Shown here piece after piece: positions 1 to 60,000 of a stretch of DNA of 60,000 nucleotides (within the stretch, counting starts at the first letter, position 1; each line of letters opens with the position of its first letter). The stretch is taken from positions 32,676,001 through 32,736,000 of the forward strand of contig CM119371.1 in the NCBI GenBank assembly GCA_051294905.1. The letters run 5' to 3'. Under the pieces are notes generated by a model. The model was not told where the DNA came from. It made no database searches and saw only the letters and a list, made by a program, of their open reading frames with translations. A program made the position numbers and the translations under genes. This DNA comes from Botryllus schlosseri (taxonomy: Eukaryota).

Positions 1-830
1 GAGCGCGCTACTATATTAAAATCGAAAAATTAGGTTATGCTGAATTGCGCGGAGTGTGAAGAAAATTTCAAGATCAATTAGAATCTCTCAAAAATTTTGG
101 AGTGAATTCGTAATTTCAATTTGCATGTCAACGGATGCCAACACATACTAATTGAATTAGGTGTCGACGGCCGCACAAATTCCCGTCTACAGCAACAGGT
201 CGCTCTTCCCTGATCTAATAGTATACATATGGTATGTGTTACGCCAAGTTTGAATCCGCATTCCAGTTGTTGAGTCTTTAACATTTCTGACAAATTTCCC
301 CAAACTTGTTTGAAAATAGCAAAAAAAAATTGAACAGGACATCAAATTATTTCAAGGTAGGTTGCACTGAGAAATCCTAATACTGGTAGTGACTACAGAG
401 AGCACGGCATCGTTCTGTACTGACATGCTAAATTTGATCCGTTTTGGAATTGAATAAATTGTGTTTATTTAGGGTAGCTTAATTGAGGGCGAAATCGGGC
501 CACTTATATTGCATCTAAATCTGTGTTAGGCAGTGCAGTTCGCCAATTATTAACAACAGCTAACCAGCGCACCGAACTTTAGGCTACTGCGACGCTATGA
601 AGTAATGAATGACTTACACGTGGGAATTGCTCTCAATTTTCAAAGAATATCAATAATTTGCTCAAATGAAGTTGAAATCAGCCCATACTCCGATGAGCGC
701 GAAGGCTGGGGTTAGAATTTGGTGAGATTTCTTGAATACGGAATAAGTTTCATCTTTAAAAATCCTCTTCTCAGAATGATTGTGATACACATTTTTTTAT
801 CAGAATTCATACAGACGTAGTTAATTTGTC
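1..830. repeat. Dispersed repeat; uninterrupted copy of the element that hosts the Harbinger insertion at 32860
   Basis: Colinear similarity to ~32230-32856 plus 36576-36770, e.g. gggaattgctctcaattttcaaagaatatcaataatttgctc vs ggaattccac-tta[insert]tta-atcttcaaagattatcaaaaatttgctc. Confidence 0.8.
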
Positions 831-2704
831 GCGCCCCCAGGTTGAGAACCCCTGACCTAAACATAATAATTGTGTCATTGTAACATAAATGTTCAATCGC
901 CGAAGAATCCATTAGTGTTACAGCCGTGGAGCGTACCCCACTCACCTTTAATTGACGATAATGTTATGGATAAAGGTACACAACGCTCCATGATGGCACT
1001 AACTAAACATCAGGGGGGAAACAATATGCCAATGGTTGCCACAGCGGCCTGCTGAAATAGGTAAACGCTACACAACTCAAGCTACGACCTTTTCATATGT
1101 AACTATTCTCCCCGATTTTTGATAGTATGTTGCGTCCGTGATAGTACCAATGCACGGCGTTTCGAGTCACCAGTCCTTCTCTGAGTGTAACGTTTGACCC
1201 GACTCAACTCATTTTATCAACTAGTCAGTCCGAGCTCGAGTAATTTAAAGAAAGGTCGCGCCCAAGACCAAATCACAATTTTCAGTCACGAATCATCAAC
1301 GGGTCATGTTTTATTATCATGATCAGGTAATCAATGTTCCCTCTAATTTAGGGTTATTTTATTTTTGTGACTCAAATTCTAGACAATCCTTAGCGCCCAC
1401 TAACGGATTTCAAAATGAGGTACGAGCACATTGTAGGTCAATATGACGTCTCACTAGCAAAGCTTTGCCTATCGACCAGAGGTAGTCACGATCCCGTTCA
1501 AGAGTATGTGTTTGTGTGTTGTAAGTTGTAACCAGGACCAAAATCACACTTTATCACCCCTACCGGCCAAATAAACACTGATCTAGGGCCCGCCATAGGC
1601 TAATCTATGCAACTTTTAGGAGATTACTATATGCATCCGATTTCTATATGCATCCGGTAGCTAAATTCCCAATATGACTTCTGTCAATAATATTGCTATT
1701 CCATATATTGCTATATAGTTTTGATCCTCTTTCCATCCACATGACAAGCAAGTTAGCGTTTCTGTTGGAGGATGATGACTTCGAAAATGCAGGAAGCGTA
1801 ATTGTACATTGTTAACTCATATTCACGTCAAACCGATAAGAATATTTATCAGCCAGATGGTGGTGCGCACCACAGAGCTATATAAACACCACGCATCCGG
1901 TGGTTTCCAACCTTTTGTGGTGGCGACTCCCTTTCCAATTTCAAAATGTTCCGTGGCGCAGCTCAACATAGTTGATCAGCTGAATCTTAAAAATAAAAGT
2001 TCAGCACCTTTCCCAGACTTACTTGTGGCCTGTTCCGAAAGCTGATTATGTTCAACATCTTCGCGAACCCCAGAACAAAGGTTATCAATTCAGAAATAAA
2101 ATGTGTGCCAGTTAAATATTGTTGAATACTTGAAAACCCAAAATGCCGAGTCAGGTCGCGTGTTTGAGACCACTGGCATATGGCATATACCCTGATTCCC
2201 TCCATAGAAATTTCAATGTGGAACATAGGTGTTTGCTGCATATCGATCCACAAAATGTATTTTATTTTTTAAACCGGTACGCAGATCAAAAAGGATTCCC
2301 GAACCATTCTCTAATGCAGAGGTGGCCAACCTTTGTTCGCCAAAGGACCATACGGGATTTAAGAACCACTGAGCAGGACATTTGAATATTGATGACCTTT
2401 TTTGTCGTCCGATAGAAGCGAGCCGAATTAGGTGACGTTAAAAATAAGACTTACATTACTACACATTAAAATTGCTGCAATTATGACATGTAAGCTTTGT
2501 ATGCAACTGTGCAGTGTGAAACTGTGCATTCATGACCTGGTCACGTGAAGCGCGAAAATATTTCATAGGTAATGCATGAATTCTATCTATAAATATGTTT
2601 CTTGCATATATTGGGGGTCGCCTCTGTATACCACTAGGGTCATTTGGCAAGGACAGGATAATTCGGCGTTTAGACATAGCAATATCAAATGTTTCGGTGA
2701 ACAT

Positions 2705-4312
2705 TAGGGTTGTCCATATTTGGATAATCTCGCAAATCCTGCGTATCCATGTCTCATTCTATAGATCATTGATAAAAAAACGTCGATGAGCCTGCGATAA
2801 ACTCACAGGAAAGTCGTTAAGATTTGTCTAAATGCGTTTGAAAGTGGCTGCCACAGAGTGGGGGTACCAGCGACCAGAGAACGGCGGGAGGACTAGTAAT
2901 CATGAAATCACGGCGCTTGATTGGGTAAGCGGCTATGCTTGAATGATTACGACGGTGGCGGCTTGCTGATCAGCTGTTCGAGGAGTCTGCTAGCGGCGGT
3001 GAATCTGTAAGCGCATTGTAGGTTGGTCCGCAGACGATGATTTGAGATTGATTCGGGATATGTTTAGTAACATATTTCATAACGAACAAAAGACAGCTGG
3101 TTCACAAAAACGTTTGAAACATGACTGGCTTATTGTGAAGGTAACCGTTGTAGTCTGTGTACCTTGCTTTCATCGAGGGAAAGCACTGAAACACACAAAG
3201 AAACATTGCAATGGCACTTATGCAAGTAGCGAACTAATTTCTAGTTTAAGAAGGGATGTACCATCATTAATTACAAATATAAATCTTAACAGTGATCATA
3301 CTTTGTCTGATCTTATTAGGCTCTGGTCGTGGTATATAATTTAAGTCTTGAATGCTCTACGGTGGGCTGAATGGTCCGTTTATGCGTGGCAGCTGTCCGA
3401 TTCTTACAGCATATTGAATCTACCCGTAAGTGCTGTCAAAGTCGTCAATCATACCACAGAAGGAGATCTAAAGGTATGTACAGGCTATGCGGGCAGGGTC
3501 AGCAAAACTACAGTTTGCTTGTAGAGCTTAGCCTCTCCCAAATGAATCATAGATCATCATTGGCTGCATCACGACTAATATTTGAATCAAACCAGATATG
3601 AATATATAAATGCATTTAATCGATGCGGTAGTTACACTTCTTCAGAGTTCCAGTGTAAGCTACCTGATCGGTCCACATATCATCTTATAAGCATACAGGA
3701 TTGTGCCCCGCAGCATCCATCTCACATGCTGTGCTGCACCAGTTTGGCGATGGCTAATACTTTACCTGCACCCAGGAAAGCAGGAGGACTCGGCGTAATC
3801 GCAAGCATACCAGACTAGATGCTTTTCGGATTTATACTCACTTCTACAAGTTCACAATCATTCGCCGTTACACCTCGGCCATGTCTGCAGTAGGCTATTG
3901 CTGCTATAAACCTATCGTAACCGTAACCGACTTTTAAACTAAAACATTACATCACCAGGTGTCACATATTATTGTTAAATCACCAACCTACAATGCCCTT
4001 ACAGAATCATCGCCGTTAGCAAACTTCTTTAATGAGTAGAAGCACGTAATCAGCAAATTGCTGCGGTCGTGATCATTCAAGCATAACTGATTAACCAATC
4101 ATGAGCCGCGATTTCGTGATTACTAGTCTTCTCGCCGTTCTATGGTCGCTGGCACGCCCACTCTACAGCAGCTACTTTCGAACGCATTTAGACAAATCTC
4201 GACTTTCCTGTGATCTTATTGCTGGCTCATTGACGTTTTTTTTATCAATAATCTATAGAATGAGACATGGATACGCAGCATTTGTGAGATTTTCAAATTA
4301 TGGACAACCCTA
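2705..4312. mobile_element. hAT-type non-autonomous element with long (~270 bp) imperfect TIRs
   Basis: Ends tagggttgtccata / tatggacaacccta; perfect 8-bp TSD GTGAACAT (2697-2704, 4313-4320); inverted similarity extends over ~2705-2980 vs ~4040-4312. Confidence 0.85.
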
Positions 4313-5389
4313 GTGAACATGCCTCCATCATTTTGTGCAAATGTTTCATCGCCGACGATCTCGCTGCGAGCACACGAGCGAAGTCACATGTTGTACGAGG
4401 CATTTTCTCCTAATTGCGAATATAGTTGGACTAAATTCTGTAAATTACGCGTGTTTATAATTTTCAGGAGGGGCCCCAATACTAATCGACTGGCAATAAA
4501 TCATGCGAAGTGCTAAGAAAATTTCAAGTCAAAAATATCTGCTGCATGATATTATATACTTTATGGTCAATTGGTCATATACGAATATCTGCGATAAATG
4601 TGGCTGGCCCCTTACTACGCCAGCGCGTCGGAACTGATCTTTTAGTCATCATCATATTTCGCGGTCAGGCTAATTCAGTGGTTCTCAGCCGGTGTGTCGC
4701 GGCACACTAGTGTGCCATTTACGTCTCGCAAGTGTGCCGCGAGAGATTTATGCGAAAATGTTGAAATTATGCTACTAGAATTGTAAAATAATATTTGGTT
4801 TCAAAGCTGCGGAGGAATTGACAATGATTCCCGGGTCAAATCATATCCTTCGTAGACGTATTTGAGACATGTCCGCAGATATAGAAGATACCGTAATTTC
4901 TTCTTTGAGGCCGAGCAAATCCTACTTGAGTGCTCCGAAAAGGTAGAAGTACTTCTTCAGATACCCCTTCCGCAGTGGCGGCTCGTCCTATAGGGCAACT
5001 GGGGCATTGCCCCACCTAAAATTCTGTTCAATAACAATTTAACCATTTATAGACGCACAGCAATCAATATATACCGAGATCACAGCGAAACCCGCGTTCT
5101 TCTTGTGCTTTCGCTTGCAAACGCCCATACATAGCGAAGTCTCTGCGAAAATCGAATTCTCTTCTGTGTTTTCGCTTTGTGAATGCCTAGCCGGGGCTTG
5201 CCCCGGTAGCGCTCATAACAAGCTTTCACTATCTATTCTCTCAAAGCCGCGCACAATAAAGAAACGGTGATTTACTCTCTCCTATTCGTAAAATGGCTGA
5301 GCAACCGGGGCAAATATGCCTACTGGCCCCTAAGGTGTGATGTAACAATCGTATCTATATCTGAACTCGGTTACCGTAATATGCGTTGA

Positions 5390-6420
5390 GTCGACCTTTG
5401 CTGGTATAGGTCGATTTTGACGGTGTTTCGCACCATGATAATTCTTGAAACTTGGTATGATATGTCGTGAAGGTAGTATTTAACACTGCTCCAAGTTTCA
5501 GGCTTGCTACTTAAAGATAATGGTAGTAATTCCGTTTCCGAAGTTCAGTGTGTGCTGATCTATCATGTACATAGTACAGCAAACGGATTTTACTCAAAAG
5601 CCGGTATTGGTCTCCATTGATTTTGACGATGTTCTATACCGAGATCGGTCATGACATTTGGCACGGTAAGTGTTAGTATCGACCGATGTAACAAGTTTTA
5701 AGTTTGTCACTGAACTATGTGGGTGGTAATTTCGTTTCCAAAGTCGAGTAAGAGCTGACTCTTCATTTATGGCCAACAAATTTACGCAAAAGCCGTTATT
5801 GGTCTCTATTGATTTTAACGATGTTCCATACCTAGATCTGTCATGAGCTTTCACACGGTATGTCTTGATTTTAGTATCGAACGCGGTGCCAAGTCTTAAA
5901 GTTGACACTCAATGATTGAGGCAGTTATTTCGTTTTCGAGGTCGAGTATGTTAGAGATGCGCGCTGATCTGATACTTAGCCTACCTCCGTCATTGCGGAT
6001 CTCACGCAAAAGCCGGTGTCGGTCTGTGCTAATCTATAGTCTGCGTTCCATAACGAGATCGGTGATGATATTTCCAATGGTATATCTCGATGATCGCATG
6101 AAACAGCTAACCAAGATTCTCGGTTTGCATTCAAGTATTCGCATAATTTTATGTTCGCCAATGTCCATTTCACTGTGAAATTGTGGCCTTCAAACCATTT
6201 GCTTACAATCCCCTGTCAATTGCGATAGCTATTTCATTTTCGATGTCGGCTAACAGCTGATCATTCGATCAGCCTATTCCTCGATCTATTTTACTCAAAG
6301 TTCGGTGTTCGTCTGTTTGCATTGATTTTGACAGTGTACCATACCGGAATGGGTTATGAGATTGCGTATGCTACTTCTCGAAGATTTCTTGTAACAGTAT
6401 ACTAAGTTACGGCTTTTATT
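5390..6420. repeat. Degenerate tandem array of ~200-290-bp units
   Basis: Recurring motif (a)c(t/g)caaaagccg..ttggtct..attgatttt.acgatgttc.atacc.agatc.gtcatga near 5595, 5788, 6008, 6295 and weakly 5400. Confidence 0.6.
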
Positions 6421-6482
6421 CATGTATTTATATATTAATATATTTTCCAACGGCGATTTCGCAGCAGACTTATAGACAGTAA

Positions 6483-7444
6483 AGGCTGCTGCACACTGGC
6501 TTTGCGACACGACTAAAATAGGTAATTCCCCGATCGTGTCGCGCTCACGATCGCGGTAGTTGCGTTCTGCTGCACACTGGGACACCGAGTCGTACACTCG
6601 TAACGTAGGCCTATCTGTTCTGTACCAGCTTAATGATTTCGTAACAGTATCGGTTCTTGGTTATTACTTTTGGAAAACACATCAAGATACTTCCTACACA
6701 TATGTGTTTTCTATGTGTACTGACAGCATTTTGCTGATGCTCCGAATTTTGATAAGGAATACACCATAAGTCCACTAAGATATTCTCAAATTCGAAAACT
6801 CAGTTTATTATTTCAACTCAAGACGCAGATGCCCAATATACAGTACCCAAGATACAAAGAATATAAACAAGAAGGTGTCTAATCGTGGAAACGCCCCAAC
6901 ATACTCCACCAATCAGATATCTTTATAATATGGGCCTACTCTTCTTGGCCTACCGGTACTTTCGTAATGTCAAGCATGTCAGTGGTATTGGCGGGCTAGA
7001 GGTCATGTTCTCTGTTATCCATCTTGTATTGTGAACATATCGTAATTTAATTATCAAATATATCTTCATTTCGTTCATCCATCTTCAAGTTATCAACTTG
7101 AGGTTGAATCATTCTTTTCTGGGCTTGTTGGATATCATACAGCGCCCTGAGTCAATCCCAAGATAAATTACGCATTTGGTACACGAGTATGTTAAATTAG
7201 GAAGTTGAACGATTAGAAAAGATTGCAACAGCACCGTCGAAATAAGAGCGCGTGCTTATTTTCTACGGCGGCTAAGCCCGCAACTCGCGACAAAGTTGGA
7301 TTTTTTCAACTTTGTCGGCGAGTTGCGTAGCCCGCTCGCCGACGCTTTGTTGCGTAGTCTGGCGACGCGGTGTGCATGGTTTTGTCACAGACAGGCGCGA
7401 TTCTCTCGTTTTGTCGTGTCGCGAGAGCCAGTGTGCAGCAGCCT
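6483..7444. mobile_element. PIF/Harbinger (Tourist-like) non-autonomous element
   Basis: ~36-bp imperfect TIR aggctgctgcacactggct..gcgacacgac; 3-bp TSD TAA on both sides. Confidence 0.85.
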
Positions 7445-8676
7445 TAAGCCGTATGTGTTGTGTCACAGTCTCCAGTTTCAAGGCCAAAATGTCCTACGTT
7501 GTTCCGAGACCGAAGTTCCGAGGCTGCTGTCCTTAGTTCTTCAAAGACCATTCAAATTGATGTTCTGGATTCAATATGACAGGCCCAATCTATGAGATAA
7601 CAATTGCGTATGTGTCCGAACTCGTTGACCTTTCCAGTTAGGCTTACGCAATCTCTCGAGTTCTAGTCATTGTAATTAGTCAGGTCAAGTCAAGTGCGAA
7701 CATGAATCGTATTGAATCTTTATTCCGTACGTAGTTTACGCAGTTGCCTTTAGAGCGAAAATGAGAGGTCTAGAAGTTGTCCAGTCTATTGATCCAATCG
7801 TACGCCGGGTGCCTCCGCTTTGGTTGCCTATTATCACCTGGTCGTAACCAGAGATGGCCACAGTCCGGTTCAGGAGCAGGAGCAGGATTTCAATGTTTTT
7901 TTACCTGGCCGGACTGGATCCGGATTTCGAATTTGGGGTGACGGTCGGATTTTCGGGTCTATCGATTTGCGTAATCTATAACTCTACCATGAAATCAAAA
8001 CGCATGCTACTAAGGATGACCTGATACTTGATTCGTGGCATAGGGACGATTCTTAGTTCACGTACATTTTGTAAAATAATCCTTTGAATAAAAATAAATG
8101 AATAAAACATTTGTTACCACACTTCAAGTCACGGCTCACCGGCAAACCTCTCGCGGCACCTACGTTAAAATCACTGTTGTCGGGAAATTCATGTGACCAT
8201 CATAAAGTTACTTTTTTACGTTGGAAAACGCCATTGTGACGTCATGTTGATAAAAGTCGCTCGCAGCCCTTGCCCCACCACCCGATATTGTCACGAGCCG
8301 CCACTGCCCTTCCGTACGACTGTGGGTGCTGCTAAGCATTCTGGTACTTTTCAGGTGCCGTAAGCCAAAAAATTGTGAGAACCAAGTGTGCCGCGAACTA
8401 TTTTTCATTTTCAAAGGGTTTCAAAACGTTGAGAACCACTGGGCTAACTAAATATTGGTTGGCCTTGCAATTTACCTGATGTTATAACTAATTTCGAGAA
8501 TTACCTCGCGGGTCACATTTGGCCCGTGGGCCACGAGTTGACCGCCCCGACTCTATTATATACTTGTGTTGTGTGCTATGCGTCCTTCGACTGCTGGTAC
8601 CTTCTTCCTATTTACAAACTCTGGACTTAGCAATGACCTTAGACTTCCCCAAATTGAGAAAACATGTACTGTACAT

Positions 8677-10497
8677 TAGGGTTATGACTAGAAAAAAAAT
8701 TCAAAATCTTGTGTGTCCTGTAGTCACAAACGATGAACTTTTGTGTCCTGATTTCGAAATTAACAAAACTTGAGACTGGTTAAACGAAAACCTCTCGCAC
8801 AAAATTTTTCCAGTTTTCACTGTATTAAGCTTTTTTTATAGACACAGACTATATAATAGATATAACGACTGATTTGAATTTAACTGATCCAATTTTGATT
8901 ACGAAGATTTAAATAAGTATTTTTATAAATTTTGATCGCTCATATTGAATTATTCCTATCGTTTTCTTGCTTGCAGTAAAAATTAAATAATTAATCAATA
9001 TTTATTAATTTCGATTTTAGATCTAGACTGTATCGATCGTATAATTTCAATTTATCTGACACAAATCGAACTGGTGGATCGAAAAGGCGAAAGTAGAACA
9101 ACTTAGCATATTCTCAGCGATCTTTAAAACCGATTAGAGGAATATGGTGAAAATTTGAAAATGTCTTATCATATGTGACTCAGCATCTGTTGATACTGGG
9201 CGGCGGAATGGCGTTGTTGTGACACTTCAAATTGCAATGATGAGCAATAATTTTCATAAACCACAATACATCGGTTGCCAACATAATACTATCGATTCTT
9301 AAAGCATATATCAGATTTCTTCAATCCAACATCCTCAACAAATCCAACTGTCAGATACAATTTTGGGGATGATATGGGAAAACACTACGAAAACTTGGTA
9401 CAATCCATCAAGCCAGAATTTCAAATGAAAATATTAGAAATCCGAGGATGGAGGGATGATTTTAAGTTTATCTATGTGCTGTGCAGAGCATGCCGCTCTT
9501 TCAGAGAAAATAGTATACCACTAATCGAAGGGCATAAACTTTCCATCTCTACGCAATGGGAGATGGAGCTCAAGGCCTATAATTCCGTTCTTCCAAGTCC
9601 CCAGATGGAGAGTAACTCTTGAGATATCATGTATATTCCTCGCAAATGCGTGTCAGGAATCCTGATATTCTAACTAGATGTCTATAGATAGAATATACTG
9701 GAGCCGAACCGTTTGTCGGTTCGTCGATAATATCGGGACGATATCACACTTTGAAAGAATTATCGGTAACGGCCATTGAAGCTGAAAAATTATCGGCAAT
9801 TTTCGTGACGTCACAACATGGTGGTAGGAAGTCCGAAAACTATAATCTTTGACCGCCACACTGAAAATATTGATATATGACACATAGCTTACACTTAACA
9901 GGTGTCCAGGTGTAGCCTTTCTAGTTTATTTCATGCTCAAATATGACAATGGCTGTAAACATGTTCAAATAAATGCTCTGAAGCTTTGAAAATGTGCTAA
10001 TGTATATTCAACTTCCTTCGAATATCGGCTGAATGTATTGCGGTTCTTGGTCAAGGTGTAAGATATCGGTTATATCGGTATCGACCTAAAAATCCAATAT
10101 CGGTCGGGATCTAGGGTAGCCTATACCAAAAATTATTTACTGCTATTTTGCGCTCGAATGTCCTGCAACGATAAAGTGCCTTAAAATCCCATTGGAAGTC
10201 GGATATTTCCGTTGTAGATGTCCCTGACACTAACATAATAACAGAAAGGGAAGTCAAATTGATGGATGAACTTTACCAGAATTACAAAAGGACATATATA
10301 TGAAGATTAAATTTGTAGCAAAGAATACCTATAAATTGTAAATTTTTTCTATATTTGTACCAGTGTCGAAAATTGAAGTTAGTTTGTTCGGGACATTCTT
10401 TTCAATTTGAACAAAATGATTATAATTTCATTAATTTATTCCAAAATGCTCATTAATTCCTGCTACAGGCAATTTTTTTCTTTTAGTCACAACGCTA
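8677..10497 (+). mobile_element. Degenerate hAT-superfamily (hATm-like) transposon with transposase pseudogene
   Basis: Imperfect TIR tagggttatgacta / tagtcacaacgcta; TSD ctgtacat/ctgtactt; + strand remnants IICDSASVDTGRRNGVV, KPQYIGCQH, GWRDDFKFIY (~9165-9480) and HWKSDISVVDVPDTNIITEREVKLM (~10190-10265); interrupted by a ~440-bp aatatcgg-rich MITE (~9675-10113). Confidence 0.7.
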
Positions 10498-10989
10498 CTG
10501 TACTTACATGCACCCAATGGGATACAAAAGTGTGCTATGACTTAAATTAGAATTCAGTAAGTACATTTACTGTGACCTCATTTTACGCTCAGCTTTGGTC
10601 ATTAGTGTATAGCACGCATGATACGACACGTATCCTTAAGTTAGACTCTTCAAGAACATGTTTCCACAAATATTGCAATGACATCACAATGACAAATATC
10701 TGTAACGGGAGTAACTTGACACAATACGTCATTAGGAACAGAAAAAACTCTTACATGGTTTAGTGTTGTAAGAAGTGTCCAAGCGAAGCATTCCTCAATT
10801 TTTATTCCAATCTTGTGAAATTTCCAAAGGGTCAATTAGCAGGATTATGTAATTGAGATGGACTATCCACAATATCCTGATTTCAAAAACACAGGTATTC
10901 AGTACGAAGCCAGCTAATAGAACACATATCTGTAAAAAACTTCCGTCTGTTGTTGATCACTCTCGATACAACTGCTGCTGCAGCAACTT

Positions 10990-13330
10990 CATTAATTACA
11001 TTTCAGTCAGGATTTTTGACGCCTGAATGCACATTCATATGATGCTTGAGGTCGCCCTTCGTAGTAAATGTTTTCCAACATCACATTACATTACATCACA
11101 TTCATGATTTTTGGTGGGAGCATGTAAGTACTTGCATGTGACGCTTGAGATCACCCTTCTTCTTAAATACTTCCCCACATACTTCACATTCATAATGCTT
11201 AACCCTAGAATGCATAACAGGGGTCAAAATGACCCAGACGGTGTTATTCATTGTAACCGCTAAACACATATTGCGAATTGAATCCTGAAATTTCTTGACT
11301 TTGTTAGTCTTTTATACTTATACATGATGAGAAAAAATTTGTTCTGAAAAATTTTACCTTTGACAAGAAAAATGCATATTTCATTGAGTACCCCGAGAAT
11401 GCATAACAGGGGTCATTTTGACCCGCAGCAAATTGAAATAGAATAGGACCCGAAAAAGAGGCCTGAGATCATCAGATTTTATAAACAGACAAAGATTTGT
11501 GTTGACTTGATTGACCAAATGGTTCAAACATATGCTTGCAAACGTAAATCCTGTCGATGGCCTGTAGTTCTCTTTTACAATCTGCTCAACATCGCAGCTC
11601 TAAATGCATTTATCATATTCAGACAAGTATGACCTGATTATATGAGTGGACTAGGTTCAAAGCAATGAGGTTTGATCGATATCTTGCTAACTGCCTCATT
11701 TTGCTCCACATGATGACAAGATAGACAATGCAACTCCACAGAGCCACAGGAGAGGCTAGATGAGATATGGCATCGCTTTTCGAAGTCCGTCCCCGCAATC
11801 AACAAACACGTTGCAGAATAGGAAGTGGTGTTCCTTACTAGGGATGGTGTGATTTGTGGTGAGGTTCGCGTTCTGTGTTTGAACCCCGAAATTTAGAGGT
11901 TCACGTCCACAAACGAACCTTGATAAGTTCTGCACTGTGAACCTTTTTCATAGGTTCTGCACTGAACCTTTTTGATAGATTACAATTTTCACTTCCTTCT
12001 TTGTATGAAATTTATTGCATTTCACCTGCGGGCCACTCTATGCATGGCGTTGTCGCAGCTTAAAAACAAATCAACACCAAATGCGCATGCACCTTGACAA
12101 TCTCAAATACTTTTACTTGCTTTGTTACAAAAATTTTCTCGAAATATGCTACTTGCTGTTTGTGAATATTTAGTGATTCTCTGCTGGGAGGTTGACTTGC
12201 AATCATAAAACATCAAGATCCAAATACGCTACATGTAGGTAGCCACTCCTTATGTCCCGACGCAAGGGATAAGAAAGTTGCTCCAGATGTTGCAGACCGA
12301 TGTGCTCAGAATACAGCGTGACCATGATCATAGGCAACAAATGCAGTGAATGAATCAGGGTATTCTTTGTAGTGTGAACTGTTCTGCTGGACTTTTATTT
12401 CATTTCATCAGCGACTTCTTTACACTGTTTTTCGTCGGTTTTCACATTAAAATACAGCAGAAACTCTAGACATGTCAACATTACGCCAATGAAAGATCTG
12501 AGGAAAGAACAAAAAGAAAAATTTTCAATGTCTTTGTAGTACAATTGCACGTAATAGCAACACGGGTCAAAATGACCCCTGTTATGCATTAGCGTAAGTT
12601 TTTTTGTGCATGCGTTCTAGGGTTAATGTAAGCATGTCCATCCACATGACGCTTTAAGGTTACTTCTATGCGAGAATGATTTGCCACATATATCACATTC
12701 ATAATTTTTGATGCTAGCATGTATATTCATATGATAACCGAGGTTACCCTTCTGGGTGAATGCTTTCCCACATATATCACATTCATGATTTTTTATGCCA
12801 GCGTGCATGTCCATATGAAGCTTCAGGTCAGTCTTCCACGTGAATGCTTTATCACATACATGGCATTTATGATTTCGGATGCCAGTATGTATATTCATAT
12901 GCCGCTTGAGGTAACCCATCCTAGTAAATGCTTTCCCACATACAGTGCACCCATGATTTTCAATGCCACAATGCACATCCATATGACTCTTGAGCTCGCC
13001 CTTCGTGGTAAATGCTTTCCCGCATACATCACATTCATGATTTGTGATGCTAGCATGAATATCCATATGACACTTGAGGTGCGCCTTCCTAGTAAATGCT
13101 TTCCCACATACATCACATTTCTGATTTTTGATGCCAGCATGTATGTCTATATGACGTCTGAGGTTATTCTTTAGAGTGAATGCTCTGCCACATACATCAC
13201 ATCTATGATTTTTCATGGGAACACGCACGTGCGTATGAATCTTGTCAATTTTCTGAGAAGACTCTTTCCTGGAAATATCGTTTGGGCGATCTTTCAAGTC
13301 CTGATCAACAATTGATTTTTCAGATTCCAT
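10990..13330 (-). pseudogene. Tandem C2H2 zinc-finger gene, paralogue 1, disrupted
   Basis: ATG at 13330 (MESEKSIVDQ); six intact CxxC-x12-HxxxH fingers; +1 frameshift in finger 7 (~12655); piggyBac at TTAA 11199/12623; finger sequence resumes at 11198-11000 (HYECEVCGEVFKKKGDLKRHM; GKTFTTKGDLKHHMNVHSG). Confidence 0.85.
11203..12622 (+). mobile_element. Internally deleted piggyBac transposon
   Basis: TTAA TSD both sides; TIR CCCTAGAA(T/C)GCAT; subterminal repeats tgcataacaggggtca..tgaccc; transposase C-terminal remnant PEIIRFYKQTKICVDLIDQMVQTYACKRKSCRWPVVLFYNLLNIAALNAF (~11460-11620); Cys-rich tail split by a nested insert at ~11838-12246. Confidence 0.92.
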
Positions 13331-13744
13331 GTCGGTCTTTTTGTGGAAATGATCATAGGAGATCCACATAACGTTTTTATTTATTACACTGAAGATAATA
13401 TATGATTCCAAGTTCAACGTGTTTAACATACATTTTTAACAGATTGTCTTACCACATGAAACTTACTCTCCCTCCTGATACTCATCAGGGAAATCGTCAG
13501 CAACCGGAAGTGAATTGGATGGAACAATGTATCACCAAATATGAGGTCACATGCATGAAATTTCAAGGAATTGGGACTAAAAGACCGTTTAAGCTCAATG
13601 TACGGTTATTAGATAAAAGACGAAATCCTTTTGCTGGCACAAACTAGCTTAGCGTATTTTGACGAAAGTCGACTCATAGGAACAAAGAATAATGAGTGAC
13701 CAGCCTCTCGCGACAAGTGACGAATTCGACGAAATAGTAGTATG

Positions 13745-14247
13745 TAGGCTTACCATATTTTGGAAATCAAAAAAGAGGACACTTTTTCAGAAATTTGCAA
13801 CTTGCAAAACCGGAGTGAAATTCTCAATAATCGGTTAATTTTTCCCACTTTGTGACTAAAAAAAAGGTCACCTCTTGTGCTCAGAACTCAAAATACCGTT
13901 TTAGTCCCCACATTGCCAGGTGGATGACTAAAAAAAAAAAAAAAAAGGTCATCTCCTCCGCTCAGATCTCAAAATAACGTTTTTTACTCCACATCGCCAG
14001 GTAGATGACTAAAAAAAAAAGGTCATCTTTTCGCTCAGAGCTAAAATCACCGTTTTTCACCCGTCGGAGCTTCACTTCTGTGCTAATATGTGGCATATCA
14101 CTCGCAATTTGCTCTAAATCTGCTCTAAATCCTAAAAAAGAGGACAACATCTCAAAAAAGAGGACAAAAGGGCGTCCTCCGAGGACACTTTCAAAAAAGT
14201 CAAAAAAGAGGATAAATCCTCTTAAAAGAGGACGTATGGTAAGCCTA
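13745..14247. mobile_element. hAT-type MITE present only in duplication copy 1
   Basis: 13-bp perfect TIR TAGGCTTACCATA; TSD gtagtatg/gcagtatg; empty site gcagtatg in copy 2 (~56916); aaaagaggac subterminal repeats. Confidence 0.9.
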
Positions 14248-14757
14248 GCAGTATGATACCAATTGCCTAATTGCATATGATCTCACAAACATTAAAGAAT
14301 TGGCATGTCAAAAGAACGGAGTTTAAATTTTGAACCTCAATGTCCCGCGTGTACGCTGGTGCAGACGACGTATCACCACAACAGTCTCAATACAACTACT
14401 GAAAAAGGCTCAATACGGTTGCCCTATTTTCGTAGACAAAGATCTGCACGCTCACTATATCTTGTCAATATGACGTCACACCAGCAATGCTTTGCCTAAC
14501 CTTTACATTTCGGAGTCTATTTCTGAACATAGTGTCGTGAATTCATTAGGACTAGGCTATTGGTCACTTGTCAGAGCCCCAAAACGAGCGCAATATGGGC
14601 CGAACTCGATACACCAAATGTCGAGAATGATCACTGGCACCAGTATAACCACCCAATTTCAGTCTGGTCACCATATAACGAACAATTCGGTGATATTGAC
14701 CCCTCATTTTTTAATGTTTTCGAATACACGGAGAGAAGTGCACTCGCGTATCTTTGT

Positions 14758-14900
14758 TACCTACTGACAATCTACAATTCTATATGGGTGTTACGTTCTC
14801 AGTCACAGAAACGCTTGCCAGTTCCAAGAGTCAAAACATCAATCTACGGCGAAACTTTTCTTCATCAGCCGCCATCCTGTGGAACAAAACCGTTTTATTT
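14758..14900 (-). promoter_or_regulatory. Candidate promoter / non-coding first exon of the ZNF gene (also ~57424-57560)
   Basis: Highly conserved between paralogues; minus-strand GGATGGCGGC resembles a YY1 motif; downstream AG|GTAAC donor-like site; acceptor-like ttcag ~60 nt upstream of the ZNF ATG. Inference only. Confidence 0.25.
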
Positions 14901-15113
14901 ACACGAGCGTTCGAACCACAGTAGTGTTTATTCTGCATTACAACTATATGCACTAGGGATGGTGTGGACTCCTGAAAGGTTCGGGATCGTGTGAACGCGA
15001 ACCATTTTGATAGGTTCTGTATCAGTGCTTCTCAACCGGTGTGTCATTTACGTCTCGCAGCGTGCCGCGAGCGATTCCTTCGAAATTCTGAAATGATTCG
15101 CAAATCAATTCTA

Positions 15114-15661
15114 ATTGAAATGAACCCGAATATTTTCGGCTGACACTCGTCAGGGGTAATCGTCAGCAACTAGTAGAGAATTGGAAAGAACATTGTGTAT
15201 CAACAATCGTATCACAAAATATGACGTCATCCGCTTAAGATTGATGCTGATCGATCAAAGGCCATTAATTCTGCCATCGGCAAACATCAGTTATATAATC
15301 CGATTTGTTCGAATAATTATCGAGACGACCGATTTCGAATCGTTGGGCGAGGCCGTTCACAATTCCATTTGTGTGCCTTTGAGTCGACTTTTATCAAAAT
15401 ACACCAACCGAAACTTTGTCAACAAAAGGAGTTCGTGTACCACCTAAAAATAGTACATTGAACGCTCTCTCATTCACGAAATTTCATGCTAGTGACGTCA
15501 TATTTTGTGATACGATTGTTGATATGCAATGTTCTTTCCAATTCTCTACTAGTTGCTGACGATTACCCCTGACGAGTGTCAGCCGAAAATATTCGGGTTC
15601 ATTTCAATATGAATATACTATTCAATTGTATATTGAAGTTCTGTAACTCCAAGAAGCTCTT
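15114..15661. mobile_element. Foldback-like insertion with ~115-bp inverted repeats and an asymmetric tail
   Basis: 15114-15229 is the reverse complement of ~15493-15608; flanked by 13-bp direct repeats caaatcaattcta; single-copy empty site in copy 2 (~57786). Confidence 0.75.
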
Positions 15662-16714
15662 CAAATCAATTCTAGTATATAGCAAACGATCAACAATCGA
15701 AATCGAGCTTGATGTTAAGTTTGTATATTTGACAAATATAAATTGATATTATGCCCGCAATCATTCTCCCCCGCGAACTCGCTTTTCCCGACATATCGCG
15801 TGACTTGACGGTTGAGTTTAGTTTTGCACAATACGTCGTTTGACCGCAGAGAAGTGCAGACACGGCGACGCCTGTATGACGATGCAGTATCTCTCATTGT
15901 CTCCCCAATCACCAGCGAGAAATGAACTACTTTAGAAGTGATGTTGGCTCTCGAATTACAAACATAACAATCCCCATTTCGATGCCGGACTTCGGGTAAA
16001 ATGTAGGTTTGCAGCATGACGTTCTGTTGCCGGCGTCGAATATGACTATAGAGAAGTAAGGTTGATCCAGTCATATCAGTTAACAAACTTTCTGGCTTCG
16101 GTTACCAAAACGTTTGAAGTGTCGACTAGATCGCAGCAGGTCAGTTTTGTGGTAGTGGAGGTGCCAGCTAAAAGTCCAAAACCTCACACGGAAGCAGAAA
16201 AAGTTATTTTCCCTGGCTTGCACAGGAATTGTTACAAAATGTTCGCGACTAAACTGCAGATTAATTGAAAACGATTCCCATGTCAAATAATCCCATTCGT
16301 ACACGTATTTGATTTGGGACATGTCCAGAGATATTTGCATATTTGGTAGATATCTTTGACCACTTAAACAAGACAAATTCCAGAATGCAAGCAAGAATGA
16401 AATCTCTTATCTTCAACAGATAAAATTAGAGAATTGCAAGAGAATTTCAAAGTGTGGTCAGTAGGAGCAAGAACTTATTGTAGCGCGTTATCCCTTTTCT
16501 CCGAACGAATAAAATCGAAATCGCGCCGTTAGTTGTTCAGCATCTCAAATGCTTGCATGCAAAAATAAACACTTATTTTCCAACACTGTAGTAACAGAAA
16601 ACTATGCATGGGTAAGAAACTCATTCTTGCCGCAGGAAACCCATCTTACTTAAAATCTCAAAGAGGAGGAAGAGCTGATTGAGATCCGTAATGACGTAAA
16701 CTTGTTTTAATGGT

Positions 16715-18757
16715 TAGGACTGGCCAAAATCGAGTACCTGAGTGATTCGATTCTGAATCACGTATTACGCTTCGAGTCGAGTCGAGTATTCAAGTATCAC
16801 TCATTATAACGTCACAACATAATATGATATGTCAAAGTTCATATGCGTACCTCTTAGGCTACCAAAAAGGATATAATGGCTGTTATCCGTCATGTTAAAG
16901 ATACTTCGGTATTTTTTTGACCATACCGATTTCATTGCACTTCTTCACAATGTTGTGGGATGATCATGACTTCGGAAATGTATTATTTCCAGTAACGGTC
17001 GTAGTTTTGTACTATGTCTCGTATGCTGCGTCACGGCTAATCAAAGTTTCAAGGCTTTCTCGGTGGAAAATAGTATTAAAACTATGATTCTCGTTAGTAA
17101 ACTAACTTTCAGTTGTGATGAGAAGCGTATAACTTCAGTACTCGAAAAAATCGTCTTTCACTACTCGACTCGAATCATTAAAATTGATAATCGATTCAGA
17201 TTCGAGTACTCCAGTGGTTCTTAACCTTTTTTCGTCGAGCGCCCCCTTTCAAAAATTATCGTGCTCCAGCGCCCCCCTCAACTTCACATTGTAAGGAATG
17301 TAATAAAGACAATGAGTAAGAGAGAGGGCCGTAACAGCACTTCGTCAACCCCCCTAAAAACGATTGCCTTGCGCACCCATAGCGTGATAAACCGAACTTC
17401 TGAGGGCTTCGCCCCCACGAACCCCATATCGTGATTTTGATGGTCAGCAAAGTTTGTGTGGCCTGGTCGCCCTAGGTACCAAATTTTGCTATAATGCATG
17501 GTAATTACATTTATAAGTCGCTATAAACTTTTTATCCTCTCAGCCCACGTAATCAGATTTACCAGTAGCACTGAGTGAGCTGTTGTATAGGAAAATAAGG
17601 GGCACGTAATTAATAATTAAACATATTCGGGCGTTCCAGCAGGTACAATTATTCGTTACCAGGGCCGTAACAGCACTTCGTCAGCCCCCCTCCCCAAACA
17701 TAAAACGTTGGTCCCGGGCCCCCATCGGGTGATAAACCAAACTTCCGGGGGACTTCGCTCCCAGACCCCCATTAGGCTGTCCGCTATTTGCTGATAGCCT
17801 ATTAGGTATCTACATTGGGTGTACATTTACTGAGGGAGCAATTCTCGCCTAGTCGCGCGAAGTGCGAAAAATTTCACTAATTAATGATTGAATTGGTCAA
17901 TATCAATTGCATGTAAATTGAGATCAATTTTTATCCTCTCTCTGCTCACGTAAACACATTTACCGGTAGAGCTGAGTTAGGTGCAAAGTTCCCTCTAAGC
18001 TGCGCACGTGCGCAGTGCTGACACGGTCTCTGCGCACAGAAAATCTACGTTGCGCACAATAAATCCGGAGTTTTTTAGTCGTTACGCACTGTTGTCCAAG
18101 GGTCAGCGCAGTGAGTTGTTGAGTGTGCGCAGACTCATCAAAACTTAAAGCGAACATTGTGAGGTTTCTTGGAAACTGTAGGGCCCGTTACCAATAATTA
18201 AACATATTCGGGCAGGCAAACCCGTTGGTATGACCTCGTTGCATGATGTTATTTCGTAACCCCCTGTCTGCAATATCAAAAAATATAGAATCGCTCAATC
18301 GGGATATCGCCCAACAGGAATATCCCTGTCGCCCAATCGTCCTAAACTAGAAGACGCACACGATTTCAGATTGGTATTTCTTAACTGACGTATAATTTTT
18401 CTCTGCCAGATGGAATTCGTCTTCTGGGGTTCAGATTTTCAAGACAGGAACATTCGGTGTCAGTCATTTAGGCGCCCATGGACAATTAAACCTATATGTA
18501 TTTTGAAGGCTATATGTAACGAAGTTTTCGGTGTTAATTTGCTCTGAATACTCATTAAGGATATGTCTTATCACCACATCATCTACTGGGAAGTCATTTT
18601 TCTCCAGCGCCCCCCATACTGCCCCCCTGAGCCCAGCGCCCCCCATATCGCCCCCTGAGCGTTTCCGCCCCCCTTCAACATCGCCAGCGCCCCCTGGGGG
18701 GCGCTGGGGGCAAGGTTAAGAACCACTGGAGTACTCGAATCATTGTGCCCAGCCCTA
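16715..18757. mobile_element. hAT-type MITE (tagg..ccta ends), absent from duplication copy 2
   Basis: Ends taggactggcca / tgcccagcccta; TSD ttaatggt/gttatggt; empty gttatggt at ~59083. Confidence 0.75.
17212..18728. mobile_element. hAT-type non-autonomous element nested in 16715-18757
   Basis: 17-bp TIR CAGTGGTTCTTAACCTT; perfect TSD GAGTACTC; gcgccccc subterminal repeats; contains a further ~175-bp MITE at ~17984-18159. Confidence 0.88.
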
Positions 18758-21700
18758 GTTATGGTACAATGAGATGTATTATTATCCTGATGGATTATCA
18801 TTGCATTGGAGAAAAGGCAACTGTGATTTTACTTCAATTTTTCACGTCGTAGCTGTGCGAGACAGGATTTCCTTTCTGCTCAACATACAAACCATAAAGA
18901 GAAAGAGGTTACTTGCTGTTGAAGAAGAGACGAGAGTGAGAGTAGCATTATCGAATGTGCGTCCATACATTGACTTTGTTTCTGATGAAATTGAAATTGT
19001 TTGGCTTTCGCTGGAACTGTTCAATTTATTACAGACACTGGATACACTGCAGAGGTGGCTGCATTAGTCAGCGTTACTACTGAATTGGTTGCTGCTAAGT
19101 ATTCTGGTAGATTGCGGGTGCCGTAAGACAAAAAAGTTCAGAACCACTGTGCCGGTGTGCCACGTACAATTTTTCATTTCCTGAGAGCGCCGCGAGTGCC
19201 GCGAGTGCAGTGCAGTGTTGCGGGCCGATGCGGCCCGCGGGCCGTAGTTTGCCCACCCCTGACATAGAGCAAAATTTTGACTTAGCCCGCCTACGTATTC
19301 CATGCTACCCATTCTCTGAAAAATAGTTTCCAATATCTAGCGTAGGGGTTGGCAAGTCATTAAATGTTAAGAACCGTACTCAACTGGATTTCATTTTAAT
19401 TGGCAACACAATGATTTTTATTTTGTCAGTATATCAGACATAGAATTGACATCTCAAATTGAATTTGAAATGGGAGAGCAGTGACGGAATTTTGACTTGA
19501 CCCGCGAACGTATTCAATGCTTCCCATTCCCCGAAAAAAAAATTTCATTTTACTAGGCAACACATTGATTTTTATTTTATCGGAAATAATATACACAGAA
19601 TCGACATTTAAAAAGGAAGTGCTTCGAGTTTGAAATAGGAAAGATACTGACCTCGAAACCCCACCCGCTGGCTTCGCCACTGTTAGCATTTATGGCTCTG
19701 AGCTACCAATGGCTGCATAAACATCATTCAACAGAACAAATGGTATCTCGAATCACACAAAACGACAACACGTGCGCTCTAGTTGTTCGGCAACTAATAT
19801 TTCTTCAAATGTGAAACCAGAACTATAACAAGTACTACTCACTTTTCAATATCCGCAATTAGAACTAGAACCATTCACTTTTCAAAATCTGAAACTAGAA
19901 CTAGAACTGGAACTATTCAGTTTTTAAAATCTGCAACTGGAGAAATAGGACTAGAACTTCTCAAAACACCGTTAGTTATAGTTGAACGGCAACTAACTAA
20001 ATGTGTAGTTTGTTCAAGTCTGATTAAACAGTTTAACCATTACTTAACCCTCGAGTAATATAAAAAAATAGCATTTCAATAAATATTAATCCAGGCTGCA
20101 TCGTAAATTAAATTCGAGTAGATTTCATATAGTCGAAATGCTGGTACGTATGATCCTTTTTACGAGCGACAAATGATATTGAGATGATTTTTGATAAATA
20201 ATGTTTTTTGAAATTCTCTACTAGTTAGTGAATATTATCTATGGCGCGAGGGATATTGTGTGTGGTCATTTCGAAGATATAAGGCAAAATGGGCATGTTG
20301 CATCATAGCCTACTTATCAGGGTACAATTGGCACAGTTCCCGATTCCATAAACAAGATTCTATACTCATAGTTGCGCTATCATCCAAATGTAAAATATAC
20401 AACTGAGCAAGATGTCTGGAAAGCTAGGTTAGCCTGACTACTGCTGACTATGAGCTTCTCATAGTACTCACGTTCAGATAGCCTACCGATATCTTCGCTA
20501 ATACCGTTAACATGCATGGCGAGATTTTACATCGATTTTGCAAGTCCCGTGACGATGCATGAAACAGACTGAAGCCGGATGTAATTAAATGCTAAACCCC
20601 ATGCATGAATCGCGTGAGCGCGCCTCGCGTATATAGCTGTGCAAATGCTGATAGATCAATGGCCAGTTTCCTGAACACTGAATACTCTTAAAAGCGATAT
20701 ACGTGTGGCGATCAACCATTTTCAAAGTGATCTTTTTATATTGTTTTGTGCCCTACAACTGTTGCAACTTACTTATTTTCCTAAGTATATGACAAGAAAA
20801 TTGTAAATGTATACTTTGGACATTGTCCTGATTGCCTTTAAATCAATATTCCAAACGGTACATATATATGAATTCATCAGCATAAACATCAAATATCGCA
20901 CCGTGTTCACTTGACATACTAAATCACATGATCCAACATGCACTCATTGGTTACTATTTCTGCTGTACTAAAATGACTATCGTTTATAAATTATAATATA
21001 ACGTTTCAGATTTGCACTTTGCCGTACATACTCGAAACAGTGCATTAAGTAATGCGCGGAGGTATCCGACTACAAGCATTGTCCACACATAGGCGAATCA
21101 GTAGATACAATCTTATGTAAGTGATAATTGAGTCGACAAAGTAATATTTATAGAATGTGCAATGTACATCATGAATAGAACTGTCTCGAGTATTTATATC
21201 ATCGCATGTCATAGGGAGGTATTTGAAAGCCAACGTCGTCTTCCGAAATCTCTTTTATACCTATATTCAAACGAACTTCTTAGTAGTGAATTTCGTCATC
21301 CACCGCCGGCGACTTCCACGCCATAACCGAGTCTGCAAAAAGTAGCTAGCATGGGAAATCTAATACATGCTCAAACTCGGTCAGTATCAGAACGCAGAAA
21401 TGCAGGAAAGACACATTATAACAGTGCTTTTTAACCTTTTTGGATACCGATTCGCACTTTTTTTTGTAATTGAATTTTATTCGCTCAAATCAATAAAAAT
21501 TGTTATGGTTTGCCTGATGTCTTGGGAAATAAGCTCCAACACGATCACAGAGAGCAGACTCATTAGAGCTCGCTACCTTATGATACGTTCCTCAGACTTG
21601 CGTTCGGTTTTTATTTCTCGATTTCCCATTTCCTGTCTCGCGAGTTAACGGAAAGAGCAAGGATCTCTCACTCGAAACTTAATAACAGTTCGAAAAACTT

Positions 21701-22813
21701 CAATAACCAACAACCAGCTTCTTGAACCACGAGAAAAATCAGAGATTTTGTGGCATCTCGCCGAGCCTCACACCTGGAAAATATGGTATTTGTAATATTA
21801 CAGTAGCATACCACGATTTTAAGGACATTCATGACATAAACTACCGAACTTGCAGATCACAATTGTACGCAACACGAAACATGTCTGACGCACGCGATTT
21901 CAAATAGGAGTGATTTAAATTCCGCTGCTCGTATTTGTACTACTGTCCACTCAGATTGCAAAAACAGGACTATTCAGTGCCAACTGCCGACAACAGAGCG
22001 TATCGATTTGGAAAGGCTTGGCCGCGTTTGGCACCGCATTTTATCAGCGGTATGTTGGCCAAACTTTACATCTTCAGGTGCCCCGACAATCCGACATAGA
22101 AGGGTTTGGCTTCGAAATGAATGTGTCTCGCGCTCGTTGCACACCCCTACAGTAGTTCATCTCAACGGTCTTCGACCACGTCTTTCAGAAAACCAGTCGT
22201 ACGAATCCTATCATGAATTCATGACAAAGGTCGCAGATTCTCATGAACAAGCCATATTTTTGCGTGTCTCGATTATTGGATATAGTATGCAAGAACAGTG
22301 ACCCTGGATATGTAAAAACCACCGCCGGATTTTTTGCAATAAATTCAACAAACACTACATACGTATCAATAGATAGTTCTGGCAACGTGTCGACCTAACA
22401 TCAAATACTCTTTGCGGTCAATACTTTATTAACCCTTGAAGGATTGAGAATTTGCACTGCAGTAACTTGCAAATGTGAGTCAGTAATGTTGGTACTAATC
22501 AATGTGCTCTTGCATTGCTGTGCAACGTTATTCGACTCAGCTAGATTGACAGTAATATATACGACAATTTTATGGGGTTGGCAGCAGTGGCGAAGCAGCA
22601 GGTGCTGCCGCCCATGGCTTTTGTTGAAAATGCCGCCCCATAAGCCCGTCGCAGCAAATTTCGACATAGTTTCAAGCACTATTTTCAACAAAAATATTTA
22701 CAAATAATATGCCGCGTATCAGAAGTTCTATATTGCTTGAGAAAGAAGCCCATCTCCGCGTTCATAAGGCCAAAAACAATAATGACAAGAAACGGAGAAC
22801 GAATGTATCAGGC

Positions 22814-23706
22814 CAGGGGCGGCCAACCCGTCACCCGCGAGAAGATTTTGAGTGGCCAGCGAAATAATTCGCGAAATTAGCTCTAATATTAAATATTAAA
22901 TATTCCATGTAATTTATTACGGTTATATATATCGTCTGCTATCGGCGTAACAAAGTATGTAATATACTGTGCATTGGCAAGGTGAACAAAAAGTTTGATA
23001 AGCTTTACCGCGAAATTTGGGTTGTTAATCACTTGAGCATCATTTCCGACGCAATGGCGTAGCCAAGGGCCAGCCAGATTTTTCATAAGATCTTCGTATA
23101 TGATCATAAAGTAAAATATTTCGTGGTGGATTTATTTGACTCAATATTTTTATTAGCACTTAGCGCGATTTATTGTCACTCAAATGCTTGCTTTTAGTAC
23201 TCCCTCCCTAAAATTATAACCGAATTGAGTCTGACAATACTCGCAATTATGAGAGACCGTGTCTTCTAACATCCGACTTCGCAGCTGCATTTGTAGAAAG
23301 GTGATAGGTGATGATGAAACCTTTGTACAAAATGATAGACGCCTCTACGCCGGAATCTACGATATTTATATGTCTAAGCGCCGAATATGCCTGTCCTTGT
23401 CAAATGAGCCCAGCGGCATACAGAGGCGACCCTCAATATATGCAAGGGACATAGGTATTGGCCGAACTCATTCATTATAACTTAGAAAAATGTTAGCGGT
23501 TGGCGAGGTTAGTTTACGAGTGCACTTTGCACTTTTCATGACACAATTGTTATCGATTTTGATGCGTTATAATATATGTTTTCGTATAGTCCGGCTCGCT
23601 CCTATCGGACGACTAAGGAAAGGACATCAAAATTCAACATCCAAGTGGCCCGTGCAATGATTCCCAAATCTCATGTTTCCCTTTGGCCGAAAAGGTTGGC
23701 GCCAGG
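22814..23706. mobile_element. hAT-type MITE (same family as 26917-27600)
   Basis: Ends caggggcggccaacc / ggttggcgccagg; TSD tatcaggc/tattaggc; shared internal sequence. Confidence 0.65.
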
Positions 23707-23924
23707 TATTAGGCAAATAAAAAAATCAATAGCTGCCTCAAAACTGAACTTTTCGGGCGCTCGCCGTAAAGAAATCAGCGAAGTAACCACTGTAAAAGAG
23801 CGAATGCTGTAGCATTACGATCAAAAGTGGTTTCTCTGCTCCGCACCAGCCTTTTAAATCTGTCAATTTCCGCATCAAACAGCAATTTAACAATAGAATA
23901 ATGTTCCCAATCGAAAGCTATTGT

Positions 23925-24211
23925 TGTCGTTTGTTTGTTTGTTTGGGCCTTGGGGTATTCATGGTGTTTGTCGACTGCATCGTTCATTTACACCAGCCCG
24001 ATTTTCTGCATTTTCTTATTCCGCATGTGCCGACTTGTAGCACGGCCAACTTCCAGGCTTTTTGTAAGACACCCTTTCGCGAATGAAGTGGCGAGGAGGA
24101 GCCTAGATAAACCTACTACACTTAGGCAGGAATTCTGAAGTCGACCTCGGTCGGACGCGACCCCACAACCCACTGCAGCCGTGGATTACACCACTGCGCT
24201 ATCTCGTCGCC
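23925..24211 (-). mobile_element. tRNA-derived SINE
   Basis: Minus-strand A-box TAGCGCAGTGG, degenerate B-box, ~290-bp body similar to 59723-60000, (AAAC)n tail. Confidence 0.7.
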
Positions 24212-24640
24212 TTGTTGTTGTTAGTATTGTACATATGGTGTTCGGCTACGATGGCCTTTTACACCAGGTCTTAAGAATCTGACAAAGCCATTAGCTGCAC
24301 AACTGTCAGCCGGAGTGGATAGCGAATTCAGCCACTTGTAGTAAAATCCGTGGATCTGATAACAGTTTTGTGAGCTGAAACGGTATGAGCCCTGGATTCG
24401 CCGCTGTCGTCTTCATGTGATCGCGGTGGGTCGGATAGCGTTCGCAATGAATTAAAAAGTGTTCGACCGTCTCGTCGATATCGCACGCATCGCACAAACT
24501 CGTCTCGTGACATCCGATTCTGCGAAGGTGCCAGTATGGATTCTACAGTGGCCCGTTTGCAATCTTATCAGAATTGATGAGATTGTTCGTGAGGATATGC
24601 TGTAGCTTGGCATGATTGGCCGTACAGAGGTGAACCGCAA
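24212..24640 (-). mobile_element. 5'-truncated non-LTR retrotransposon (LINE) ORF2 3' end
   Basis: ILIRLQTGHC...CDACDIDETVEHFLIHCERY, a C-terminal CCHC motif typical of I-group LINE ORF2; followed by a short 3' UTR and (AAC)n tail. Confidence 0.75.
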
Positions 24641-25870
24641 TATATGTAAGTGGCATTAGCGTAAAACATCGAGCGCTGTTGCATTACGATAAAAAGTGGT
24701 TTCACTGCTTCGCACCAGCATCTTTAATACGTCAATTTACGCATCAAACTTCAATGTAATAATAGAATACTGTTCTCAATCGAAAGCTACTGTTGTCGCT
24801 TTGATTCCGGCTGGTCGGGACAACGGAACCACCGCAAAATAGCCGTCCAAGTTTTAAAATCGGCATTATTTCGAATATTCGCTCGATACAATATCCATTA
24901 TCATGGTCATAGTGTTGTGTCGCTCCGATTAATCGGAGCAATCGGCCTTGCCTGCTATTTCGGAATGATTCCATTGACATGCTCACATTCTAATTTGTGT
25001 TTTTGGAATCAGTGCGACACTAGCTTTCGATCGACACCATTTGAGTAAATTTGAGCTTTTGGGTATAGACAGCTGCTGGACTACCAAGTATGCGCTCCTT
25101 TCGGCCGGTTGTGTTGTGCACTGTGCAGCCCCATTTTGCCCCCCCCCCCCCCCTTGGAGCCTGCTTCCCCTGGCGCATAGCCATAACCGCCAAGTGCCTG
25201 CTACGCCACTGCGTGTGATTGAACTAACCACTGTAAAATATCAAACGCTGTTATATCACGATCAAACTATAGATAACTAACCTACGGATAGATGCGCAAC
25301 ACATGATTCACGGTCGAGTGATGCTACAGTCGACAGTTCATAGCATGATACGGCAACTTATTTGCAAATCCAATAGATGACGACCCGAGTGCTATGAAGC
25401 CCGTCTTTTTGAAATGTCGATTCAATGTCTGATATTTCCGATAAAATAAAAATTAATGCTATGCCTAAAATAATGCATCCTAGTTCAGTAGGCCTACGGT
25501 TTTTAACATTAAATGACATGGGAGCCCTGCGCCAGAGCTGGGCGATTATTTTTCTGAGAATTACAAGCAGGAAATAGGTCGATGGCTAAGTCAGAAGTTG
25601 GCACTATATGCAGTGTATGAATTCTAAAATGTCGTTAGTCTGAGTTTTAGTTCTAGTTGCGGGTTTCGAAAAGTGAGTAGTTCTACATTCAGTTGTTGAT
25701 TTTGAGAAGTGAGTAGTTCTAGGTTTAGTTGCGGATTTTCAGCAGTTGTTTTGCAGTTCTAGTTTTAGCTATCGTTCCTGGATTGAAAAAAATGAGTAGC
25801 TCTAGTTCTAGTTCTAGTTCTAGTTGCCCTTTTTGCATATCGAGTAGTTTGTACAAGTCTGTGTATGAGT

Positions 25871-26289
25871 CAGGGTTGTAACCAAATCACAAAGCTTCGA
25901 GTCACAAGTCAATCTCACTTGTACAATGTTGAATCGAGTCATCTCCAATTCACCACGAGTCAAGTCAGGGTGCAGAGGGTCAAGTCCGAGTCATAGTATG
26001 ATGACCCGAGTCCGAGTCTATGTCATTGTGTTGACTGCTCAGTATCATCTTGAAGTCATTTTCAAGTACCAGTATAGGCCTACCAATGGACGAGATCCCG
26101 ACAGTATGGTCACTTTACTATTCTTCGAAATTTCAATGAAATGTCGATCTTGGTCGTCTGAGTCACGAGTCATATGACTTGGTTCGAGTCATGAACCGTA
26201 TTTTGAGAAAATGACTCGAGTCGAGTCATCAAAAAGTCGTGACTCGCGTCAGATTCGTGTCAAGTCATGACTCGAGTCATAAAACCCTG
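25871..26289. mobile_element. GACTCGAGTC-rich hAT-type MITE
   Basis: Ends cagggtt / aaccctg; TSD gtatgagt/atatgagc; inverted homologue begins at 26324. Confidence 0.65.
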
Positions 26290-26916
26290 ATATGAGCCCG
26301 TGCTCAATGGTTGTTATAGCAACCAGGGTTGAAATGACTCGAGTGAAGACTTGACTTGAGTCGAGTCATTTTTTCAAAATACGGAAATGACTCGACTCGA
26401 CTCGAGTCAATCTGTGTATTGACTTCACTTGGACTCGATTCATTCCGCATGACTCGAACCAAGTCATATGACTCGAGACTCAGACGACCAAGACCGACAC
26501 TTCATTGTAATTTCAAAGAATAGTATTGTCACCGCACTATTGGGATTTCATCTATTGGTGCTGGTACTTGAAAATGCAACCAAAAATGTTCGAAGTGTGA
26601 AAAGTTAGTATATTATAAATTCGAACCATTCAATATAACCAAACAGACTTATAAAAAGTTGGTTTACCAAGACTTTAACTGAGCAGTCAACACAATGACT
26701 TGGACTCAGACTCGGTTCATAATACCATAACTCGGACTCGGATTTGACACCAGGGCTTTGGAGCAGCCGTAAATTTGCATTGTTCCAGCTCCAGCTCCGG
26801 CTCCGGAGCTTTCTTTTATCATACATTAGCTCCGGCTCCAGCTCCGGAGCCGCTTTGTTACCGCTGCTCTTGCTCCAGCTGCGGCTCCGAAAACTATCGA
26901 AGGTGTCTGTCTATAT

Positions 26917-27600
26917 CAGGGGTGGGCAATCGCGTCCTGCCAGGCCATATGTGGCCCGCGAGAAGGTTTTGAGTAGCCCGCGAGCTAATTTCCCATTATT
27001 CTGTTATATTATCTAAATTGAATTGCTAAGATTGTGAACTTGCAATACCAACGAAAAATATAAATAGTATGGCCGCGACACTTGGGATTTTGATGACTAA
27101 AATATCAGTTCCGACGCATTGGCATATACAGGGTCCAGCTGTCACATTTTTAATAAATACTCGTACATTAAAATAAACTAAAAAAGTAGTAAAATTTTAC
27201 TTAACGCTTCGCGTGTTTAATTGTCACACGATTTCTTTCTCTGTAGCCTACCCCCAACTGAGAATCAAAAAACGACTGATTTAACCGATTGAGTCTAACG
27301 ATATTCGCAATTACGAGAGAAAGTATATTCGCGTTTGCGCTCGCAGTAAGATCGTCGACGATGAAATGCAGGCACGAAATGATTGTCGTATATTAGCGGA
27401 AATCTTCGATATCGATATGTCCAGACACAGTCCCGCCCTTGCAAACCGAGCCCAGCGGGCGGTATACAGTCGACCAGCAATATACCCAAGTAATATTAAT
27501 ATTATATTTGAAAATTTTACGCGCCCGGAGCGGCTAGTGGGCAACGCACTCGTTAGTCAATTTCATGTGGCCCTTTAGCCGAAATGGTTGGACACCTTTG
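26917..27600. mobile_element. hAT-type MITE (nested)
   Basis: Ends caggggtgggcaa / ttggacacctttg; perfect TSD GTCTATAT. Confidence 0.8.
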
Positions 27601-27808
27601 GTCTATATAAATTACTAATTTACTCGTAGGTTAGTTATCTATAGTAATCTAGAGTCTGTCAGCCGTCAGTAACATCGGATGCAGAAACGAAGACGTAGGT
27701 GCCGCCGTTCCGGCTTGTGACGACATAATGATTACTTGTCTATTGTCGATAACATCACAGTTGCACTAGAACGCATTTTACTCCGTGCCATTGTTGTGTA
27801 GGCTACAT

Positions 27809-29920
27809 CAGTGGTTCTCAACCTTTTTGACCTCGCGGCACCCTGTGGAAATGGAAAATAGTTCGCGGCACACCAGCACAGTAGTTGTGAGATTTTTTGA
27901 TCTACGACACCTGAAAACCACCTGAATACTTAGCAGGAAGTGGGTGCTGCTGACTAATGTGAGCACCTCTGCAGTCAATCGTAAATTTTTATGTATTAAC
28001 CCTTATCAGCACAGGGATTTTAGGTAACTTCATCGGCACAGACGTTGACAAATTGTCGACCTGGTATTTTCTATTGTTTCTCAATGCAAAGAAAGACGCT
28101 AGTCTCGTAGTGAATTTGTTATTTTAAGGGATTTTATATTGATAAAACCTTTAGAAACGGTCATTGATACTAATTTGAAGGACTGTTTTAGCTTGAGCAA
28201 GTCAAAAATCTACGAAAAATGTCAAAATTTTCAATGTTTTCTTCCACTTACGGATGATGATTCCGGAACATCTAATTGACGCACCTACGGGGCTCGTTCA
28301 CTTTCGGACCAAACTCAGTACAGCCTTACGGAGAAAACGGGTTTTTGGTCCGAAAGTGAACGAGCCCCGTCCTGGTCCTGGTTCGTTATATTCCGATTTT
28401 AGAATTAGGCTGCGTGATTCGCAAAATGCCACTTTTGAAATGTTAGTCAACTTATTAGCTCTCAGATAAAATGCCAAGATACCTCAAATATGTGACAGGC
28501 AGTAGTGAACTTGAAGAGTTCTTTCAGAACTGCAATCAGTGTAGTAGAATTTATTAACTCAATGACTCTTCGTGTGCCCGTTATCAAGAGTTCGCGGGAC
28601 AATTATAAGCAGAACGAGTTTCTATGTAATCTTACAATGCCGTTAATTGTCTGTGTAAGGTGGCTTGTATTGTATGATTTGATTCTCTCTTGTCACGAGT
28701 ACTGGAGTACCGGTACAGCTAACTTTGTCAAGAGCATTGTTACGTCATATTTAGCCAATCTGGTTTTCTGTAGATTTCTCATTGTGTGGTTAACTCTTGA
28801 TAAGGGGTACACGAAAAGCCTTCGAGTTAATACTCTACTGCAATTACTGTAGTTCTGAATACAATATTGAACAGTTCTACCGGAAACAAAACAATTTATT
28901 TAATCTCATTACTAACAAAAGTCAGTGCGAAATTTGCGCTCGACTTCTAGCGCATATCCAGTCAATGTCTCGATCACAGGATGCACATGCACATGCACAT
29001 GCACAATTTGATAATGCTATTATCACCCTCATCTCTTCTTCAATAGCAAGTAACCTCCGTAACCTCCCTATTTATTTGGGGTTTTATGTTGACCAGAATG
29101 GAAATCCAGTCTCGCAAAGGTACGGCGTGGAAAATTGAAGTACAATCACAATTGCCTTTTCTCCAATGCAATGATATTCCTTCCGGATTTTCATTCAAAA
29201 TTCGTCGACAGCCACCTCATTGTACCATAACTTCAAGCTTCCGTCAGTACGGATGTCAATCAGCTCAATACCTCCTCTTTGAGATTTAAAGTAAAATGGG
29301 TTTCTTGTGGCAAAAATGGGTTTCTTACCCATTCATAGTTTTCGGTGACTAGTGTTGGAAAATAAGTGTATATTTTTGCATGCAAACAATTGATATGCCG
29401 AACAAATGATTGCACGATTTCCCTGTTATTCGTTTCGGAGAAATGGGAGAACATGGTGCAGATTCCTGCTTCTGCTTGTACTGACCACATTTTGAATTTC
29501 TTTCAAATCTCTAATTTTGCAACAGTTTTCATTCTTGCTTGCATACTGGAATTTGTCTTATTTAGGTGGTCAACGATATCTACCAAACATGCTAATATCT
29601 CTGAACATGTCTCAAATACGTCTACGAATGGTGTCATTTGACATGGGAATCGTTTTCAATTCAGTTGCAACTTTGGTCACAAACATTTTATTGACAATTC
29701 CAGTGCAAGACGGAAAAATAACTTTCTCTGCTTCCGCGCGAGGCTTTGAGAATTGTACAAACTTCACATCGAGCTCGATTTAGATTATTTATTGATCGTT
29801 TGCTATATACTAGAATTATTTTGCTCATAATTTGAAAGTTTTGAAGAAATCGCTCGCGGCACACTTGAGAGACGTAAATGGCACACTAGTGTGCCGCGGC
29901 ACACCGGTTGAGAACCACTG
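27809..29920 (-). mobile_element. Deleted hAT (Buster-like) transposon with transposase C-terminal remnant
   Basis: 15-bp TIR CAGTGGTTCTCAACC; perfect TSD GGCTACAT; minus-strand remnant HINCLHAKIYTYFPTLVTENYEWVRNPFLPQ..LNLKEE; probable nested cccttatca/tgataaggg element at ~28000-28806. Confidence 0.88.
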
Positions 29921-32900
29921 GGCTACATCATTAAAATTCTGATGCGGCGTTTTAACACTGGCACTGTACTCGTTAACATTAAGCCATACAGATCAATTCT
30001 ATCTTTAAATGTGCGATTATTATCCAATTGTAACTGTAGTAAGAACAAGATGGGCGGATATAACGACGTGATCAATAGAAATTCGATTTGTACCAAATGG
30101 ACAATGGTTTGACGTTCGATATTGGTGCACTCGTTAGCAGTCCATCCGGTGTCGATCAAGTTTGCCGGAAGATAATATTTTCCCGTTGAAACGAATCGAA
30201 TAATCGAATTAAACACTGTGCGTTGCACATTGCGCAATGCCCATAACTAGTTAAACTATGCAGTATATGCACATTGCACATTTACAAGTTTACGAAACAG
30301 AAGATTACAAATTGGAAATCGCGTATCAAATCAGTAATTTATCTCCAACATAATGTACCATGGGGTTTTGGGCTACTCTTCTCCCACCCCCTATTTACGC
30401 TCGAAAATCCTTACTGGAGTGAATGACGATGATGCGCAGTAATGAATTCCAATTAGCATGCATAATTGCATACTGAATAACACTGTCCAATTTCGCAATC
30501 CGATTAAAAAACTATCACAAAGGAACGAGTATTTGCTCATCCGATTCATAGCAACGATGAGATGGAGTTTCTATAGGCTCGTGCTCGTCATATCGACATG
30601 TGCAACGGGATCACGTTTTTATCCTCTCTCCCATTTCGCGCAATACATAGTGATCATTATTTTTGAACCGTATACAATTGGCCAACAAGGTTGTGCTGAT
30701 GATGAAATTGCGGGTATGCCGAATATCCACGATATTCACAGGAATATTTCGCATACCGAGGTTCGGCACTAATGTATGAAAATTGAAAATTGAACATACG
30801 ACTGCTCTACTGTTAAATCCCCATGAACATGGTTAGTCGAAAAGATAGCGCCAAAGAGGAAAATATTCCTAATTTCGCTACGGCCTGCTGTTGTATGAAC
30901 CCAGCAGATATGGTTGTTGCATATATAATAGCATCTTATGAAATACGTCGTAGCCGGAGCTACCCCTCAAATAACTGGCTCCAGCTCCGGCTCCGGCTCC
31001 GGCTGAATTTTATGTAGAGCTCCGGATCCTGCTCCAGATCCGGTATAATAGCACTGCTCCGGGGCTCCGGCTCCGGGTTCCGGCTCCGGCTCCAAAGCCT
31101 GCTTGACACCGTGTTGAATTGAAAATGACTCGAGTTAAAACTAGGAAAGTGTGATTGACTTGTGACTCGGAACCTTGTGACTTGGTTACAACCCTGATAG
31201 CAACTTACATTTGATCATCCGGAATATAGCATACACAATTATTATAGCGCTAATTAGTCGAGTGGTCTTCGGGCGCCATTCAAGAGCTAAATATTTCCAC
31301 CGCCTCAACGCAATTTATCTGATACGAAGGAATAATACCCATTTAGTAATAATAATTTATCACTTTATCGGCGCACCATATCACTGTTATTTACTTATCA
31401 CACTTGGATATATTCTCATTATGGAATGATGTTACCCTGAGTATATAATGTTGTTTTCGGGGTTAAGAAGAGACTCTTCTACGCTCACGACAATAACGTA
31501 TCCGAATCAACTGCATTGTGCGAATCTGTGGATTGAGAATTCACTACCAAGACAGCAGCGGACTCAAGGTCAAATTACCGCTAAAGTGCAACCCATAATG
31601 TCCGGTTAGCTACCATTGTACTTCAGGCACCAGTGTCTGCGATAGTCTTGAACACGGAATAAACTAGAAGCCTGCGTGTGAACGCCTACGTTGAGAAATA
31701 GTCTGGTCAATTTACAGAACATATAGGCTTGTAAGACATCGGGCGCCGACCCTTTTTGCTATTGACGGCCGCATATCAATTACTTTTCCACATTCCAGGG
31801 CATATCCGCAATGAACTAAATCAGCGGTTCTCAACCTTTTTTGACACGTGCCCCCCTTGGCGATGGTTAAAAAAAATCGCGCCCACTGACCCCCCTTACA
31901 TTTATTGTCATGTCAAAAAGAGCACATAATCTAATACAGAGGCGGGCAACCTTCCTCCATTTCGATTACTTATGTAGCCTAAGGCCGCATTCCAGGGCAT
32001 AGCCGCAATGAACGATCTGGACGCAAAATACTTATGGGAACTGTCCATATCCATTCCCGCTGAACCCCGGACTATTCTACTTCTCACAACGGCCTATTGT
32101 ACGCACCGATATCGCGAGTGGCAATGTTATGAATAGTTGCTTGGAGTGCGTATTGTCGCGCTGAGCGCGAAACTTTTTCAGAGCCGCGAATGAATTGTTA
32201 TTTCTTGAGGATTCCAAACCTGCTCCAATTAAGAAGGGCGCTATTGCATTAAAATCGAAAAATGTAGTCTTGTTGAATTGCGCGGAGCGCGAAGAAAATT
32301 TCAAGATTAAATAAAATCTCTCGATAATTCGGGAGTGAATTCGTAATTGCAATTTGCATTTCTACGGCTGCCAACACATACTAATTGAATTAGGCGTCGA
32401 CGGCCGCATGCGGCCGTACGGGCTGCCCACTCCTGATATAATAGTATACATAAGGTATATCATACGCCAATTTTGAATCCGCATTACAGTTGTTTAGTCT
32501 TTTACATCGCTGACAAACTTCCACAAACTTGTTTGAAAATAACAAAAAAACATTGAAAAGGACATCAACGAATTTCAAGGTAGGTTGCACTGAGACTAAT
32601 CCTGATGCTGGTAGTGACTACAGAGAGCACAGGGTCGTTCTGTCCTGCCATGCTAAATTTGATCAGTTTTGGAAATGAATTAAATTGTGTTGATTTATAG
32701 CCAAATTGAGGACGAAACCAAGCAACCTATATTGCATTTAAGTCTGTCTTAGGCAGTGCAGTCCGCCAGCAAACAACAATAGCGACCTAGCGCACAGAGA
32801 TTTAGGCTACTGCCAAAGCTATAAAGTAATGAATGACTTGCACGTAGGAATTCCACTTAGGCCCGTATTCAAAGAGACGCCTCGAACTCAAACTCAAGGC

Positions 32901-33222
32901 TTGCTCGACGGAGTAAAGGCGGAGTTCAACTCCATTGGAGTAGCTCCTTGGTATTCAAAGACATTTTCTAGCTTTGCTCAGTTTCGAGTCTTACTCGACA
33001 CGTCTGGCATCGTTCGCAACCGTGCGCTGTGCGCTCGCTCGATATGAACTGTTAAGATGCCGGGTTGGAATCCCGGTACGTTTAGCGTAATATATTTGGT
33101 GTGCAGTATCGCACCGTGAGGACAATTAGTAGAATCTTTGGTGTGCACGAGACACCGATTCCATATTGGCAGATAGGTATACGGTACGTGTTTCATTCCT
33201 TTCAGATAAAATAGCTATTGAC

Positions 33223-33995
33223 ATGAATATGTTAGAATATTACATGCAAGTGAATGGAAACAGGCTGCAGCAAGTACGGAAGTACCTTACAGATTTTGAT
33301 AATCCCGTGGAATACATTACTGAGGAACTGTGTTCTGATCGCTATAGGCTTACGAAAGCCGGTGTTAGTGGTTTATGGAGATCCTACATGACCTTACCAG
33401 CCCATCCAACAAAGGCCTGCCCCTGTTGTTGAAGTTACTTGTTGTTTTGCGCTTTTACGCCACAGGAAGCTTTCAAGTTGTTGCTGGGGAACTGGAACAT
33501 GTATCCCAGCTCACCATTGGTTGGTGGATTGGTGAAGCTGGACAGTATGGCCATAGCTCATAAAAGCTCAGCTTCAGCAAACATCAAATTCCCACAAGTT
33601 GAAGTCGCAGCCAATGAGGCCACACGATTTTACGACCAACAGCTGCTGAACAAGGTTCTAATATCCTCCAGAACAACTATAGAGAGGAATTTTGGAGTGT
33701 GGAAGAGCGTGTTCCCCTGCTTATCACTGGGTCTACGGGCGACACATCAATGACTGTGATTAATGTTAACAGCAGTGTTATACAACTATGCCAGAAAGCA
33801 CAGGTAATATATTTCTTGATTTTTTTTATTATCAAGCGCTTAACTCCCTTCAAATTTAGGTGCATCATCAACAATGAAACTGATGTCCCTGTCATCCCAT
33901 AAGAAGTTGTAGAGGCACCGAGAGATGTACGAAGCTCCCTGAGAGGCCTAGCTCGGAGACGACGGATCGTAGAAACCCACTTTACGAATGAAATT
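33223..33995 (+). pseudogene. Harbinger (HARBI1-like) DDE transposase, frameshifted, catalytic core deleted
   Basis: RYRLTK, LLVVLRFYATGSFQVVAGELEHVSQ, IKFP, then directly RTTIERNFGVWKSVFPCL; the IDGTH- and GDSGY-type motifs expected between them are missing. Confidence 0.88.
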
Positions 33996-34221
33996 TAATT
34001 TATCAGAAATAAAGAAACTGCGGTATCACTTGTATGGAACCGAACGAAATGGTACAGTGTAGAAAGAAAAGAAGTGGAACAGTAACTATCAATAATCCAC
34101 GGTTACATGGGCATAGCGAAAAAAGCACAAATATCACAGTGCGGTGTTGCAAGTCAAGGCTTATGCAGTTAAACGGGCATAGCAAAAGAAACGTATTGAT
34201 GTCACGGTGCTGCAATTAGAG

Positions 34222-34680
34222 GCATAGTAACTATCAATAATGCACGGTTAAAAGGGTATGGCACAAGAAAAGCATTCATGTCACATTGCTGCAAGTACAA
34301 GCATAGTAACTATCAATATTCCACAGGTAAATGGGTATGGCACAAGGAAAGCATTCATGTCACATTGCTGCAAAGCATAGTAACTATCAATAATCCACAG
34401 TTAAATGGGTATGGCACAAGGAAAGCATTCATGTCACATAGCTGCAAGTACAAGCATAGTAACTATCAATAATCCACAGTTAAATGGGTATGGCACAAGG
34501 GGAGCATTCATGTCACATTGCTGCAAGTACAAGCATAGTAACTATCAATAATCCACAGTTAAATGGGTATGGCACAAGGAAAGCATTCATGTCACATTGC
34601 TGCAAGTACAAGCATAGTAACATCAATAATGCGCAGGTAAATGGCACAAAAAAATATTTGCATCACGGTGCTGCAAGCAG
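34222..34680. repeat. 79-bp tandem minisatellite (~6 copies) inside the Harbinger element
   Basis: gcatagtaactatcaataatccacagttaaatgggtatggcacaagg... starts at 34222, 34301, 34375, 34454, 34533, 34612. Confidence 0.92.
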
Positions 34681-34699
34681 AAGCAATGAATCTTAAATT

Positions 34700-35981
34700 G
34701 AAAGCTTTTATAAAGTAGGTAGACCGGTTTCTAGTAGGACTGGTGAAGGCAAGCCTTCAAGCTTTTGCCTTGCATCTGCTATCAACAGCTGCTTGGTCAC
34801 AAGTACCGACTGCAGATCAGAACCAATTTAATCTTTTCCACTTTCAACTCATGCTCCAAGAACATGGCATCCGATATGAAGTTGTTAAATTCAGCTCTTT
34901 TTGGTTTCCTTCTTGGCATCTCTGTCTTTTCCGTTTCTTTCACCACCGGCCTTGAAGCCGGAGTTGCAGTCGTGAAACTTACATCTGAAATTGGGATATA
35001 TGATTATAGAAAGCACTCATTGCATTGCAAATGCGTATAAATTCTAAATAACTTATATATGCTTCTAAAGCTTTGCTCAGAATTTTAGTAATGTATCTGT
35101 ATATATTTACACAGATTTTAGTTAACGTTCATTAATAATAAACAATATCGATGTCAACATCACATCGTGGATATGCCCCAGACCCTGATCACCATTGACT
35201 GGCTATGGTCCTCATGACTATCAATCAATGCGCAGTGCTAATTCTGGTCAGTGTTAGTTTTCGGGTTTGCAAATATAAGGTTTTACAGTTATTATACGGA
35301 GCGATTTTGGAGGTATGGCACAAATTTGGTAAGTACAGGAATCGCAGCTATGCGGTAACCCAACACGCAGCAAAACCTACATAACCAGAGACAGCGATGC
35401 TCAAATATCAACAGCGAATACCGTTGACTACTAATAGCGGGGATAACTGCTTGATATGGTGCTTTTATCAATGAAGTGTCCATTATTATGGAATACCGTA
35501 CCTGAAGATGTCGATGCTACGGAAACGTCCACAAACACCACTTGGTCAGAATCAAAATCGTTCTGGAGTGGCTTGAATTATTCCGGTATCATGCTATGGA
35601 TCATCTGTGACATCTCTGGTACTGCCTTGGTTGGAGGACCTCCGCCAGTTGCAGCCAGGTGGGCACGTTCCTCTGTTATATCTTCTTTCGATCTGTTGAA
35701 ATGCATACGCTACGCATTAGAACTGGCCTCGGCACATTCCTAGAATTTCATCAAAAATCTTACCTCGCCTCCATGTTATTCCAACATTTTTTAAGCTGCT
35801 TGGATGATACCTTTTGAGCATCCGGGAAGGAATTGTATTGAACGGCAAGATCTTCCCATGCAGCATTTTTCCTTTGGATAGAATTTCCATCATTTCTTTT
35901 ATCCTCAAGTACATCCAGCTTTGCTCTTACAAGAGTCATAAGACGGCTCTTGTCAGCCAAACTAAACCTTAATTTTGACAT
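34700..35981 (-). pseudogene. Harbinger Myb/SANT-like DNA-binding protein gene, spliced, with an in-frame stop
   Basis: Exon 1 MSKLRFSLADKSRLMTLV..KNAAWEDLAVQYNS..KQLKKCWNNMEAR; GT-AG intron 35763-35693; exon 2 with TGGGPP motif and a TAA; intron 35501-34985; exon 3 ..FLEHELKVEKIK. Confidence 0.82.
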
Positions 35982-37237
35982 AACTGTAACTGGAAAAATG
36001 TTTCTGTTGAAATCCAACAATATAGTTTGCTTTCCTAAACATTATCACGTGGCAGACACATCGAGAAAACTGCGAAAAAGCAAGGCTTGTATGAATACTA
36101 CCTCATCACTGCCATACTTCACAACTACCATTTCATTGATATACAGTACACTATTATACAGCTTATTAAAGCCAGATATTACATGAAAATGATCGAACTC
36201 TGTGGACTTTACAATGTACTATACCGGTATAGTTTACCATTAAGATCATAAATACGATTAAAATATGTGCACAGCCCATCATCCCGCAGCATACTACCAG
36301 AAAAGTCAGTGCAAAGCGTTCGAGTAAAGCCTTGAGACAGCCCCCGGCTCGACTCGGAAAACGCGCACTCGACTGCCAAATTCTCAGCTCGCCAGCTACC
36401 GCGCATCGTCTCTGAATACCAAACAGCTCGAAGTCGAGCTCGACAGACCGCGAAGTCCGACTCCAGCCGTGCTCAAACTCATTATTGAGTTGCGCTCTCT
36501 GAATACCGATTGTTACGCAATTTTGACGCAAAGTGAGTTTGAGCACTGAGTGAGGTTTCTTGAATACGGGCCTTAATCTTCAAAGATTATCAAAAATTTG
36601 CTCGAATGAAGTCGAAATCAGCCTATACTCAGTTGAGCGCTACTGCTTGAGTTTGAGTTTGTCATGCTTTCTCTAATACGAATTGAGTTTAATCTTCAAT
36701 AATCGTATCTTCAAAATGGTTGTGAAACACATGTTTAGTCACAATTTATACAGACATTGACAAAATTGACAAAAAAATTGACTAATCTACTTTTTCATAT
36801 CGTCTTACTGTAGGCTACGCACCGAAATCCTGAGTGGTCCCGTTTGGAATGGTTCCTTGGATTCGTTATGGTCATGCGAACATTTTTTCAGATTCACGAT
36901 TGAATTACGTCTCATATTAGTAGATTCACATATTGCTATCAAATAATTAATATTTTTCAGTCCATGTGTATAGATTCACTGGCAGAGTTGTATGGGTTGA
37001 TCGATTGTTATTAGTCACTTTGTTGTTTCTCCTTGACCTCCCATCACGATTGTTGGTAGTGGAAAGATCGGAATCACCTATGCGTAACAAAAACAAATTT
37101 CTTTAGAGAGGAACATTGGCTGCCAAGTCTTATTACGTTGTGGGGCTCATCATTTTCTTCTGCTGTTCGCATATGTACTGTGAAGCTAAAATTGATCGAA
37201 TGAAGTCGCATTGAATCGCGAAGGAAATCTCAAGATT

Positions 37238-37384
<147 letters not shown>

Positions 37385-38963
37385 TCAATAGCGCTAGATG
37401 TCAATAGTTTCTAAGTGCTTGGTGCTCAGAATTTCACATCCCTTGGTGGATTTGAGGGGATTCCGGTATTCAGTATTCAGGCATTGTTAATATTTGGATT
37501 TACGGAATCAGTGCGTCGATACCATTTGATTGATGCTAGTTATTATAAATTCTCTGCTGTCCATGATGAATTGCGTTATCGAGGTGAGGCACGACTGGCA
37601 AATAACTTATACTCGTCCAGACGACAGGTGAGGTATGACCGTAACAAAACTTCGCCCATCCTCAAAAACGTTGGTCTTGGCCCCATATGATGATAAACCG
37701 AACATCAGAGGGGCTTCGCCCTCAGACCCCCTCAGGCTGCACGCTGTTTACTGCTACTTGTCAGCTACATTGGAGGCCGTTTACTGAGTCCGCCTTTCTG
37801 ACCTTAACGCCCTAAGCGCGAAAAATGTCTATAATTCATGATTGAATCCGTCAATGTGATCGGGCATTGCATATATATTGCTATCAATTTTTATCCTCTC
37901 TCTGCTCCCATAATCAGAGTTACAGGTAGAGCTGAGTGAGGTGTGTTTGAAAAGGTACGACCCACCACAATAATAATTGAACATCTGCAAGCGTATATCC
38001 GTGATCACGAACGAGATAGCACTTCCTCGGCCTCTCCACAAAATTTGGGTCTTGGGCTCCCCTAGGGTGATAAACCTACCCCAAATCACGTTGCTCGTTG
38101 TCCACGAAATCGGTCAATAAGATCGGGAATTGCATATATATTGCAATCAATTTCTTGTCCCCTCTGCTCACGTAAGGAGATTTACCGGTAGAGCTGACCG
38201 AGGTGTCTTTGAAACTGTATGGCCCGTTGGTATGACTCCGTATCATGATGTGATTTTGTGACGTCCTGCGTACCTGCGGGATGGTATTTGTCTTTTGAGG
38301 TTGGTTGCTAAGAACATTCAGCGGCAGTCATTTAGGTGCCTGTGGACAGTTAAAATATATGTATTTTGTGTATATAACGAAGTTTTCGGTCATCATATGG
38401 GTAGTCCTATTCGACCAAGGTTTTCTCGCTGCCGATCGTTTTGGCACACGTCTTGGTGTCGCATGTTACATGGCCTAAAACACTGGTTCTCAACCTTTTT
38501 TTCTTCGCGGACCGCTTTTGGACAACAACGGACCCGTTCAAAATTAGCTCAATTATCGCTCAACCGTCATCTATCTCGTGCAAATACTGATTGTAGGCTG
38601 GTGATAAACAGCCACAAAATGACTTTTCTTGAAAATAGCATCACAGTATATGTAGAAATTTGATATATTTCTATTAATTAGTAGCTAATTTTGCAGCTGT
38701 ATTTATTGTCTTAAAAATCCGTGACTTCGATTGGATATGAACGAGTGCCAAAAATCCATTGTAATATTAATGCGCAACGCTTTCGACGCCAGGATTTTGG
38801 TGTGTGTTTTTAATAAACATATCACGTCCAGCCTAGTCGTTCATATCTGTCATCTGAACTTGTTATTTAGTGGTTATATCACAGGAGTAAAGGGATTCCT
38901 TGGCGAGAGTAGTTATATAGATCGGTCGTGGTGTGCCATTGTCTCTTATGGGCGGGGTGGTGA

Positions 38964-39176
38964 GGTGCCGCGAAAACTCGTCCTGAACCGGTGACCCTTT
39001 CAGACCCCCCTTCCACCCGACCGGTGCCTTATGAGTATAGGGATCTCTCGACCGGTGCCGCGAAAACTCGTCTTGAACCGGTGACCCTTTTCGGTATAGC
39101 GATCACTCGACCGGTGCCTCGAAACTCGTCTTGAACCGGTGACCCTTTTCGGTATATGCATCTCTCGACCGGTGTT
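38964..39176. repeat. GC-rich terminal sub-repeats (mirror at 52680-52892)
   Basis: Three copies of ggtgcc(g)cgaaa(a)ctcgtc(c/t)tgaaccggtgacccttt plus repeated gaccggtg. Confidence 0.85.
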
Positions 39177-39449
39177 GAATATGTATCAAGTAAATAGTCA
39201 TGTGAATGAATCTTTGTTAATGTGTATATCGTGAAAACTCGTGGTCGTGACTCGCCTTTTTTGCTATAGGCGGTGGCGGTGATTCGCCTGTCGTGTATTC
39301 TTACGAGATCTGTGATGATTCGTCATGTGTTCTTATGGATGCGGTCGTGATTCGCACTTTCAACCATCTCTCGCACGGTGTTGAATAGTCACCAACAATA
39401 ACCGCGCAAACGGAAACGTGGCTTGCAAGAGGATTTACGCAGTGCGTGC

Positions 39450-40215
39450 GACAGACGGCGATTCGAATATCAACAATAGTCGCGTTCGCAAACTAACACT
39501 TCAAAAAGATGTGAAATATTTGTAAAATCCTACGATCGCTCACAAGATACCACTTCCGGCATATCGATCTATCACTCAATACACAACCGAAGTTGAATTG
39601 TAATTGAATGCGTAAATTTATCACCTCGACATCAAAATTCGAAAACAACAACTTGACGCTTTATGTTCTCACTCTAATTTCATGATAAGTGTAATAAGTG
39701 CCGAATAACAGATACATCACCGGCGAGACTTGAATACCAACAAATTGTCACTTATTTCTATTCTAGCCGTAATCCTTTGTGAAGTTAACGCTTATTCAAA
39801 AAGGTGTGGAATAGTTTGCAAAACCCCGCGATCACTGACAAGATAATGTCTCGGACATACCCATCTTTCACGACTTGGTGTCATAACCATACCGATCGCT
39901 CACGCGGTGAAATTTTAGTAATCAGTTTGTCACAGAACTTGATTTCGCTGGTAAGATTTAACAAGTAACGAATAACAGACCGCGGTAACTTGAATAGCGA
40001 CAAATTGTCACTTATTTCCGCTCTAACCCTAATCCTTTGTGAAGAGAACGCTTATTCAAAAGGTTGTGATATAATTTTAAAATCCAACGACCACTCACCG
40101 GATAATGCTTCAGACATATAGCAATCTCTCATACCCGCTCACAAGGTAATATTTCGGTAATAAGTTTGTCACAGAGCCGTCGCAGACGGTGATTCGAAAA
40201 CCAACAATTTGTCAC
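39450..40215. repeat. Imperfect ~260-bp subterminal direct repeats (mirror ~51640-52405)
   Basis: aaattgtcacttatttc...taatcctttgtgaag..aacgcttattcaaaa at ~39742 and ~40002; weaker copies at ~39460 and ~40190. Confidence 0.7.
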
Positions 40216-41419
40216 TCGCCCGCGATCGCTATATGTTTCACGCCTCCAGAATAGTGGCTGACTTTAGTTGCGTGATAAGATCCATGAAAATATTCAATCA
40301 ATGTGTTAGTTTATCAACTTGAAATGAAACTCACTACACAAATCAAGTCGATCCGTATCAGAATGTTTTAAATCGGTACAACTCTAATCCTTTGACAAAT
40401 CCTTAACGCGTTTTTGTTGAATCGAACGTAACCCGAATATTACTGACGCCGACTTTCAGCCGCATCGAATTATTCGCACATTCCGCGCCACTGTTTTCAC
40501 ACTTATAGAATCAATACCAACTATAACTCTACAAGAATCAAGAATCACAAGTACGTGCATTACACAGTTATTGTCTTTATCAACTTGAAATCAAACACTT
40601 AACAAAAACACGAAACTAATCATTTGGCAACTCTAACATTACCCAAAAATTCCAGTATTGTTGATTGAAAATCCTTGAGTCATTATTATCAAAAATGTTA
40701 TAGTACCGCATCAGAATCCATTCGCGGGATGTACTAAAGGTAAATCCAGATAATCCAAAATGAAATATTTGAACTTTGACAAACATGACTACCAACTTTG
40801 ATCCAGCCACATTTCAAGATCATACTTTGAAACAATCCTTGAAACTTACAACTCTATTCACGACTGAGTTTTCCGTTTATCAAATAGAGTTTCAGTAAAT
40901 ACTATCGCGATATTTTAATGTGTTACTACACACAATAGAATCATTCAATGAAATAACACCTGTTGTAAATATTTCTAACTTGACAACCACTTGTGCATAC
41001 CGCGATCGACTTGTGACGCGATGAGTTAAATCGGAATATTTCAATCTATTTGTCGAAACCTTGAACAAACTATCGGGGTATTTTTTGTTGTAATTGAGTG
41101 TACGGAAATAGTATTACGTCTCGACATCTCGCCATCTCACCATATTCAATGAGTCAACCACGAAAACGTTGTCAAGTAAATCCGTTTGTAACTTACCCAA
41201 CCAACTCAAACAGTACCAGTATGAAAAACAGCCAAACATACACGAATCCATACAATCACTAAAACCTAAAGTCCATAACAAGCTTGGTTGTATTCATATC
41301 CCTACACATCTTTTTTTTTATTCAGCTTGAAAAGTCGTTACTATTCTGTAAGATAGAGGAATTACTACGCGGTATATTCTGCAAGACAAACTAATTACTA
41401 CTCGGTATATTTTTTAAGA

Positions 41420-43400
41420 CAAAAGTAATTACTTCTCAGTATCGGCGACTTGAGATTAACATAATATGTTTGAGTATACGAGATTTGAAAGTCCGACCAA
41501 TGTAGTTGAGAATTCATTTCTTACATTCGAACGATGGTGTTATATTCAAAGTTATCATGCTGTGAACATAAGGATTGACACATTGATTTGACATATGAGA
41601 TTTGTAATAGTTGATCATTACTTTATTATTAAATTATTTGTGTTAATTAGACCCGGCGTTGTGGTAAATGTTATGACAGCAACAAACTTTTCAGTACCAA
41701 TGTTATTAACATATTGAGTTGTAAACTATGTGTGTCTAAAATGTTCTCGATTGGAAAATTATTCAGCCTTGGTACAAACCACGCAGCGTATTGTGGATAT
41801 CAGGAAATATTTTACAAATGTAATTGTCTCCACTAACCAAGACTAAAGATGAAACAACAATTTCCTTTGTTGAACAATAACCGGTACAATACTTTATCAT
41901 CGTAATCAGCAGTGAGAATTGAAACACTTTCACACATTATCCGGTGTCAAGATATCACGCTAGGTGAATTGACATACCGCCGCTTGATTAATACCTAATC
42001 CATTCGCACCATTTCACATACTTTGATCATTACAAAAGTAAATTGGGATATGTTTACTAGATGCATTCAATTCAGCTAGAAATGTCTGGTGCGCAACAAT
42101 CGTAATATCAAGGAAGTACTTGCTACACTGTAATTCACTAAACGTGTTTTGTATTGTTGTTCGTTTGTAGTATTGATTGTTTTTGAACCCTCAAATAATA
42201 ATTCCCGACATGAAACCAAGCCGCTGAAAGTCGTTACCATCACAACGAAACAATTTGTACGATGTTTGCCAAACGTATCCTATAGTTAGGTGTACTAGAA
42301 TTATTTGTGTTACGCATACACCGACAAAGAAATCGGGAATTTTTCCGTTGCATTCGCTAAAGTAAATGTCATCACAATACACTGTCACTAAAAGACGTTA
42401 CTCGCATGTAATTGAATCCCTAACAATTAACTAGCTAAATCAAACCCCTAAGAAATTTCAGTCACTCATTGGGTATGAAACAGCGTCGCTTAATCGGTCT
42501 ATATCGTTTTTCTAAAGTTAAATCATATCCATCCAATAGAAAACAATTTTCACTAGCTTGGTAATGAAACCGAAGTCTTCATTCAATATTTTGTTTGTGT
42601 CAAATACTTTACAATAAACACACTGGAGTGGTTGAGCTTTACATCATCAAGCTGTCATCTGTAAATCGAGATCACATCCGACTTGTAACTGTATCGTTTA
42701 CCTAACCGAGTTGTATGCGCAGTTTGATATTTTTGTCATTTAGTGATTGCTGAACATACCAAACGATACACATTCACTTCCGAAATACTGCGTTGATCTC
42801 AATTCCCTTTGTCGTGATAATCGAAGTACATTTGTCTATTCATGACACATGAAAATATTCGATATTCTCATGCTACGAACATACGCAATGATTGGTGACG
42901 CTTTCAAACTGTCTCGATATCACAAGAACTTTATTGTCTGAATGGGTGTTCATGTATCTTAATAATCAAATAGTTCAACACAGAACTAGCACTAACAGAA
43001 ACATCAGAGTTGTTTACACAAAACTTTGTATGTGTACAGTATGCGAATACCATGTGTAAGTCCAGCACAATTGTGGTATCCATCCGAGTTTAGTCAACAC
43101 AAATTTATTACAACGGAGCCACGTAAACTTTCGTGAAAGAAAAGCATACTCACTTCCAGAGGGTTATGTCAACACCATAGCAGTTCCCCAACAACAAAGT
43201 ACATATGTTTCTAGCCACGGTCCTTACATCTTTCACATAGATCAATCTACTTTGCTAACGAAAAGTGCTGAGTCATCACATGATCGCTCTCACAACAAAA
43301 CAGCTAGTAGATATTATCATTCAAAATATTCCTAACCCTTTACACACCAGTGACAAATCATACAACGAATATGCTTTGCGGGTTGAATTGTTGTTCAGTG
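41420..43400 (-). pseudogene. Highly decayed protein-primed family B DNA polymerase remnant (left-arm copy)
   Basis: Mirror of 48450-50430. Confidence 0.6.
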
Positions 43401-44104
43401 TCAAGTCTACCTGTTGAAACGTACATTAAACAGCGCAATCCAATTAAACCCACGAATCTATTTTCATTTCGTCACATACAGAAAAATAAATTTTCTTTCT
43501 CCAACACATACTTGTAACCAATCGCTTTCATTAAACACACAACACCATAAAAGTATTTAATTTCTACAACATAGACATTCCGATGTAGTCAAGAAATATT
43601 TTTATTAATCAAAATCATCGATTGCTGTTCACGGCGTTAGTGTGTGCATGTCATACCTGTGGGCCCCGTATTAAAATGGACACGACACTACTGACTGTAA
43701 GGAGATAGAAGTCTATCACATCGATTTACATGTGGTCTTCGCTACGGTTTCAAAAAAACGAATCATCTCTTTTGCATTGATCTAGACCGAGCAAGTTAGT
43801 TAATGGCCATGATTGTGTTTGTCATATGCGAATGATAGGGTTACTGTCAAATCTACATACAACAATCTTCTGACGATCATAATAGCAATTTCATTTTCCG
43901 CCCCTTCATAATTGTACAACTCGGTAACTACGTTTAACAAGACCAATCACACTACCGGCGTTGAACACAAGATACCTACCCAAGTAAAAATATCATACGG
44001 GTTTGGACAACTGACGTTTACCTGTGTAAAATTATCATTTTCACTTGGAGGTCCACCGTTACCTAACTAAAATACTATTGTCCTTTGGAGATTTATCGTT
44101 TACC

Positions 44105-44605
44105 CAGTGTAACAATCCCCTTTTCACTTGGAAATCTATTTTTGGCCTGAATAACAAACCCCTTTTCACTTGGAAATCTATTTTTGCCCTGGATAACAAA
44201 CCTTTTTCATTTGGAAATATATTTTTTCTCTTGGTAACAAACCTTTTTCACTTGGAAATATATTTTTTCTCTGGGTAACAAACCTTTTTCACTTGGAAAT
44301 ATATTTTTTCTCTTGGTAACAAACCTTTTTCATTGGGAAATATATTTTTTCTCTTGGTAATAAACCTTTTTCACTTAGGAATATATTTTTTCTCTGGTTA
44401 ACAATCCTTTTTCACTTGGAAATATATTTTTTCTCTGGGTAACAAACCTTTTTCACTTGGAAATATATTTTTTCCCCGGGTAACAAACCTTTTTCCCTGA
44501 GCAACAAACCTTTTTCACTTGGAAATATATTTTTTCCCCCAGGTAACAAACCTTTTTCGCTTGGAAATATATTTTTCCCTGGGTTACAAACCTTTTTCAC
44601 TTGGT
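44105..44605. repeat. ~41-bp tandem array, ~13 units (mirror 47251-47751)
   Basis: aacaaacctttttcacttggaaatatattttttctc(t/tg)ggt; cores at 44201, 44242, 44283, 44324, 44365, 44406, 44447, 44488, half-unit 44509, 44551, 44591. Confidence 0.95.
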
Positions 44606-44799
44606 GGTCCGTCGTTTACCTGAGTAAAAATATCATTTTCCTTTGGGGGATCTGGCGTTTACCCAGTGTAACAATACATTTTCTCTTGGTCATCTAGCTT
44701 TTCCTAGAGTAACAAAACCATTTTCATTTTGAAATCTGACAAACACACCTGACAATTTGATATTTTTGTATATTGTTACAACGGATAGCGACAAAATAT

Positions 44800-45995
44800 A
44801 CACCAACAACAACTCCAATACATTTGTGTAATCGCATATTCACTTGTGCTGATGCAACCCATCAATATCATGGGTTACCCGCATGCAATATCCTCTTGCA
44901 CACCGAAATGCATGTTTTGGAAACTTGGACAATAGGCTTCGATAGTTCTGTGATGTCCGGGTTCGTGCTTTGGATTTTCCAGAGTCAAAATGTCTGAATA
45001 AAACACCTCCTCGACGACGGTTGGTATGTGGATAACGGTGTTCGGAAAACGGTTGGATTTATGTCACCCATCGCGATAACAATTCCAGGTCGAGTTTTCC
45101 TCCGGCATGTTTACTATATTGTGTCTTTATTGGTCAATGTATGTCTCGACATTCAGTTTGAAATCGGAAATGATAAAGTATGTAACCGGATCCGGATATC
45201 AACTCTGAATCGATAAACCAATGAACAATATTCAAAGTAAACATGTTACATTCCACGAAAAAATACCATCCAGACATACGTCGCGCTTGTTTGCCCACAA
45301 CAGTATACGCGTAAATGGAGGTGTGTGACATTGCATGCAATGTGTTGGTATACAAACATCGGGGAGTAAGCCTTCGATCCACAGACATTATCATAGCCGG
45401 TAATTTTGATGCAGATCGAATGTCACCCGATAACAATACCAATAAGCCACATTGCAATGACTCTGAGTCCGCGCTATTACATCGATATTTCGACACCGTT
45501 CACTGATTTATTCGATGGTGTTATCGTGTTGTAACATTACAAGATAGTCATGACCCTATCTGTAGACGGACCACCCAGATCAATTGGATACATCGGTCAA
45601 TATCCATCGTGTTGTCGACACCGAAGTTTTCTGCTGAGACTACAGCGTTTGATCCAGGTGAACTATCAAAGTACGGTGCTCGAAATGATTGCGATCAGGC
45701 TTTCAGTCACGATCAATGGATGTCGCTACTCCCACATAACGACTCCGGATAAATATCGTGCAAATGTCGGACTGATATTGTGATCCAAAAAGGTATGTTT
45801 CTGTGGAATGAAGACTGCAATCGTACACCACAATAGAACACTACCTCGTGATTTCACACGCAATCATAAAACACACTTTCGTAAGGGTCTAGCTCGTCCG
45901 GTTTCGAAACGGTCGTCACCACAAGAGATCGGGGTTGGTCTCGTCATATCGGAGCATTTTGAAACGACATCGTCACAAGTCTATTGACGTCGATT
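44800..45995 (+). pseudogene. Decayed Polinton major capsid protein remnant; runs across the arm/spacer junction
   Basis: Ordered fragments in shifting frames resembling Polinton MCP: CDI..GVSLR..MSPDNNTN..ALLHR, YIGQYPS, LSVTINGCRYS..TPD, GMFLWNEDCN, TLPRDFT..HFRKG, SILKRHRHKSIDVD. Recognised by eye only. Confidence 0.55.
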
Positions 45996-46340
45996 CAGTT
46001 GGTCATGTCAATCCGTTTCACAATCCACCATTTTTCAACCCCCCGCACCATAGTGTTACGACACAGACAAGAAGCGTCGGTGGAAATAATAAAACACGGA
46101 AAGCACACTTTGGTGTTATTTGACATGGATTTTACACCCGACGAACCTCACATTCGAGCGATGCATTGGAATTACGCTTGTATTATTGATGTAGAAGGAA
46201 CAGAAATGTATCGATTTATTGGTTTCGTACGTATCCAACAAAAATCTGGGTATATGATTGTGCATGGTTCGCATATTTGACTGTGAACGCTCTATTGGTA
46301 TATGCTGTATAGTTCACTTTCACCGTCGTGCGAATAACCC
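45984..46340 (+). pseudogene. Decayed adenain-like cysteine protease remnant in the spacer
   Basis: MTSIQL.. start, TPDEPH..HW..IIDVEG (cf. NTDPxxxPGxHW..D..G) and frameshifted GICCIVHFHRRA (cf. CGxYCxxFLxxR); lies directly after the MCP-like remnant. Confidence 0.55.
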
Positions 46341-46386
46341 ATGTTACGGCTCGGTGTTTGTGTGTCTGTATGTCACGCTTCAGATT

Positions 46387-49300
46387 GACTCAGAGTCATT
46401 GCAATGTGGCTTATTGGTATTGTTATCGGGTGACATTCGATCTGCATCAAAATTACCGGCTATGATAATGTCTGTGGATCGAAGGCTTACTCCCCGATGT
46501 TTGTATACCAACACATTGCATGCAATGTCACACACCTCCATTTACGCGTATACTGTTGTGGGCAAACAAGCGCGACGTATGTCTGGATGGTATTTTTTCG
46601 TGGAATGTAACATGTTTACTTTGAATATTGTTCATTGGTTTATCGATTCAGAGTTGATATCCGGATCCGGTTACATACTTTATCATTTCCGATTTCAAAC
46701 TGAATGTCGAGACATACATTGACCAATAAAGACACAATATAGTAAACATGCCGGAGGAAAACTCGACCTGGAATTGTTATCGCGATGGGTGACATAAATC
46801 CAACCGTTTTCCGAACACCGTTATCCACATACCAACCGTCGTCGAGGAGGTGTTTTATTCAGACATTTTGACTCTGGAAAATCCAAAGCACGAACCCGGA
46901 CATCACAGAACTATCGAAGCCTATTGTCCAAGTTTCCAAAACATGCATTTCGGTGTGCAAGAGGATATTGCATGCGGGTAACCCATGATATTGATGGGTT
47001 GCATCAGCACAAGTGAATATGCGATTACACAAATGTATTGGAGTTGTTGTTGGTGTATATTTTGTCGCTATCCGTTGTAACAATATACAAAAATATCAAA
47101 TTGTCAGGTGTGTTTGTCAGATTTCAAAATGAAAATGGTTTTGTTACTCTAGGAAAAGCTAGATGACCAAGAGAAAATGTATTGTTACACTGGGTAAACG
47201 CCAGATCCCCCAAAGGAAAATGATATTTTTACTCAGGTAAACGACGGACCACCAAGTGAAAAAGGTTTGTAACCCAGGGAAAAATATATTTCCAAGCGAA
47301 AAAGGTTTGTTACCTGGGGGAAAAAATATATTTCCAAGTGAAAAAGGTTTGTTGCTCAGGGAAAAAGGTTTGTTACCCGGGGAAAAAATATATTTCCAAG
47401 TGAAAAAGGTTTGTTACCCAGAGAAAAAATATATTTCCAAGTGAAAAAGGATTGTTAACCAGAGAAAAAATATATTCCCAAGTGAAAAAGGTTTATTACC
47501 AAGAGAAAAAATATATTTCCCAATGAAAAAGGTTTGTTACCAAGAGAAAAAATATATTTCCAAGTGAAAAAGGTTTGTTACCCAGAGAAAAAATATATTT
47601 CCAAGTGAAAAAGGTTTGTTACCAAGAGAAAAAATATATTTCCAAATGAAAAAGGTTTGTTATCCAGGGCAAAAATAGATTTCCAAGTGAAAAGGGGTTT
47701 GTTATTCAGGCCAAAAATAGATTTCCAAGTGAAAAGGGGATTGTTACACTGGGTAAACGATAAATCTCCAAAGGACAATGGTATTTTAGTTAGGTAACGG
47801 TGGACCTCCAAGTGAAAATGATAATTTTACACAGGTAAACGTCAGTTGTCCAAACCCGTATGATATTTTTACTTGGGTAGGTATCTTGTGTTCAACGCCG
47901 GTAGTGTGATTGGTCTTGTTAAACGTAGTTACCGAGTTGTACAATTATGAAGGGGCGGAAAATGAAATTGCTATTATGATCGTCAGAAGATTGTTGTATG
48001 TAGATTTGACAGTAACCCTATCATTCGCATATGACAAACACAATCATGGCCATTAACTAACTTGCTCGGTCTAGATCAATGCAAAAGAGATGATTCGTTT
48101 TTTTGAAACCGTAGCGAAGACCACATGTAAATCGATGTGATAGACTTCTATCTCCTTACAGTCAGTCGTGTCGTGTCCATTTTAATACGGGGCCCACAGG
48201 TATGACATGCACACACTAACGCCGTGAACAGCAATCGATGATTTTGATTAATAAAAATATTTCTTGACTACATCGGAATGTCTATGTTGTAGAAATTAAA
48301 TACTTTTATGGTGTTGTGTGTTTAATGAAAGCGATTGGTTACAAGTATGTGTTGGAGAAAGAAAATTTATTTTTCTGTATGTGACGAAATGAAAATAGAT
48401 TCGTGGGTTTAATTGGATTGCGCTGTTTAATGTACGTTTCAACAGGTAGACTTGACACTGAACAACAATTCAACCCGCAAAGCATATTCGTTGTATGATT
48501 TGTCACTGGTGTGTAAAGGGTTAGGAATATTTTGAATGATAATATCTACTAGCTGTTTTGTTGTGAGAGCGATCATGTGATGACTCAGCACTTTTCGTTA
48601 GCAAAGTAGATTGATCTATGTGAAAGATGTAAGGACCGTGGCTAGAAACATATGTACTTTGTTGTTGGGGAACTGCTATGGTGTTGACATAACCCTCTGG
48701 AAGTGAGTATGCTTTTCTTTCACGAAAGTTTACGTGGCTCCGTTGTAATAAATTTGTGTTGACTAAACTCGGATGGATACCACAATTGTGCTGGACTTAC
48801 ACATGGTATTCGCATACTGTACACATACAAAGTTTTGTGTAAACAACTCTGATGTTTCTGTTAGTGCTAGTTCTGTGTTGAACTATTTGATTATTAAGAT
48901 ACATGAACACCCATTCAGACAATAAAGTTCTTGTGATATCGAGACAGTTTGAAAGCGTCACCAATCATTGCGTATGTTCGTAGCATGAGAATATCGAATA
49001 TTTTCATGTGTCATGAATAGACAAATGTACTTCGATTATCACGACAAAGGGAATTGAGATCAACGCAGTATTTCGGAAGTGAATGTGTATCGTTTGGTAT
49101 GTTCAGCAATCACTAAATGACAAAAATATCAAACTGCGCATACAACTCGGTTAGGTAAACGATACAGTTACAAGTCGGATGTGATCTCGATTTACAGATG
49201 ACAGCTTGATGATGTAAAGCTCAACCACTCCAGTGTGTTTATTGTAAAGTATTTGACACAAACAAAATATTGAATGAAGACTTCGGTTTCATTACCAAGC

Positions 49301-52300
49301 TAGTGAAAATTGTTTTCTATTGGATGGATATGATTTAACTTTAGAAAAACGATATAGACCGATTAAGCGACGCTGTTTCATACCCAATGAGTGACTGAAA
49401 TTTCTTAGGGGTTTGATTTAGCTAGTTAATTGTTAGGGATTCAATTACATGCGAGTAACGTCTTTTAGTGACAGTGTATTGTGATGACATTTACTTTAGC
49501 GAATGCAACGGAAAAATTCCCGATTTCTTTGTCGATGTATGCGTAACACAAATAATTCTAGTACACCTAACTATAGGATACGTTTGGCAAACATCGTACA
49601 AATTGTTTCGTTGTGATGGTAACGACTTTCAGCGGCTTGGTTTCATGTCGGGAATTATTATTTGAGGGTTCAAAAACAATCAATACTACAAACGAACAAC
49701 AATACAAAACACGTTTAGTGAATTACAGTGTAGCAAGTACTTCCTTGATATTACGATTGTTGCGCACCAGACATTTCTAGCTGAATTGAATGCATCTAGT
49801 AAACATATCCCAATTTACTTTTGTAATGATCAAAGTATGTGAAATGGTGCGAATGGATTAGGTATTAATCAAGCGGCGGTATGTCAATTCACCTAGCGTG
49901 ATATCTTGACACCGGATAATGTGTGAAAGTGTTTCAATTCTCACTGCTGATTACGATGATAAAGTATTGTACCGGTTATTGTTCAACAAAGGAAATTGTT
50001 GTTTCATCTTTAGTCTTGGTTAGTGGAGACAATTACATTTGTAAAATATTTCCTGATATCCACAATACGCTGCGTGGTTTGTACCAAGGCTGAATAATTT
50101 TCCAATCGAGAACATTTTAGACACACATAGTTTACAACTCAATATGTTAATAACATTGGTACTGAAAAGTTTGTTGCTGTCATAACATTTACCACAACGC
50201 CGGGTCTAATTAACACAAATAATTTAATAATAAAGTAATGATCAACTATTACAAATCTCATATGTCAAATCAATGTGTCAATCCTTATGTTCACAGCATG
50301 ATAACTTTGAATATAACACCATCGTTCGAATGTAAGAAATGAATTCTCAACTACATTGGTCGGACATTCAAATCTCGTATACTCAAACATATTATGTTAA
50401 TCTCAAGTCGCCGATACTGAGAAGTAATTACTTTTGTCTTAAAAAATATACCGAGTAGTAATTAGTTTGTCTTGCAGAATATACCGCGTAGTAATTCCTC
50501 TATCTTACAGAATAGTAACGACTTTTCAAGCTGAATAAAAAAAAAGATGTGTAGGGATATGAATACAACCAAGCTTGTTATGGACTTTAGGTTTTAGTGA
50601 TTGTATGGATTCGTGTATGTTTGGCTGTTTTTCATACTGGTACTGTTTGAGTTGGTTGGGTAAGTTACAAACGGATTTACTTGACAACGTTTTCGTGGTT
50701 GACTCATTGAATATGGTGAGATGGCGAGATGTCGAGACGTAATACTATTTCCGTACACTCAATTACAACAAAAAATACCCCGATAGTTTGTTCAAGGTTT
50801 CGACAAATAGATTGAAATATTCCGATTTAACTCATCGCGTCACAAGTCGATCGCGGTATGCACAAGTGGTTGTCAAGTTAGAAATATTTACAACAGGTGT
50901 TATTTCATTGAATGATTCTATTGTGTGTAGTAACACATTAAAATATCGCGATAGTATTTACTGAAACTCTATTTGATAAACGGAAAACTCAGTCGTGAAT
51001 AGAGTTGTAAGTTTCAAGGATTGTTTCAAAGTATGATCTTGAAATGTGGCTGGATCAAAGTTGGTAGTCATGTTTGTCAAAGTTCAAATATTTCATTTTG
51101 GATTATCTGGATTTACCTTTAGTACATCCCGCGAATGGATTCTGATGCGGTACTATAACATTTTTGATAATAATGACTCAAGGATTTTCAATCAACAATA
51201 CTGGAATTTTTGGGTAATGTTAGAGTTGCCAAATGATTAGTTTCGTGTTTTTGTTAAGTGTTTGATTTCAAGTTGATAAAGACAATAACTGTGTAATGCA
51301 CGTACTTGTGATTCTTGATTCTTGTAGAGTTATAGTTGGTATTGATTCTATAAGTGTGAAAACAGTGGCGCGGAATGTGCGAATAATTCGATGCGGCTGA
51401 AAGTCGGCGTCAGTAATATTCGGGTTACGTTCGATTCAACAAAAACGCGTTAAGGATTTGTCAAAGGATTAGAGTTGTACCGATTTAAAACATTCTGATA
51501 CGGATCGACTTGATTTGTGTAGTGAGTTTCATTTCAAGTTGATAAACTAACACATTGATTGAATATTTTCATGGATCTTATCACGCAACTAAAGTCAGCC
51601 ACTATTCTGGAGGCGTGAAACATATAGCGATCGCGGGCGAGTGACAAATTGTTGGTTTTCGAATCACCGTCTGCGACGGCTCTGTGACAAACTTATTACC
51701 GAAATATTACCTTGTGAGCGGGTATGAGAGATTGCTATATGTCTGAAGCATTATCCGGTGAGTGGTCGTTGGATTTTAAAATTATATCACAACCTTTTGA
51801 ATAAGCGTTCTCTTCACAAAGGATTAGGGTTAGAGCGGAAATAAGTGACAATTTGTCGCTATTCAAGTTACCGCGGTCTGTTATTCGTTACTTGTTAAAT
51901 CTTACCAGCGAAATCAAGTTCTGTGACAAACTGATTACTAAAATTTCACCGCGTGAGCGATCGGTATGGTTATGACACCAAGTCGTGAAAGATGGGTATG
52001 TCCGAGACATTATCTTGTCAGTGATCGCGGGGTTTTGCAAACTATTCCACACCTTTTTGAATAAGCGTTAACTTCACAAAGGATTACGGCTAGAATAGAA
52101 ATAAGTGACAATTTGTTGGTATTCAAGTCTCGCCGGTGATGTATCTGTTATTCGGCACTTATTACACTTATCATGAAATTAGAGTGAGAACATAAAGCGT
52201 CAAGTTGTTGTTTTCGAATTTTGATGTCGAGGTGATAAATTTACGCATTCAATTACAATTCAACTTCGGTTGTGTATTGAGTGATAGATCGATATGCCGG

Positions 52301-52948
52301 AAGTGGTATCTTGTGAGCGATCGTAGGATTTTACAAATATTTCACATCTTTTTGAAGTGTTAGTTTGCGAACGCGACTATTGTTGATATTCGAATCGCCG
52401 TCTGTCGCACGCACTGCGTAAATCCTCTTGCAAGCCACGTTTCCGTTTGCGCGGTTATTGTTGGTGACTATTCAACACCGTGCGAGAGATGGTTGAAAGT
52501 GCGAATCACGACCGCATCCATAAGAACACATGACGAATCATCACAGATCTCGTAAGAATACACGACAGGCGAATCACCGCCACCGCCTATAGCAAAAAAG
52601 GCGAGTCACGACCACGAGTTTTCACGATATACACATTAACAAAGATTCATTCACATGACTATTTACTTGATACATATTCAACACCGGTCGAGAGATGCAT
52701 ATACCGAAAAGGGTCACCGGTTCAAGACGAGTTTCGAGGCACCGGTCGAGTGATCGCTATACCGAAAAGGGTCACCGGTTCAAGACGAGTTTTCGCGGCA
52801 CCGGTCGAGAGATCCCTATACTCATAAGGCACCGGTCGGGTGGAAGGGGGGTCTGAAAGGGTCACCGGTTCAGGACGAGTTTTCGCGGCACCTCACCACC
52901 CCGCCCATAAGAGACAATGGCACACCACGACCGATCTATATAACTACT
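46387..52948 (-). repeat. Right arm (6,562 bp) of giant inverted repeat
   Basis: Reverse complement of 38908-45469; begins gactcagagtcattgcaat at 46387. Confidence 0.98.
48450..50430 (+). pseudogene. Highly decayed protein-primed family B DNA polymerase remnant (right-arm copy)
   Basis: Colinear motif ghosts across frames: YAFLS..KFVL..GWIPQL..FV*TTLMFL (~48705, ExoII region), YKSDV (~49170, ExoIII), CKVFDTN..GFI, FLLDGYD (~49320), DFFV(G/D)VC, IGYVWQTSY (~49575, cf. YVDFTSLYP), VAVITFTT (~50175), NEF..G..N..Y (~50340). Many stops and deletions. Confidence 0.6.
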
Positions 52949-54049
52949 GGCGAGGTTTCAATTCCTTCATTGGGACAGATTAGGAAAAGAAATGAGGAAG
53001 TTATATTTCAAACGACTGTTTGCTAATTTGATGAGACTTTTCGACAACTCCAAATCCAGAATGTTACCTCTAACATTTCATTTTTTCACAGACCCCAACA
53101 AAACATTTGTAAACAGTAGGATGTGTCATCTCAGACGACCATTTTAATGATGTGAGTCCTAAATTTTTAGCAATTATGAAGCGAAACCGTCATGCCTTTC
53201 CTAACATAAAAAACAGGTTATCATTCACGTTACAAATTTAGAGGTTTCGCGGACCCCCTGAAAACGCTTCGTTGACTCCCGGATGAGGAATGCCACTGAT
53301 CTAAACCTTCATATGTCTTGGTGCACCGTGGTGCGGTAATGGCCAACGCCGATGTGCCCATTTCTATAAATCTTGCGTATTTTTTCTTGGGGGAAGAGTA
53401 CCCCAAAATTAAGATATTTGGCAACTGGAAATCGCGAAAATCAAAATTGTGTTCTGTGCATCCTTCAATAATTTGAAATCTTTTTATATCTGAAAACTCC
53501 TCCAATTATCAATGACTTTAGACAAACACACATTGAGCAAGCACGTGCATTGCAGTTTTGCCCCAAAGCCACCAATGGCATGTCGAATTTTACTATGTCT
53601 TAAATTAGAACTTCTATGACTACGTTTCTGTGACTTCACTCCACGCTCAGATCAGATAAGTGTTCTTGAGATGGTCTATCCACAATGTCTGAATCTCAGA
53701 AACTTCGGATATTCAATTCTAAACCTGCTAACAGAACACAGATCTGTAAAAATATCAGTAATAATTACCCACGTTACAAGAACTGCTGCAGAGACTTTAT
53801 TAAGCGTCTAACCGTCGAAGCGGCTAGACGCGAAAGACACAGGAGCAACACAAGACATCACTACTATAACAGGTAGCGGTATAGAGCACGACTGCCACAT
53901 ATCGACTGCAATTGTACATGTGAATATTCCTATGCATTTTATGAAACGTCCATGAATTTACGTCAGGAAATATTGGAGAACAAAATCGACTAATTGGACG
54001 GAGATGAAAAAAAAACGTTTTTCAGATACTTGAATGTATTACATGTTAA

Positions 54050-55023
54050 TGAATTCACCATTGGAGTACCCCTTCGCAGTATATGTTGTCCCCCATGCAT
54101 TTCATCCATGATTGTCGCTGCCAGTATGCACATTCATATGTCGCTGGATGTGATTCTTCTGAGTAAACGCCCTCTCACATAAATCACATTTATGATTTTT
54201 GATGCCAGCATGTAATACATATGAAGCTTTAGGTGACTATTCTGAGAAAATGCTTTTCCACACACATCACATTCATGATTTTTGTCACCAGCCTGCATAT
54301 ACATATAGATCTTGAGCTCACGCTTTCCAAAAATTGCTTTAACACATACATCACATTCTCACTTTGTGATGCCTGCGTGTATATCCATATGAGGCTTGAG
54401 TCGACACTTATGACTGAATGCTTTTCCACATATATCGCATTCATGACTTTTGATGCATCGACGTTTTTTTTCATATGTAGCATGAGGCTATTCTTGTGAG
54501 TGAATTCTACCCCACATACTTCAAATTTATGTTTTTTGATGACAGCATATATCTTCATGTGAAGCCGGAGGTTATTCTTATGGGCGAATAACTGGCCACA
54601 TATATCACATTTAACACTTTTTCTGCAATCATGCGTATCCATACAACGACTGAGGTCAATTTTCTGAGTAAATGCTTTCCCACATACATCACATTGATGA
54701 TTTTTGATGCCATCATGCATATCCACATGACGACTGAGGTCATCCTTCCGAGTAAATGCCTTTCCACATAAATCAGATTCATGATTTTTAATGCCTGAAT
54801 GCATCTCCATATGAAGCTTTAGCACATTCTTCATATTGAATGGCTTACCACAAACATCACATTCGTGCTTTTAACACCAGCATGCATATCCATATGATAC
54901 TTGAGGACATGTTTATGAGTAAATGTTTTCCCATATACATCACATTCATGGTTTTTGTTGCCAGCATGCATATTCATATGAAACTTGAGGTCACCCTCTC
55001 GAGTAAATGCTCTCCCACATACA
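54050..55023 (-). pseudogene. Decayed continuation of the zinc-finger array of paralogue 2
   Basis: About ten further finger units in shifting frames, e.g. CDVCGRAFTREGDLKFHMNMH, HQCDVCGKAFTQKIDLSRC, with lost Cys/His ligands. Confidence 0.85.
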
Positions 55024-56508
55024 TCACATATCCATATTGTGTTTTTTAACACCAGCATGCATATCCATATGATACTTGAGGACATGTTTATGAGTAAATG
55101 TTTTCCCACATACATCACATTTTTGTCTTTTGTTGCCATTGTGCATATTCATATGTCGCCTGAGGACACCCTTCTCAGAAAATGCTTTCCCACATACATC
55201 ACATTCATGATTTTTGATGCCAGCATGCATATCAATATGACGTTTGATGTGACCATACTGAGTAAATACTTTTCCACATATATCACATTTATGTCTTTTG
55301 ATGCCAGTGTGCATATTCATATGTCGCGTGAAGACACCCTTCTCAGAAAATGCTTTCCCACATACATAACATTCATGATTTTTGATGCCAGCGTGCATGT
55401 CCATATGAAGCTTGAGGGTAGTCTTCCACGCGAATGCTTTATCACATACATGGCATTTATGATTTTGGATGCCAGTATGCATATTCATATGCCGCTTGAG
55501 GTAACGCATCCTAGGAAATGCTTTCCCACATACAGTACACCCATGATTTTCAATGCCACAATGGACATCCATATGACTCTTGAGGCCGCCCTTCGTGGTA
55601 AATGCTTTCCCGCATACATCACACCCATGATTTTTGATGCCAGCATGCATATTCATATGATGCTTGAGGTCACCCTTCCGAGTAAATGCTTTTCCACATA
55701 CATCACATCCGTGATCTTTGATACCAGCATGCATATCCATATGACGTTTGATGTGACCATAATGAGTAAATGCTTTTCCACATACATCACATTCATGATT
55801 TTTGATGTCAGCGTGCATGTCCATATGAAGCTTGAGGTTAGTCTTCCACACGAATGCTTTATCACATACATGGCATTTATGATTTTGGATGCCAGTATGC
55901 ATATTCATATGCAGCTTGAGGTAACCCATCCTAGTAAATGCTTTCCCACATACAGTACACCAATGATTTTCAATGCCACAATGCACATTCATATGACTCT
56001 TGAGGCCGCCCTTCGTGGTAAATGCTTTCCCGCATACACCGCATGTATGATTTTGGATGCCAGTATGAATATTCATATGCCGCTTGAGGTATCCCATCCT
56101 AGTAAATGCTTTCCCACATACAGTACACCCATGATTTTCAATGCCAAAATGCACATTCATATGACTCTTGAGGACGCCCTTCTTGGTAAATGCTTTCCCG
56201 CATACATCACATTCATGATTTCTGATGCTAGCATGCATATCCATATGACCCTTGAGGTGCGCCTTCCCAGTAAATGCTTTCTCACATACTTCACATTTCT
56301 GATTTTTGATGCCATCACGAATGTCTATATGACATCTGAGGTTATTCTTTAGAGTGAATGCTCTGCCACATACATCATTTATATGATTTTTCATGGGAAC
56401 ACGCACGTGCGTATGAAGCTTGTCAATTTTCTGAGAAGACTCTTTCCCGGAGATATCGTTTGGGCGATCTTTCAAGCCCTGATCAACAGTTGATTTTTCA
56501 GATTCCAT
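55024..56508 (-). CDS. Tandem C2H2 zinc-finger protein, 494 aa (15 intact fingers + 1 degenerate), paralogue 2; truncated by a frameshift
   Basis: 28-aa periodic CxxC-x12-HxxxH with H(A/T)GIKNHEC linkers; short N-terminus with no recognisable KRAB/ZAD/SCAN domain. Confidence 0.85.
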   Translation of the reverse strand: MESEKSTVDQGLKDRPNDISGKESSQKIDKLHTHVRVPMKNHINDVCGRAFTLKNNLRCHIDIRDGIKNQKCEVCEKAFTGKAHLKGHMDMHASIRNHECDVCGKAFTKKGVLKSHMNVHFGIENHGCTVCGKAFTRMGYLKRHMNIHTGIQNHTCGVCGKAFTTKGGLKSHMNVHCGIENHWCTVCGKAFTRMGYLKLHMNMHTGIQNHKCHVCDKAFVWKTNLKLHMDMHADIKNHECDVCGKAFTHYGHIKRHMDMHAGIKDHGCDVCGKAFTRKGDLKHHMNMHAGIKNHGCDVCGKAFTTKGGLKSHMDVHCGIENHGCTVCGKAFPRMRYLKRHMNMHTGIQNHKCHVCDKAFAWKTTLKLHMDMHAGIKNHECYVCGKAFSEKGVFTRHMNMHTGIKRHKCDICGKVFTQYGHIKRHIDMHAGIKNHECDVCGKAFSEKGVLRRHMNMHNGNKRQKCDVCGKTFTHKHVLKYHMDMHAGVKKHNMDM

Positions 56509-57688
56509 GTCGGTCTTTTTGTTGAAATGATCGTAGGTGTTCCACAGAACACTTTTATTTATTACACTGAAGAAAATATATATGATTCAAAGTTCAACGT
56601 GTTTAACATACATTTTTAACAGATTGGCCTAGCACATGAAACTAACTCTCCCTGATACTCATCAGGGGAAATCGTCAGCAACCGAAAGAGAATTGGAAAG
56701 AACAATGTATCACCAAATATGAGGTCACATGCATGAACTATCAAGGAATTGGGACGAAAAGACCGCTTAAGCTCAATGTACGGTTTTTAGATAAAAGACG
56801 AACTCCTTTTGCTGGCACTAACTAGCTTGGCGTATTTTGACGAAAGTCGACTCATAGGCACACATATTAATGCGTGACCGGCCTCTCGCGACAAGGGACG
56901 AATTCGAGGAAAAAGCAGTATGATACCAATTGCCTAATTGCATATGATCTCACAAACATTAAAGAATTGGCATGTCAAAAGAACGGAGTTTAAATTTTGA
57001 ACCTCAATGTCCCGCGTGTACGCTGGTGCAGACAATCACCACAACAGAGTCAATTCAACTACTGAAAAAGGCTCAATACGGTTACCCTATTTTCGTAGAC
57101 AAAAATCTGCACGCTCACTATATATTGTCAATATGACGTCACACCAGCAATGCTTTGCCTAACCTTTACATTCCGGAGTCTATTTCTTAACACAGTGTAG
57201 TGAATTCATTAGGACTAGGCTATTGGTCACCTCTTGTCAGAGCCCCAAAACGATCACCATATGGGCCGAACTCGATACGCCAAATGTAGAGAATGATCAC
57301 TAGCACCAGTATAACCACCCAATTTCACTCTGGTAACCATATAACGAACAGTTCGGAGATATTGACACTTCATTTCTTAATGTTTTCGAATATACGGAGA
57401 GAAGTGCACTCGCGTATCTTTGTTACCTACTGACCATCTACAATCCTATATGGGTGTTACGTTCTCAGTCGCAGAAACGCTTGCCAGTTGCAAGAGTCAC
57501 AACATCAATCTACGGCGAAACTTTTCTTCATCAGCCGCCATCCTGTGGAACAAAACCGTTTTATTTACACGAGCGTTCGAACTACAGTAGTGTTTATTCT
57601 GCATTACAACTATATGCACTAGGGGTGGCCTGGACCCCTGAAAGGTTCGGGTTCGTGTGAACACGCACCTTTTTGATAGGTTTTGTGT

Positions 57689-59517
57689 CAGTGCTTCTCA
57701 ACCGGTGTGCCGCGGCACACTAGTGTGCCATTTACGTCTCGCAAGTGTGCCGCGAGCGATTCCTTTGAAATTCTGAAATGAGGCGCAGATCAATTCTAGG
57801 ATATAGCAAACGATCAACAATCTAAATCGAGCTTGTTGTGAAGTTCGTATATTTGATGAATCTAAAATTATATTATGCCCGCAATACGTTTCCCCAGCGT
57901 ACTCGCATTACCCGACATATCGCGTGCCTTGAAGGCAGAGGTTAGTTTTGCACAATACGTAGTTTGACCGCAGAGAAGTGCAAACACGGCGGCGCCTGTA
58001 TGACGATACAGTAATCCTCATTGCAGACTTGGACAACTAGATAATTCTAGTTGTCTAATTCCACTAAATTATAGCGAAATGCCAGCAATCTAATTCTAAT
58101 CTAGTTTGCAAAAGCCGAAAATTTTTTAGTTGTTCAAGTATAAGCTTGGGCAACTAGATAATTGTAGTTGACTAATCTCACTAAATTAGAGCGAAATACC
58201 GGTATTCTAATTCTAATCTAATTTAGAAAGGCTGAAAATTTTCTAGTTGTCCAAGTCTGCCTCATTGTCTCCCCAATCACCAACGAGAAATGAACGTCTT
58301 AAGAAGTGACGTTGGCGCTTCAAAATTCAAATTACAAACATAACAATACACATTTCGATGCTGACACTTCGGGTAAAATGTAGGTTTGCAGCACAACGTT
58401 CTGTTTCCGGCGACGAATATGACAATCGAGAAGTATGGTTGATCCAGTCATATCAGTAACCGAACTGTCTGGCCTCGGTTACCAAAACGTTTAAAGTTTC
58501 GACTAGATCGCAGCAGGTCAGTTATGTGGTAGCGGAGGTGCCGGCTAAAAATCCAAAGCCTCACACGGAAGCGGAAAAAGTTATTCTTCGGCTTGCACGG
58601 GAATTGTGAAAAAATGTTTGCGACCAAACTGCAGATTATTTGAAAACGATTCCCATGTAAAATAATCCGTTTCGTAGACTATTTGATTTGGGTCATGTCC
58701 AGAGATATTTGCATATTTGGTAGATATCTTTGACCACTTAAACAAGACAAATTCCAGTACCCAAGCGAGAATGAAATCTCTTATCTGCAACAGAGAAAAA
58801 CTTAGAGAATTTCAACAGAAATTCAAAGTGTGGTCATTCCGAGCAGGATCTTATTGTAGCACGTTCTCCAATTTCTCCGAACGAATAAAATCGAAATCGT
58901 GCCGTTAGTTGTTCAGCATCTCAAATGTTTGCATGCATCAATAAGCACTTATTTTCCAACAATATAGTAACAGAAAACGATGCAAGGGTAAAACGCTCAT
59001 TTTTGCCGCAGGAAACCCATTTTACTTAAAATCTCAAAAATGGGGAAGAGCTGATTGACATATGTAATGAAGTAGACATGAAGTTATGGTCCAATGAAAT
59101 GTAATAAAATCCTGACGGATTATCATTACCTTGGAGAAAAGGCAACTGTGATTTTATTTCAATTTTCCAAGTCGTACCTGCGCGAGACGGGATATCCGTT
59201 CTGGTCAACATACAAACCAAAAAAAGAATGAAGTTACTGACTTTTGAAGCAGAGACAAGCGTGAGCGTAGCAATGTAAAATGTGTGTCCAGACATTGAAA
59301 GGATATGCGCTAGAAGTCAAGCGCAAATTTCGCACTGACTTTGTTTGTGATGAAATTCAATATATTGTTTTGTTTTCGATAGAACTGTTCAATTTAATAC
59401 AAAAACTTGATTGACTACAGAGGTGGTCGCATTAGTTAAAGTTACTACTGAAGTGGGTGCTGCTAAGTATTCTAGTAGTTTGCAGGTGCCGTAAGCCAAA
59501 AAAGTTCAGAACCACTG
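57689..59517 (+). mobile_element. Degenerate Buster-like hAT element (paralogue of 15023-19149)
   Basis: Same ends; VDIFDHLNKTNSSTQARMK remnant. Confidence 0.7.
58024..58259. mobile_element. hAT-type MITE present only in duplication copy 2
   Basis: 18-bp TIR CAGACTTGGACAACTAGA; perfect TSD CCTCATTG; built from two ~118-bp units; empty site at ~15892. Confidence 0.92.
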
Positions 59518-59722
59518 TGCCGGTGTGCCGCGTAAAGTTTTTAATTTCCAAAGAGTGCCGCGAGTGCCACGAGTGCAATGTGTACTATATGCAACACAGA
59601 CTTGTATAAATTACTTAAAAAAAACGCAACTACAATAACAACTAGAACTACTCAGAACCAAAACCAGACCTAGAACTCATGACCAAGGAAAATTATTACA
59701 CAACAGAATACAGAGCGAATGT

Positions 59723-60000
59723 GTGGTGAGATAGCGTAATGGTATAATCCACAGCTACAACACAACTAGGTATGTGGGTTCGATTCCGACCGAGGTCGAC
59801 TTCGGAATTCCTTCCTAAATGTTTGAGGTTTATCTGGGCTCCTACTCGCCCTCTCATCCGCGTAACCAGGTGTCTTACTAAAAGCCTAGAAGCAGGCCGT
59901 GCTACAAGTCGGCAGATACGTAAACAAAAATAAGAAATATCGGCCTGGAGTAAATGATCATAGTAGTCGACAAACACCACGAATACCACAAACAACAACG
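59723..60000 (+). mobile_element. tRNA-derived SINE
   Basis: A-box TAGCGTAATGG, B-box GGTTCGATTCC, body homologous to 23925-24211, AAC-rich tail at the window edge. Confidence 0.75.

Follow-up and report, generated by a model that had tools for sequence, protein, structure and literature searches.

What kind of element is a 14-kb insertion that consists almost entirely of two inverted copies of one sequence, how does it spread, and why are its two halves so nearly the same? The insertion lies in a 60,000-nt stretch of the Botryllus schlosseri genome (the window). It probably belongs to a large satellite family of gene-less, non-autonomous Polintons (Mavericks), palindromes of 13–15 kb that are moved in trans. 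Its ends are those of autonomous Polintons, it is inserted with a 6-bp target-site duplication (TSD), it has no genes, and both of its arms evolve in lock-step.

The palindrome and its boundaries

A repeat search resolves the insertion into two arms of 6,562 nt and a spacer of 917 nt, so that 93% of the element is inverted repeat. Scripted pairing of arm with arm gives exactly five mismatches (41490/50366, 42321/49535, 43689/48167, 44076/47780 and 44377/47479) and no indels, and the pairing ends at the arm-spacer borders. Both procedures agree with the arm and spacer lengths, the five mismatches and the lack of indels given in the earlier note. The AGTAGT...ACTACT ends and the perfect 6-bp TSD, GGCGAG, that it had described are present at the element borders, and its claim of two identical ends per element is supported. 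A 6.5-kb inverted repeat is not attainable by chance. Tandem arrays account for ~0.7 kb of each 6.56-kb arm, the remainder being complex sequence (Table 1).

Table 1. Features of the palindromic element, in window positions
Feature	Positions	Strand	Basis or remark
TSD GGCGAG, left copy	38902..38907	.	sequence inspection
Left arm, 6,562 nt, non-coding	38908..45469	+	repeat search, ORF list, Pfam
Terminal motif AGTAGT-N6-GATCGGTC; likely integrase and replication-origin end, judged from sequence	38908..38927	+	common with autonomous Polintons
Subterminal tandem repeat, 58-bp unit, 2.4 copies	39035..39174	+	mirror 52682-52821
64-bp block, ~97% identity to autonomous Polinton terminal inverted repeat; candidate cis-acting site	39172..39235	+	mirror 52621-52684
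Weak (72%) similarity to autonomous Polinton subterminal region	40452..40703	+	mirror 51153-51404
33-bp tandem repeat	41342..41433	+	mirror 50414-50514
Tandem array, 41/42-bp units, ~12 units	44109..44604	+	mirror 47252-47747
Inner-arm 16-mer, family marker	44625..44640	+	identical across 18/18 aligned arms; mirror 47216-47231
Unique spacer (palindrome loop), 917 bp, without recognisable gene	45470..46386	.	
Right arm, reverse complement of left arm	46387..52948	-	repeat search, scripted pairing
TSD GGCGAG, right copy	52949..52954	.	sequence inspection

That the palindrome arose as an assembly artefact is very unlikely. The same build, with an individual perfect 6-bp TSD each time, recurs in eight other copies on five contigs, and in sequencing runs from three samples the k-mer depth of the family is 20-100x that of the flanks. 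Logan contigs from three DNA samples are mostly 70-150 bases over the element and none bridges an arm, the spacer or an empty site, so that they give the cis arrangement of the arms no direct support; apparent skip joints in these data have sides of only ~20 letters and are not relied on.

No ATG-initiated open reading frame (ORF) of at least 80 amino acids lies wholly within the left arm, and none of the 23 ORFs of at least 65 amino acids in arm and spacer has a Pfam match. Positions 38000-47000 gave no Rfam family, and the terminal 17-mer no match among IMG/VR viral contigs. One RNA run, of which ~6% was read, is uninformative on expression: 78 reads were placed, 76 of them fitting in part only.

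Ends held in common with autonomous Polintons

The same genome contains an autonomous Polinton of 18.3 kb (L039/L040) with Pfam matches to the protein-primed polymerase pPolB (PF03175, 32.6 bits), a retroviral-type integrase (rve, 60.1 bits), a chromodomain (36.5 bits) and a P-loop ATPase. It has a TSD of 6 bp (GCCGAG) and a terminal inverted repeat of 0.44 kb. Clusters similar to its 432-aa ORF have a double-jelly-roll capsid domain in 14-30% of their members, which is no more than a lead. Genome-wide, each of the 38 pPolB matches that were scored extends over the full length, and 34 of these are free of stops. With at least 38 full-length pPolB genes present, the 0 matches from a genome profile search with PF03175 are a false negative and no evidence of absence.

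The affiliation of the ends with Polintons, proposed in the earlier note, is borne out. The autonomous copy has the same terminal motif, and the terminal ~30 bp and the 64-bp subterminal block (97%) are common to it and the palindrome. An arm of another palindromic copy (C1d) matches the autonomous copy's unique right subterminal region over 949 bp at 89.5%, and the arms of one palindromic copy contain a stretch whose translation is 87% identical to a small ORF in the autonomous copy. The check suggested in the earlier note, comparison with autonomous Polintons of the species, gave a divided answer: the outer ends are related, the resemblance being confined to the outer ~0.5-1.8 kb of the arm, but no genes are in common and the inner ~4.7 kb of the arm has no similarity to the one autonomous copy by sensitive blastn, tblastx or tblastn. 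The arms encode no pPolB, that of the autonomous copy giving no tblastn or tblastx match in them, and no rve integrase by the same searches and Pfam; nor did tblastx and tblastn against the autonomous copy find any Polinton gene or gene remnant there. The comparisons drew on whole or partial sequences of 12 palindromic copies and of a single autonomous one. Its end sequence, present also in an autonomous Polinton of this genome, marks the palindrome as a non-autonomous Polinton derivative.

A family whose arms change in lock-step

Genome-wide, the terminal motif has 1157 forward and 1154 reverse sites (control 2 and 5), and the inner-arm motif at 830 and 879 (control 0 and 1). A spacer 25-mer, with 173 and 130 sites, indicates ~300 copies of this spacer type (controls across the motif counts were 0-5). 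By simple arithmetic, ~850 palindromic copies of ~14 kb make up roughly 2% of the assembly. The spacer in the window has 98% identity to those of four other copies, which measure 922 bp, and 89% identity to that of a fifth. All ten copies that were checked have AGTAGT..ACTACT ends and perfect 6-bp TSDs, all different; the search for copies with differing TSDs advised in the earlier note thus succeeded. Near-perfect long palindromes are usually thought fragile, and here hundreds with 6.5-kb arms are tolerated in one animal genome. An annotator might take such a family for assembly artefacts or segmental inversions.

Copies are mostly 12.9-15.5 kb long. On C1, after 7 of 100 listed terminal-motif sites (variant, on a single strand) had been left out, a convergent pair of inner motifs was found in 22 of the 34 adjacent terminal pairs listed, and 18 of these 22 span 12.9-15.5 kb. 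The median copy length is 13.8 kb, as against 17.3-18.3 kb for autonomous elements, and is 0.76 of the 18.26-kb autonomous Polinton. Arms are 6.31-6.76 kb long despite 15-25% unalignable columns between lineages. Shorter relatives, of 3.3, 8.5, 9.6 and 11.0 kb, also occur.

Within each of nine copies (9/9) the arms are 99.88-99.98% identical; identity between copies is 67-99.7%. Among four close copies, mirrored changes amount to 20-154 substitutions and 73-570 indel columns per copy pair. Unmirrored changes in the same set come to 1-8 substitutions per copy and, for each copy pair, 0-3 indel columns. Six copies have duplicated inner motifs, mirrored from arm to arm, and both arms have equal bit scores in 11 of 14 further inverted pairs. 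In disrupted copies, arm-arm substitutions reach 2.3% and are spread unevenly, inner arm parts being still 99.9% alike and outer parts 1.7-2.3% different. CpG decay was considered as the cause of the faster outer-arm divergence in old copies and rejected, CpG transitions being a minority (e.g. 10/38). Young copies have 30 of their 40 arm-arm mismatches in the inner half.

Explanations, and comparison with known systems

How would a gene-less palindrome spread with its arms in step? Common ends and equal TSD length suggest that the retroviral-type integrase of autonomous Polintons inserts it in trans, and the Polinton protein-primed polymerase may replicate it from its two identical ends. In this scheme the single strand displaced during synthesis would snap back on itself as a 6.5-kb hairpin, and either hairpin repair or chromosomal arm-to-arm gene conversion would carry each change over to the opposite arm. 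More speculatively, length may be held near three quarters of that of the helper by the need to fill a Polinton capsid. Mobilisation, replication and packaging of the palindromes are steps that we infer from sequence. Counting against snap-back, chromosomal gene conversion alone could account for the lock-step; counting against a packaging rule, the family could simply owe its narrow length range to a 14-kb ancestor, and it has the shorter relatives noted above. Neither mismatch gradient, in disrupted or in young copies, is predicted by the snap-back model.

Put together in their strongest form, these steps would make the palindromes natural 'gutless' Polinton mini-genomes: inverted end dimers with stuffer, replicated by the helper polymerase from two identical protein-primed origins, with arms mirrored by snap-back, a lower capsid limit of ~3/4 of helper length, and a satellite that out-amplifies its helper in the germline. 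The full combination is offered tentatively, as a possibility with the balance against it. If true, it would be the first sequence-level readout of Polinton replication and packaging. The debate on Polinton lifestyle is described, in a 2016 account (PMC5499653), as awaiting experimental work on just these two processes. To that debate the family contributes candidates for the cis sequences sufficient for spread, namely the ends and the conserved 64-bp block. A single-stranded fold-back stage is suggested as well, and more faintly a rule of size.

A more economical reading dispenses with free replication. The elements would be cut and pasted by the Polinton integrase, and their arms homogenised in place by gene conversion. 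Long inverted repeats with a short spacer, such as sex-chromosome palindromes and plastid inverted repeats, undergo frequent arm-to-arm conversion. Mirrored changes fit this equally well as snap-back, and the patchiness of the disrupted copies suggests local conversion. However, ~850 palindromes as against fewer autonomous copies need net amplification, and conversion would less readily transfer the mirrored indels of 450-570 columns. Further, the perfect TSDs of all ten copies suggest young insertions, and arms decay once a copy is disrupted. In-place homogenisation on its own is therefore unlikely, though it deserves to be kept in mind.

Much less credible is membership of a different superfamily, as a foldback transposon (FB/MULE-like or P/Galileo-like) with ends that only resemble those of Polintons. 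Such an origin would suit the great length of the inverted arms and the tandem arrays inside them. The TSD is 9 bp in FB and 7 bp in Galileo, whereas it is 6 bp, not 7-9 bp, in all ten copies; matches to autonomous Polintons of this genome cover the ~30-bp ends, the 64-bp block and, for one copy, 949 bp; and no element with a transposase of a non-Polinton kind is associated with the family copies examined. A hAT gene does occur in the C16 copy and, being in one arm only, is read as a nested insertion.

According to the earlier note, the element in the window itself was born when an inverted copy of one Polinton half took the place of the other half. Its ends and TSD are of Polinton type, but its arms hold no Polinton coding remnant, and the build, ~920-bp spacer included, is common to hundreds of copies differing at up to 1/3 of aligned positions. 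Since the palindromic layout was inherited by all these diverged copies, any copy-back event belongs at the root of the family; for the element in the window the proposal is highly improbable, and it is tenable only for the family founder. The accompanying analogy to copy-back, defective genomes is a reasonable model for how the family may have originated and may replicate. Equally improbable is a host-serving hairpin locus, comparable to Mu killer of maize, in which long double-stranded RNA from arm transcripts would silence Polintons: transcription of a perfect 6.5-kb inverted repeat would indeed yield such RNA, and one copy's arms do have the 87% protein-level stretch of the small autonomous ORF, but the window's arms have only non-coding end sequence in common with the autonomous copy, and hundreds of mobile copies with their own TSDs are parasite-like.

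The preferred reading, a non-autonomous Polinton satellite moved in trans, can be set beside three known systems; the literature search, which did not extend to Repbase or paper supplements, found no description of a palindromic or gene-less Polinton derivative. With autonomous Polintons the palindromes have in common the 6-bp TSD, AG..CT ends, terminal inverted repeats and, in the same genome, end sequence. They differ in being palindromes that lack polymerase, integrase, capsid and any other gene. The Polinton described from Anolis is 17,487 bp long with a 6-bp TSD and a 584-bp terminal inverted repeat (PMC3014272), and butterfly polintons are described with gene-bearing terminal inverted repeats of ~2 kb (bioRxiv 10.1101/2025.02.07.637071). 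An arm of 6.56 kb thus contrasts with 0.44 kb in the local autonomous element and 0.6-2 kb in those accounts.

Foldback transposons, of which Drosophila FB and Galileo (PMC3573991) are examples, likewise have very long, non-coding inverted arms with tandem repeats inside and a short middle. The palindromes differ from them in the 6-bp TSD, in arms that are several-fold longer, apparently also in the mostly complex sequence of these arms, and in ends of Polinton rather than MULE or P type.

Helper-dependent ('gutless') and defective adenovirus genomes are reported to be packaged as inverted dimers (PMC4189039, citing Parks and Graham 1997). They are products of the laboratory or of lytic infection and are not integrated, whereas the palindromes are germline insertions with TSDs. 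The likeness is in the architecture: both are gene-less, with viral ends and stuffer in a head-to-head palindrome whose ends are identical. It extends to size, gutless adenovirus genomes being ~75% or more of helper length (PMC4189039) and the palindrome family 0.76.

Build and extent of the palindromic family

The window element is a palindrome: two inverted arms of equal length around a 917-nt spacer. A repeat search returns the arms as one dominant pair, direct comparison finds five mismatches and no indel between them, and their pairing stops abruptly at the spacer border. The ends are AGTAGT...ACTACT with GGCGAG on either side, and all the numbers that the earlier note gave for the element are correct. 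Apart from the repeats in the table, the arms are complex sequence. Neither window arm fully contains an ATG-started ORF of at least 80 aa, and the longest stop-to-stop frames of the element (121–154 aa) span the arm–spacer borders. None of the 23 frames of at least 65 aa in window arm and spacer matched Pfam at E up to 0.01, and Rfam gave no match over window 38000–47000.

C2H2 zinc-finger genes or exons, with up to 12 finger pairs, are present on both flanks of the insertion, so that the element sits in a zinc-finger gene neighbourhood. A contig from a run on another sample connects window 38835 and 53004 with 29 other letters in between; this may be a haplotype that lacks the element and has a small rearrangement, or be due to chance.

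The assembly comprises 495.5 Mb in 219 contigs, with the window on contig C1. The terminal 593 bp of the element have at least 106 matches in it, many as inverted pairs 13–14.5 kb apart, and nine such pairs were retrieved as half-elements. Eight give a single inverted match (6,312–6,762 bp, 99.75–99.98%); in the remaining one, L019/L020, the match is in pieces at 93.6–99.7%. Five copies have spacers of 921–922 bp; three more have spacers of 983, 1,494 and 332 bp. The search with the termini for copies having other 6-bp duplications, proposed earlier, succeeded: in all 10 copies checked (the window copy, the eight retrieved palindromes and an 8.5-kb relative) the ends are AGTAGT and the duplication is perfect, each one different.

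Genome-wide counts of three family markers are tabulated with their controls; most sites of the inner-arm 16-mer form convergent pairs, 2.5–2.9 kb apart. By arithmetic, some 850 copies of about 14 kb would account for roughly 2% of the assembly. On C1, the part listed has 100 terminal sites, of which seven belonging to a one-stranded variant were left out; the other 93 yield 34 adjacent plus/minus pairs, with a convergent inner-motif pair inside 22, one motif inside 2 and none inside 10. Eighteen of the 22 measure 12.9–15.5 kb (median 13.8 kb); the remaining four are larger and lopsided, as nested insertions would make them. In 7 of the 22 the distance from end to inner motif is the same on both sides, to the base. 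Among the sites listed, the variant left out, AGTAGT TTTGGTC GATCGCTC, recurs on one strand only, without a partner, and may belong to another repeat. At one place on C1 three terminal-motif pairs are each nested within the next, which indicates that family members insert into each other.

Features of the window element, its family and the autonomous Polinton L039/L040 (G000, the same assembly; L numbers, fetched pieces)
Feature	Location	Length	Detail
Left arm	window 38908-45469	6,562 nt
Right arm, inverted	window 46387-52948	6,562 nt
Repeat	window arms	58 bp	subterminal
Repeat	window arms	33 bp
Array	window arms	41/42 bp
C2H2 zinc-finger gene/exon	window 12626-13435 (-)
C2H2 zinc-finger gene/exon	window 54232-56586 (-)
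Terminal motif AGTAGT-N5-7-GATCGSTC	genome-wide		forward 1157, reverse 1154; control 2 / 5
Inner-arm 16-mer	genome-wide	16 nt	forward 830, reverse 879; control 0 / 1
25-mer of window spacer, <=1 mismatch	genome-wide	25 nt	forward 173, reverse 130; control 0 / 0
Nested terminal-motif pairs	G000:C1:16768420-16810257
Single-arm relative L023	G000:C1:29831467-29840982	8.5 kb	duplication GTCGTA
Palindrome with hAT gene	G000:C16:20295870-20314344	18.5 kb
hAT-type transposase	L030:805-2676 (-)	624 aa	hAT dimerisation domain, zf-C2H2_12
Autonomous Polinton L039/L040	G000:C1:5923671-5942133	18.3 kb	duplication GCCGAG
pPolB	L039/L040	1214-aa frame	PF03175, 32.6 bits (cut-off 25.8)
rve integrase + chromodomain	L039/L040	359 aa	60.1 and 36.5 bits
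P-loop ATPase	L039/L040	215 aa	weak Pox_A32 match, under cut-off
Candidate capsid-like protein	L039/L040	432-aa frame	Atlas cluster resemblance

Relation to autonomous Polintons

L039/L040 is a complete Polinton with the same terminal motif pair as the window element and inverted ends of about 443 bp that are 99.5% identical. A double-jelly-roll-like domain is found in 14–30% of members of the Atlas clusters that its 432-aa frame resembles (score 0.98), a lead only as to capsid identity; its further open frames have no Pfam match. Protein search of the genome with its polymerase gave 438 first-look candidates. The best 38, which were scored, are all full length at 92–100% identity, 34 are without a stop, and two fall within 17.3-kb and 20.9-kb terminal pairs of C1. 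In view of these matches, the empty result of a Pfam-based genome search for the polymerase was a false negative.

About the first 30 bp are common to the window element and L039/L040, and a 64-bp block (window 39172–39235) is about 97% identical. The first ~480 bp are patchily similar, and at arm 1545–1796 similarity is 72%. In C1d, another palindromic copy, 949 bp of arm match the unique right subterminal region of L039/L040 at 89.5%, taking in a 121-aa frame (87%); apart from this frame, the Polinton proteins of L039/L040 have no match in any arm. The end-proximal sequence held in common marks the outer arm, on present alignments, as a descendant of Polinton ends. The inner ~4.7 kb of the arm gave no match to L039/L040.

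The earlier note saw here one half of a Polinton replaced by an inverted copy of the other. Derivation from Polintons is upheld by the shared ends, the 64-bp block and the 6-bp duplication; a one-off copy-back of an individual element is not borne out, since hundreds of copies have the same build. The window element is probably a non-autonomous palindromic Polinton derivative belonging to a very large family.

How the arms stay alike

Within each of nine copies the arms are 99.88–99.98% identical, as against 67–99.7% between copies (for the window copy and the other eight, at most 88.7%). Arms are mosaics, 90–95% blocks alternating with non-aligning stretches, and nevertheless measure 6.31–6.76 kb. 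Between the window copy and one lineage the spacers are 98% identical but the arms only ~89%, a discrepancy suggestive of recombination between lineages. Pairs among four close copies differ by 20–154 substitutions and 73–570 indel columns present on both arms; unmirrored are only 1–8 substitutions per copy and 0–3 indel columns per pair. In six copies the inner motif is duplicated in mirror fashion, at the same spacing, on both arms. Such mirroring of substitutions, indels and duplications is the mark, judged from sequence, of changes that start on one arm and are then copied to the other. A 1,053-bp block of the window arm gave 40 of 40 scored matches at 97–100%; these make 14 further inverted pairs, 11 with equal score on both arms.

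Two mechanisms fit this symmetry. Protein-primed strand-displacement replication of a palindrome would displace a strand that must snap back, forming a hairpin of 6.5 kb closed by a 0.9-kb loop, and mismatch or loop repair in the stem would mirror each change on both arms. The scheme builds on the panhandle proposed for adenovirus ends and on the racket-shaped single strand that reportedly figures in the 2006 model of Kapitonov and Jurka. Arm-to-arm gene conversion in the chromosome is the other. In copies disrupted by insertions the arms differ by 0.1–2.3% substitutions, so symmetry decays after the structure is broken. The decay is uneven in three of them, with the outer parts diverged most, and CpG transitions account for only a minority of this. 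In nine young copies the gradient is opposite (30 of 40 arm–arm mismatches are in the inner half), and these opposite gradients keep chromosomal gene conversion viable beside snap-back replication. One palindromic copy, on C16, contains a hAT-type transposase gene inside one arm, and its arms have drifted to 95.5–99.9% identity.

Length and comparison with known systems

Short derivatives are few (3 of the 34 C1 pairs listed are under 12 kb), a scarcity that is unusual for a gene-less DNA transposon. L023 consists of one arm and a short piece of the other, with inverted ends of only 1,639 bp, so that it represents a deletion product or the monomer form of the palindrome. The median palindrome is 0.76–0.80 of the 17.3–18.3-kb autonomous elements. 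Gene-less adenovirus vector genomes of less than about 75% of wild-type length rearrange, and 15-kb constructs were packaged as direct and inverted dimers (PMC4189039). This parallel in length ratio is no more than suggestive of a packaging-type size rule; inheritance from a 14-kb founder is a simple alternative. For the palindromes we infer the steps of replication, symmetrisation and packaging.

In the papers searched, outside Repbase and supplements, no account was found of a palindromic Polinton derivative that lacks genes, and the exact phrases non-autonomous Polinton/Maverick turned up in one paper, for Tlr1; the available part of a giant-transposon review (PMC6431247) does not mention palindromic Polintons. 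The present analysis adds a link by sequence to autonomous Polintons, and figures for copy number, spacer class and length ratio. Among published Polintons, inverted ends are 584 bp in a lizard (PMC3014272) and about 2 kb in butterflies, where they carry capsid and protease genes (bioRxiv 10.1101/2025.02.07.637071).

What the first reader, a model, noticed from the sequence alone, without database searches (positions are those of the whole stretch)
41420..46340. Ancient gene ruins inside an apparently recent insertion: a trans-mobilised Polinton parasite
Seen: the pPolB-, capsid- and protease-like sequences are eroded to scattered motifs with many stops, frameshifts and deletions, yet the arms are nearly identical and the TSD and termini are pristine. 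No integrase or ATPase was recognisable. Inference: the genes decayed long before this insertion, so the element has persisted as a non-autonomous lineage replicated and integrated by helper Polinton proteins. Doubling also brings its length to ~14 kb, near that of complete Polintons, which could reflect selection for a packageable size.
Basis: partly seen in the sequence, partly recalled or inferred. Interest (0 to 1): 0.78.

Follow-up and report, generated by a model that had tools for sequence, protein, structure and literature searches.

The report
Giant palindromic Polinton satellite, orphan gene
This is one copy of a very abundant 14-kb mirror-image mobile element with the ends and insertion scar of virus-like Polinton transposons; it shows no detectable remains of Polinton genes, carries one small conserved gene of unknown family in its centre, and likely spreads by borrowing the enzymes of intact Polintons.

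Summary
The structure is confirmed: a 14,041-bp element (38908-52948), 6,562-bp arms with 5 mismatches, 917-bp spacer, AGTAGT/ACTACT ends, 6-bp TSD. The headline claim is not. Pfam, tblastn, HMMs and a frameshift-aware profile search for pPolB, capsid, penton, protease, integrase and ATPase gave shuffle-level scores, while cross-group and naturally broken Polinton genes scored far higher. The protease-like piece is an intact 91-aa ORF (46005-46280) with relatives down to 45% identity and a predicted small beta-sandwich fold. The inference of a mobile, gene-less lineage is supported by other evidence: the family is very high-copy, with several subfamilies, in more than one individual, and ten variants rare in the family sit in both arms, so the arms were equalised after this sublineage split off. 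Helper identity, insertion polymorphism and size selection were not testable here. The scan noted this family and this gene before on other DNA of the same genome. Verdict: likely helper-dependent Polinton satellite; new variant of a known kind.

The parts
38902..38907 (+). left target-site duplication GGCGAG
38908..45469 (+). left arm, 6,562 bp, begins AGTAGT; non-coding by ORF length, codon periodicity and profile searches
38964..39174 (+). subterminal 58-bp tandem array (2.4 copies at 39035-39174 plus a partial copy at 38964-39000)
39500..40118 (+). old internal duplications of about 260-300 bp spacing, about 75% alike
41342..41433 (+). 33-bp tandem array, 2.8 copies
41420..44070 (.). region of the claimed pPolB and capsid ruins; no homology above shuffle level
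44075..44628 (+). 41-bp minisatellite; its lysine-rich minus-strand reading gives a composition-driven score against pPolB
45470..46386 (.). unique 917-bp spacer (the loop if one strand folds back)
46005..46280 (+). intact 91-aa ORF, conserved to 45% identity, predicted all-beta sandwich, no known family; not a protease
46387..52948 (-). right arm, inverted copy of the left arm, ends ACTACT
52949..52954 (+). right target-site duplication GGCGAG

Best explanation
The element is a 14-kb palindrome with Polinton-type ends and a 6-bp target duplication, one copy of a very high-copy family without detectable Polinton genes, that is likely copied and inserted by the polymerase and integrase of intact Polintons. 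Shown: ends, TSD, palindrome, high copy number, subfamilies, arm equalisation, one conserved ORF. Inferred: (1) helper pPolB starts at either end and displaces one strand; (2) that strand folds back along its 6.5-kb arms, leaving the 917-nt spacer as a loop and remaking a duplex origin; (3) repair or re-synthesis in this fold-back makes the arms identical again, as recalled for adenovirus panhandles; (4) helper integrase inserts the product. The arms act as origin plus filler DNA, not as a readable fossil genome. The 91-aa protein is a selected gene of the lineage; my best guess is a small adaptor acting on the helper's replication or capsid machinery (about 1 in 4).
For: Ends and TSD match the (AGT)2//(ACT)2 motif and 6-bp TSD of Mavericks (PMC8097293 passages); 227,589 records of run X1 and 22,172 of run X5 (another sample and study) lay on the 8.9-kb stretch (which includes a separate host repeat in the flank), all 30 bins covered; in X5 one 147-nt contig identical to the arm has depth 7,021 against 43-60 for four other listed contigs, and contigs 10-12% different have depth 3,624 and 5,288. 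Spacer depth is about 0.3-0.4 of arm depth in all three contig runs (my arithmetic on table 2), near the 0.5 of a two-arm, one-spacer family. Of 23 arm sites shown in table 3, 10 have 99% or more of X1 depth on another letter, and all 23 are mirrored in the right arm, against 5 arm-arm mismatches. ORF relatives: 6 clusters, same start, at most one internal gap, 28 invariant columns; exchanges more conservative than neutral change predicts in 4 of 9 comparisons at P<0.01, the most distant at P=0.0004.
Against: No helper was examined: no genome is held and the arm has no DNA match to any of 151 fetched Polinton-like loci. The insertion site was not shown to be empty in another individual. Summed contig depth is not a copy number. 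The 23 sites are the tool's best-supported rows, 760 rows were not shown. Arm equalisation fits gene conversion in place as well. Five of nine selection comparisons were not significant and the nine are not independent; only intact ORFs can be retrieved from a protein database. The window's own protein folded poorly (pLDDT 40.6).
Confidence: 0.72

Rival explanations
1. One reading: each arm is half of an old Polinton genome whose pPolB and capsid genes are still present as ruins, too eroded for my references. The mode of spread would be the same as in the best explanation.
For: Motif-like strings can be seen by eye in the translations. Faint scores: a penton profile at 40189-40055 (minus) beat 40 of 40 shuffles in a region chosen after seeing it, 29 of 30 over the arm 38908-44000; tblastn with 120 pPolBs gave 5 hits (best 29.8 bits, E=0.003, 45657-45746) against 0 on the reversed arm; a pPolB profile at 45109-44915 was reached by 1 of 20 and 4 of 20 shuffles. 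The host's own Polinton was not among the references.
Against: None of these faint scores lies where the pPolB or capsid strings are, and they come from many tests. Controls in the same setting: other-group pPolB 103.6 bits, frameshift-split pPolB 95.4, proteases 43.6-47.3, capsid 89.7, against shuffle maxima of about 13-23. Period-3 signal in the arms is 0.80-1.05, like flanking DNA (1.07), against 1.40-2.04 in Polinton genes and 1.48-1.74 in broken ones. Open frames are no longer than in shuffles.
Confidence: 0.15
2. This copy is an older insertion whose arms are kept alike by gene conversion between them in the chromosome; the family spread earlier.
For: Runs of other samples hold only 0.31-0.54 of the sampled 31-mers, and 6 of the 10 rare variants are not seen at all in X5, so the sublineage is perhaps about 2% from its nearest relatives there.
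Against: TSD and both termini intact; no insertion or indel between arms over 6.5 kb including a minisatellite; CpG o/e 1.19 in the arm, no depletion; contigs drop rare variants, so absence in X5 is weak.
Confidence: 0.12
3. A foldback-type DNA transposon moved by an unrelated cut-and-paste transposase, with Polinton-like ends by coincidence.
For: Very long arms with internal tandem arrays resemble Drosophila FB and Galileo (recalled).
Against: Exact six-base Maverick motif at both ends together with a 6-bp TSD; FB and Galileo make longer TSDs (recalled).
Confidence: 0.06
4. The palindrome is an assembly artefact.
For: Near-perfect long inverted repeats can be made by assemblers (general knowledge); no read spanning the element was seen.
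Against: Both ends sit in different flanks with a matching TSD, the arms differ at 5 sites, and spacer depth is well under arm depth in three runs.
Confidence: 0.02

Closest known systems
Autonomous Mavericks/Polintons (vertebrate survey, PMC8097293; four passages read)
   Same: (AGT)2//(ACT)2 ends, 6-bp TSD, total size within 12.7-24.6 kb
   Different: TIRs there are 46-1,447 bp, here 6,562 bp (93% of the element); none of the core genes tested (pPolB, integrase, ATPase, protease, major and minor capsid) is detectable; degraded copies there mostly lose their TIRs
Butterfly polintons with about 2-kb gene-bearing TIRs and mobile polB-less polinton-related elements (10.1101/2025.02.07.637071; passages read)
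   Same: expanded TIRs; continued mobility without polB
   Different: those keep capsid and protease genes in the TIRs and carry transposon cargo; here the arms are non-coding and three times longer
Non-autonomous Polinton derivatives (Kapitonov and Jurka 2006; recalled, paper not held)
   Same: Polinton ends without the enzymes
   Different: I could not check whether any described one is wholly palindromic or carries a gene of its own
Snap-back defective genomes of AAV (PMC8235507; search listing and start of abstract only) and adenovirus panhandle intermediates (recalled; one reference title seen)
   Same: one end doubled into a self-complementary molecule dependent on a helper
   Different: those are transient products of infection; this form integrates and persists as a germline family with subfamilies
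Foldback elements (Drosophila FB, Galileo; recalled)
   Same: long arms with internal tandem arrays
   Different: different ends and TSD length; moved by cut-and-paste transposases

Membership tests
Autonomous Polinton/Maverick | (AGT)2//(ACT)2 or (AG)3//(CT)3 termini | tested here: met
Autonomous Polinton/Maverick | 6-bp target-site duplication | tested here: met
   GGCGAG both sides
Autonomous Polinton/Maverick | protein-primed DNA polymerase B gene | tested here: not met
   no ORF; two pPolB profiles at shuffle level outside the minisatellite
Autonomous Polinton/Maverick | retrovirus-like integrase gene | tested here: not met
Autonomous Polinton/Maverick | capsid proteins, packaging ATPase, protease | tested here: not met
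Non-autonomous Polinton derivative | many dispersed copies without own enzymes | tested here: met
   high copy number and subfamilies; other insertion sites were not seen directly
Non-autonomous Polinton derivative | termini shared with an intact Polinton of the same genome | not testable with these tools
   no genome held; claimed only in unchecked earlier notes
Non-autonomous Polinton derivative | internal sequence descended from Polinton genes | tested here: inconclusive
   no significant remnant with 151 loci and 120 pPolBs as references; host's own Polinton missing
Adenain-type Polinton protease (91-aa ORF) | sequence match to the protease profile | tested here: not met
   -0.1 to -1.4 bits for 5 members vs 48-74 bits for 11 other-group proteases; profile-profile probability 0.09%
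Adenain-type Polinton protease (91-aa ORF) | conserved catalytic His and Cys (triad recalled) | tested here: not met
   no invariant Cys; the His before the invariant Trp is replaced in P0132
Small heat-shock / CS / AMIN beta-sandwich (91-aa ORF) | fold match above background | tested here: inconclusive
   best Z 5.0, rmsd 4.4 over 75 residues; Foldseek no E<=0.001; Atlas TM 0.55-0.57 to AMIN clusters
Foldback elements (FB, Galileo) | long TIRs with internal tandem repeats | tested here: met
Foldback elements (FB, Galileo) | TSD of 7 or more bp (recalled) | tested here: not met
   6 bp

The most novel reading that the evidence does not exclude
A true satellite class of polintoviruses: genome-sized hairpin replicons that are remade as perfect palindromes at each round of helper-driven replication, are held near helper genome length so that helper capsids package them, and keep one dedicated small protein to exploit or restrain the helper; an animal germline counterpart of phage satellites and snap-back defective genomes, and a direct readout of the never-observed Polinton replication intermediate.
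Probability: 0.25. Interest if true: 0.85.

Novelty: new variant of a known kind. Interest (0 to 1): 0.6.

Why it matters
How Polintons replicate, and whether animal Polintons form particles, are open questions resting mostly on gene content. A large family of almost wholly palindromic dependants whose arms are re-equalised is what a fold-back replication intermediate would leave behind, and its size distribution and loop gene make both questions testable from sequence and from extrachromosomal DNA. The result also warns that motif-like strings read by eye in such arms are not evidence of fossil genes.

Tried and rejected
Remnant searches that gave nothing: Pfam; tblastn; hmmsearch --max with 14, 7 and 1 profiles, best arm domain score 1.6 bits; frameshift-aware profile alignment. 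The one score above all shuffles over arm plus spacer (19.6 vs maximum 17.2 of 16) ran through the 41-bp minisatellite and fell to shuffle level without it. Protease reading of the spacer ORF: borderline 15.4 vs shuffle maximum 15.3, 4-5 of 40 shuffles, rejected. ORF relatives in IMG/VR and JGI metagenomes: none; PDB by sequence: none; 1.84 billion representatives: only P0002 plus two repeat proteins judged spurious by eye; Atlas feature hits under 0.9. No cysteine-protease fold was listed in the fold searches, which does not exclude it. Terminal 18-mer in viral contigs: 0. No RNA holder listed. One raw RNA run, about 6% read: 675 reads, mostly diverged copies, both strands, depth about 1 over the ORF (46); no support for expression there, and no evidence against it. 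Organism B holds 0.44-0.46 of the words and X8 covers all bins, host flank repeat included; relative or mixed sample cannot be told. Only one arm plus spacer and left flank was laid, so the empty site was not tested. One search failed on a script error and was rerun. Literature searches without a description of wholly palindromic Polinton dependants: (open-access library only; Repbase, the 2006 paper and supplements unseen).

Full report
1. Structure. The finding lies inside a 14,041-bp element, window 38908-52948. Its arms (38908-45469, 46387-52948) are 6,562 bp with 5 substitutions and no indel; a 917-bp spacer separates them and matches nothing else in the window. The ends read AGTAGT and ACTACT and both flanks carry GGCGAG. 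These are the commonest Maverick end motif and TSD length; TIRs of intact vertebrate Mavericks are 46-1,447 bp and elements 12.7-24.6 kb (PMC8097293, passages). The arm holds tandem arrays of 58, 33 and 41 bp and old duplications about 75% alike.

2. The claimed gene ruins. Motif-like strings are visible by eye in the translations, so I tested them. References came from 32 viral and 119 metagenomic loci fetched with short motifs recalled from memory and 120 further pPolBs; gene labels for the clusters are my reading of their sequences. Pfam found nothing in 6 whole frames and one sub-threshold hit in 39 pieces. tblastn did not beat the reversed arm (27.7 vs 28.0 bits; 28.0 vs 28.3). hmmsearch without filters gave at best 1.6 bits. 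A frameshift-aware profile aligner with softened profiles gave scores inside the shuffle range for pPolB of both motif types, both capsid groups, penton, protease, integrase and ATPase. In 41300-44070 (minus) 15-19 of 20 shuffles reached the pPolB score; in 42900-44070 (plus) 8-15 of 40 reached the capsid score. Controls show power for remote and broken genes: other-group capsid 89.7 bits, proteases 43.6 and 47.3, other-group pPolB 103.6, a frameshift-split pPolB 95.4; one penton control was weak at 19.3. Independent of homology, open frames are no longer than in 200 shuffles (longest 111 aa vs mean 115) and period-3 signal is 0.80-1.05, as in flanking DNA, against 1.40-2.04 in Polinton genes.

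Results the other way: a penton-like score at 40189-40055 beat 40 of 40 shuffles in a region picked afterwards and 29 of 30 over the arm; five tblastn hits of pPolBs (best E=0.003 at 45657-45746) against none on the reversed arm; a 19.6-bit pPolB score across the minisatellite that fell without it. These are scattered, not collinear, and come from many tests. The host's own Polinton could not be used, so ruins more eroded than my controls are not excluded.

3. The spacer gene. The protease-like stretch is an intact ORF, 46005-46280, 91 aa. Six clusters of relatives exist at 92, 68, 64, 60, 62 and 45-47% identity, 90-98 aa, aligned from the same start with at most one internal gap and 28 invariant columns. 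Exchanges are more conservative than neutral DNA change predicts in 4 of 9 comparisons at P<0.01 (P=0.0004 for the most distant); the other five are not significant and the comparisons are not independent. It is not an adenain: -0.1 to -1.4 bits against 48-74 for real proteases, no invariant Cys. The window's protein folded badly (pLDDT 40.6); the distant relative P0132 gave pLDDT 75.4, pTM 0.66, eight strands, weakly like small heat-shock, CS and AMIN sandwiches (best Z 5.0, rmsd 4.4, 75 residues), too weak to name a family or function.

4. Family and age. Twenty runs from 10 studies and two organism labels hold part of the stretch. Laying four runs on 37500-46386 gave summed depths of about 1-6 x 10^5 across arm and spacer in X1 against 37.8 for a flank contig; in X5, another sample and study, a contig identical to 39510-39656 has depth 7,021 against 43-60 for four other listed contigs, and 10-12% diverged contigs have 3,624 and 5,288. 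The tool warns that summed depth is no copy number; the order is hundreds to low thousands, in several subfamilies. Spacer depth is about 0.3-0.4 of arm depth. Of 23 arm sites shown (40 rows shown, 760 not), 10 have at least 99% of X1 depth on another letter; all 23 are mirrored in the right arm. The arms therefore became identical after this sublineage acquired its own variants. That fits equalisation during replication or conversion in place; the empty site was not tested.

5. Mechanism. Most likely the element is a helper-dependent satellite: helper pPolB initiates at the ends, the displaced strand folds back over its arms to remake an origin with the spacer as loop, repair or re-synthesis equalises the arms, and helper integrase inserts it with a 6-bp TSD. 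Ends, TSD, copy number, arm equalisation and the conserved ORF are shown; the enzymatic steps are inferred from Polinton gene content (PMC6431247, passages) and recalled adenovirus panhandle work. Confidence 0.72. Size selection for packaging is compatible and untested.

6. Comparison and novelty. It fails membership of autonomous Polintons (no core genes) and fits a non-autonomous derivative except that shared ends with a resident helper could not be checked. Nearest in print among what I read: butterfly polintons with 2-kb gene-bearing TIRs and mobile polB-less relatives (10.1101/2025.02.07.637071, passages); a hybrid element in turtle proposed to have spread non-autonomously with damaged coding sequence (10.1101/2021.11.26.470093, passage). 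Eight searches of the open library showed no description of wholly palindromic Polinton dependants; Kapitonov and Jurka 2006 was not held, and Repbase and supplements were not seen, so prior description is possible. Earlier unchecked notes of this scan describe many siblings of 13-17.6 kb in the same genome, the same 91-aa gene, about 60 gene-bearing Mavericks and a sea-squirt host; they gave me the word satellite and the PMC8097293 lead and are not counted as evidence.

7. Verdict. Observation partly confirmed; interpretation partly supported. The element is real and unusual, the ruins are not demonstrable, and the one coding feature is a living orphan gene. New variant of a known kind; interest 0.6.

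Noticed in passing
window 12600-19200 and 54000-59600: Two paralogous C2H2 zinc-finger loci (84-bp arrays; open frames 12623-13435 and 55024-56586, minus strand) with surrounding blocks 84-95% alike: a segmental duplication about 42 kb apart, with the element between them.
   Followed up: no
window 38908-45469: The arm has a steady C-over-G excess on the strand that starts at the terminus (GC skew -0.116, mirrored in the other arm) and CpG o/e 1.44 in its outer 2.5 kb; could record strand-asymmetric replication or old transcription.
   Followed up: partly
window 37800-38690: A separate very high-copy host repeat lies just left of the insertion site (partial copies at 17505-17983).
   Followed up: no
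window 40189-40055, minus strand: Faint likeness to the start of Polinton minor capsid proteins, inside the old internal duplication; 1 of 30 shuffles reached it over the arm.
   Followed up: yes
window 34166-34644 and 37241-37382: A 79-bp tandem array (6.1 copies) and a perfect (GA)71 tract.
   Followed up: no
proteins P0001-P0008, P0131-P0133: The ORF's relatives lie mostly on contigs of 0.6-1.2 kb (two on 2.0 and 4.0 kb), the size expected if only the spacer of a palindrome assembles from short reads.
   Followed up: no
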